NCBI GenBank assembly: GCA_050084985.1
Contig: JBITNC010000001.1
Coordinates: 93,496,001 to 93,560,000 of the forward strand
DNA from: Nageia nagi
Lineage: Eukaryota; Plantae; Pinophyta
Direction of reading: 5' to 3'
Length of the DNA: 64,000 bases
A program made the translations under genes and the position numbers. The notes under the pieces are model-generated. The model saw nothing but the letters and a program-made list of their open reading frames with translations, did no database searches and was not told the DNA's origin. The first letter of the stretch is position 1; each line of letters begins with the position of its first letter. Shown one piece after another: positions 1 to 64,000 of the stretch.

Positions 1-1400
1 TTTAATTTTCCTATGATAAGGAAGATAGATATATGATTATTTATGTTATTTATGTATTAGAGATATTAAAAATAGAATTCATCATAGTCCTCTTGGATAT
101 TTAATATACATGTATTAAAAACAATAACATGTGATAGTTAAATACAATTTCAAAGTGTCCAACATGTATGTATAAATATTGAACTATAATTGAAAAGTTT
201 GCTAACCTTTCATAATTGTTATGTTTGTAATTAAATAAGGATAATATATGTTGAAATTTTTTCCAAAATATTTGCTAAAATCATAGATTATATTCTCCTT
301 AGGTAACAAAATAAGGATAATATGTTCTTATTCGATGGTGTTTGTAAAAGTCATATATCCATATGTAGCATCTTTAAGTTGATTAAAGTGTATGTGCAAT
401 TTAGCAATATATGTGGAGTAGAGTGAGGTAAATATAAGAAAAACATAAATTGATTAAGTTCTAATTTTTCCTCCTTGAAAATGTGTCAAACATCAATCTA
501 AATAATATCATCATCTCCTTGAATTATACTATGTAGCTTGATCAAATGGAAAATGAAATTTTTTATTTCCTATGATAAAGAAGATATATCTATGATTATT
601 TGTGTTATTTATGAATTAGAAATCTTAAAAATATAATTCATCATATTCCTCTTGGCTCTTTACTATACATTTATTAATAATAATAACATGTTATAGTTCA
701 ATACACTTTTAAAGAGTCCAACATGTATGTATAAAAATTGAACTATAATTGAAAAGTTTGCTAAACTTTCATAGTTGTTGTATTTGTAACTAAATAAGGA
801 TAATATGTGTTGAAACATTTGCCAAAATATTCACTAAAATCATATATTATATTCTCCTTAGGTAACAAAATAATAATAATATGTTTCTTATTCGATGGTG
901 TTTGTAAAATTCATATATCCCTATATATCATCTTTAAATTGATTAAAGTGTATGTGCAATTTAGCAATATATGTGGTGTAGAGTGACACCAATATAAGAA
1001 CATAAATTGATTAAATTAAGTTCTAATTCTTCCTTACTGAACATAAGGCCAACATCAATCTAAATAATCTCATCATCTCCTTTAATTATACTATGTAGCT
1101 CAATCAAATGGCTAATGAAATTTTTAATTTCCTATGATAAGGAAGATAGATCTATGATTATTTATGTTATTTATGTATTAGCAATATCAAAAATAGAATT
1201 CATCATAGTCCTATTGTGTCTTAAATATACATGTATTAACAACAATAACATGTGATAGTTCAATACACCTTTAAAAAGTCTAATATGTATGTATAAATAT
1301 TGAACTATAGTTGAAAAGTTTGCCAAACTTTCATATAAATATTCACTAAAATCATAGATTATATTATCTATAGGTAAATAAATAAGGATAATATTTTTCT
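1..1400. repeat. AT-rich tandem repeat, about 560-bp unit, two full copies plus an internally deleted third
   Basis: The motif ttcctatgataa(g/a)gaagata recurs near 8, 568 and 1129, and the downstream sequence aligns between copies. The array runs off the left edge of the window. Confidence 0.9.
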
Positions 1401-4400
1401 TATGTTTTTTTGAATATTTTTGTTTATGTTATTTATGTTTTAAACCACTCCTTCTCCCCCTCCCCTTCTGCCCTTCCCCTTCTTTCCCTCCCCTTATCAA
1501 GTAATTTGTGTGATCTATGTATGCATGAGTTGAAGAAATGTTGATGAGAAAAAAGATTTGTTTGTATTAGTTTATGAGAAAAAAGAGTGAATTGCCCAAC
1601 CAAAAGACTCATCCTATTAAATAAATTATTGAATTAGTAGGGATACCTATCCTAAGCATCCATCTAGCAATTTTGAATTACAAGATGTTAAGAATTAAAG
1701 TTTCCACTCAAGAATATGAAAGATAGAAGATGATAATTTATTTTTTCTCATTATTTCATTATCTTATGGCCATAAAAAGGATATAATATTGTTCAAATAC
1801 TCTATCAAAATCTATTAGTTCTACCTTTAAAGATAAAATTGTTCAAACTTTATAGATTTATGTAAGTACCAATATGAAGTAGATGATCATTAAGAAGATG
1901 TGTTTGTTTATTTTAAAAGGTTGTTTGTATTAGTTGACGAGAAAAAATAGTTATTTGTATTATTTTATTTATTATTAATTTTAATATGTGTTTAATTTCA
2001 TTACTTACTAAGTGTTAAACTTCATTAATAATTTCAAAAAAGTGTTCATATTAGATGCATGTTTTAGTATTATGATTAAATTACAATATGCTTAGTTAAG
2101 TGTTTATTTTTTCAACTTATTTATCCAACGATTCTCCTCATAAAGTGGAAGAGATCATCACTTAAATCTATATGATTTATTTGCAATTATCCCATCAAAT
2201 TTTGTAAGATTAGTAAGTTTGTAAAATTAGTAATTTAACATTAGTAAGTTTTCAATCATAATTAATAAAAGAGATAATAGTTTCCAATCATAATTACTAA
2301 ATTTATAGAACATACATTTTATCCATAACAACATCTAATTCATCGACATCCACCAAAAAACATCATCAACATACATATATGAAAAAATACATAATAGCAT
2401 AGTCCATGAGAATGTCCATAGTCCATAATAACATAGTCTTGTAAGAATATCCATAGTCCAAGATAAAACATGCATACATGTATATATATATAAATACAAA
2501 GTCCATGTACATAACAATATATAATCCATAAAAAATATTGTACTATAACTAATTCCATCTATCTAACTAGATCCACTTGTGTCATAATCAATCTTCCTTT
2601 CAATTCCATGTGATGAAGGTGAAACTGTAGACTCATGTTGTACAAGATAAAGAAACATAAAATCATATTTAAATTTGATTCAATAATTATTTTATATTCT
2701 TTAATATATATACACACTACAAAAAAACATAAATTACTACATCATGCTGCTTGTATCCTCATTGAGTAGCCATTGAATCCTATTGCACCTATGGTGTACC
2801 CATTGTATCAACATCAAAGGTATCATCAACTATATCCTATAAGATCAAATAAAGAACAAACATAAATTTAAATTATTTATGTTATAGATTAAATAAATAA
2901 TTAAATTAAATGAATGTACATGTAGATTAATTATTTTAAGAAAGTACCTGAAATCTTGAAGATGAATGAGGGTGAAATTATGTATCATGAGTAACCTGGT
3001 GATCGAGACCCATCCTAATGATGGTATCAACCTACAAACATATATACAATTTACATGTTAGATAGTGAAAAATAAAAGTATAATTCTAGTTCTTAATTTC
3101 TAAAAAGACATACAATGGGTGGTAGATCCTAAATAGTAGACATCAAAGGAGAACTCAACACACCCTTTGGGCTCAAATGTGAACATCTCATGACCTACTT
3201 GTAATAAAAAAAATTATGAACATGCATGGACACATATAAAAGTTAAATACAACATTACAATTTGATATCGATATATTTGGTTATCTTATAAGGTGTCTGA
3301 TGTTGTCTCGGATTGGATATAATATGACCTTGATCATATCCACCAGATGATGTAGAGCCCATAATTTACACCAAAAAAAAATAAATATATTTAAGATTGA
3401 AAGTAATTATATAAAATTCTTATTAAATATAAAATATGTACATTAAAAACACACTTAATTTCCCAATGTACTAGAAGGATAATCAACAAATACAATATGT
3501 ATAAAAGTCTCATAAGAATATGCTATAGCTACACCTAGAGTGGGCCCAAAATATATTTGATGGTCATGTTGGTACCTTTGAGGTATCATCATGTATGAGC
3601 TACTAGATCCATCTCCATCATATCCTCCATGATGTCGCTCATTGAACTTAGCTACCATATTGGTAGCTTGTTCAATGAGAATATCTAATAGCTTATTCAA
3701 TGCCCCTAATGTTGAAACCACTACAAAATTAAGAACAATAGTAGGAATAGTAGAACTAGTAGAAGGGAAGAGAGGTGGAACACATGTAGGTCAATTAGGA
3801 TCAACCCATTTCCCTAGCCTATCATGTGGACAACCAAGACCAATACCATGAGATGGTCTAATATCAAAGTAATTTGGTTTTTATGCAATACAAACTTTGC
3901 ATGCAACTTTTTTAAAAAATAAAATGGGATATTTCTCCCATTTCCATGTGGGGCTTGATCAAATACCATCCACCATCAATCCCAAAAATAATAGGCTATC
4001 TCCAGATGGGTATACCACCTAATACTAATTTTTTGCTTGCTAGGTAGGATTGGTTGATTGGTTTTGGAATTAATGAAATACTTAGATATTATTTATTTTG
4101 TAATTTTTAGGTCATTAATGTCCTTATAGGAGATACCATTTGCATAAAACAATACTACCTCCTCTATTGATGTATAGTAATGATCAATATCCTCATCCAA
4201 GGACCTAATAGTATCAACTATGGTCTATATCATAGATACAAACTATGACATATGGAGGGGAAGATTCCTACCAAGAGTATGGAGTCCACTCATTGTATCA
4301 TGCAAGAGATAGATATTTTTATTAATAGTTGCTCTAAGGTTATCCTCATCTGATTAAGGGGGTGGGGGTTTTTCATGAGGTGGACTAAGGGGTGGAGGTG

Positions 4401-4899
4401 GAAGATTATCATCATGTGGACTATGGAGTGGAGATTAGCTAATTATCTTTTTTTTGTGTAAATTCAAACCCAAATTAAGATTAGCTAAGATAAGGAATCA
4501 TTTCAAGTGGTTATGAACTCTATCCCTCCATATTTGCCTCATAAAATAGGTATTAGAGTCTACTAGAACCCAAGGGTGGATAGGCTATATATAGTTTAAT
4601 GATTTTATATCCAAATAGGCTATAAGTGTGGATAGGCTATAAAGTGTGGATAGTTTATCATTTCTTCCATATCTTAAAATTCATCCTATATTTTAACAAA
4701 TTGGTCAAGAGTCATGATATTGATTCAAGAAATAAATCTCAATCAAAATAAGTTGACTAGTTATTCAAACTAATCCTTCCTAGATCAAACAAAATAACAT
4801 CAATTAAAGCCTAGTAGGTTATAATCTACTTTTTTTTGGGTAGTTAAAAATATTTATTACTTTAGAAAAAAGTTACAATGGATACAAAGAGGGCATGAG

Positions 4900-7716
4900 G
4901 GCCAATACTCCATAGGAGTATTCAAGGAGAGTAAATAGACATTTCATTATTAACTCCACTTAAAATCTATGTGGAATTAGGTTCAATTAACCTACTAAAA
5001 ATAATCCAAAAAAGTCCCAAAAGCCATTGCATAAGTGAGTCAAAGATCAAAGGGATTTACTAAGGAAGGGGGAGAGATTTTGACCATAGTATGTAGATAC
5101 TGATAGTTATTGTTGGACCTAGATGAACGATGCACAAATGCTTGTTGCAAGGTTGAATGCTGCTATTTTGAAGAGTGCTTCCAAGTATAGGAACAAAATG
5201 CTATTTTGAGTTGTTACGCTAACCTTTGAGAACTGGTCTCCATAGTCCCATGATGTGAGTGTCTTGTGGGGAGATGGTATTGTTGATTTCAATTATCTCC
5301 CAAATGTAGGTCAGTTGAATCCCAATATTCTTCCAAATTTTCTCCCCCAAGGATTGTGATCTCCTAAATATATGAATATTTGTCTTTATCCATATGTTCT
5401 AAAGTAACATGGTTAGAGTAGCTTTCCAAATTAGTAGTGAGACTTTGAGAGCTCTAGGTGGGAGCTAAGTATGCATGAGGACACCTATTATTTGTAGTAA
5501 ACTCCATTGAATATAGAAGAAAATGATTACTTTATTCCATAGGTGAGTTGCATAAGGATAATGTAGCAAGAGATGGGGATCGATCTCAGGTACTTGATTG
5601 CACATCACATAGGTATTTATCTCTATCCAACCTCACTTGAAAAATTATTCTTTGGATAGAATTTTATCATATATAGCTACCCATAAGAATAACTTTTCCT
5701 TGGGATAAGCTTTTGAAGCCCAGGTTCATCTCTGGATAGAGTTTGGGAATTTTAAGCAAGCTTTGGGAGAGAGCACATGATATGTTGATCGGAATGAATA
5801 TTTACCTAAGGGGGATAGTGACCATGCAATATGATCATCACCATCAAGCTTGAGCTAGTAAATCAAGAGTAAAGATTCAAGTTCTAATTTCTCATGGATA
5901 AGTGCTGGAGGGACATCAGGTAACTTGTACCAAGTTTTCCTATGAGTTCCATTTGATTTTGACCAATGCTAATATTTGTAGACTAAATCACCCCATTATT
6001 GGCTGATGAAGCTCTATAGCTAAACAAACTAAGTAAGAGAGTGGAAAGGGGTACAACCAAGTGTCTTACCAAAAATCTACTTTTGTTCCACTCAAAAAAT
6101 TAACTACTTAGGGTCAAACCTTCTTGATACCATTCCATACCATGGAACTAATGGGAATATCAATAGCTATGAAAACTTGTTCAAGCTTATCATTGTACAT
6201 ATACTTTTTTCTAAGGACTTTGATCCAAAGAGAGTTATGATCAGAGTAGATTATTTAGACAAGCTTACCTAAGAGAGTTGTATTCATAGTTTGAAGCCTT
6301 TTGATGCCAAGACCACCTCTGATGACATCTAAGTAGACTACATCCCATGCTACTTAGTGGATTTTTTTATGTTCATAATTACCTTACCAAAGATAGTCTC
6401 TCATAGTCCATTCAAGATCAAGGAGGATCTTTGAGAGGAGCTAGAGGAACCCAAGCCAAAAAATTGGCAAAGCATTGAGGATTGATTTGATGTGTATCAA
6501 TATGCTAGCTGTGGATATCCATTTTATTTTCCATTATGCTAGTTTAGAAGAAGCCTTTGCTTTGATCATATCCCATAAGGTCCCTACATGCCCCCCATGT
6601 AAAAGAGGAAGACCAAGATAGGTGCTAGGTAATTATCCATGGTCATTCTAGTGAGCTAAAATAACATGTTTAGAAGGGGAGGCATGAGATTCAAGCCAAA
6701 GATCTTGGATTTAGAGTAATTTATAACTTGCCCAAAAGAGATTTCATAGGAATTGAGGAGTGATTTTATCATGTGTATCTCTTGAACTAAGGCGTAAGTA
6801 GCAAGGATGGTGTCATTAACAAATTGTGAGTGGGTCATAGGTGGGCTTTGGGTATTGATAAGTAGACCTTTAATTTTCCCTACTAATTGAAGATGTTTCA
6901 GACCCCTACCTAGAGCTTCAACAATAATGATAAAAAGATACAAGGATATAGGATAACCTTGGTGAAGACCTTAGGTGCTCTTGAAGAATCCATGTGTGCT
7001 ACCATTGATAAGAATGGAGAAGGAGGGGTTGCTAATGAGGGCTAAAATCCATTGGATCCAATCATTCGAAAACCCAAACTTTCCTAACAAGTGGGTTAAG
7101 AAGCTCCAATTTATCCTTTCAAAAGCTTTCATCATGTTTAGTTTCATTAATAGACATTTTCATTTTACATATTAAAGGAATGGATCCATTCATGGATAAG
7201 GATGGAACCATCCATGAGTTATCTTCCCTTAATAAAAGGCTTTTTTTATCAAATAAAATTGAGGGGATAATAAGTTTGAGCCTATTGGCTACCACTTTAG
7301 ATATGATCTTGTAAATATAGTTACAAATGGAGATAGGATGGAAAGACTCAATGACATCAGAATCTACAACTTTTGGAATTAAGGATAAAATGATGTGGTT
7401 CATTCTACCCAAGACTTGTTTGGTGTGGAATGATTCTCTTACCTTCCCAACTATTTCATCTTTGAGTAAATACTAGAAATAATGATAAAATCTAGGAGGA
7501 AATCCATCAAGATCTAGAGCATCATAACTCTTCATTTGCAATACTGATACATATACCATGCCATTTTGTTTAGGGCTGATAATGGTTGGTATGAGTCTTA
7601 TAAAATGATCTTGGGATTCCACTCAATCTACATCCATTTCAATTAGTAGACATTTATATAAAGAAGTGATATGATTGTCTAGCCTATCAGAGGTGTTAAT
7701 GATATGACCATCTAAG
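4900..7716 (-). pseudogene. LINE ORF2, 3' part (reverse transcriptase and C-terminal region), disrupted
   Basis: ORF fragments LIPKV...FHPISICNYIYKIISKVVANRLK, YLFIIIVEALGR and THSQFVNDT (degenerate FADD motif). Many stops and frameshifts. Confidence 0.9.
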
Positions 7717-7721
7717 GTTCA

Positions 7722-9851
7722 TGTTGATTGGTATAATGTAATCTCAAAGGGTTTGGTCTAATCAAGTTCTCTATTTCCTATAATAGTAGGTTCCTTGAAA
7801 TAGCAAAAGGTCATGGGAATGCATTCATGTTGTTTTTTTGCTCAATCTTTGGGTTATATACTAACTCCTATCTATTATAAAGGTTAAAAGTAATAAGAAA
7901 GAGATAAAAGGTATAGAGTTATAGGAAAGAGATTAACAAATTGAACTAAAACTAAAGCAAAAACTTCATAGCCTAGGCATTGTAGCACAAGCAACAATCC
8001 ATAGCGAAGATTAAGACTAGCGAACTATCTTTACCCTTGGGGTCTTGCAATCATAATACATAGCCACAACTTAAGACATCATCTCATACACAACATTTAC
8101 AAAAGCAATAAACAACCACTTATTGTAAAAGGGCAAAGGATTATCTATTTGCATTATCATTTATGAAAGTATTTTACATACCTAGGCAAATTTGCTAGAA
8201 TGTCCTACCTCTTTGATTTCTAACAATTCACTATTTATACATATACATGCCTTGTTGGGTTATTATCTATCATTAATATACATAATTACTCATTTTGACT
8301 GAAACAAGAGAAGAAAACTATTTATAATAAATATTACAACTATGTTAGATTACACAGTGAATATGTACCAATAGTATGACTATCTAAGGATTTGAATTTT
8401 TTGAAGAATCATATTCATTGAGTTGTAATCCTCCTGATATGTCATTGATTGCTCCTTCTTTGGCCCTATAGTTGATTCAATATGGTACTGTAGATGATTG
8501 AAGAAGTACTTATTTGTAGTCGAATAGGTATGATTTGGCACTGTGTTCTATCGATATCTATCTACTTCTCTGCAACCATTGATGATCCATACTATAGTTC
8601 TAAATGAATAGAATAATGGAGGGTTATGAATAGTATATCAACCTAGTTTGAGAAGAAATTTCCATTGTTATGTGGAATTGAGTTGAAGTCAACACATTAA
8701 TAGGGCCTTAGGGGTCAAACACTTAAGATCAAGTGGACCCTAGTGTTACTTCTTATCCATTATTTTTATCTTAATCTAGTGGGTCTTATTTCTTTTCTTC
8801 AAGTTCTATTAATGATCTAGCTCTTGTTAGTACCCATTGATTTTATCCAAAAGTTTTAACATCATCACTCAAAATTGGTAGGCTCTATTTGGGATCTTCA
8901 TGAATCATCACTCACCATTACTTATTCTAAAACCTACTAATTTTAGCCAAAAGTTTTGACATCATCACTCAAAATTAGTAGGCTCTATTTGGTATCTTCA
9001 TGAATCATCACTCACCATTACTTGTTTCAAGACCTGTTAGTTTTAGCCAAAAATTCTAACATCATTACTCAAAATTAGTAGGCTATATTTGGGATCTTCA
9101 TGAATCATCATGTGACATTACTTATTTTAGAACTTGCTAATTTTAGCCAAAAGTTCTAACATCATAACTCAAAATTAGTGGGCTCTATTTGGGATCTTTA
9201 TGAATCATCACCTACCATTACTTGTTCTAGGACCTATTGATTTTATCCAAAAGTTCTGACATCATCACTCAAAATCAATGGGCTTTATTTGAGATCTTCA
9301 TGAATCATCACCCACCATTACTTGGATATAACTTGGACTTATATTTACAAAAATTCTTATATCATGTATTTATAAGAACTCCCAGACACTATATTTACAA
9401 AAACACTTGGACCATGTATTTACAAGAACTCTCAGACACTATATTTACAATAACTCCCAAACACTATATCTACAAAAACTCTTGGACATTTTCTTAGACT
9501 TTTCTTTTCCTATACATAATTCTTTTATAGATACAGTTCCTACTCCATTTGACTATTAATACAACTTAAGGTTAATCCTCAAAAGTTATTACAACACTTG
9601 ATCAAATTTGACTAGAAATTTACAAGGACAAATATCAAAGACAAGGACCCATACATACAATAGCTAGATTATATATACAATATCCGAATCTTAACAACAC
9701 TTGGAATTCTTTAGATTTAGAGCTAATAGAAGATTCAAATTTAATTTTAAAAGGAAGAAATTTTAATAGAAAGAATTGTCTAAAAATAATGAAAGAATAA
9801 AATAATGATATTGTGTTACCCTGACCTAGAGTGTAATTATGAAAGAATACA
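7722..9851 (-). repeat. 3' LTR of the Tat element
   Basis: TG...CA ends (tgttgatt...gaataca); aligns with 20342-22568. Confidence 0.88.
8838..9495. repeat. Tandem arrays in the LTR: 5 x 100 bp followed by about 6 x 25 bp
   Basis: tttta(g/t)ccaaaa at 8841, 8941, 9041, 9141 and 9241; then tatatttacaagaactcccagacac-like units. Confidence 0.92.
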
Positions 9852-12800
9852 ATCTTCTGGTAGCTCTTGAAGTCTCTACCTACTGGAGAATAGGACCCAC
9901 TACTTGCTGCTTCTAGTAGCTTATTAAGATGTAGATTTGTTAGGGGTCTCAAGTGGTGGAATTAGCTTTGCTAGAAGGAAGGGGTGCATCTTCTTATTCA
10001 AATCTTTAAGTTATTGATAGTCAAATAATGAAAAAATAGGGGATGCTTGAATCTTTATAGTATTTTATTTGAAACCTATCAGAATATTCTCTAGCCTCCC
10101 AATGAATAGAAACCTTCTAATTACTTCTTGAATAAGGTCATTTATTTATTGTAAATCTAAGATTTATTTTTCAAAAAATATTTCTTGAGGAATTTAATGG
10201 TATTAGCTATCCAACTAGTAGCACTACCCTATACATTCTACTCTTTCCATAATTTGGGAGCTTTCATTTCAATTAAAAAATTAAAGAATTTATTAATAAA
10301 TCCCAACTTTATTATTAGCTAGTGTTTACCAATGTCCATATTAAACACCAAATCTTGGAGTTTACCTATATCTCAAATCCTCCTCAAATATGATTATCTT
10401 GGCTTGGGAGTAATGGAAATTATGTCTTTTTTAGTCAAGACTCTCAAATAACTCTGCATTTTCTTAATAACTGATCTTAGTATATCTAGAGCTAATTGGT
10501 GGAGAGTGGTCTGCATGTTGAACTATTTTATGGATTGTAGTGTTTGTTCTTTTAACAAATGTAAATGTGATAAGTTCACCATCCTATCTTTAACTTGTTC
10601 CACTAAGTATTTTTGAAAGCCTTTTATCAGCAGTAATAGTTTTGAATTATCATTAGATAATACTTTGTTAGCTACTATGATGGTTTACAATTTAACCTCA
10701 ACTTGCTTGACCTTTTTGCCTTCCATAACTATAGCTTGAGCTTTAATATCTTGTATAATTTGATTTACATTATCTAACTTAGTCTTTATTTCTATCAAGA
10801 TCTTGAATTTTGACCTCCATTTATCAAGCTTTGTAAGCAGGTCTTTATTTTTATTCTACAACTTGACCACTATTTTATCTTTAAGGGAGTAGTCTTTCTT
10901 ATATTGATCAATTTTTTTATTCAATTTATCTATATTAATCTCCATTTCCTAAAGACTTTTATCAACTACCATTGAAGTATTCAAAAGGAACTTAGATTGG
11001 TCAATTACCGAATTACTCTGCATATTCACATAAATTATAGCCATGGGAGTAGTATCTAGTTGTCCTTCTTTAAAAGATATCTATGCTATCTTAATGTCTC
11101 CTAGTTTTGTTACTTTACTCAAAATTCTTGATTGTTGCTTAGAAAGCATGGGATATTTATTGACAAAAGTTTTCTAATCAATGGGCTCTACAATTTGCAT
11201 AAAAAAATTGATTTAATCTCCTCTTGAAAGGTTGTAAGAATTAAAGAATGAGGAGGATTATTTACATCTAAAGTGGTAATTATGATTTGTTGAATGAGTT
11301 CTTGCTATTTTGGAGGTGTAGTATGCTGAATTTCTATTGCTTTTTCTACTTTCTCCATGACCTTATCTTCATCATCAACTTTATCCATTAGGCTTGAGTC
11401 TCTTTTCTTTTGGGATTCATCATCATCATCACCACCATCATCACCCAATCCACCTCTAGGTGCAGTTACTATACATCCACCCTCTCTAAGTACATTTCCC
11501 CTACCTTGTTGAGTTTGCATATGTTCCTTTTTTAGGGTTTCTTTATTTTTTGAGACTTCTTCTTTTCTAGGAGCTATTCTTGAGCACTAGTGTCTGTATT
11601 TTGAGGCTCCTATAATTCCTCTATATCAAATATTTTTTCTTCTTTTACCACAACCCCTAAAGTTTCTTTTGTGATTTTGGGAGGCTAAGGCATAGTTCTC
11701 TATGATCTGGGCTATGTAGTGTGAGGTTTCTTTAATGGTTTTTCCTCTTTCTATAGGGTTTATTATTTTTGAGCAAGGGTATAAACTCTTCTCTTTTTTG
11801 GATAAAACTCCTAGAAAGTAGTAGTAGCATCTGAGGGATTTTATTCTCCCTTATTTTTAAGCTATTATAAGCTGGATGGTTATCTAACCTCTATTTATTT
11901 CACTCCTATAATTGATTTCCCTTGAAATTTAAGAGGAAGAGGCTAGCGAAATTTTGGAAAAGGATTTTTAGAATATTCTACCTTCCAAAATTTATCATAT
12001 TTAAATTTCTCAAATAATTCATTTTTAATATGATGAATCTTTGTTATATGTTCAAATTTGAATTTTGTGAAATAATGGATTTTATTGGGGCTCCAATCCA
12101 AATCTGTTAGTTGGATGAGGACATCTGGGTCAAGGACAAAGTATTGCTACTTATTTTTCTAGTTCCTATATTTCTTTATCCCCTCAAGGATCATCCAAGC
12201 CTTATTTAGGGGTATAAATTCCCAATCAGGGTACATTTCTACTTCTTGCTCAATTTTATTTACAAACTATTCCACATGAGATCTATATTCATAGGTAAAG
12301 ATTGGGCACTTCTTACTTGACCTTGTTATATTTATCATCTCCTTTGAAGGATCATACATCCATGGAGCTCCTATCATATCTACTTTAAAATTTTGTACAA
12401 TAAATTTTGCTATATTATCTTTACAACCTACTTCTAAAAGAGTGAAATTTTTTGTAGAAGTTGGTATATCTACAATAGATTTAAAACTACCCTTGGACCC
12501 ATACTTGGTCTCAATGGCATATATTTGGCTACCCATATCTATGGAATATAGCTAAGGGGTTACATACTTAGGCAAGAAAAAAGGTTTTTCAAAATACCCA
12601 TACCTAATAATCATGGAGTAGTATTTAAGGAATTACTAGTCATCGATTTTATTTCCTCCCTATAGCTTTTGTATAACACTCTTATGTAATATACTAGGGA
12701 GTCTTCCTATCAACATCTATACTATTATTACATATAATTTTTCCATAAACTTATAATACAATCCATGGAACTTGCTCAAGACTAGCACCCTCAAATCAAT

Positions 12801-13790
12801 TGGTATTGGTCCAATACTTGGATTTATTGGCTCAATTAATAGCCCTACCTCCATAAGTTTGTCAAGGTTTTGATGGGCCAAGAGCCACCAAAAATATGAA
12901 GAGTATATGAAATATAATTTTTCAATTTTGAAAAGATATATCTTTATCTCATTCAAAATAAATGCTGGGAAGTCATAGTAGACATGTGCCTCTATGATAT
13001 TGTAAGCCATATGCACCATGGCTTCATCTTCTTCTATTTGGATTTTCTTCCCCAAAATGACTTCCACTATCTATAACACCTCTCTATCCCTCTTGTTTTC
13101 AAATAGAGCAATGTCATAGCTTGGATAGAGCTATGTGGTTTTGTTTCCTTAATATCTCTCATAACTCTAGTTTATCATTTCATCTTCATTACTATAGAAA
13201 TCATTCTTCAATCTTTTTAAATCAATCTATTTCTTCACATGGAAAGTCCAATCAATTAGGATAGTAAATGCTTAAAGAATAGAATCAGGGGAGTAATCTA
13301 GTATTACTTCAAATTTTGGCTTTAACTCTTCTCCCTGATCTTGGTCCTTGAACATTCCTATCTGATAACCTTGTTGGTTATGACTATGTGCCACTAAATA
13401 CAATAGCTCAAAGCAAGTGAATGATTCATAGGGCACATAATAAGCTAGGCCCTAGTCAATCATAACTTATCTCTTTGACTATGCTAATGATTTATTTTTT
13501 CTAGCAACTTTAAGACTTATATATTGCAAAAGGATGCAATTGGGGTAAGCCCTCCATGTATCAATGTGGTTCATCACCTCCATCTCAATCCAATTCACCC
13601 TTGGAGCATTCTCAAGGTATGCCTCTTGCATGGCTATCAAGTTGGCATCCACTTGCTCTATTTTGATTAGAGTTGATAATTTGGAAGTTGTCATGGTCTC
13701 AACACTATTTTTAGAACCTCTAATTTGCATTTGAGAATCATAATCCACAGTCTGTAAGGTGTTGCAATTTTGTATCTCCTTACTCAACTC
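9852..13790 (-). pseudogene. Additional sense-strand ORF region downstream of integrase (function unknown), decayed
   Basis: A chain of minus-strand ORF fragments (13479-13787, 12717-13067, 12267-12536, 11305-11520, 9635-9952) lies between integrase and the 3' LTR. It includes a low-complexity GGLGDDGGDDDD segment and a Lys/Glu/Leu-rich stretch. Confidence 0.6.
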
Positions 13791-14229
13791 AGCTCTACAA
13801 ACTATAAGCTCTAGTCACTCTAGAAATTATTATGCTCAAAAATGGCTAAGTGTTGAGTCAAAAGGTATGTGGGATGTTTTATTCATCCAAGGTTTGTGAG
13901 ACTTCAATTAATGTTAATTAATGCTTAGGGTGTTGAGATCCATGCATCATATGAATTGGGCTACCATAAGCTGGATGAGTAGGCATGGAGCATGCCAAAT
14001 TAAAATTAGGGTACCCATATGATGTTTTGAGAAATTCAAGAAAATATTTCCTTAAATGATACCCTATTCAATTGATACCTTAGTAGCTCATAGACATTAA
14101 CTCTAGATCATGTCGAATTAATGTTGAACATTAATGGTTACCTATTTTCTTAGGATTTATGTCTAGAGATGTACAAGCCTTAAAAACACATTTTTTTTGA
14201 AATTATGTACACTATAAAGTCTCTGGTGG

Positions 14230-17200
14230 GTGTTACAAGATCAACCTATCACCCAATAATGATTTAAATACATCCCATTAATAGGAATAGATAATTATTG
14301 GGAATTAGTGATGTCTTATAACCTAAACACATTACTTTGCATGGCTTGAGTGATGATATAAGGTGTGCTCCAAAGAGAGTTAAAGTTTTGATGTCCTTCA
14401 AGCTTTTCTCTCTCTTCATCCCACTTGAGGATAATATCACCTAGTTCAAACTTCACCTAGGAAGATATTTTCTTATCAAACCATTTCTAAATGATGTGTT
14501 GGTGATGCTAAAATGACTCATATGCTTTGTTTTGGTCTTCCTCCAATTTCAAGAGCTTATTATATCTTGATTATAGTGGCGCAAAGTCATGGTCCTTCAT
14601 GTCTTGCAATATTTTTAATGTTGATAACTCAATGTGTATTGGAAACATAATCTTTTACCATATAATATTACATATGTGGATGTTTTGATTGCTGATTTAA
14701 TACTAATTTTATTTGCCCATAATGCAAAGTCTAGTTGTATATACCACTGTCTAAGATTCCCTTCAATTATTCTTTTAATGATCTAGATTAGGTTCTTATT
14801 AGTTGATTTAGCTAACCCATTACCTTATGGATAATAATTTGAAGAGAATAACTAGTATATCCCATATTTAACAACAAAGTTTGAAAAACCACCTCCAATA
14901 AGTATTGGTCCATTATCTGAGACCATAGTCTATGGGATTCCAAAGTGAGTGATTATTCTTTTGATCATTTCTATCATCATTTTTTGATCTAAATTCTTAC
15001 ATGGAATTACTTCTAACCATCTAGTAAAATAGTCTATTGTAGTTAAGATGAACTTATGGCATGCTAAGGAATTTGGGTTTATAACACTAATGAAATCCAT
15101 GCCCTATTGTTGAAAGGGTTCCTCAACTATCATAGGTTTAAAAGGCATAGTAGCTTGTCTTCTTTTTTTCACAAATCTATTACATTTATCACATTCTTGA
15201 GCAATCTTGAATGAATATTGAAATGTGGTTGGCCAATAATATCCAGCTTGGAAAATTTTTGTTGATGTAGTTAGTCCACTATAATGCTCGCTAGGGAATC
15301 CATAATGAAATTCATGCAATATTCTTCAAGATTCATCATGAGTCATACATCTTAAGAGGGTTTGATGAAATTTCTTTCTATATAGATGGTCATATATCAT
15401 CACAAAATTCAAGGCATGCATCTTGAATATTCTCTAGAATCTATTCAAATATTAGGATATTTACCAATTTGAAAATAAAAAATAACTTGCTTAATCCAAT
15501 CACTTTCTTCATTTAGTTGCTACTCATCCTCCATAATAGCAATCATATGTTAAGCTTTAGCTATATTTTCACATAGAGCCCTACCTCTAATAAACTTGAT
15601 TTCATTAGTTTCTATATCATATTCCATTATTTTAGTAATCCAACCAACCTTTCCTTCATCTAAGTCTCCTTGTATAATATAATTTTTTACATCTAGATGG
15701 ATAGTAAATACAAGGATTTTGTTGTGGGAGACATAATACTTAAATTTTTAAAGTCCTTTCATCATGGAAAACACTTTATTTTCAATAAATGAGTAGCTTT
15801 TTTGATGTTTATGTAGTGTTTGGCTATGAAAGGCAATCAGATGTTCTTCTTTATTATCATCTTTCTATGCTAGAATTGCAGCAATGCTTCCTTCTACTCC
15901 ATATGCATACATGATGAAATATTTTGACATATCAAGATTTTTAAGCATAAGAGCTTATGTTATAGCCTTTTTAATTTTTTTAAAGGTTAGTTTTTCTTCA
16001 CTTTACCAAGAGAATATAGCATCTTTCTTTAGCATTGAAGTGATTAGGGATACAATTTTTGAAAAATCATTAATGAATTTTATAACAAAATTTATCTGAC
16101 CAAGGAATGATTGCAAGGCTTTTTTGTTGGAAGGGAGTGGTAATGCTTTAATAGCTTTCACTCTATCTTGATCAATCACTAATCCTTCCTCTCTATATTT
16201 TTCTTAGTTAACCATAAAAATAGATTTTTTTAGATTAATTAAAATGCTAGATTTCATATATTTTTGAAAAACTTGTCTAAGATGTTCTAGATGATCCTTT
16301 CTACTTTTAGAGAATACTATAATATCATGCAAATAGACTAAGATAATTTTATTTTTTAGCTCACCAAATGTATTATCCATGGATCTTTGAAAAGTAGCTC
16401 CCACATTAGAAGGACCAAAAGGAATTCTTTGGAAAGCAAATGTCTCCTATTTGGTTGTAAATGTAGTTTGGTATTGATCTTCATTTTTCATCCAAATCTA
16501 GTTAAAACCTAAGTAGCCATCAATCATTGAAAAAAAAAGATCTAGATATTGTATGCAAGATCTATTCCATAGGTGGGAGAGGATAATTATCTTTAAGAGA
16601 CATTTAATTCAATTTTTTGAAATCAACACATAATCTGATTTCTCCATTTTTCTTTCTAATAGGAACCAAATTTGCAACCCAAGAAAAATGCTTGTTAGGA
16701 AAAATAAATTTTGAATCAAGTAGCTTAATCAATTCTTATTTCATATCTTATTATATTTTTAGGTTGATTGGCCTTTATTTTTGCCTATATGGTTTAGCAT
16801 CTGGTTCAATCTCAATTATGTTGGATGACACTTTTATCATATATCTTGAGATCATCATAAGTCCAAGAAATTACTTTCAAAAACTCATGATAGATTTGAG
16901 ACATAACATATTTTTATTTATTAGATCACTCTAAACCTACATTTATATACTTTTTAGGTTCTATTTTGAGCTCAACATAACTCTCCTTATGGATGGCTAA
17001 GGATTTAGCTTTTTGAACATCTTCTAAATCAAATAATCTTTCAAAAGAGAGTAATCCTTTTGGTATAACATTATTTCTAAGTTGGAAAACATTTAACTCT
17101 TGGAAACATTTAGGTAGTTCTTGAATACTAAAAATGTGAGCTACTACTTCATCTAAGAGAAAGTTCATAATATGCTCATCAAAATCAAATACTTGCCAAA

Positions 17201-20000
17201 AATTTGTAGCATTAGGTACTGAAGGCCTACATTGAACTTTGACTCTAAGAGCTCCTTTTTTATAATGAGCAAGATTATAACATGCTCCTTTTCTAGCAAA
17301 TACATCGGTTACTTGGTTGTACCTCTTAGGAATAGAAATAAAATTGATAGCTAAGAATGACTCTAATAAATCCCAAACTCTATTCTTGTAGGTCTTCAGA
17401 TAGTGATGTTTTGCACTAATTTGATTTCTAACTTATTTTATGACCAATTATGAATTACCATGGACAATTAGGCATTTTATGCCTATATTTATCACTTTAG
17501 ATAATCTTAAATAAAGGGATTCATATTTAGGATCATTATTTGTACAAATCCATGTGAATCTAATGGAGAATCTTTTCATATGTCCTTCCAAAGATTTGAA
17601 TACAACTTTAGCTCCACATCCATGCTTACATCTAGATCCATCAAAGTAAATTATCCATATCTCATGATCTTTTTTAGCTATGATCGAGATTGGTTGCACA
17701 TCTTCATATAAATAATAATTATGCATGCCAACATTTGTGACCTGATAATTTAAATCATTTGCTAAAAGAACTTTAGTTTTTAGGAGTGACTCTCTATGTG
17801 GATCCCTTTCAAATACATCTACATGTTGGGGGCCATTAAAATAGTTTTATTCTATGATCTTCTTCAGATTAACACTTTTGGTGCCCTCATTTAGAATTTT
17901 TACTTATTTTTCTTGGAAGGGAAGTAAAAGATGACTATAGTCTAAAGCTATGTACCCTCCTAATTTAGTAGTGAATTCTCTGAATAGACATATTCCAAAC
18001 AGATGTGGAAGATCAACCATAATGATATCTTGAATAACATAAATGTTATAAAATGCATTTAAAGTTATTGGAACCCCTTTAACACTACCAATAACATCTA
18101 CAAAGGAAGAATTCAATTGTATGACACCATCAATACATTTTGTAATATATAGCTTTATTTTATTTGCAATAGCTTTAGGAATCATAATTATTATAGCTTC
18201 TATATCTATCATACAATTATTTACTACCAACCTTCTAATCTTAAGGATAGATAGAATGGTGGGGGTCTTATACCTATGGGAGTTGGAGGGATTTTATTAT
18301 ATATTACAAAGACAATATTTCCTTCATTTACCCTCTTCTTACTATTTCTTAATTTCAAAGCCTCTTGTAAAAGATCTAATTGACCTAGTATCTTTAATGC
18401 ATCAAACATAGTCATCTTAGAAGGAGTTTTTTTTCTATTCTTCCACAATATTACATAGAGCATATGGGATAAATTTACTTGATTCTACTTGTTGATGTAT
18501 TCTAAATTGTTGAGTTACCTTTTCTTTATGATAATCTAAAATAAAAGGATACCTCAAATTATCAGGTCTCTCCTTCTTTGAGAATTCTTTTCTAATTGCA
18601 ATGGAATTTATTTGAGTAGGAACATTAGTACCTAGATTTTGAGAAATATTACCTAGATATGTTGGGAATTGATCTTGTTGATTTTAAGGCTAGGCTAAGG
18701 GAGCCTTAGCCTTCTTAGGTTTAGGTAATACTAGAATAGATGGTTGATTTTACTAAGTAACTAGGGTTGTTGTGGAGCTGTTGAAGAAGAAGCTCTAGTT
18801 TGAACACAATTCACTTATTCTCCAGCATATCCTAAAAGCTAGACATTTACCATGGTGAGATCAATAGCAAGATCTGATGTAGGTTCCACCATTTGGTTTG
18901 AATGCAATACCAAAGATTGATGTTGATAAATTGAACATGAGTTTGGAAAATAAGGAGCTAAACATGGGGAACACTATTTTGTAATGCCTAAAGAAACACT
19001 TTTTATAGAACTTATCATAACAACATTTTCAATTATTTTTGGAGCACTTGATTATTCTGGCTAGTTTGTCTTAGGATGGAATCTAGGTTAATACTAATTA
19101 TCATATCTTTTATAATTAAAAATTAAATTTTTCTTTTCTTATAGAGTGAGCTTATTATTAAGGTTCCCGATAGTTATCTCCAATTTTTTTATTCTTTCTT
19201 CTTCTTGAGATTTGGGATTAGTATTAGCACTAGTGGATGTAAGAGCAAGTAATGTTGGTATCTATTAAATAATAGGCTTGGGAGGATGTGGTAAGGTTAA
19301 AACTATAGAATGAGCAATTTGAAGGACTTATTTAAGAGGTAAATTAGAAAATAATGGCATAATAGTTCTAGGCTACATCTTTCCATAGGATACCAAGGTA
19401 TGCTTAGAATTTTTTGCTATCTGGTAAACATCTAGAAAGGTATCTCCTAACATAACAATGAGTATGTTAAGGTCTAAGAGAAAGGCCTTCCTATAATATA
19501 CCAGAGCTTTTACACTTGTTGGTCTAATCTTTACTAGAATAGACTTCCATGTTCTCTCAAATCTAATATTGAAATCATCAATGAACTCATGAGGATGTCT
19601 TTTGATACACACTATAAGGTTAAAGAATGTACTATCATCACCATTCATAGCAAATATTTTAATTAAATCTTGACATAACTCTCCTCATGACTTTATAGAT
19701 TGAGGTGTGAGAGTTCTAAACCATTTAGCTACTTTTCCTTCAAAAAAATGTGATAATAACCTAATCATCACAATTTTATCAATGATAGCAAATCTTGAAG
19801 CCAATAAAAATACATATTAACAATGTTCATATGATGTTTTACTAGACCCATCATACTTAGAAAAAATTTTGAATGCTACATGAGGTATAGCAAGGGAGTT
19901 AGTAGAAATGACCAAAGGGTAACCGTTATTCCAAACATGAAAATCTATTGGTTGAGCATGCTTGGCATTTTAGTAGCAAGTGAAGGAGTTTTTAGGATTG
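14230..20000 (-). pseudogene. Gypsy gag-pol remnant: gag, protease, aRH, RT, RNase H, integrase
   Basis: gag (FIDDFNIRFERTWKSI, 19373-19648); protease (NCMIDIEAIIIMIP, 17904-18230); aRH (WIIYFDGS...CTNND, 17448-17726); RT (GATFQRSMD...VYLHDIIVFSK, 16204-16404); integrase zinc finger (HEFH...EHYSG...AGYYWPT...CDKC, 15104-15319). Confidence 0.92.
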
Positions 20001-20341
20001 AATCAAATATATTTGATAGTGAGATTGCCCTTAAGGGAACTACAGGGGATACAACCCAAGAAATTTTTTACCTAGTCCTTTTGTGAGGAATTGATAGCTC
20101 TTGGAACCTTATATAAGGGAATTTCTGGTACTACTTCTAGTAAGTCTACATTCTAGAGGTGCTAGGGTTTGAAACATTTACTAGTTAATAGTAGAGTCAC
20201 CAATAAGGTTAAAATAACATTATAATATTTGAAAAATCTAACTGATAGCCCACTAGAAATAGCTATCTAGCCTATTTACATTATAAAATATGTAATTTTA
20301 GTTTGTGTCCCATCAAGTGTGCCAAAAATGGAAGTTTCTAC

Positions 20342-22568
20342 TATTGATCAATATAATGTAAACTCAAAGGATTTATTCTAGTCAAGTTCTCCATTACCCA
20401 TAATAGTAGGTTCCTTTAAAGAGCAAAAGGTGGTGGGTATGTGCTTGTGTTGATTTTTTACTTAATCTTTGGGTTATATGTCGACTCCTTTCTATTATAA
20501 AGGTTAAAAGTAACATTAAAGAGATAAAATGTATAGAGTTATAGGAAAGAGATTAACAAATTGAACTGAAACTAAAGCAAAAACTTCATAGCCCAGGCAT
20601 TACAACATAGGTAGCAATCCATAACCAATATTAAGAATAGCAAGCTACCTTACCATTGGGTCTTCCAATCATAATACATAGCCACAACTTAAGATGTCAT
20701 CTCATACACAACATTTATAAAAGCAATAAATAGCCACTTGTTGCAAAAGGGCAAATCATTATCTATTTGCCTTATCATATATGAAAATATCTTACAAACC
20801 TAGGTAAATTTGCTAGAATGTTTGACCTCTTTGATTTCTAATAGTTCACAATTTATACATTTACATACCCTAGTAGGTTGTTATCTATCATTAATATACA
20901 TAATTACTCATCTTGATTGAAATAAGTGAAGAAAATTATTTACAACAAATATTACAACTTTGTTATATTACACAGTGAATAAGTACCAACAATATGACTA
21001 TTTGGGAATTTGAATTTTTTGAACAATCATATTTATTGAGCCGTAATCCTTCTAACATGTCATTGACTACTCCTATAGTTGATTGAAGATGGTACTATAA
21101 TTGATTGAAAAAGTACTCATCTATAGTTTGATAGGTATAATCTAGCATTGTGTTCTATCGGTAGCTATCTATTTTTTGCAACCATTGATGATCCATACTA
21201 TAGTTTTAAATGAAAAGAGTAATGGAGGGTTGTGAATTGAATTGAATTTGACACATTAACAAGGCCCCAAGGTTCAAACACTTAAGATTAAGTGGACCTA
21301 GGTGTTACTTCTTATCCATTACTTTTACCTTAGTTTGGTAGGTCTTATTTCTTTTCTTTGGGTTCTATTAATGATCTAGCTATTCTTATTACCCATTGAT
21401 TTTATCCAAAAGTTCTAACATCATCACTCAAAATTGGTAGGCTCTATTGGATATATTTATGAATAATCACTTGCCATTACTTGTTTTGGGACCTGTTGAT
21501 TTTAGCCAAAAGTTCTAACATCATCGCTTGATTGATGGGCTCTATTTGATATCTTCATGAATCATCACCCACCATTATTTATTTTGGGACCTACTAATTT
21601 TAGCCAAAAGTTTTGACATCATTTCTCAAAATTAATGGGCTCTATTTGGGATCTCCATGAATCATCACTTACCATTACTTGTTCTAGGACCCATTGATTT
21701 TAGCCAAAATTTCTAACATCATTGCTCAAAATTGGTGGGCTCTATTTGGGATCTTCATAAGTCATCACCCACCATTACTTATTTCAAGACCTACTAATTT
21801 TAGACAAAAGTTTTGACATCATCACTCAAAATTGATGGGCTCTATTTGGGATCTTCATGAATCATCACCCACCATTACTTATTCGAGGACTCATTGATTT
21901 TAGCCAAAAGTTCTAACATCATCACTCAAAATTAGTGGGCTTTATTTAGGATCTTCATGAATCATCACCTACCATTACTTGGACATAACTTGAACTTAAA
22001 TTTACAAAAACTCTTAGACCATGTATTTACAAGAACTCCCAAACACTATATTTACAAGAACTCTTGAATACTTTATTTACAAAAACTCCCAAACTATGTA
22101 TTTATAAGAACTTCCAAACACTATATTTTCAAGAACTCTTGGACACTATATTTACAAAAAATCTCAGACATTGTATTTACAACAACTCTCAAACACTATA
22201 TTTACAAAAACTCTTAGACATTTCCTTAGAATTTTCTCTTCCTATACATAATTCTTTTATAGATATAGTTCCCACCCCATTTGACTATTAATACAACTTA
22301 AGGTTAATCCCTAGGAATTATTACAACATCCAATCAACTTTAACTAGAAATTTACAAGGAGAAATATCAAATACAAGGACCCATACATACAATAGCCAAA
22401 TTATATATACAATAGCTGGATCTTAAAAACACCTAGAATTCTTTAGACTTAGGGCTAATAGAAGACACAAATTTGATTTTAAAATGAAGAGAGTTTAAAT
22501 AGAAAGAATTTTTTGAAAATAATGATAGTTTGTTACCCCAACCTAGAGTGCAATTCTAAAAGAATATA
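20342..22568 (-). repeat. 5' LTR of the Tat element
   Basis: Aligns with 7722-9851. Termini have decayed to ta...ta. The PBS lies on its inner side. Confidence 0.88.
21396..22225. repeat. Tandem arrays in the LTR: 6 x about 100 bp followed by about 9 x 25 bp
   Basis: Same units as 8838-9495 at higher copy number. Confidence 0.92.
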
Positions 22569-22573
22569 ATTCA

Positions 22574-23716
22574 TAATTTGGTGATCCTATTGGTGGCCCT
22601 ATATGACATGGTAGAGGCATGGAAGAATTTAGTGTTATGATCTCCTTCTTTTAGCCACTGTACCCTTGATTTTTGCTTCCAAAAGATTTCTTCCTACAAA
22701 TAGATTTCAATAAACTTTTGGAATAGTTGTTCTTTCCCCAAGAGAGGTATATCTTGTTCATGTTGGATTCTATCTTCCACTAGCTATAGCTCTACTTAAA
22801 GCATGCTTTGATGTCCATAAATGTTAGCAAAGGAGAATTTGTTCCATTATTTCATATTTTCCCTTAGCTTTTATAGTTTGTAGAATAATTTAAACATAAG
22901 TGTGTCATAAACATGCCTGTCCTCCTTCCACCATCTTTCCACTAATTCTATGAATTATTCATGTTGTAGCCACATCCATTCTAAGTAGAAGGGGAGCCTC
23001 ACTTCTTATGTTGTAGCTCAACTATGATGGTGATAGGCATATGATTTGATCCTCCTCTAAGTAATACATTGTATTGGATGAGAAGACCTTGTTATGACCA
23101 TTAATTGGTAAAAAGAAATTTGTCTAGTCTTTTTAGGACTTTGTATTCCTTATATCATTTATTGGACCATGTGAAGCCTTATTTCTTGCAAAAGGGCTCA
23201 AACTACTGATTGTTAGAAATGATGTTTCTAAGTTCCTCATCATAACTTTTTAATTTTTATGTACATCCTTGTTTTTTAGTGAGGTTGCATATAGCATTGA
23301 AGTCTCCTTTGATGATGCTTGGGTGATCATCTTTAATGCAAACCAAATAGAAATTTATGTCCAACATTTAATCTTTTTGCTAGATTATTGAGGGGTGTAG
23401 ATGTTTACTAGGCTAAAATGGAAGCTAATGGACAAACTTAGATAGCCATCCAGGATTCAAAGGCTCTATCTAAAGTATAGTCAAGTATGGATTTATCCTA
23501 AATAATAGCCTACCCTCTAGATTGGCCAATTGAATCTCTAGTGAGGGTTGAGCTCCTAGGCCAAAATTTCCTTTCAAATCTATCAATTTCAAAGGTTAAA
23601 GATTTAGTTTCTTGAATGAGCAACATAGCATGTTTTTCAAATTGTATAAGTGATCTTATCATTCCTAATTTTTTGGGGGAATGGAGGTCCTAAGTGTTCC
23701 ATGATTGTATAATCAT
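22574..23716 (-). pseudogene. LINE ORF2, 5' part (APE-type endonuclease and linker), disrupted
   Basis: Starts MIIQSWNT (the SWNxRG motif). GDHNTKFFHAS near 22620-22650 resumes at about 7716 on the other side of the Gypsy insertion. Confidence 0.85.
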
Positions 23717-23719
23717 TGA

Positions 23720-25213
23720 TCACCTACCCTTTTTAGGATCTAGTAGCTCATCCAACTAATATTGAGTTCCTCCTTCAATTCCATCTCTAGCAACCTATTG
23801 GAGTTTGTCTTTCTCTATAATGCAGACTCTCTTTTTTTGGACACCTACATTTGTTGATTTCAATTTAATTTGAGTTTATTTTATAGCTTGATTTTTTGGT
23901 CCTTTCTTATGAGGGGTGATTACAATATTGTTAATAGGATGAATCTCTAATGAAAATTTTATTTGAAATTAGGAAGGGCCACCTATCATGTTGGTGTCCA
24001 TTTCTGATAGTGGGTGTTCATGGCCAGATGACCCTTCACCTAAACCTAGTTTTGGATCTATGGAGTACAAGGGATTGTTGACTATAGGAGGAATAAATGA
24101 TTGGTGTATGTCCAAAGTTGATGTAGGAGGCTCATTCATAGGTGGAGTGTGTGTTTGGTTTTCCATGGTATCATTAGATTGCAAACAAGTAAAATGGTTA
24201 TGATCATGGGCTACCTTAGGGGTTTCTTTAGGTGTGCTATTAGTTCAACTACTTTCATGTAGGTGAGAAGGAGGTTTACCTATATGATTCTTGCATATTT
24301 GATATTGAAATACATCAACATCAATCTCTTGCATTGAATTCTTTGGCATTGCTTAGGATAGGTTTGGGCAAGATGTCCATAGTTTGAGTAGACCCAGTAG
24401 CAAAAAGGTATGCATTCATAATCAACTTTGTGAATCATATTGAGTCCATCATCAAGGATCTTGATGTAAACATTTTTAGGTAAATGGGCTTTGAGATCCA
24501 AGTGGATGTATATCCTAGCATATTTGATAGCTTTGCATTCAATGGTGCAATCAAAAGTGCATAGGTATACACCAAGCACATTCCTAGTGGACTCAAAAAC
24601 TTCTTCATCCTAGAGTTCTTGAGGAAGGTTTGGGAATCTAACCCAACAATTTCTTCTATTGGATTCTCAATGCTTATCTTGAATTCAAGGTGCTAAGGCT
24701 TCACAAATATACTAGATCTTCCATAGAACTGGGGTCTATCTTCAAACACATAATCCCTATTATCCTCTATAGAAACATTACCAATAAATAGCCATTGGAG
24801 TAGTGTTCAAATTTTACCTCACCCTTTGTATCCCAAGTACATGCTATCTAATATTTGATGGATTAGGTATGGATTCTAGATCCCATGAAATGATAGATAA
24901 TACCCTGCTTCCCTAGAGTTTTAATGCCCTAGTTGATCCACTAGCTCCTAATTTCTACCAATGGCATGTCTAGAGATGCTTTTAAATAGCCATTTTCATT
25001 TTAATTAGGGTCTTGGTGTAGGGAACACATTCATTTGAAAAGGTTTTTTGAACCTACTAGATGATGCATCATGTGAGTCTTATTCCATAGTGCATAGTGG
25101 AAGGAAGTTCTCATTTGAGTGGCAAGGGAACCTCCAAAGCCAACCTCCATGGAGGAATCTAGGCTTGCCATTGTGGATACATCCTCAAGTGGTGGCAGAG
25201 AGCAGGGTTCCAA
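23720..25213 (-). pseudogene. LINE ORF1 remnant (DUF4283/zinc-knuckle type)
   Basis: KYARIYIHLDLKAHLPKNVYI...VDYECIPFCYWVYSNYGHLAQTYP, a decayed zf-CCHC of the kind typical of plant L1 ORF1, directly upstream of ORF2. Confidence 0.8.
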
Positions 25214-26839
25214 TTGACCAAGTTCCCATAGAGTCCAAAGCCTAGTGTGAAAAAGTATTATGGCTTTAGGTTATAATTTACTATAAATAGTTTAATGATT
25301 ATCTATTTTTTAGATACAAATATGATTAGTTATCATCCCATTAAATATTGGTATAAAACCTATATGATAAATGGAGGTTATAGTTTATTAAAAAGCTTAA
25401 CAACATACATTTCAAATCATATAGTTTATTATCATGGAACCTAATATTTCTAGTTTAGCATATCATTTCCTCTCTTATAGGTTTTCCTTAGTAATAAATT
25501 AGGTCAATTAGGGATAATCATGCTAAAACATGTTACAATATGTTTTTTCAATGTTAGATACAAGTGAAAAAGGTACATTTGGAGGTAGCCCATTTATAGA
25601 AACTTATGGATAATTGGGTTAACACCCCATGCATAATGTTTTATGTCTTGTTCACCTCTCCTCCATGTATGAGAAAATTTGAGGGTGTAATCATCATGAA
25701 AAATAAGCTTTGTAATATATATGGTAGGATTCCTTAATGAAGAGCTAGGGATCAAACTCACTTACTACCTCATTCCTCTCATATATATTTTTAGGAACCC
25801 TTATTTTTGCAATGAATCCAAATAACAAAATACCTAAATCCAATGTTGGTAATGAATTGCATTTTATCATGTTTTGTATTTTAGCAATGTATTGTAGTAA
25901 TGTTATGGTACATAAGGTCTATAATAGACTGAAATCATGGGATTTGAATACAAAACCATTATTGTTGTAATGAATCTAAATACCAAAACATCTAAATTTG
26001 GTGTTTGTAATGGATCACATTTTATTATGTTTTTGTATTTTAGCACTATATTTTAGGGAACTCAATCTAGTACAACAATGATAAGTTTTTTTACTTGAGT
26101 CTTGTTATCTCTTTAATAAGAGGTGATGAAGATAACTAAACTACAAAATAAGCTAACAAACATGGTAAGTCAATTTATTGGTATGATGATATTATTATAG
26201 TTATGGGTACCCTAAATAAATTCAATTTTAACCAAATTCTTCATAACTTAAATTAGACTATAGTAATAGGTATGATTCAAAAACAAAATAGTAAAAATTA
26301 AAGCATGAATAACTTAAAATTTAACAAAATTCTTCATTTTTTGTAACAAAAAAACTAAATGGCAAGAAATTGGGTACTCAAATAGCTAGAGAGGGCTATA
26401 AGAGGATGTAGGGCAATGGAGGATAGATTCAAGGCATTGAGAAATGAAATCATGTTATAAGCTAACAGTAATCATCATAGATCAAAATTTTGTACTAAAG
26501 AGATGAGAATGAGGGCCTATAGGGATTTTTCATGGGGGTTATAGTTTATGAAATAAAATTTTGATATGTAAAACTAAAATCTTAGTCTTTAAAAACCAAA
26601 ATTTCATTTTTGGTTTGGGACTCCAAACCAAAATTTCATTTTTGGTTTTGGACTCCAAACCAAAATAAAATTTTAGTTTTTAAAGATTGAAATTTCATTT
26701 CATTTTTTTATCAAGATGGAGAAAAAAAATTGGTCTTTAAAAACCAAACTTTTGTTTTACTCTACTTTGTTTATAAGTAAGAAGTGTCCAACTAAAGTGT
26801 AACTAACTTCTTTCACTTACCCATGAGCCATATCCAATA

Positions 26840-29059
26840 TTTTCCTACTTGGTGGATATTTTGTAGAAAAATTGCAAAACATATCTAGTCTAGAACTTGG
26901 CCTAACAAAACCCATCTCTCTTGAATGCCACATGAATTTCTTTATACTAATAGCCTTACTCAATGCATTAGCAATATTTTCCTCTATGTCCACTTTTTCA
27001 ACAACACTTCCTTCTATTCAACCATGTCCCTAATGAAGTTGTACTAAACATCAATATGCTTAGGTTGTGCATGAAATACAAGATTCTTATCCAAGAATAT
27101 AGCACTTTGGATATCATAATTTACTTGCATAATGCCTTGTGCAAAACTAATATTAGCACATAATCTTTATAACCATATTGCTTGCATGAGTGGCTTCCAT
27201 GTTTTAAGATTCAATAGTTTAAAGGAAAACAACAACTTGAATTTTATTCATCCAACTAATGGCTCCTCCAAACAAATTGAATACATAGCTGCTAGTAGAT
27301 CTCCTATTCTCAAGATCTTATACCCAATCTACATCAACAAAACCCTCAATATTTAAGAATTTTACCTTTCTTTTTCCTTGATAATATATTAAAAAATTAG
27401 TTGTACCATGTAAATATCTTAGCACTCTATTCACATCAGTATAGTGCTCTTTTCTAGGCTTATACATGTATCTACTTATAACTCCCACTACATGTGCAAT
27501 ATCTGGTCTACTATAAACCATCATATACATCAAACTCCCAATAACATTTCCATAAGGAACATGAGATATTTTTACAACTTATTCTTTTTCTTTGGGCATT
27601 ATTCAATAAATAATTTTGTTTCCAAATCTATAGGAGTATTCATAGGTTTGGAATCATGCATATTGAATCTCTTCAATATAGTCTCAACATATTTTTTTTT
27701 AATCTAGCCACAACTTTATATTTGACCTATCTCTCCATATTTGCATGCTCAAAATGCAATTTGTAGGTCCAAGATCTTTCATATCAAATTATTATGCTAA
27801 CAAATACTTCATAATAGTGGCTATTTTATTAGTGTTCCTAATCAATAATATATCATCAACATACAATTCTATTATAAAAAAATCATCACCAACTTGTTTC
27901 ATGTATATACAATGACCAACATTACTATGAAAAAAAACAAGTCCTAAAATGTAAGTATCAAATTTCTGATACCACATCATAGGTGACTATTTCATTTCAT
28001 ATAAAACATTTTTTAACTTACAATTAAGATTATCATTTCCTTCCTCAACAAATCCTTTAAGTTGTTTCATATAAATTTCCTCCTCAAGTCTCCATGAATG
28101 AAATAAGTTTTCACATCCATTTTCTCTATTTCCAAATCAAATGCAACAACCACAGATAAAAGATATCTTATTGAGGTCAACTTTGAAACATGAGACGATA
28201 AATCACCATAGTAAATTCCCTCTACCTATGAATAACCTTTGCTAACAAGGTGAGTTTTATATTTCTTAACATTTTCTTCAACATTTTTGCTTCTTCTTGA
28301 GGACCCATTTGCAACTAATTGACTTTCTTTCAATAGACAATTATACCATAGTCTATGGCCTATTCTTTTATATAAAAATCATTTCTTCATTCATGGTCTC
28401 TTCTTAAATATTTTCCTTTTAAGAATTAATTGCTTCTTTAACAATTCTAGGATCTTCATCAGTAACACATAAAGAAAAAGAATAATAAAAATTAGGTGGG
28501 TTATACCTTTTAGGTTTTGTTATGTCATGTGTTGATCTCCTTAACATTGGTGTATGAAACTCTTATAACTTGTTCATATTATTCTACTTTTGTTGAGTAG
28601 TACCCATCTTACATACACTCAAATTGCACCTTTTTTAGTTCTTCTTATATTACTTCCTTCCTAGGATCACTCTTTAGTTCTCTAAATGCCACATCTGTAT
28701 TGCAGGTAATACTCTTACTTTATGGATTCCCAAGTTTATAACCTTTAACACCATATTTATAACTAATAAAGTTAGAATTAACAACCTTATTATCAATCTT
28801 ACTCCTTTTTATTCTTTAGAATATGCATGAATGCATCACCACCAAAAACTATAATATGTGATAGAGAAGGTTTCTTACCAAGCAATGCTTCAAATGGAGT
28901 TTGGTTAGGAAAAGCTGATGTAGGTGAAAAAATTTGATAGGTAGCATTTTTTTTCCACTGCTTTTTCCCATAATTCTTATGCCAATCCAACACTAATGAA
29001 CATACTCCTTGCCTTTTCTATATAAGAGATCTATTTAGTCTCTCAGCAAATCTATCCTC
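26840..29059 (-). pseudogene. Ty1/Copia pol, 3' half (integrase C-terminal part, RT, RNase H) with PPT
   Basis: AERLNRSL at about 29020-29050; WYQKFDTYILGL...LYVDDILLI; YMMVYSRPDIAHVVGVISRYM; GFVDVDW. PPT-like CCAAGTAGGAAAA at about 26840-26852. Confidence 0.92.
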
Positions 29060-29200
29060 TTGAGTGATGAGCTAAAATAATTATCTCATCTTAATATAAA
29101 AACAACACTATTATAATACCATAGGGATGCTCTAGTAATATGATTGTGTGTTTTAATATGCTTAATTAATCTAAATAGATTAAGATGTCATACTTTCTTA

Positions 29201-32200
29201 TTACACTAAGAGGCATTCCTATAGTGGTAGCCAAGGGGGCGAGGGAGCCAAAATGTCACTCTATCTATATGTCTGTCATAAATAATGAACTAAATTGAAT
29301 TTGAAAAACTTAAATTTTAATATTAAATCAAATCTATTTGTTATTTTAATAATTATAATAAATAAAAGAAACTTTTTAACAATTTTATTTCACAAAACAA
29401 TTGGCACTTCTCTCTCTTCCATTTCAACTATAACAGTTGGCATTTTCAAAGTGTAAAAACTTTTCATTTCTTGATCTATGCCATTTGAAACTGTAATAGT
29501 TTCCACTTTGCATTTTGGACTTCATGCTTCTAGGTATATTTCTCATTGATTATATTTGATTGTATACAATGATTTATAATTTAATCCAACCAATTTTGAG
29601 CATGAATTCAATATTTTATATGAATATGTAGTGCTAATTTACTTATTTATGTCATAGAATTACAAGTGTATATATAAATCTTAATTTATGAAAGCATTAA
29701 GCTTATCTTTGTATGATTGTGTAGTCTACCTTGTCTGTTGATTTCAATTTATATATGTGGCCTTCAATACTTTGATTCTAAACATGTCTACTCTTTAATA
29801 CATTTATTTTACCAAATTGTGATACATCGTAAAGAAATAAAGATATTCATTCTTCTATTATAAAGATTTATATTAGTTTCTATATACAATTAATTTCTAT
29901 AATTTATAATTAGTTCTCTACTCATATATCATGTATTTTATATTAAAATTTGAGTTTTGTTCAAAGTCTTTCAATTTGAGGCAAAGATACCCACATCAAT
30001 AACCATGGCTTTTGATTTGAAAAAAACTTGGGCTATTGAGAGATCAAGCTTCTATATTGTTATTTGAATTTGAAACCATTCTTAGTTTGAGTTTAGAAAA
30101 ACATGTGTGATGAGATGAAATATTTAAATCAAATAAATTAAAGATTAAATTAAATATTTCAATCAAATAAATTGAAAGTTTAAATAAGAAATATTTTTAT
30201 ACATATAATATAACACATAATTATATTATATATATTATTTGGAATTATATTATTAATTAATTTTAAATTATATTTTTAATATTTCATAAGATAAGTTGTC
30301 ATAACATTTTATATAAAAAAAAATTATTAATAACATATCATTATTAAAAATAAAAATAATATTAATATTAATATCAATAATAACATCATCAATATTTTTT
30401 TATCTCAAAATAATTTTTACAATAATTTATATAAATTTAAAATATATAAGATATTCAAAATAAAAAAAAATATTAATATTATTGTGAAAAGTGAAAAATA
30501 TAAATACTTATAGATTGTTGATAATAAGGGTAAATTATATTATCAAAATGTGGTGAGGAATTTTGTTTGAACCCCAAGAAAACCAATCACAAAATTATTT
30601 CCAAAATACAAAACTGCTACCCAGCTATAACTAGTGGTAGCTAATGTAATATGCAAAAAACTATTAACAAAATAAATTTTAATGATACCCATCTATAACC
30701 TATTAGTAGCCCCAATGTAACCTACTTTATAAATTGATTAAATAGAAAATCATCAAATTATTATCAAAATGCATCTAAATCATAGCTAGGATGCAACCAA
30801 ACTACCTCTTTATTACTGAGATATTCTAATCAATAAATCCTTTGTTCAACCCAAAGGTGGGCTGAGATTTATTGATCAAATGTAGAGTTGATTTCTTTCC
30901 ATTCACTATATCTTTTTCGGTGACTTTCTCTCTAGTATCTCCTCAGGATGGTCTCCCTACATTTCTTTGTCCAACATTTGTTGTCTTTATTTGTTTTTGG
31001 GATTCCATATTGGCCTTCTTCCTTTCATGTTGTTATTTATTGACTATTTGCATTCCTTTCTTTTTTTTCACCCTCCGTATTCTTTCTATGTCTTCCTCTT
31101 CCATAACTTTCATATCTTTTGTCTTGTATTCTAAAAAATTTGAATTGTAATTCATTTCTTCTCTATCTATTCCTTCTAAAATCCGATTGTATTCTTTTTA
31201 TTTTTTCCTATTTTTTAATTTTTGGAATGACTTCCACCCTTGCTCTTTTTGTTTATCTTCATACTCCTTTTCATTTTTTTCTTTTTCTCTCCTTTCTTAA
31301 TCCCTTTCCTCTTCTTTTCAAGGAAATTCTTTGCATAGTGCTCATAACTCTTATAAATTCCACATTGTACTAGCAAATTTTCATATATAATTGATTACAT
31401 CAATTTTCTTCCATATTCTATTTTATATTTTATCTCCTTCATCATAGGTTTGGAAATATCTAAATTAACCACAAATCTTGCTTCTGTAAACTTAAGTTTT
31501 AATCTTTTGATCGCTCAATTATGAAAAGGGATCCAACAAGATGGGTGAAGTTTGAGTAGTGATACCCATGTTGGAATGAGGTTGAAATTTTCACTTTCAA
31601 GGGAGAAGGTTTTATCCCATATTTTATCACTTTTTGCATATCATCATCAAATTGAAATTTGAATAATAAAAATTCTCTTGGGAGAAAAACTAGGGATACT
31701 CAACTTTTGTACTCCATATTATTTTTATCCAACTTTGAATCATATCTAGAGGGGTTCATACCCCAACAAAGAAACCAATAAGGGTTGATTTTAGCCCATC
31801 CTCTTCCTTCTTTGTTATACATTTTGGAATTAATATGCTAAGCTCATAATTAGAGAATTCAATCTCTAGTACCATCCTAATTTCCTCTTTTATGAATGGT
31901 TTTTCTACATCAATATGTTTTTTCATTCCTTGGGGGGCTTTGGATCATGTCATAATCTTGATTTATTCATTGTATTTCAAAAATTATTCGATTATATTTT
32001 GGCAATATTATAGCTTCTCTAAACTATAATTTGCTTAATAATTATATGTTGTTCTTTTGAAACAATTCATCCATGCTTCTATTACTTTATCCTCATACTT
32101 TTGTTACTGTATGCTCGCGCTTCTTCTACATTTTCCTTGGAAACCCTAAAATTTCACACATTAAATGATTATCACTTATTCAATTGAAAATAATTATACA

Positions 32201-35200
32201 TTGTTTAGATACAAGTCAATAATATATTAAAGTTAGTACTATTAATGCAAAAGTTGTAATCTTAATAATGTTTTTTAATATAATACCTCTAAATTTTAAT
32301 ATTAATAGCTTAGAAACAAATGATGAAAAACTCCCAACCATTTTACAATATAGTAGTTTGCAAATAGAGACATGGGACATGAAGAAGAAAGTAAACACAT
32401 AAAATATTAAATTTAAAAAATAAATATAAACATTGTATGATTTTTTTTTTTTAAATATCTTATCCTTGAAACTCTATTAAGGAGTTTAATTGGGTTATAT
32501 AATACTTATAGGCATTTATCTCTAAATAGGTATATATCTTTAAAAGTATATGATTGTAAACATTATTTGAAGAGTACAATAATGAAAATGAGGAACAAAA
32601 AATTCTATCATTCTATATAATGTGTTTACTTTATGCTCTAATCAAGGTGATAATAATGCAATTTAAAAACCTAAAGTATGAGGTTCTTTCGATCTTATAT
32701 ATACATGAACAACTAAGCTCACCAAGTGCATCATAGACATAATTGAAAAACTCAAAATATCACATGAATAATGTTAAGTGCCTATAGACAAAATCATGGA
32801 ATCTTTGTAACAAATAAAAATTAAAGTTTATCATCCTAACCTTAAATGGAAAGTGAGAGATATGAATGTAAAATTCATAAGATGTCATATGAAGAACATT
32901 ACAAGCTTACACTCAAAGGAGTTATTTAGAAACCTCCCAATGTAATATTTTAGATGCTTACACTATGCCCAAATTATCTCTTAAAATAATAAATTACATC
33001 AACCTAAGGCAATATGCATGTAAGTCGAAACTCTAAAGTGGAAGGTTGTATTGCATCCTAACATATATGAGATCCTTCAAGCTTATCTATACATGAACAA
33101 CCTTTATATAAATTATTTAATATTATTCATGATATATTTAGAAATCTTTTAGTGTGAAATTTTAAACATAAAGTTTGTACATCATAACCATACAAATGAA
33201 AGAATATATATAATATCCATCAAGCTTATCTATATATGAACAACCAATCTCATCAAGCATATCATAAACATACTTGAAAAATTTCAACATATCACATGAA
33301 AAACATCCAAAAACTCTCCATATTGATATTTATATTTTTATATTTATATATCTAATTGAAATAATATCATACATCACCTTAAGATGGTAGTCATGTAAAT
33401 TTAAACTCTAGAGTGTAAGGATCTATACATCCTAACCCTAGTAATGAAAGAAAAAATAAAAGTTTCATCAAGCTTATATATACATGAAAAATCAATCTTA
33501 CCAAGTACATCATAGACATTATATTTAAATAAATAGGTGATAAAAGGATTAGTGGATATCATAATGTGTTTAATATTTATCATGGATTAGAATGATATTT
33601 TATTTTTTGATGAATTTTTATGTATCTCTTAATATTACAATCCAATAATCACATGATCACTAATGCCACTAGCTTTGATATAACCCCTTATATATCAAAA
33701 AACCCAAGAGATATCATTTTTGAGGTGCCTATCTTGGGTATATCAATACTAAGAAATGATATAGGTAACTCAAGAATGATATCTCTGAAGGAGAAACTCC
33801 AAAAGCCAAATATTGTATTAATTGGATCTCCTATAAATACATGTATACTCACACACCTAAAACTATTAATGATCACAAATTACCTTAATCCCTAAGGATT
33901 AGGTTTCTAACATTCCCTCCTTTAATCTGCAAGGGATTAAGAATACAAAGATGCCTCTAGGTGTGTAGTAGATGCTACAAAACATTTCTGGAGCTTTTTC
34001 TACAGCCTTTTCTAGAGCTTGACACTTTCTGGAGCTCATTTCTGGAGCTCATCTCTGGAGCTCGTTTCTAGAGCTGGTCTCTGGAGCTCATCTGGTGCAC
34101 GTCTAGCACCAAAAAGCATTTGTAGTTTGGCTCCAGAAACTATTTAAAGGTTTTTGAAATGTTATGAAGCTCAAAGGATTGTAATCTTGCTCCATAGTAA
34201 TGCAATCTGTTATCTGATGTTTCAATATTCTATAATGGTCCTTTTTTTTTCTTCATTTCTGATATGCTGGACACTTCCCTCCAAGAAGCCATCCTCCATG
34301 ATCACCACATACAGCTTGCAACTGAAGGTCTATGAGTCAGCTCTCTGACTCCACGTGATCACCACCATTCTCTTCTGCCATGCCTTCTTTCATCATGCAT
34401 GCAGATCACAACCCTCCAACCAATCATTTGGTGCCCTCACGGTGTTCCCTAGCAACCACCTCCATTTCTGCCTATCACACTTGCCTCCACCTTGCATATA
34501 GCTCATGGCTCCTTGGCCAGTAGTTTGGCATCATTTGGTCACCTCCTACATGATCTTCCATCCATCTGATCTCCTCGTCGCTTCACTCAGCCTCCTCGCT
34601 GTATCGTCACTCCCCAGAATACCATTTTTGACTCAGACTATGAAATGTTTTCCTCCTTATGTGAGCATCACAGTGTGAACCTTTGTGAGCTTCTAACACA
34701 TGGATCTCCCTTCACATCTTCTAGCAGGTCAATCTCCTTCAGCTTACGTGAGCTCCTCCACGCGAGCTCCTCCACGCAAGCTTCAGGCTTTCTCTGCACG
34801 ATCTCAATTAGATTCTTCATGCAATCTCCTCCACGTGAAAAACTAGATTAGTGCTCATGAAACATGTGAATAAAACAATAGAATTATTATTTCTCCTCCT
34901 CTACATCCTTCCTCATGAAAGTCACGCAAACATCTTCTACTCCTCCACGTAGCGTACCTCCTCCATGCAGGTCACATCTCCTCTTTTCTACTGTGCGTGG
35001 GTTTCCTTCACCATTTTTGGGTCATGCCGCCTGACTTGTTCTCCACCTAAGGCTGCATTCTTAGCTTTCAACTGTGCGATGCCTCCTCTATGAGGCATTC
35101 TCTTCTCTTCCTCAGGCTCCATGTGGGGAGGTGCAGTCCAAGACACACCCCTTTCTCCACACAGGCTCTTCTCATGATCCATGCAAGGAGATGCACTCCA

Positions 35201-35597
35201 ACACCCCTTTCTCTGCATGATTTTCTCTCATGCCTCCTCTAGCCATCATTCACATCTCTAGGGCAGTCCTCTACCTCTCTTCAACAGATTCAAATCCCCA
35301 TAACATATTCAAATCTTCATAACCATAGCTGAAACTATGAACCAACAAAAAAACTTCAAACCCTCATCTTGGAGGATGGGCAATGGAGTTCTCCAGATCT
35401 TCTCCAACGAGGCTCTGATACCACTTGAAGGAGAAACTCCAAAAGCCAAATATTGTATTAATTGGATCTCCTATAAATACATGTATACTCACACACCTAA
35501 AACTATTAATGATCACAAATTACCTTAATCCCTAAGGATTAGGTTTCTAACAATCTCTCGATATTTTTTTATATATAAAGGGTTGTATCAAATCTAG
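29201..35597 (+). mobile_element. Non-autonomous Helitron-like element, same family as 51539-58477
   Basis: Its 5' end ttacactaagaggcattcc...gggagccaaaatgtc matches the long copy's 5' end. Its 3' end carries the same long hairpin and ends CTAG at 35597. The other LTR shows the empty site (atta^tttact, 59600/59601) with no TSD. Confidence 0.85.
33786..35552 (-). mobile_element. Very young non-autonomous TRIM-like LTR element (1767 bp)
   Basis: Identical 127-bp LTRs at 33786-33912 and 35426-35552 (TG...CA). TSD atctc. Perfect tRNA-Met PBS TGGTATCAGAGC (35423-35412). PPT AAAGGAGGGAA (33923-33913). No RT or integrase motifs seen. Confidence 0.96.
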
Positions 35598-37573
35598 TTT
35601 ACTAACGTTTTTATGGTTTCCAAGTATTTAGGAAAGAAGAAGAATTTTATTGTTGATAATTAAAGGTTTTTTAATATTATATGTTTAGAACTTCTTCTTG
35701 AAATCCAAAGTCACATAGAGGACCACCTTCTTAGCATAAGTGAGAATATAAAGATTTAGTAGATTTTATGTACTATTGTCATTAGAAATAAATTAATCTC
35801 TCTATTTGTATGAAGACTTCACACTTTCTAGCCGAAGGAAAATATTTGGCATTGGATAGAAAATGGAATATTGCACATATGCTAGATTTGGGAGACCTAC
35901 AGCTTATTGGACATAGCCAAATTTAGAGCAACCATGAGTAACCAACATTAGAAGATATAGTATAGTTCATATTTGAATATTCATCTAAATATGGAGGCAA
36001 TTATATTACTTCTTCATTTAGATAAAAAAATCATGGACCAAAAAAGCATTCTATCTTCTACAACCTTGAAGCACTGTATGTGGGTAAAATATAGAATGAG
36101 ATATTTGATTGCCAACTATTAGAGTTGAATAGAATGATGTTTTATTATTTTTTTTAGAAACAAAATGTAATAAATCCTCTTCTCGTATGTGAGATTAGAG
36201 GTTAGATAGTGGAAGACATATTTTAGATTTGGAATGAATTTTGAATAAATGGATAAAGAAATAGTTTAAGGCTCTTTCAAAACTCTTGAGTCTTCCTCTT
36301 CAAAGAATCTACTGGTGAAGTCTAGACAACTTCACTAGTAGGCTCTATCTTATTCTTTCCTTTTTTATGTTTAATATTATTATCTTATGGTTATTTGAAT
36401 GATGGTTATTATTTTTTTAATTTTGCATGTGTATTTTTCTACAAACCATAGATATAAAATAGAGTCTTAATTGCATACAACCATTGGATACTTGAATCTT
36501 GTATTGACACATTGAATGCTGAAATTGATAACTCACAATTTTCGGCATCATTACTAGGGAGCATGGTATTAATTGATAACCCTTTAGGAATTATTTTATA
36601 GGATTATTAATAGCACCATTTATAAGCAAGTGTATCACCATGTTTCCATGTTCTACACAAAAGAAAATAGAGGGTTGTTGAATTATGACCTTGCGATAAT
36701 AGTTTGATTTCATTTAGTGATCCTATTAGGCATACACCAATCTATATCAATGTTATTTGTTCTCAATTTTCATATTATCATGTGGTCCCATGTAACAATC
36801 TATATTTGATTTTGAAATGAACTATTAGTAAACTTTGATTGGTAGATTGCATTTGTTTTAATTTTTCTTGATTTCCAATTATTAAAATATAAGATTTCCT
36901 TTTTATTAGAGTCAATAGTTATAATGAAATACCATAAAACCCTCTAAGTATATATAGAGGATTAGGAGAAGAATGGAGATTGAAAAAAATAATAAGTGGC
37001 CATATATGCTAGAGAATGTACATTTGGTAATTACTATTCTAATAACACTTCAATTTGTAGCATTTATGATCAACATCATCCAACCAACAATTGTAGTTAT
37101 ATTTTGGTAAGAAGGATAGCTTTGAAAAATTAAAAAATAATAGATATTGAATACTTCATGCCTCACATGTCATCAAAAGAAGCCTACATTCATAAATATC
37201 TTTTCCAATAAATGCATGGGATAGGGAAGAATTCTTCCATCAAATCTAATATTTCTCAAACACTAGCCTAGTCCCCTCTTATTTATCTCCATTTATACCC
37301 AATAAGGTTGAAGATTCACACTCCAATAATTCATTATTTGAATTTGCAACACCTTTACTTGCTCCATCTAGTGAATGATATTCCCAAGTTACACATAGTT
37401 CTCATGTCCCACATTCAATGTTTGAAACCTTAATATGGTTAGCTTTTTTAATTTTAATATTTTCTATAATGGGATTATTCTTATATTTTGTGGATGAAAG
37501 ACTAGTTTTTGAGTTGACTACTACATCAATATTTGTATTTCATATACAAAATGTGAAAGTGTTGTACATTATC

Positions 37574-40500
37574 TATTATTGTTCATTTAAGATATATGCA
37601 TCATAGGATGAGAGTCTAAAGTAACAACATAAGTTCATTAAGGTAGCAGCTTCAATCCATAATACATAAGGTGTATGCAATCATCAAAATAAGGTATGGA
37701 TTTGGAAAATATGTTTTTCTTTACTCAAGATTACTCTACAATTTTCTATGTTCTTGAAATATAGAACACATAGCTTGTTGTATTGGGAAGGTCCATATAG
37801 GGTTAAGATATCAATAGGTTATTAGAAGCATACTAGTTTCACTTTGTGTTGATGTAGATTGCATCTTTAGCTAAGAAAAAGAAAAATATATGATGAAACT
37901 TATGATGCATACAAAAAGAATATCCCACTCTTGAAAAGGAGGGATGAGGACCAACATTGTAACACTAATGCTAAAGGGGGAGTTTACCTACTATGATGAT
38001 GATGGGGTATGTGTGCTAGACTTGCAAGAAGATGAATGTTAGTGGAGACCTCAACACTATAGTCCCTTAAGTACTTAGAGTTCTCTGAATTAGAGGTGTT
38101 AAACATCCTTGATGAAATTTTTTCCCCCTATCTCATAATCAAATTGGTGCTAGAAAATAAGGGAATGCCTACAATGTAATATGATATGCTCATGCTATGC
38201 TAAGATAATAATCAAATGGTAAGAACAAGATAAACTACCATGAATCTAGCAGAGAAACATGCTACATGCTCACATGAATGCATATAAGTATAATAAAATA
38301 AGTATATAAGTGCTCCATTACTCCATGATAGCTCCATGTGCTCTTCAACACCTACAAGAATGCTCAAAACATTTCAAAGGAATATGTTAAGGTATGTTAT
38401 GGCTAGTGATTTTGATCTAGGGTTTGGCTAGACAAGATGGGTTGATGGTAATAGCTAAGTGAGAAGACATAAAGTGATGATCGAGAGGAGTTAGAGTGAC
38501 CAAGATTAGGGACAAGGAAAATTGATTTAAAATTAGCTTTATAGGTCAGATGTTGGACTAGTAGATCGATTGACTAACTAGTAGGCGTTAGGCAATTGTG
38601 GACCAATCCTAAACCTAACTCATAAAGTCAAAAATGGCTATGATAAGGTGATAAGATTAAAGTGAAAAGACACAAGGTTATTGAGGATGAAAGGGAAATT
38701 TTAGGTGCTTACATATTTCCCCTTTTGAGGTGAGTATCGTAAGGTGTGAGACTCAACTCAAAAGCTAGAGTGGAAGATGATGATGATGAAAGGATAAAAA
38801 GATAAAAAATGAAGGAAAGGATAAAATGATAAAAAGGTGATGATTAATGACTAATGATATTTTTTTGGCATGCAAGGAGATATAGAGGTATGCAAACCTA
38901 CCACATGCTAAATGATCAAGACTCAAGATGAGTTAAGTGACATGATAAAGTTGTGCTAAATGATCATGACTCAATATGAGTTAAGGATAAATTTTCCCCA
39001 TGCTCAATGAAAAGCAAAGCTAAACCATGGTAATAAGGAACTTATTGCAAAATAATACAATAATGATGGCCATTTCCATATGCTAAATATAAAGCAAGGT
39101 ATGTCAAGGATAAAATTACCTATTATTGTTCATTTGAGATATATGCATCATAGGATGAGAGTCCAAAGTAACAACATAAGTTCATTAAGGTAGCAACTTC
39201 AATCCATAATACACAAGGTGTATGCAATCATCAAAATAAGGTATGGATTTGGAAAATATGTTTCTCTTTACTCAAGATTACTCTACAATTTTCTATGTTC
39301 TTGAAATATAGAAGACATAGCTTGTTGTATTGGGAAGGTCCATATAGGTTAAGATATCAATAGGTTATTAGAAGCATACTAGTTTCACTTTGTGTTGATG
39401 TAGATTGCATCTTTAGCTAAGAAAAGAGAAAAATATGATGAAACTTGTGATGCATACCAAAAAGACTGTCCCACTCTTGAAAAGGAGGGATGAGGACCAA
39501 CATTGTAACATTAATGCTAAAGGGGGAGTTTACCTACTATGATGATGATGGGGTATGTGTGCTAGACTTGCAAGAAGATGAATGTTAGTGGAGACCTCAA
39601 CACTATAGTCCCTTAAGTACTTAGAGTTCTCTGAATTAGAGGTGTTAACCTCCTTGATGAAATTTTTTCCCCCTATCTCATAATCAAATGGGTGCTAGAA
39701 AATAAGGGAATGCCTACAATGTAATATGATATGCTCATGCTATGCTAAGATAATAATCAAATGGTAAGAACAAGCTAAACTACCATGAATCTAGCAAGAA
39801 ACATGCTACATGCTCACATGAATGCATATAAGTACAATAAAATAAGTATATAAGTGCTCCATTACTCCATGATAGCTCCATGTGCTCTTCAACACCTACA
39901 AGAATGCTCAAAACATTTCAAAGGAATATGTTAAGGTATGTTATGGCTAGTGATTTTGATCTAGGGTTTGGCTAGACAAGATGGGTTGACTGGTAATAGC
40001 TAAGGTGAGAAGACATAAGTGATGATCGAGAGGAGTTAGAGTGACCAAGATTAGGGACCAAGGAAAATTGATTTGAAAATTAGCTTTATAGGTCAGATGT
40101 TGGACTAGTAGATCGATTGACTAACTAGTATTGGTTAGGCAATTGGTGGACCAATCCTAAACCTAACTCATAAAGTCAAAAATGGCTATGATAAGGTGAT
40201 AAGATTAAAGTGAAAAGACACAAGGTGATTGAGGATGAAAGGGAAATTTTTAGGTGCTTACATATTTCCCCTTTTGAGGTGAGTATCGCAAGGTGTGAGA
40301 CTCAACTCAAAAGCTAGAGTGGAAGATGATGATGATGAAAGGATAAAAAGATAAAAATGATGAAAGGATAAAATGATAAAAAGGTGATAATTAATGACTA
40401 ATGATATTTTTTTGGCATGCAAGGAGATATAGAGGTATGCAAACCTACCACATGCTAAATGATCAAGACTCAAGATGAGTTAAGGACATGATAAAGTTGT

Positions 40501-40641
40501 GCTAAATGATCATGACTCAATATGAGTTAAGGATAAATTTTCCCCATGCTCAATGAAAAGCAAAGCTAAACCATGGTAATAAGGAACTTATTGCAAAAGA
40601 ATACAATAATTATGGCCTTTCCATATGCTAAATAGAAAGCA
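37574..40641. repeat. Near-identical tandem duplication of about 1.52 kb spanning an LTR/host junction
   Basis: 37574-39096 aligns with 39121-40641. Differences include many 1-bp indels. Confidence 0.92.
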
Positions 40642-41935
40642 TATTACCCCATGCTCAATGGAAAATAAGAGAAATGATAATGATAAGATATTCCCCTATG
40701 CTCAATGGAAATTAAGAGAAATGATAATGATAAGATCTTTCCCCATTCTTAATGGAAAGAAAGAGAAATGATAATGATAAGGTCTTTCCCCATGCCCAAT
40801 TGAAAGCAAGAGAAGTGATAATTATAAGGTATTGCCCTATGCTCAATGGAAAATAAGAGCTGCTAACTATGATCAAAGTGATGTGTCTGTAACATGCTAT
40901 GACATAACAAGCTAACATAGTCATGTCAATAGTACCTATGGTTATAACACCTCTCAATGCTAAGACTTTCATGTAGTAGCCAATCAGTACCACAACAATA
41001 GGATAAAAGGAAAAAGTAAAGAAGGTACCTATGGCTATAATACCTCACAGTGCCAACATTATCATTCCATAACTAGTTGGTATAAAAGCAAAAGATAAAA
41101 GATGATAAAAAGTACCTATGGCTATAACACCTCACGATGCCAACACTATTGTGTAGTAACTAGTCAATATAAAAGCAAAAGATAAAATATGATAAAAGGT
41201 ACCTATGGATTCATAGTGCCAACATTATCATATCATAACCATTTGGCATAAAAAGCAACATAACAAAAGGTGATATGATACATAACAAAAGTAAATAATA
41301 TCTCCTTTGTCCCAATAGATGAAGGATGATATGATACATAAAGAAAGTAAATGATCTTTGATTTTCCCCAATAGTTTAAGGGTTATATGATTCTACTTTG
41401 CCCCAACAATAAAAGGGTGATATGATTCTACTTTTCCCTAACAATCAAAGGATGATATAATTATCCTTTTCCCTAATAGTTCAAGGGTGATATGATTCTA
41501 CTTTTCCCTAGTAGTTGAAGGGTAAAATAATTATGCTTTTCCCTAGCATTTGAAGGGTGAAATGATAGATAAAGAAAGTAAATGATCTTTACTTTTACCC
41601 ATCAGTTGAAGGGTGAAATGGTTAAGCATAGGCTCATATACCTACCAGGTGTTAGACCATAGCATGTAGGCATATGATGCCTGAAAAAATAAGATATAGA
41701 TGCTCAAAAGATAGCCTTGCCTCATGCTCAATGGAAAGTAAGGAAGATGATAGGATCTTGCCCCATGCTCAATGGAAGGTAAGAACTACTAATGATATGG
41801 ATAAGTTCTTACCCAGTGCTCAATGGAAAGTAAGAACTACTAATGAAACTAATAAGGTTTTACTCCATGCTCAATGGAAAGCAAGAATTGATAATGATAA
41901 GATCTTTCCCCATGCTTAATGGAAAGTAAGAGAAT
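40640..41935. repeat. Clusters of short tandem repeats in the 3' non-coding region of the Ogre/Tat-like element
   Basis: About 48-54-bp ccccatgctcaatggaaa... units (40640-40860, 41720-41935); about 80-bp gtacctatggctataacacctc units (40930-41260); about 36-bp tgatatgattctacttttccc units (41270-41620). Confidence 0.85.
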
Positions 41936-42950
41936 GATGTCCATGGTCAAAATTAATAAAGATAAGGTCATGATATATGATCTATTACTAATAAGATAAT
42001 ATGCCAATGCAATATTGGTAAAATAAAGGAGGTGATATAAATAAAACATCATCAAATCATTGATAAGATGTTGATCGATGATGATATCAAAGCTCAAAGA
42101 CATGATATGATAAACTCAAAGAGATGAATGATAAATATCAAATATATGATAAAAAATGATTTTCTTGATTGAGGATATGGTGGAAAATGAAATATAAAAT
42201 ATATGTTGAATGATAAGTAATAAAAGATAAAATAATTATTGCTTAAGGATTAACTAATGATGATAGAATGAATGAAGAAATTCATTTATCTCAAAGCCAT
42301 TATCACATGCTCCATAAGACTAAGTTTCCCTCATAAACCATAATAGTCAAAAATCTATGATCAATCCCAAAGAAATGATATAAGACAACTCAATATATAT
42401 GATTGTGACCCAAGTGGTTATATCTTCATTGGGAATGAGGTTCATGGGAGATGATAATAACATTAAGTCAAATGACCCTCAAAGATATGTGCCTATGCTA
42501 ACATGATTGGGATGCCAAGATGAGAGGCACACTTGATGAAAATGATGAGGGTAAAATGATGAACATGAAATAAGTAATGAGAGAAAACAATGAATAAGAT
42601 GATAGAAAATAAAGATGATGATATGAAAACATGATGATTTAATGATAAGATAGTTTAACGAGGATGCATGCCACATGAAGGAGGAGACAAGACTAGTGCT
42701 ATCTATAAGTGATGATAAATAAAAGATATTATGGTGATAGGAGTTGAGTGATTATTATCCTACCTTGCAATCTCCACTAGTGGATTATCACAAAATAGGA
42801 CTAGGCTCTAGTATTGACTCCCAAGATAATAAGATCATAAACAAGATTGATGACATAATGCAAGTGATGATGATATAATGACAATATATGATATCAATAG
42901 AGATAAAATACTTAGAAAAAATAAAGGACAAGGAAGCCATGTCAAATGTC

Positions 42951-45123
42951 TCAATCAATAAAGGTACCATACGATGATGGAGGACCTACTTCATGGTAAT
43001 CTTGCTCATGTGAGGTGGAGATTTGATCATGACTAGGTAAAGGATTGTTAAAGATCTCCAAATGTTGATTAGGTGGTGCGATTGGTGATTTTATTGATTC
43101 TTGAATATAATCTATAATATCCAATATTTCATGCTTAAATTGCATGCACCCATTATTGATGTGTCCACTTTGCCTATAAAATCCATAAAATTCATTTTCT
43201 TTATACCAAGGCCTTGATGATGCTCCTAGATTCTTTTTGATTGGGGGAAATGTCAAAATATTTCTTGTAATAACTTGGGTAGGATATCTGATAATGACTC
43301 ACCCAAAGGATTGAAGTTTATTCTTGACCTTGGATGAAGGGGTTGCTCTTGCTTATGCATGGTTTATTGATCCAAACTTGTTTGCTTAACTTCGTATAAG
43401 GGTTGACTAGATTGTTGTTAATGATATGCTTGAAAGTTGCTATTACACTTTTGATTTTGATCTTGATTCTTTGTATGTAATTTGATGTTACCCAATTGGA
43501 TATTGACTTCATTAATGAGCTTTGCTTGCAATAAAGCATCCTCAAAATATTTATGTTGTTGGATTTGCAAGATGGAAGATATGCTCTTGTTACAACTTTT
43601 GCAAAAGATCCTAACAAGCTCTTCTTGCGAAAAGGAATATGAAACATATGTTATGATAAAATTGATGGACTCATTATCATGATTAAATATTATTGTTAAG
43701 TCTATGATAATGATATTTTCCTTATGTTGATGAAAAAATGGTCCAAGAAGAGACTTACTAATTGGTCAAAGGAATATATACTATGTTGGGGCAAATTGTT
43801 ATACCAATCCAAAGTTTGGCCTACTAAAGTTATCAAAAATATCCCAAGCATGAGGACATCATAATTGCTTATGAGATAGAAAGAATACTTGAATTTCCTC
43901 AAGTACTCTCTTGGATCTTCTTTCCCTTTTAACTTGGCTATTTGAGGAACCTCAAACTTGTAGGGAAATTACTTGATTAGAACTATGAGATTGATAGGTT
44001 CATTGATAATCAATTGATAAGGTAAGGCATTTTTTCTTTGATTATTGATCCTTGATTCCATTTCTTGCTATCTCTTTAAGATATCATCAAGAATTGCTTA
44101 AGGTTATTGATTTTCCCTACCTTACACTTGATAGGATGGTTGATGATAGGCTTATTGCATGGTTTATCCTAATGGTTGATTCCATGTTAGATTGGGGAAA
44201 GATTAATGTTATGGTTGAGCCATTTGGTTGATATGTATTTGAATTTGATATGATGGATGATGCATATGATGAAGAGGAGAAGGGCAAGGAAGACTCACAC
44301 CTTGATATGGTTGATCAATGATGCTTTGAGAGACCAATTGCTGAAAGTTTCCTTGGATTTGATTTCAATCAAGGTCATGTTGGCCTAGTTGAAGAAAAGA
44401 ATTGATTTGGCAAACATAGGCAACTTGAGTTGATTGAATTTGACTTTGATGTGGAACTCTCTAGGGAAAAATATTATGATGTAGCCCCAAACCAAGAGAA
44501 ACAAGAGGTCTAGATCACATAATAAGAGGTTTTGATAAACCAAGAGGCCTAACATGTTGAGTGTGATGATGAGATGATGATCCATAATGAGGTATGATAT
44601 GTTGTACACTTGATGAAAAGGGAGGAACACCATAAGGAAAGGATGCAAATAAGTCCAATGGAAAGATTGCTTGTTGCAAAGATTGAGAGATGATAAGAGT
44701 TGTTGCAACAAGAGGTGAAGGGGAAATAAAAACTAGTTGAGGATCAAGATGTGAAGGATCATGATGATGAACCACATATTGAGGATGAGGAGTAAAGGAC
44801 TTGCTTTAATTAAAATGATTTTGAATGGGGAATTGTTCAAAGAGCTATGCCAAAGACTCTTGAAAAATGGGATCATCAACAAACCAATTCTTGATGAATG
44901 AAGGGATATTTTGAAACAAACGATGAGACTTAATTTCGCTATCTATTTGGGGACCAAGAGGCATAGTGGCTTGATGAGAGGGAGAAGGATGAGAAAAGAT
45001 AGAAGGACTAGAAACATGAGAGGTAGGGGTGGTTGGTCTAGAAGGAAGGGGTTGATAAGGTGTCTTTAGATCTAGATCTTGCTCTTGATTTTGCTCTACT
45101 TGAGGGGTAGCTACCATGCTCAC
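42951..45123 (-). pseudogene. gag remnant with Pro/Ser/His-rich N-terminal region
   Basis: FLITLVGQTLDWYNNLPQHSIYSFDQLVSLFLDHF (retrotransposon gag core) and a decayed Cys-His motif FYGFYRQSGHINNGCMQFKHEI. Confidence 0.85.
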
Positions 45124-48100
45124 ATTAGGCTCCCTATCAAATTTTCATGGTTTAAACAATCTTAAAAGAAAAGGAACAAAAGGAAAGAACAACATTGTTG
45201 CTAATCTAAATGTCCCAAAGGTGCCAACCAATTATAAGCAAATAAATATTAATCCTAATTTTTTTTTTTTAATTCAAAACTAATGCATAACCATCCTATA
45301 TGATAAGATAACAATGCTTATATGATTATATTGAGATGATGATTAAGATAGCAATGGTTATTTGTCATTATCTAGTTTCTTCTTGTTCAATTTGGCTATT
45401 ATATTGATTAATGATGATTGATTTTATGGTAAATTGACCTCTTGATTAGTTTCCTAAGGATTGACCTAGTCAAGTGTTTAAGGGTGAAGGCTCAATCTCT
45501 AAGGGAAAACCTAGGCTCAAATGTGATTAAAAATGAAAGGTTAATTAACCAATGATATGTAAATAAATGGATGTAATATTACAAAATTACATCCTTCACA
45601 AGATACGATAAGTTACTCCCATATAAGGATGAAATTTTTACTAATGCAACTAAAAATAAATAAGATAAGTAGTCCTAGGATGAAGACAACAAATAAGACC
45701 TAAGTTAAAGCATGATAAAAGAGGGATATAGGCTTGGGGGTCTCTCGATATAAGCTCCCATAATGTACAATACCTATCTTACATGCTCTGATCCTAATTG
45801 GTATGTTGCATACCAATTAGCAGTACCAACCAATGGATTGATCAAACAATTGGCCAATCGATCATAGTGGTACTTGAAGATTTTTAAAAAGAAGTATAAA
45901 ATGCAAAAGAAAAAAAAATATTACAAACTACATTCAAAATGTTAGCAATGGATTGTTTCCACCTAGTTACAAGGTTGGAACTAGATACAAGATGATAAAA
46001 ATGAATCTAAGCCTAGCTAATAGACTCACACCCTAAAATAAGACCAACCAGTCTTAGGCCCAGCTAATAGATAGATCAGTTTGCTAAAAGTTGACTAAAA
46101 ATTAGGGGCTAATGGAGTAAAGAATAGCTAATAGATTTGGATATAGATTATCATTGAAGGACAAACTAACAAGCTACAAAGAAGTTGATGGGCTAACTAA
46201 TCTACTAAAGATCAATTAGGCTCTATAAATTAGTTTGCACGGAATCAACTAGCAATTGGCTAGGAATGGAGACTCTAGACCTCTAAAATTTGACTTGTCT
46301 CAGCTAGAAGATGATTCCATAAAAGAATTAATGCATTTTAGTGATGAGAAATGATGGAAAACAACAAGAGAAAGGGTAAAAATAACAACACCCAACAAAG
46401 AGAAAGGGTTTGGAAAACTCCTCCAAGTTGAGCTTAATGGACCAAGGGAGATCCCATCATGATCACCATCTTGTGATGTATCCAAAATGGCTGGCCCACT
46501 CTCAAAAAGGAATGATGAGGACAAAGGCTAGAACACCAATGCTAAAGGGGGGAGTTTACCCATTGTGATGATGATGGAGGATGTGTGCTAGATCTGCAAG
46601 AAGATAAATGTTAGAGGGGACCTCAACACTCTAGTCCCTCATGACCTTAGAGTATGCTCAAAGAGAGGTGTTAAACCTCCTTGATGTTATGTAGGCCCCC
46701 TATCCCATAATCAAATGGGCACTAGAAAATAAAGGAATGCCTATAATGCAATATGATATGCTCATGTTATGCTAAGATAATGATCAAATGATAAGAACAA
46801 GGTAAACTACCATGAATCTATCCTAGAAACATGCTACATGCTCACAAAAATGCATAGAAGTACAATAAAATAAAGACACAAGTGATCCATTACTCTATGA
46901 TAGCTCCATGTTCTCTTCAACACCTACAAGAATGATCAAAACATGTCAAAGGAATGTGCTAGGCTATGTTATGGCTAGTGGTTTTTCTCTAGGTTTTGGT
47001 TGAATGAGATGGGTCAATTGGTAACGATTAAGGTGGGAAGACATAGAGTGATGATTGAGAGGAGCTAAAGTGACCGAGATCAAGGAGCAAGGAATATGGA
47101 TTTTAAAATTGGCTTTATAGGCCAGATGTCGAATTGGTAGGATGGTTGACTAACTAGTAGGCCAATTAGGAAATTAGTGGGTTAGTCCTAAACCTAATTC
47201 ATAAATTCAAAAATAGCTATGACAAGGTGACAAGATGAAAGTGATAGGATACAAGGTGATCAAGGACAAAAGGGTAATTTTTAGGTGCTTACAAAACTCT
47301 TCCCTCTCAATGCTTCAATTTCTTTGCACAAAATTTCCTTAAGAACAAGAATTTATTGAGTGTGAAGGTTATTTAGGTGCATATATTTTCCAAAATATTT
47401 CTTAGAATTCAATTTATTGATAGCAATGAAGTTTCCAAAACACAAGAATTATTTCTAGGAGTATTAGTGTATCAAATTCGGCAGAAGTTCCTAAGTTCTA
47501 CCAACTTCAAAGACACAAAAGTACCAAAGTTTGACAAGTTTCAACCATTAAAAATAGTAATAAATATGATTTGGTCTACTTTGTTCAAGTCAATTAGAGT
47601 ATGGGTGAAACCTAGACTTGTTAGTAGTTATGCAGATAAAAACTAGCTTGTTTACAATCACATAAGTGAAAACCAATTGGGTTGGTAGTCATATTATGAA
47701 GAAAAATAATTAAAAGGAAGCAATAGTTGGAAGTCATGAGGTTGAAAACTAGCTTCTTAGCAACCTCATGGTTGAAAACCAAATTTATCACAAGTACATA
47801 GTTACACAATGGACATGATGACATTTGCAAGATGAAGAACCAATTCCTAGGGAATTAATGGAAGAATACTGAGGTTCCTCCCAACATGCCTCCATTAGTT
47901 TTAACTAGTATGCATCTTAATTTTTTTTTTAGATCTAGTTAGAATGTTGTAAATATGTATTCTTGTTACTTTAATATCCCTAAATATTTAACTCATATAT
48001 TAATATCACTAGGTATTTAACTCATATAGTAATAGTAAAATAATGATACTTGTGTAATTATCACCCACTCAGTGGCCACTACTCATGGTATTGCAAGTTC

Positions 48101-48769
48101 TAAATTGCAACAACCGTTCATTATTGATTCTCAAAATTCTTCTTATGGTTAAAAAGTTTTGTTACATTACGAGAAGTACTAGTTGCAACCTTGTAAATTG
48201 ACTGATAACTTGGTCTTGTTTAAGCTATGATCCTTCCCTTATTTTATTCATGGTGACTTCCCATTTTTAGCAAGAGCTGCAATAGTTCAGGTGTGGGGAA
48301 AATGATTAAGAAATATTCATATCATAAGTGTTATATCTTGATGCTCTTCTTGTGATGATTAATATGCAAGAAAATAATGCAAGTTTTGTAGCATATATAT
48401 ACAAAGTAGCATCCAAGTATATGAATTGCATAGCATGTCCACTTTTGTTAATGATATAAGATATATTTGCATAATACATGGTGGATTGCATAGGTAAATT
48501 CTCAAATTCAAGTAGGATAGAAAACACCATAGACATTGTATCTCTAGAAGAACCTAAGTTTTATCTTATAGCCTCAACTTCATATGTATTCTGACATACA
48601 TTTCTTTAAGGAAACTAAAGTTGATAAACAGATAGAGAATCTGGTGTTTTTCTTGGTTGAATTGAGCTTTGGTCAAATATGTGATGATACAATTTATCAC
48701 CATTTGTATTTATTATTTTTTATAGGTTTTGAATACAAAAGAAAATGCTTCTTATTTTTGTAGGCTTGG

Positions 48770-51200
48770 GCAATATGGAATAGGATCATAAAATATGGTT
48801 TTCCATCTGAAAATGTTTCATGCATTAATGAGGAATTGACAACATATGAAATATGTGTGACTAATAAGCACAAGATTAAAAATTGGAAGTGAAAAACATG
48901 AACCATGGACAAGGAACCATACAAGAAGGTTATGTACAAGAGATATTAGATCAAATGTTCAGGTTCAACTTGCCAATAATGTTTTCTTGACTTAAAGGCT
49001 TTTATATTATATTGGGTATATGTTATTCACTTCCAACTATTGAAAATGCTCTCACCGATATGTTCAAATACTATTCCCAAAAATACAATGTTAACAAAAA
49101 TTATGTGCATAGGACACTTCCAAGTATTAAAGATCAATTCAAATATGGTGATTCTTGGATCCAAAGTTATAGTTGTTGAGAGATATAAGGCAACAAACTT
49201 GTAAGTGATATGATTTAATGAGATTATTACTTACAATATTTTGATTAAAGGCTATTGTATGAGAAGAAAGACTCAAGAAGCTATGGAAGTTATGGATCAA
49301 ATGATGAATTTAGTTTGTATACAAGAAATAATTAGTTACTTCACACATATTGTTGGTCTCCATAAGGAGAATGGATGATATAATTATTTTTCTTTTTGGA
49401 ATTGGAAAAGATTGTTCCTTGATGGAATCAAATGGAAATAAAGTTGGCTCAAGGGTTTCCTATGAATAAAGGTTCTTCAATTCTACATCTCATCTTGCAG
49501 AGCCAGAAAGGAATCCATATTTTATAATTCTTCCTTGCAAGTATGTAGGAAGTAAAGAGAACCTGATGGAGTTGATTATTGAGATTCAAGGTTTGCTAGA
49601 CATCAAAGTTTCAAGGAGAGGGAAGCCTCGTTTTATGCTTGTGATAGTAAAATTCATTGTGGCTTTGCAGAGAGGCCTAAAAGCTCGACAAGCATTAGAT
49701 GTGAACTGTGTAAAAAGTATACGAAAAGTAGGAGCATAAAGTCTGTATTTGGGTTGTAGACACAATGCCTTATCATAATGTAGCCCCTTAACATTAGTCA
49801 ATAAGTCCATATTTCTTGCGTCCACAAGGCATGCATCGAACTGGAACTTAGCAATAGAGTCTATACATGCATCAAAGGCCCTTTAAGTGCAGACTTATGT
49901 TAGATGTTGTGGTGGCTCTGGTAGACATGAATGTGGAATCTTAGTGAAGATATGCATGTGGGTTACCAATGTGCAGGATACGACATGGTTTCATGGATGA
50001 TAATGATAGTAAGCGTATGTAGCATCGATACAAAATGGACTTTATCAGAATAACAAACCTGTGAATCATTTGATGAAATGTAGCTCCAGAAAAGTATGAA
50101 AGCTTTAGTATTTTTTATAATGACTCTAGAGATGTGAGATAAGTATTGAAGATTCCAAAGATTATACTTAGGCTTCGGAGGCGATATTGAAGTGGTTTGA
50201 CGAAAGCAGACGTGACCACATGGCGTTCAATGGGATATAATAAAAAGTATTCCATATAATGAATCAACAAATTGTTTGACTAAATACCTCATCTTATGGC
50301 TCTAGAATTATAACGACTTCATAATTATAATGGCTTCAAAGATTGGATGTAATGAAAGGCACGTAAACTGAGGAGATAGAGCTACAGACGCGACCATGTC
50401 CCTAAATAAATATGCTAAAGTGAGGTACGAGAATTATTTGACCAAGCGCATGATACGGGTGACCATATTAGACAAGGTTGCGAATTGTTTGCCCAGAATC
50501 CTTGATGCAGATTCAGTTTCATATACGGTAATATCGTGAGTTATGCACAACGTGGATACAGACGCGTACTATTTTTTAAAATGACTAATCGAATAAATGT
50601 AGTGATAGTGCACAAATTCTAACACCAACACTCTGTCAACTATGGTCATGTTAGAAACCCAAAATATTGTTGAAAATGGTCTTTTATTTGATGTTAAGGT
50701 TGTGAGTATCGTGATGATATATCTATATACATGGAAAATAACACAAGACTAGTAATTGTTTGATAAAATATGTTGAATGAATAGAATGAAGGATGTTATA
50801 GGTTTGACTAAGTTGAGTGCAAGTGTTGAAGATGTATTTGTAAGTAGAGGTCTTACACAAGCAATAGAAGCATTGGCTAACATGAGACATTGCTTGCTTA
50901 TTGTAGCTGAAGTTTCAAAGTTGCATAGCTAAATGATAGCTAGAATTTTTAGAAGATAGGTTGGAGGGAATGGTACAACTATAGTCATTATATACTCTTT
51001 TCAACCATAAGGTGGATAGGTATGGGAATGATGAAATTGTCCTTGGTTTGATGCATATGATTCAAAATTATTGAAAAGTGTGTTGAGAAAGGTGGTTTGA
51101 TATGGATATGACTTGGTAATGCAATTCATGATGTTCATCTCTCATCTAAATTGGAATCTTCTTTTGGATTTAATATTCATGCATAGATCGTTATGAATTG
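48770..51200 (+). pseudogene. Patchwork of pentatricopeptide-repeat (PPR) gene-like fragments
   Basis: 49217-49378 reads NEIITYNILIKGYCMRRKTQEAMEVMDQMMNLVCIQEIISY (P-type PPR). About 50661-50773 reads QNIVENGLLFDVKVVSIVMIYLYTWKITQD**LFDKI (PLS-type). About 50470-50556 reads ELF/RILDADSVSYTVI/SYAQRG across frameshifts. About 48770-48817 reads IWNRIIKYGFPSENV. Confidence 0.7.
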
Positions 51201-51538
51201 CCTATTTAACATGTCCTTCTTCTAGATAAAAGACTCGGTTACTTTATAGAATGTCACTCGACTGTGCACCTACATTAAGACATATTCCTTTCATTCATCA
51301 TTTGTGGAAACATTTTCATGATAATGTTTTGAATGTAAATCTTAGATAGTGATTTGAAAATAGGGCAACATGATTAGTGGAGAAAATAATTTTGTATGGA
51401 GGAATGGAGTTGAATTTGGGTAGAAGCAGCTTCCATTTAGCAAATCTTGAAGTGCCAACTGGATAAGATGCTTAACAAAAGGTGAAAATTTTATTTTAGA
51501 ATTTCTATCTTACCTTTGGACCTTCAGGTAGTGAATTA
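51098..51538. repeat. 441-bp direct repeat, left copy
   Basis: Matches 58487-58927 with 3 substitutions seen by eye; abuts the Helitron-like 3' CTAG. Confidence 0.95.
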
Positions 51539-51540
51539 CT

Positions 51541-51692
51541 AGCTTTGATATAACCCCTTATATATCAAAAAATGTCGAGAGATATCATTTCGAGGTGCCT
51601 ATCTCATTTCTTGGTATTGCTATATCCAAGATAGGCGCCTCGAAATGATATCTCTCGACATTTTTTGATATATAAGGGGTTATATCAAAGCT
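51541..51692. other. Long terminal hairpin (64-bp arms, 24-nt loop) at the element 3' end
   Basis: 51541-51604 is the reverse complement of 51629-51692 with one mismatch. Confidence 0.96.
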
Positions 51693-51876
51693 GGTGGCAT
51701 CCATCGTCGCGTGATTATTGAATTATAATATTAAGAGATACAATACAAATGCAAATATTATTTTAAAAATAATGTTTAACAAATGAATATGACTCATACA
51801 TAAGGAGTCATTGACAAATAATATTGAGTAAGATTTAAAAAAATTCAAAATTAATCATAGTAATATTGATTTTTGG

Positions 51877-54694
51877 CTACTCCAAAGATTTGAGTCTTTC
51901 TTCTTCAGCTTTCCTTTGCACAACTCCTTTTCCTAATTTCAATTTTGCATAACGATCATATGGAAACGGTGCTAAAATTCTAAGTCCATCCAATGCTTTG
52001 ATGCGAGATATAGCAACAAATGTTAAACCTTGCCTTTCCCTTTCTCCAATATCTATTGTTGCTTTATTAAGTGTCAAACCTTGTGATTTATGTATTGTTA
52101 AGCCCCAAGCCAATCGTAATGGAAGTTGACGTGTTCGACCTCTTTCTATAGGTATAATTGGAACAGCTTTACCTTCAAGTGAACATCCTATAAAATGATC
52201 AAATTCTACCATAACATATGTTGGTAGATCAGGTGGAGAATTCCTTGGTTTGTATACAATTTTTCTAACATATCCCAAAGCACCATTAACAAGTCCAGCT
52301 TCTATCCATAAGTTAGATGTTAGCATAACTCTTGCATTATTTGTAATTAATAACTCAATTTCAAGCTCTTCACTATCACCCCCTCCTTGTTTTGTGCTCC
52401 CTGATTTTGTTGCAATACTACGTGCTACTAGAAAATTTAACTTGAGTAGTTGTAACTATTATGATAAAAAATATTTCATTAGTTAGAAATATATTAATAT
52501 TATATCAAAATTTAGCAAGTAATTCAAAATTCAAAAAAATGGATTTATTTAAAACAAATTCATACCTGTTATGATTATGCACATTTTCATTAGTTGCAAA
52601 TAGATGAATATTCTGATCAAAATCATCCCTTGTAGCCGGATCTAGATTTGAATTTGTTCTTGTCATCAATAATTTCCAATCATCTTCAATTGGATTTGCA
52701 TCTCTTAAATTAATTAAAAGTTGACGAAACCTTTTTTGATCTTCACTCTCTCCTTCTTGTCGAAATACTCTATCTAATGTTATAACAGTTGTGAACTTTT
52801 GCCATAATAATCTTGCATGTCTATCAGTGGCATATGGTGGTCTATCCATAACAGGTGGTAACTGTCCTAAATCACCTACTAAAATGATTGACCTACCTCC
52901 AAAACATATATTTGATTTTTCTGGAAAACCTTCTCGAAGGTGATAATCTGTGTTCCAACATTTTTTTCCCTATGAAGCTCATTTCATCAATCAATATATA
53001 TTTTACATGTTTCATATCTTCTTGAAAAGTATTTAATCTTGATCCCTCTAATTTATCAAATTCTGTGATAGGAATTCGAAGTGCTCCATGGATTGTAGTG
53101 GCACCAATGTTGAATGCAGCAACTCCAGTAGGTGCAGGTAAAAGAAGGGGAGAATGTTTTATAGATGGTAAGTCTTGAAATGCTTGACGAAGTGCTCCAA
53201 TTAGATACGATTTTCTTGTTCCTGCTGTTCCTTGAATTATCATATATAAAGAGTCTATATGTTATTCCTGATTATAATGTGTCATTATTATATCATATGC
53301 TTGTTTTTGTTTCATGCTAAGGCTCTCATATAGGTAATTTAAAGGGGCATCATCATCAATAAATGCACCATTTTGTTTCATTCTGGTTATCCAATTTATT
53401 GCTTTCTTTGTGTATTCTTCTGATATATATTGATTATCCCATTGTGCTTGTCTATCAACATCCCTTCTACCAAGCATATCTATTTCTGTCCTTGTAAAGT
53501 GATTTCCACGATGTAATTGGGCTATAATTTCCCATTCATTCTCTATAGTGTTCTGATGAACTGTTCGTTCATCATCATCTTCTGAATCATTGTGATGTTC
53601 TTGTTCTGTATTTTGGATATTATTCATTCTCTCAATATGCCAAGGCCTATAGTTGAATGCCTCCCAATTTGTTATGATTGTGCTATCATCAACCCTGATA
53701 TCTCTTTCTATATTTCTAAATGGCTTGTAAAGTAACAACTCTGACCAACAAAATTCAATAAATTTTTCCGATTCTTTTTCAGGAATGGTCGTAAAACGTG
53801 GCCATACCCTCACAATAGCTGCATTTTTTCTAGTGCTCCATTTCAACTCACTTCTTCGTCTTGGATTATATGTCCATGATCTAGCTGCATCAATAAGTGA
53901 GATAGTTTTCATCATACATGGTTGTTGAATATATCCATCAATTAAATACTTACCATTTCTTTCTGTTTCTTCTTCATCAATATTTTCCACCTCCTTGAAA
54001 ACTTTTCGTCCAACATTTAGAGAAATAAAAACTCTACTACATTCAACCAATGGAAGCTCTAATAACATATGACATGTTTCTTGTGCTCCTATATCTCTCT
54101 CAATAATTGTTTTAGTTAGAAGACGCCTATATGCTCTTGTTGCTAAATCATCATCATTTTCTAAATTTGTAATTCGCATCAACATTTCTTGATAGGTTTC
54201 TGAACTTTTCTCAGCCTTAGCAACATATTTAGCAATATAATTGATAACAGCATGCTTTGATAGAACAGGTTGCCAATCTACATTTGCTCTCCATAATTGT
54301 AATATATGTCAATTATGTGTATTGACTCGATCATCATTTCTTATTGGTTCATACTTTTTATCTTTGGTTTCTGGATCTTCATATAATTTGGATCCATCTA
54401 AAGATAAAGGCCATGGTGCATTATACCTATAAAAAGAAAAATTAGTTTAACATAAAGGATGATGAATTTAAAATTATAAATATATATAAGTAGTCATAAG
54501 TATTTACCTACAAACCATCTTTCCTCTTTTCTTGCGTAAGCATGCACCTTCTCTACATACAGTGTGACGCTCAACACAATTGAGAATCTCTTCATAATCA
54601 AGATCTAAGTCTACTTGATCAAGTTGATGTGTATTCCTCAAACATGGGTGTTGATTAATATTTTGAAGAAGCTGTGAAATATATACAATGGTTA

Positions 54695-54752
<58 letters not shown>

Positions 54753-57083
54753 TTAAAACATAAAATTAAAAAAATAGATACTTTATGCATACCTGTATAT
54801 TTCGTTGATGTGGGTCTCCTCGAGGATTCCATGCATGCACAATATTATCAAAATATGTTTGTGCTTTTTTCACTTGTTCTTCACTTGTCCAATCTAAATT
54901 ATCCATGTTTGGAGCTCCCTCTATCCATAGAAAACCATGCACATGTGGAGATCCCCTATGTTGCCATTCATATCTACACCAATATTCTTTGACTTTCATT
55001 CATTTTTGCAATACCTCTTTACGAAAAATTGTATTTCGTAGATGCATGTAATGAGCTACAATATGTGGGTAATCAATAATATTTTGTCTTCACCATTTTT
55101 GTGCTTCTCTTGAATCAGATGGCGATGTTCCTGGCATCAAAGCATGAAGGTCAGGCCAATACATATCAGCTGCACTTAAAGTGAAAACAATGGTTGGAGA
55201 TCCAATTTGATGTAATAAATCACTTAATTTAGCACGACTCTTTGTCCAATAAGATCTTGTGTCTCTTAATGTAGAGCCAAAATGCATTAAATGATCTGCT
55301 AAATGTGATTGGGGAATATTATCCATGTGTTCTCGCAATTCATGGATTGTAGTCGGCAAATCTTGAAGACTCTTCTTGACAAACACTGCTGAAGAATTTT
55401 GAGTACGATGTCTCATTATCATGTTCATTATGAAATACCTAAATCTTGGATGCTTTCCAAAATGATGATCTCTATATCGTAATAAATGTTTTGCAAATTC
55501 ATGAAGATAAACTTTTCTATTTCTTGGTTCTATCCAATCATAGTTTCCATTTGGGAATAATGTTGGAAATGCCATATCAAGCAACCCTTCTGTAATATAC
55601 TCATTTATAGGAGATGCTCCAATTCTAGGCCAATCAATGAGTGTTATTGGTTCTGCATTAGGGTTGTTGACCCATGCACAAATTAATTCCATCTCCCTTG
55701 GTGCATTGGGTGGTTTACAGGCCATAGATGTTGTGTGATTAATGATGTTTCCTTCATCCATCTCAATTGTTGGACCCATTACTACATATTCATTCATATC
55801 AGAATTAAACTCCATATGAACAGAGTTTAGAATGTTAAATATGTTTGTATCTGTATTAGCTGGGAGATATCTTAGAACATCTTCATTAATTTGCACATCC
55901 TTATAAAACTTATCATTTTCTATCTTATACTTCAAAGCTTTAAAGACCCTCTCTTTATTTACTGTGAAATTATAATTTGTACCACATTGATCTCTTCTTC
56001 AAACAATAATGACTGGTAATTCATTTATAGGATGAGGTAGTACCTTCGCAATTTGTTTCACTTCTTGTGGAAAGCTAATTGTGTCCCCTTTGTACTTATA
56101 TTGGCCTTCGGTAGCATGTGTTACTTGTAATATTGGATTGACACATGCTATCAACATTTCTTCAATTTGTGTTAAGTTTGATAATTCTGATGGTTGTGAT
56201 CTAGGATCCATGTGATTTGAGGAAGAAAATCGATGAGGAAGAATTTTCTCTTATCTACATCTATTACATGCCGGACCTTCAGTAGTAGATAACACCTTCA
56301 TTCCAGGATAAGATTCTTGGCAAATGTAACATATCGATGGTGATGCAAGTTTTTGTAGTTGACTTCGAAATAAGGTTTGCATTTCTTTGAAATCTATTTG
56401 ATATTTGTATTAGTATGTCCATATGTTCTATTATGATTTGTTTGATTTGCATTCATTTGTAAACCTTCTACATTTCCTTCTCTTAAATGATGTGTTGGAG
56501 GTGTCTCTCCCATTTCAGTTGCTTCATATTGTGTTTGTCTCACCACAATTATATTTCTAGCATTTCTTTCAAAAAAAGAGGATGCATCGGAAACACTTAT
56601 GTTATCATGAACATTATTACGATGTATTCTTTCCTCTCTTTGACTATCTTCCTCAGCTCGTCTAGCACGCTGAAGTTGGCAATCATTCGCACGTTTTCTC
56701 CTAATCTCCTCAAGTTGAAATTGTGTTTGATTTTCTTGGTTTGTTGTTTGTTGTTCCATATATCTTTGGCGTGCTTCTTCTCTTTGATCTTCTGATATTT
56801 TTGCATGTGTTTCTCTCATTTGTTGAGTGTGTATTGCTCTTTGTTCTTCATTGGACATATTAGCACGAGTTTGTCTCTTTCGTTCAGAATCGATTGGTCT
56901 TTGTCGTTGTTTTTGTTCATTTGTCATTTCTGCCCTATGTTTTGCTCGATTTTCTCTTTGTCTTTGTCTTTCTCTCTCTTTGTCACTTTCAGTCATTCTT
57001 TCACGTCATCATCTATTATAATCTCTGTGATATTGTCTATGTTGTTCTTTACTCTGTTGTTCTCTTTGCTCTTCAGAATTCAT
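51877..57083 (-). pseudogene. RepHel transposase: charged N-terminus, DUF6570-like region, HUH Rep domain, PIF1-family helicase; intron-containing, several stops and frameshifts
   Basis: LTQIEEMLIA...GQYKYKGDTISFPQ; MAFPTLFPNG; Rep motifs PTIVFTLSAAD, RYEWQHRGSPHVHGFLW and YIAKYVAK; helicase motifs GTAGT(R)KS, APTGVAAFNI, ILIDEMSFIG, RQLPLRLAWGLTIHKSQGLTL and FVAISR. GT-AG introns at 54792-54672 and 54507-54427 restore the frame; a probable third intron lies at about 52565-52456. Confidence 0.93.
54700..54748. repeat. (TA)n microsatellite within a RepHel intron
   Basis: About 24 perfect TA units inside intron 54672-54792. Confidence 0.97.
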
Positions 57084-58486
57084 TATCTTTGTCACAAATT
57101 TACTACAAAAACATAAGAGAATACATCATTATATTTATTTAAATAACAACTTAAATATATTTACATAATTTTCAAGCAATAATATACTTAAATAATTATT
57201 ATTTTCTAATAACTATTGTTGAACACATCCTAAGATTATTATTAAGATTCATGATATCATCGTCTATTATTCAATAAAATGTAATTACATAAAATATCTA
57301 AGGAAACCAAACATTTGTCATCCTTATCAGGAGACAACTCTGCCATCATAGCATAAGATCATTTGGATCTTTTTAACATGTGAAACGATAAATGTGGAGA
57401 TGAGGAGACAACTCTGCCATCATAGCATAAGATCATTTGGATCTTGTTGCATATGACGTATCTTCACAGCAGTAAAAGAAAGAACATTGGGCATGGCCCT
57501 CACCATTCTTTGTAAGTATGAACTGGAGAGACTGAACTTGTGTTCTTTCTTCTCTTAAATAAAATTTATGTATTTTTTCATCCTCTTAAATATTTTTGAA
57601 ATTTTTTAGTTATATTTTTTATTATACCTATAATATTTTTTTCTTATACCATAAAATTATAATATTATGACAGAACGCATACACAACAGTTTTCGGCAAG
57701 AGGTTTACCGAGCCCAGCAAAAAACTATGGCGATAATGTGGATTCACTACATGAAATGACAACCATATAAAATAATGTTATGGATGACTGTATTGACTCT
57801 ATTAAAGTATAAATATCAATCTACTTATTCAAATATCAAAGTAGAAGTGCATTGGCACTGCGTGGTGGAGATGCATGGCAAATTGAAAACCACGAAATGT
57901 GATGGAAACAATATAAACTAAATTAATTTGGTATAATGGGGATTTTATGATCTTGTGTTGATTTTATTGAATAACTTTCTAATGAAAAGAAGGCATCAAC
58001 AACGAATATGTTAGACCAAGACATGTAAAACTTTGTGAATTCAGAGCATTTTTTGATAAAGTTTTATGCGAACAGCAAGATAAGAAGTGCAAAAGAATTC
58101 AGAGTATAAATTGTATGTAAAATAAGAAATAAGAAATATTACAGTAAAAATATATTTACAATAGTAGAGAATTAACTTACAATAAAATTAAAGTTCTCTT
58201 CTATTTTTACAATCTTATGTTCCAACTTTGCTTGTTCGAATTCACTGCATCTCTCGATTGATTTGGGAATGAATTTTTATGATGTTTGATATTCTTCCTT
58301 CCATTTATATAATAATTTTTGAAAAGATGTGTCTTTTAATATTTCAGTCGGCTATATAATTTTAATTTTAAAAAAATTATTTTTCCGCCAATTGTTTAAC
58401 GGACGGACTCACATGCGACATTTTGCTCCCCCACTCCACCCCCCATGTTGCAGCTGTAGAAACGCCTCTCGGTGTAATGCAATTCA

Positions 58487-58927
58487 TGATATGGATATGA
58501 CTTGGTAATGCAATTCATGATGTTCATCTCTCATCTAAATTGGAATCTTCTTTTGGATTTAATATTCATGCATAGATCGTTATGAATTGCCTATTTAACA
58601 TGTCCTTCTTCTAGATAAAAGACTCGGTTACTTTATAGAATGTCACTCGACTTTGCACCTACATTAAGACATATTCCTTTCATTCATCATTTGTGGAAAC
58701 ATTTTCATGATAATGTTTTGAATGTAAATCTTAGATAGTGATTTGAAAATAGGGCAACATGATTAGTGGAGAAAATAATTTTGTATGGAGAAATGGAGTT
58801 GAATTTGGGTAGAAGCAGCTTCCATTTAGCAAATCTTGAAGTGCCAACTGGATAAGATGCTTAACAAAAGGTGAAAATTTTATTTTAGAATTTCTATTTT
58901 ACCTTTGGACCTTCAGGTAGTGAATTA
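58487..58927. repeat. 441-bp direct repeat, right copy
   Basis: Matches 51098-51538; separated from the element 5' end by a 9-bp piece copied from inside the repeat. Confidence 0.95.
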
Positions 58928-59464
58928 TTAACTAATATATAAGATGCATACACCATAATATGCAAGCAATTCAATAAAGTAAAGAAATGATAATGTTTCC
59001 ATCGTTAGACTATAACCAATATTATCTAACTTGAACCATAATATATTATCTTGAATATGTTAACCAATTCCATTAGCTTACACATAAAAGTAATACTCTT
59101 ATGGTGATTATTAATAATATATAGTCATTAAGATTTGAAGGATGTAAATTTATAGTATTGGTAAGGCTCATAGTTCATTTCATCTAAACATTTCTATAAA
59201 CGATGTTGTTGGTTGATGGTATTCTATTATCTTGTAGACATTATAAGTCAGTGCATTAGTTGAACAATTCAACTAGAAAAACACATAGGGTTAAAACATA
59301 GGAGATATCATAGTGAATCTTTAAGGAGTAAGCAAGATCAAATGATAATTGGAGCATGAAGAATGATTATGGATGAATGCAAGTGATATTTCAGTGACCT
59401 TGTGGGAGTAATATGCGAAGCTTTGGTTGCATCACAAGCTACAACAATTAAAGTGTGGGGGAAT

Positions 59465-60694
59465 TGATGAGACAAAATATTTACCTCATATTGACATAAA
59501 AACATCACTATTATAATGCCATAAGGAAACTCTAGTAATAGGATTGTATATTTTAATGTGTTTAATTAGCCTAAATAGATTAAGATGTTACACTTTATTA
59601 TTTACTAATATTTTTTATGGTTTTGAAGTATTAACAAGAAGACTTATATTATTGATATTTAAAAGTGTTTTAATATTATTTATTTGGCATCTCTTCTTGA
59701 AAGCTAAGGTTAAATGGAGGACCTTCTTCTTAGCATAAGTGGAAATATAAAGATTTGGTACATTTTATGTTCTATAGTCTTTAGAAATAAATTAATCTCT
59801 CTATTTGTATAAACACTTCATGCTTGGCATTCGAAGGAAAATATTTGGCATCATATGGAAGATGGAATATTGCACATATATCAAATTTGGAAAATTCATA
59901 GCTTGTTGGATACAACAAGATTTAGAGGTACCATGAGCATACAAGATTGGAAGATATAGCATGATTCAAATTTGAATATTCTTGCAAATATGGAGGTGAT
60001 ACTATATCTTATAAATTTATATACACAAATCATAGACTAGTAAAGCATTCTATCTGCTATAGCCTTAAAGAACTGGATGTGGGTAAAATATGGCATTAGA
60101 GATTTGATTTCCAGCTATTACAAATGAATAGAGTAGGGTTTTGTTATTTTTGTTGGAAGAATGTAATAAATCCTCTTCTTGTATGTGAGATTAGAGGTTA
60201 GATAGTGAAAGATAGATTTTATATTTGGAATGGGTTTTGAAGCATTAGATAAAGAAATACTTTTAGGTTCTTTCTAAACTCTTGAGTCTTCCTCTTCAGG
60301 GAATCTACTAGTGAAGTCTAGTCAAATTCACTAGTAGGTTCTACCTTGCTCATTCCTTTTATATGTTTAATGTTATTTCCTTATTATTTTTTGAATGATG
60401 GTTGTTTATTACTTTGGTTATTGATTATAATATTGTATATTTTGTTCATGATGTGTTTCCTAGGTTTATATAGCTGCATCTATATATTTTCTCATTTGAT
60501 TTTATTTGCATCTCAATTCCAACAAGTTAATTTCATGCTTTTATTTTAATTTTTGCAAGTTTTCTTTGATTTCTAAATTCTGTGAGTGTGTTTTCCTAGA
60601 AACCATGAATATAAAATAAATTCTTGATTGGACATAACCCTTGGACACTTGAACCCTAGATTGACAAATTAAATGGTGAATTGATGACTCACCA
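59465..60694 (+). repeat. 3' LTR of the Athila-like element
   Basis: tgatgagacaaaat...gactcacca; aligns with 29065-29200 and 35598-36538; preceded by the PPT. Confidence 0.9.
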
Positions 60695-60699
60695 TTGAG

Positions 60700-62999
60700 A
60701 TTTATATGGATTAGTATTTTTCCTTGCAATACCATATTTATTATAGAATCCCTCAAATTTATTTGAATAATATTATCCTCCATTATCACTCCTCAATACC
60801 TTGATTTTATTTCCAATATAGTCTTCAACAATTGCTTTAAATTCTTGAAATTTATTGAATACTTTTGCTTTGCTTGATAAAATAGATCCATGTATATCTT
60901 AAAAAATCAATGAAAGAAATATAGTATCATGATTTTCCAAGGGATGGTATAATAACAAGACCAAAAACATCATTATGGATTAGATCTAGAACTCCTTTAG
61001 ATATTATAGCACCAAATGGAAAACTCACATATTTATGCATCCTATAAAGATAATGCTCATAGAAATCAAAACCCATAAAGAAATCAGGATAGCCTTCAAC
61101 CATAAATTTTGTATACAATGTTTGTAATACTTTCTCTCCAATATGTCCCATTATTTGATGTCAAAGTATTAACTCATCAATCAAATTTCCATCTAATTTA
61201 GCCTAAAAAAATAGATGTATTACTGCATTGAGGTATCATAGTGCTTCCCAACATACTATACATGGTTCCATCCTAAACCCCCCATGTAAACACCATTGAT
61301 CCGCAAATCATTTTACATCCAATCATAATAAGAGTTAATTTTACATTTGCATCAACCATATTGCTTATATAAATCAAATTTCTAGCAAGACAAGGAATGT
61401 ATACCACACCTAGGAGGGTTCTCATCCTTCCATCATGAATCTTTACTTTCACCCTTCGACAACCAATGATTTTGCAAGGACTATCATATCCCAAGAGAAC
61501 CTCCCTTCTATCATATTTTTCATATTCACATAATCACTCCCTATGAGGAGTCATATGATATAAGGCATCTATATCGATTACCCAATAATTATGATCTAAT
61601 CTTATGGAGCAAGATTCCAATTATACATCCCCAAATTCATCATTAGATTTCTTAGTCTTTGTAAAAGTTTTTTAATTAGATCTCTTCCCTGGATCTACAC
61701 TTTTTGCTCTACAATATTTCTTCATATGGATAAGCCTTTGACAAGTCTAGCATTTAGGACTAGATCTACCTTAAGATTTAGATCTACCTCTAGATTTTGA
61801 TCAATCACCAGTGTTGATTTCTCTCTTTCCTTTCCATATCCTTTATTATTAGGTCATAATTTGATGTTCCCTCCATGGATTTTATTCTCAATCCTCTGAT
61901 AACAAAGATGCCACCACATCTTTAAAAGATAAATTGAAAGAATTACTTCCAATTACTATAACCATATTATCCCACAAATCTAGTAGAGAGCATAACAATG
62001 CAATCCATTTATCTTCTTCTTCAATCTTAACATCAATAGATTGAATTTTCCTCATTAATGTATTGAATGCATTGACATGATTTGCTATCAAATCTCCCTC
62101 ATACATACATAGATTATACAATTTCTTCCTAAGGAAGAGTATGTTATCCAGATACTTAGTTTGATACAAATCCCCCAACTTCTTCTAAAGAGCCTTTACA
62201 ATATTTTATCCAAAAATATTAATCAACATCAAATCAATAAGATACATTCAGATCAAAAACCTTACTTTTCAATTTAGCTTCTCCTAATCTTCATTGAAAG
62301 TACTATCTAGTTTATTTTTAGAAATAATTAACTATAGATCTTTATCCATTAGTAGATCCTCCATCTTTAGCTTCCATAACTCAAAGATTTTTTCATCAAT
62401 TTAACTGATCTTGATCCTTGATTGGCTTGTATAAAGTTTTCCTTGAAAATATTTCTACATGAAGCTACCACTCTAGAATAAGTTCTCTGAAATACCTAGA
62501 AACACTAGATCCTCTTCAAATGAACTAAACCCTAGCAATAAAGGCATCCTTCTATGGATAAAAACCTTAGTTCTAATGCTAGATGAAGAGTCTTATCTAA
62601 ATCAATTCTAAAATTATAATGCAAAATTAAATTAATCAGAATAAAATATTCACATAATCATAAAGAATATACCAGATTTATCCTAGTTCACCCAATGTGG
62701 GCTACTCTAGCATGTCAAGAGCTTACTACTTCTATATTATTTCTTAGAATGAATATAATATACCATAACTAGTGCATTATAATGAATATATAGGAAAATC
62801 CTTAACCCTAAACCATAATATGATATTATAAAACCATGGGCTAAACCACCCATCCTCCACACATAGATGAAACATTGGAAATATTACTAATGCCAAATGA
62901 AAACTAGGTGAATCTCAGGTGAATCCAAAAAATATTTTTAAATGAGGTAGGGTCCCAATGTATAGAAATTCCTTTGTAAAGGGTGAATAATATCCAACA
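60700..62999 (-). mobile_element. Ty1/Copia 5' half: LTR (about 62584-62999), decayed PBS, gag, protease, integrase N-terminal part
   Basis: The LTR starts TGTTGGATA (minus) at 62999. Decayed tRNA-Met PBS at about 62569-62582. gag LYQTKYLDNILFLRKKLYNL; protease WVIDIDALYHMT; MGHIGEK; KIKVLRSDNGG. The reading continues at 29059 once the inserted element is removed. Confidence 0.88.
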
Positions 63000-63000
63000 C

Positions 63001-64000
63001 ATTAATGCTTGAATGGAAATAAATGAATAAATGTAATTTCTCTGACTCCATATCTAATTATTATTTCCCATAGCCAATGTTTGGATGATACTATAATTAT
63101 GGGTAAGGAATAATGGTTGAAGCTAGGAAATTTGTAAGATTTTTAATTTACATTAAATATGAATATTAGTAGAAATTAAGTTTAACAAAAGAAAATTATT
63201 CTTCACTTACACCCTAGTCTCTAGATAGGAAAAAACTTTGAGTGCCAAATTGAATCCTTTATGGGAACTTATCTTGGGATGCCATTATATTTTTTGGTCC
63301 ACCCAAAGAATGGCTTTGGGTTAACATATTAGAAAGGTTTCAAAAGAAAATTTTTATATGGAAATTGATGAATTTGAGTTTAACTAAAAAATATCTTTTG
63401 GTAAAGATTGTTATTTTAAGTATACTTGTCTATTGTGCATCAATGTTTATCTCCTAGTAGGATTGTATAATAAAATTGATTAGATGCAATAAAAATTTCT
63501 ATGTACTATAATGGAAGAAAAGAAAAGTTGGCACTTGTGAGAAGAAAAAATTCTACAAGCAAGAAAGGAGGGAGGTATTAATGTTATAAACATCTGATAA
63601 TTTAATGTGGAAAACAAAAGTAAAATAGCATAGAGACTAAGTTGTAATGAAGATATGTATTAAAGGAAATTTGTAAAGAATAATATATGGAGTTTAGAAA
63701 TCATTTACTTTAAATAAGACAACCTTATAAAGGAAATATTTTTGGAATAACTTGATTAAGGTTAGAATAAATTTCTTGAATAACATTTCTTGCATACTAG
63801 GTAGTGGAAGGTAAATTCATTTTTGGGATGATGAATGGATTGGAAATTCACCTATCTTCAAAAAGGAAGGAGTGGAAGCTATGATTAGATGGGATTTAAA
63901 TAGAATTGGTTTCACTACTTAATGTTACACTTTATAATCTAAATATTGGTCCTATTTTAACTCAAGATTGTCACTAATCTTTGTTAATATGATGAAATTG
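63001..64000 (+). pseudogene. L1-clade LINE ORF2 fragment (end of RT and downstream region)
   Basis: ISHSQCLDDTIIMG (about 63063-63104), TYLGMPL, ERFQKK, RKEGG and LGSGR*IHFWDDEWIG on the plus strand. Confidence 0.85.

Follow-up and report, generated by a model that had tools for sequence, protein, structure and literature searches.

The closest described system is proto-Helentron-Pi of Phytophthora infestans, whose 1,783-aa RepHel is of the Helentron type, with G-S-P-H but no C-terminal endonuclease, and which starts with a 5′ TT and ends with a 3′ CTAG (Thomas, Vadnagara and Pritham, 2014, Mob DNA 5:18; PMC4067079). It inserts between A and T without target duplication and carries a 3′ palindrome, and its limits were determined via paralogous empty sites (PMC4067079). 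This combination was published in 2014 as "proto-Helentron" and was reported from Phytophthora alone (PMC4067079). HLE2 elements as such are already recorded in land plants by HELIANO (2024), where DUF6570 serves as an HLE2 marker (PMC11417382). In the same study the Phytophthora proto-Helentron was re-read as an element with 12-nt inverted repeats and a 5′ stem-loop (PMC11417382), and due to this re-reading the reference kind is itself disputed.

The DNA analyzed here is a window of 64,000 nucleotides from Nageia nagi, in which the minus-strand stretch 51539-58477 constitutes the element termed E. It is in all likelihood an inactivated member of a gymnosperm family of rolling-circle transposons with a HUH-Y2 Rep and a PIF1 helicase, combining a transposase of the HLE2 branch with the proto-Helentron layout. 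Like proto-Helentron-Pi, it has a G-S-P-H RepHel without an endonuclease, a 5′ TT, a 3′ palindrome (here a foldback closing on CTAG), and, on the best reading of its target, A^T insertion without target duplication. The two differ in their hosts (a gymnosperm and an oomycete), in size and content (about 7 kb with the RepHel alone, compared to about 14 kb that also include SET, TIR/ankyrin, and hypothetical ORFs), and in copy number, which is very high for the family of E and about 25 for proto-Helentron-Pi. Furthermore, the foldback of E has 67-nt arms and takes in part of the CTAG. The 12-nt inverted repeats and the 5′ stem-loop ascribed to the oomycete element by HELIANO were both looked for in E and neither was found.

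The first-pass annotation of this locus had suggested an undescribed structural variant of rolling-circle transposons. This does not hold for the kind, since an HLE2-type enzyme with Helitron-like ends was published with proto-Helentron-Pi (PMC4067079) and HLE2 elements were reported from land plants (PMC11417382), but the family of E itself is not known to have been described with these ends. A literature search for Helentrons in gymnosperms gave no relevant report. The novelty lies in the gymnosperm host, in a very high copy number, and in the length of the 3′ foldback.

The RepHel Gene of Element E

The element and the features of its gene are as follows.

51539-58477, minus strand: element E, HLE2, autonomous-type but dead, 5′-TTACAC...CTAG-3′, 6939 bp (Pfam, collinearity with Cryptomeria P0219, end comparisons)
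56254-56409, minus strand: CxxC...CxxC Zn-finger-like stretch at the RepHel N-terminus (translation; CxxCxE...CxxC consensus of 28 relatives)
56002-56250, minus strand: DUF6570 (PF20209), N-terminal domain (Pfam, E 5.3e-14, match on 56211-55999)
55093-55998, minus strand: N-part of the Rep domain, Helitron_like_N positions 1-132 (Pfam, E 1.8e-15, match on 55935-55090)
54937-54957, minus strand: HUH motif RGSPHVH with the Helentron-type G-S-P-H signature (translation; signature per PMC4067079)
54700-54765, no strand: (TA)n microsatellite in a probable intron separating the HUH exon from the H-C-C-C exon
54507-54578, minus strand: H-C-C-C cluster ERHTVCREGACLRKKRGKMVCR (ERHTVC..CLRK..CR) between Rep motifs 2 and 3 (translation)
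54216-54245, minus strand: Rep motif 3, INYIAKYVAK, with two catalytic tyrosines (translation)
51880-53261, minus strand: PIF1-type helicase in the pieces 53261-52896, 52969-52508, and 52455-51880 (Pfam; tblastn with P0219)

All searches with the RepHel of E were performed with single stop-free pieces. The alignments of P0220 and P0198 to E begin at about 56394 and 56382, inside the Zn-finger-like stretch; between this stretch and the following piece there is a stop at 56253-56251. Rep motif 1 is preceded on its N-terminal side by DUF6570, and RGSPHVH falls within the stop-free piece 54999-54769. Across the microsatellite the reading frame shifts. When 28 full-length HLE2 relatives are aligned, the H-C-C-C cluster falls on near-invariant columns with the consensus VQRHxxCxxxYCLRK...CRF, and the Pfam match of the PIF1 helicase (E 6e-11) covers 53243-52893. 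The Rep motif (54957-54937), the DUF6570-like block, and the H-C-C-C cluster (54578-54507, between the HUH motif and the tyrosine motif at 54245-54216), all named in the first-pass annotation, were thus recovered.

The same applies to the reported lack of a C-terminal endonuclease. No PF03372 match was obtained in E, the ORF end at 51880 coincides with the end of P0219, and only 340 nt of the element remain downstream of it, of which 157 belong to the foldback. Lacking an endonuclease, E is not a Helentron sensu stricto.

The gene of E is a pseudogene with at least six stops, one frameshift, and a change in Walker A. Stops opposite residues of P0219 are located at 56001, 55092, 55002, 54311, and 53264, and the frameshift lies in the helicase near 52954. 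In Walker A (53231-53208), GTAGTRKS stands in place of the GTAGTGKS of the relative, which is a change of glycine to arginine. A further copy on a metagenome contig, L001, is also a pseudogene, and none of the family copies seen was intact.

Relatives and Placement of the Transposase

The nearest relatives of the RepHel of E are proteins of Cryptomeria and Ginkgo. The closest full-length one, Cryptomeria P0219 (1309 aa), is collinear with E from end to end, with its last residues aligning at 51880, and has no endonuclease. The N-part of Rep is 76% identical to Cryptomeria P0169. In the Rep tree, E and Cryptomeria form a clade with 100% SH-aLRT inside a clade of 16 rows, the named members of which are Cryptomeria and Ginkgo. 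Among the matches to the RepHel of E in the homologue searches and the representative search there was no Phytophthora protein, and an Atlas search returned generic Helitron clusters alone.

A Helentron/Helitron2 (HLE2) type of enzyme is supported by the sequence markers and by the make-up of the homologue set, on which the assignment is based because the tree comprises DUF6570-type relatives alone. PF20209 is present in 58 of the 63 profile matches, and the Helentron endonuclease PF03372 in two of them. The HLE2 profile ranks Helraiser, an HLE1 element (3e-64), below cellular Pif1. That E might be a canonical HLE1 plant Helitron in which GSPH and DUF6570 were over-read is scarcely credible, although its 3′ CTAG and hairpin and a target best read as A^T would fit. 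Both the domain matches and the motifs already contradict this reading, with DUF6570 at an E of 5e-14 and G-S-P-H instead of G-L-P-H; in addition, the relatives mostly carry DUF6570 and some of them the Helentron endonuclease, Helraiser is not among the matches of the Rep piece in a search against the PDB, and the 5′ end is TT and not TC.

Termini, Target Site, and Further Copies

The ends of E and a second copy in the window were identified at the following positions.

58472-58477, minus strand: 5′ terminus TTACAC, first T at 58477 (the likeness to copy 2 starts there)
51539-51542, minus strand: 3′ terminus CTAG, with the host T next to it at 51538 (common to E, copy 2 at 35594-35597, and L001 at 6254-6257)
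51538-51695, minus strand: 3′ terminal foldback of about 157 nt with 67-nt arms and a 24-nt loop (97% complementary; the stem reaches the CT of CTAG)
29201-35597, plus strand: copy 2, a non-autonomous partner (in common with E only about 80 nt 5′ and about 220 nt 3′)
59465-59996, plus strand: paralogous empty site of copy 2, TTATTTACTAA (junction near 59601/59602)
33786-35552, minus strand: TRIM-like small LTR retrotransposon with 127-bp TG...CA LTRs, target site duplication ATCTC, and PBS TGGTATCAGAGCC (direct repeat)

The likeness of E and copy 2 begins at A|TTACAC and ceases at CTAG|T. Any ORFs in copy 2 are shorter than 100 aa; its limits are fixed by the empty paralogous site, which shows that no target duplication occurred. 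The TRIM-like element sits inside the foldback of copy 2.

L001 is a third copy, 84.5% identical to E over 4.7 kb. Its 3′ end reads CAAAGCTAG|TT, and both its foldback and CTAG|T agree with those of E. A T directly after CTAG was observed in all three copies with a 3′ end in view; a search of the metagenome contigs with the exact 3′ end motif gave no match. For the 5′ end, 18 contigs of the public run X7 match E up to 58478 and then enter unlike AT-rich DNA, and the A upstream of TTACAC is conserved across these independent contigs.

The family is very abundant in several public runs. Thousands of contig pieces match it, and the summed depths reach thousands compared to 0-8 in the flank, although these are depths of contigs and not of reads and do not give a copy number; the test concerned the 5′ end of E, with 6000 letters covered. 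In run X7 the drop from thousands to 0-8 occurs beyond 58600.

Since the element starts with T and a T follows its end, an ambiguity of one base is inherent. A^T is best read as the target, as it is the only dinucleotide consistent with all three sites. If the ends were shifted by one base (TACAC...CTAGT after T), E could be an ordinary HLE2 element, and CTAG together with A^T would be an artefact of where the ambiguous T is placed. The empty site of copy 2 permits T^T and L001 shows CTAGT|T, but E itself would then be T^A, whereas A^T is uniform across the sites. Moreover, T^T leaves unexplained why the 18 contigs all have an A two bases upstream of TACAC, and the inverted repeats that define HLE2 are absent, so that the shifted ends appear improbable.

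These repeats were searched for between the first 40 and the last 500 nt of E and copy 2. The best 5′-terminal/3′-subterminal inverted matches were 9/12, 10/14, and 11/16, which were equalled by more than half of the shuffles in both elements. The foldback has a DNA fold of -71.4 kcal/mol (z -19.5) and is conserved in copy 2 and L001. With the preferred limits, the first-pass reading of the ends stands, i.e., two copies bounded by TTACAC...CTAG between A and T (ambiguous by 1-2 nt in that annotation, by one base here), no subterminal inverted-repeat pair, and hence an HLE2-type enzyme between canonical-like ends.

Enzyme and ends could also be mismatched, if E were a composite in which an HLE2 coding region lay inside a canonical non-autonomous HLE1 Helitron or had entered its shell by recombination. 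Nesting and the capture of DNA are frequent among Helitrons, and the region 57200-58000 is subfamily-specific, being deep in run X1 and shallow in X6, X7, and X11. However, L001 independently keeps the coding region and the foldback with CTAG in the same order and at the same spacing at 84-86% identity, no second set of ends is present inside E, the 5′ end is TT and not TC, and contig depth is continuous from the coding region to the 5′ end in three of four runs. In addition, a more distant family (L008) also has a palindrome, with 82-nt arms, about 290 nt past its RepHel, although from the single copy available this foldback could not be assigned to a CTAG end. A composite origin is therefore very improbable.

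Comparison With HLE2 Elements and Canonical Helitrons

E shares with HLE2, Helitron2, and Helentron elements (PMC11417382; FoHeli of Fusarium, PMC5148889) the DUF6570, GSPH, and H-C-C-C features, the PIF1 helicase, and a stem-loop at the extreme 3′ end. Unlike these, it lacks the 12-16-nt 5′-terminal/3′-subterminal inverted repeat, its target is best read as A^T and not T^T, and it ends with CTAG and not with ends such as ATTTT or CTCCTGT.

With canonical HLE1 Helitrons (Helraiser and plant Helitrons) it has in common a CTRR-type 3′ end with a hairpin, A^T insertion without target duplication, and non-autonomous partners sharing its ends. HLE1 Helitrons have a short hairpin about 10-12 nt upstream of the 3′ CTRR end, whereas that of E, with its 67-nt arms, pairs with the CT of CTAG and reaches the terminus. 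Furthermore, the 5′ end is TT in place of TC (E and copy 2 both start with TTACAC), and Rep contains G-S-P-H, not G-L-P-H, along with DUF6570 and is only weakly similar to Helraiser.

Proposed Transposition and Its Implications

The steps of transposition proposed here follow by analogy from Helraiser and other HUH enzymes, for which they are established. RepHel would be supplied in trans by an intact family member. Rep would nick the top strand at A|TT and the helicase would unwind it 5′ to 3′, until the long foldback and CTAG act as stop signal and site of the second cut. The freed strand would presumably circularize and then enter single-stranded A^T sites. Copy 2 (29201-35597) retains just these end signals.

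The two great branches of eukaryotic rolling-circle transposons are, to our knowledge, linked in the literature by the proto-Helentron alone, and this link rests on one oomycete family with ends that have since been questioned. Gymnosperm genomes could contain an old, diversified, and hugely amplified HLE2 lineage in which all members have Helitron1-like ends (TT...foldback-CTAG, A^T), an idea that is put forward tentatively and that we consider rather doubtful. If it is true, end type and Rep clade would be uncoupled, and the proto-Helentron layout would either be a widespread, possibly ancestral HLE2 state that has been mis-bound by annotators relying on inverted repeats, or point to horizontal transfer linking conifers and oomycete pathogens. 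A second, independent, and very abundant seed-plant lineage with this layout would confirm that an HLE2 enzyme works with Helitron1-like ends. It would also mean that tools seeking inverted repeats around HLE2 genes mis-annotate conifer families. As seemingly intact Cryptomeria genes exist, such a lineage would further offer a tractable system for the DNA features that are truly recognized by the two Rep clades.

A Duplication and Filler at the 5′ Junction

Element E is flanked by a direct duplication of host DNA, with additional bases at its 5′ end.

51098-51538, no strand: R1, host DNA, copy 1 of the 441-bp direct duplication flanking E (3 differences from R2 in 441 bp)
58487-58927, no strand: R2, copy 2 of the duplication (repeat comparison)
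58478-58486, no strand: 9-nt filler TGCAATTCA (plus-strand sequence) between the E 5′ end and R2 (template 31 nt away)

The 17-mer GTAATGCAATTCATGAT occurs across the junction (58474-58490), at 58505-58521, and at 51116-51132, while no occurrence is expected by chance. The A before TTACAC in E derives from the filler and not from the target, and an unoccupied A^T site is retained at the R2|X junction. The pseudogene state of E, the duplication, and the origin of this A had not been noted in the first-pass annotation.

Two other origins of the repeats were considered and rejected. As LTRs of an LTR retrotransposon they would lack a short target duplication and a PBS/PPT, and a templated filler lies at the junction. 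As part of the element, in tandem or by read-through, they would be expected in other copies, but in neither copy 2 nor L001 does R follow the terminal CTAG, and R2 is low-copy in the public runs (depth 0-8).

The 441-bp repeat is most likely a repair product and no regular target duplication, and the pathway proposed is the following. The 3′ end of E was joined canonically, with CTAG|T at the R/X site. The 5′ end was not; on that side, strand-displacement synthesis most likely started from the free 3′-OH of the target and copied 441 nt of host DNA. The end of the newly made strand would then have been joined to the E 5′ end by microhomology-mediated end joining, leaving the templated filler and giving the order X-R-filler-E-R-Y. 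Read in this way, the aberrant 5′ junction would be the natural trace of a Helitron integration that was only half completed.

Coding region and enzyme type of element E

The element under study, E, extends from 58477 to 51539 on the minus strand (6939 bp), and all its long reading frames belong to a single gene, encoding a RepHel protein (Rep plus PIF1 helicase). The following domains and motifs were identified.

Domains and motifs of the RepHel gene of E
Within E, minus strand: DUF6570 (Pfam, E-value 5e-14)
Within E, minus strand: Helitron_like_N (Pfam, E-value 2e-15; HUH part separately 6e-6)
Within E, minus strand: PIF1 (Pfam, E-value 6e-11)
54957-54937, minus strand: HUH motif RGSPHVH (translation and alignment to a relative)
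54578-54507, minus strand: H-C-C-C cluster, between the HUH and tyrosine motifs
54245-54216, minus strand: tyrosine motif INYIAKYVAK (translation and alignment to a relative)

The Rep motif RGSPHVH, the DUF6570-like block and the H-C-C-C cluster between Rep motifs 2 and 3, which the first-pass annotation had described, were thus all recovered. When 28 full-length relatives are aligned (consensus VQRHxxCxxxYCLRK...CRF), the columns of the H and the first C of the cluster are invariant or nearly so, and the cluster is therefore not specific to this copy.

Among full-length relatives, the closest is P0219, a RefSeq protein of 1309 amino acids from Cryptomeria japonica. It comprises DUF6570, Rep and PIF1 domains without an endonuclease and is collinear with E from 56211 to 51880 with 58-71% identity. 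The protein of E stops at 51880, the same end as in P0219, and since just 340 nt are left, E lacks a C-terminal endonuclease after the helicase, as had been stated. The gene likely contains one to three short introns, e.g., across the (TA)n stretch at 54700-54765.

The RepHel gene of E is dead. Opposite residues of P0219 it carries stops at 56001-55999, 55092-55090, 55002-55000, 54311-54309 and 53264-53262, and the longer models of two other relatives (P0220 and P0198) reveal one more at 56253-56251. A frameshift relative to P0219 lies near 52954. The Walker A motif reads GTAGTRKS in E and GTAGTGKS in P0219. At 54311 and 53264 contigs of public sequencing runs show the other base, so that other copies are free of these two stops. 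Between 53000 and 58999 the window differs from the public contigs mainly by G>A and C>T, which fits the deamination decay of a methylated repeat; several stops of E lie opposite arginines of the relative.

In motif 2, a serine separating G from P is diagnostic for Helentrons vs. Helitrons (Thomas et al., 2014, PMC4067079), and DUF6570 was found in the HLE2 (Helentron/Helitron2) clade only and proposed as its marker (HELIANO, PMC11417382). E possesses both. Homologue searches were performed with single stop-free pieces of E; the 302-aa Rep piece yielded 2409 matches among 1.84 billion representatives. A profile search using full-length relatives gave 63 proteins, 58 with DUF6570 and two with the Helentron endonuclease PF03372. 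Others of these matches have OTU or Herpes_teg_N domains, which were both reported in HLE2 elements, OTU also in the canonical branch HLE1 (HELIANO, PMC11417382). Helraiser, the solved HLE1 transposase, gave no match to the Rep piece of E in a PDB search, and the HLE2 profile ranks it (3e-64) below cellular Pif1 helicases. The placement of the enzyme in the HLE2 clade, also proposed at first pass, is supported by the markers and the make-up of the homologue set.

Host lineage

The nearest named proteins belong to Cryptomeria japonica, with 76% identity along the entire Rep piece, and to Ginkgo biloba. A quick maximum-likelihood tree was built from 94 Rep segments (E and DUF6570-type relatives); in it E falls in one group with six Cryptomeria proteins (SH-aLRT 100), nested in a 16-row clade (SH-aLRT 100) in which all named members are from Cryptomeria or Ginkgo. 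These relatives support the assignment to a plant genome and narrow it to a gymnosperm.

The stretch is contained in 20 public runs from 13 studies, air metagenomes among them, which is consistent with a wind-pollinated host such as a conifer. The air runs X2, X4, X8, X9, X12, X16 and X17 contain 24-56% of its words, in keeping with pollen in the air, shed by the host or by close relatives with this high-copy family.

Termini and further copies

Copy 2, a non-autonomous partner at 29201-35597 on the plus strand, has no ORF of at least 100 amino acids. Its resemblance to E is confined to about 80 nt at the 5′ end and roughly 220 nt at the 3′ end, starting at A|TTACAC and stopping at CTAG|T. The limits of copy 2 are set by a paralogous empty site at 59465-59996, which reads ...TTATTTACTAA..., the occupied site being ...TTATT-ACAC...CTAG-TTTACTAA... 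The third copy, found in JGI metagenome contig L001, shows 84.5% identity across 4.7 kb, is also a pseudogene (15 stops) and has a 3′ foldback as in E, closing with ...CAAAGCTAG|TT.

Contigs of four public runs were placed on 53000-58999, a segment that takes in, of the two ends of E, the 5′ one. Contig pieces in the thousands fall on the coding region as well as on the 5′ end, and the summed contig depth, which is not a copy number, falls from thousands inside E to 0-8 past 58600. In run X7, 18 contigs align as far as 58478 and continue in unlike AT-rich DNA, so that the 5′ limit is a property of the family and the A before TT is shared. The proposed ends TTACAC...CTAG rest on these three lines of evidence.

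Within the 5′ untranslated part, 57200-58000 has a depth of 150-530 in run X1 and 7-54 in X6, X7 and X11, the 5′ end and coding region on either side being deep in all four runs. This part is apparently an insert specific to a subfamily or species.

A duplication of host DNA at the insertion site

Low-copy host DNA, termed R, is directly duplicated on the two sides of E.

51098-51538: R1, 441 bp
58487-58927: R2, 441 bp

R1 and R2 have 3 differences over 441 bp. With X and Y as the host DNA beyond, the order on the minus strand is X-R2-filler-E-R1-Y. The 3′ junction of E is regular (CTAG|TAATTC), and R starts with the T of the A^T site (insertion between A and T), which stays intact at X|R2. 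R2 and E are separated at the 5′ junction by 9 nt, TGCAATTCA (plus strand, 58478-58486). Together with 4 nt on each side they form the 17-mer GTAATGCAATTCATGAT, which is repeated 31 nt away within R and occurs three times in the window, with none expected. The 9 nt are a templated filler with 4-nt microhomologies at its borders. Templated filler bounded by microhomologies is a mark of polymerase-theta-type end joining.

The insertion looks like a one-ended Rep integration completed by strand-displacement synthesis and microhomology-mediated end joining. Rep would have joined the 3′ end of E correctly, but not its 5′ end; the free target 3′-OH would then have primed synthesis through R, and the host would have joined the newly made end to E. 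The A preceding TTACAC in E is accordingly filler and not target, so that E supports A^T by its 3′ junction and the X|R2 site.

Because E begins with T and is followed by T, one base may be assigned to either side. Read as TTACAC...CTAG, the elements are inserted at A^T in three of three sites, and the unoccupied X|R2 junction of E is ...TTAA^TAAT... The one-base-shifted element TACAC...CTAGT, which the same ambiguity permits, is less favoured, as its targets would be T^T, T^A and T^T and the conserved upstream A would stay without explanation. Element TTACAC...CTAG with target A^T is therefore favoured; in this reading the A and T flanks noted earlier fit all three sites, and of the 1-2 nt ambiguity one base remains.

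The 3′ foldback

The 3′ end of E forms a foldback with 67-nt arms that are 97% complementary (-71.4 kcal/mol, z -19.5), the stem taking in CT from the terminal CTAG; the left arms of copy 2 and L001 have CTAG at their very start. In a metagenome contig (L008), a more distantly related family with 50% Rep identity shows a palindrome with 82-nt arms at 13338-13526, about 290 nt past RepHel, seen in this single copy. A long 3′ foldback thus appears to characterise the lineage.

An HLE2-type inverted repeat (5′-terminal/3′-subterminal) was not found in E or copy 2, as first noted. The best inverted matches in both (9/12, 10/14 or 11/16) are equalled by more than half of the shuffles. A 5′ stem-loop was not found in E either (fold z +0.75).

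Comparison with described rolling-circle elements

The RepHel of proto-Helentron-Pi from Phytophthora infestans groups with Helentrons and bears their signature residues without an endonuclease; the element has 5′ TT and 3′ CTAG and inserts between A and T without duplication, its limits being backed by an empty site (PMC4067079). Proto-Helentron is one of four structural variants (Heringer and Kuhn, 2021). It was reported from Phytophthora only, with nothing similar in 404 genomes, HLE2 elements being present in 13 land-plant species, and in a re-reading the oomycete element carries inverted repeats of 12 nt plus a 5′ stem-loop (HELIANO, 2024, PMC11417382).

E shares with proto-Helentron-Pi the Helentron-type RepHel without endonuclease, 5′ TT, 3′ CTAG and, in the favoured reading, A^T, but neither of the two features of the re-reading. 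No Phytophthora protein was among the relatives retrieved by the homologue searches. The first-pass observation, an HLE2-type enzyme with Helitron-like ends, is real; its interpretation is supported in part, though not as regards an undescribed structural variant, since this combination was published in 2014 as proto-Helentron-Pi. The family is best filed as a gymnosperm case of the proto-Helentron layout with a very high copy number, and E is a dead copy of it, with proto-Helentron-type ends, which would have been mobilised in trans.

Other repeats in the window

Nested in the foldback of copy 2 is a TRIM-like miniature LTR retrotransposon of 1767 bp (33786-35552, minus strand) with 127-bp TG...CA LTRs, flanked by a target duplication of 5 bp (ATCTC); its primer-binding site, TGGTATCAGAGCC, fits initiator tRNA-Met. 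Further large dispersed or direct repeat families comprise 8035-9641 and 20344-22373 as well as 37568-40484 and 46470-47293. Arrays with a 100-nt period are located at 8774-9473 and 21431-22130.
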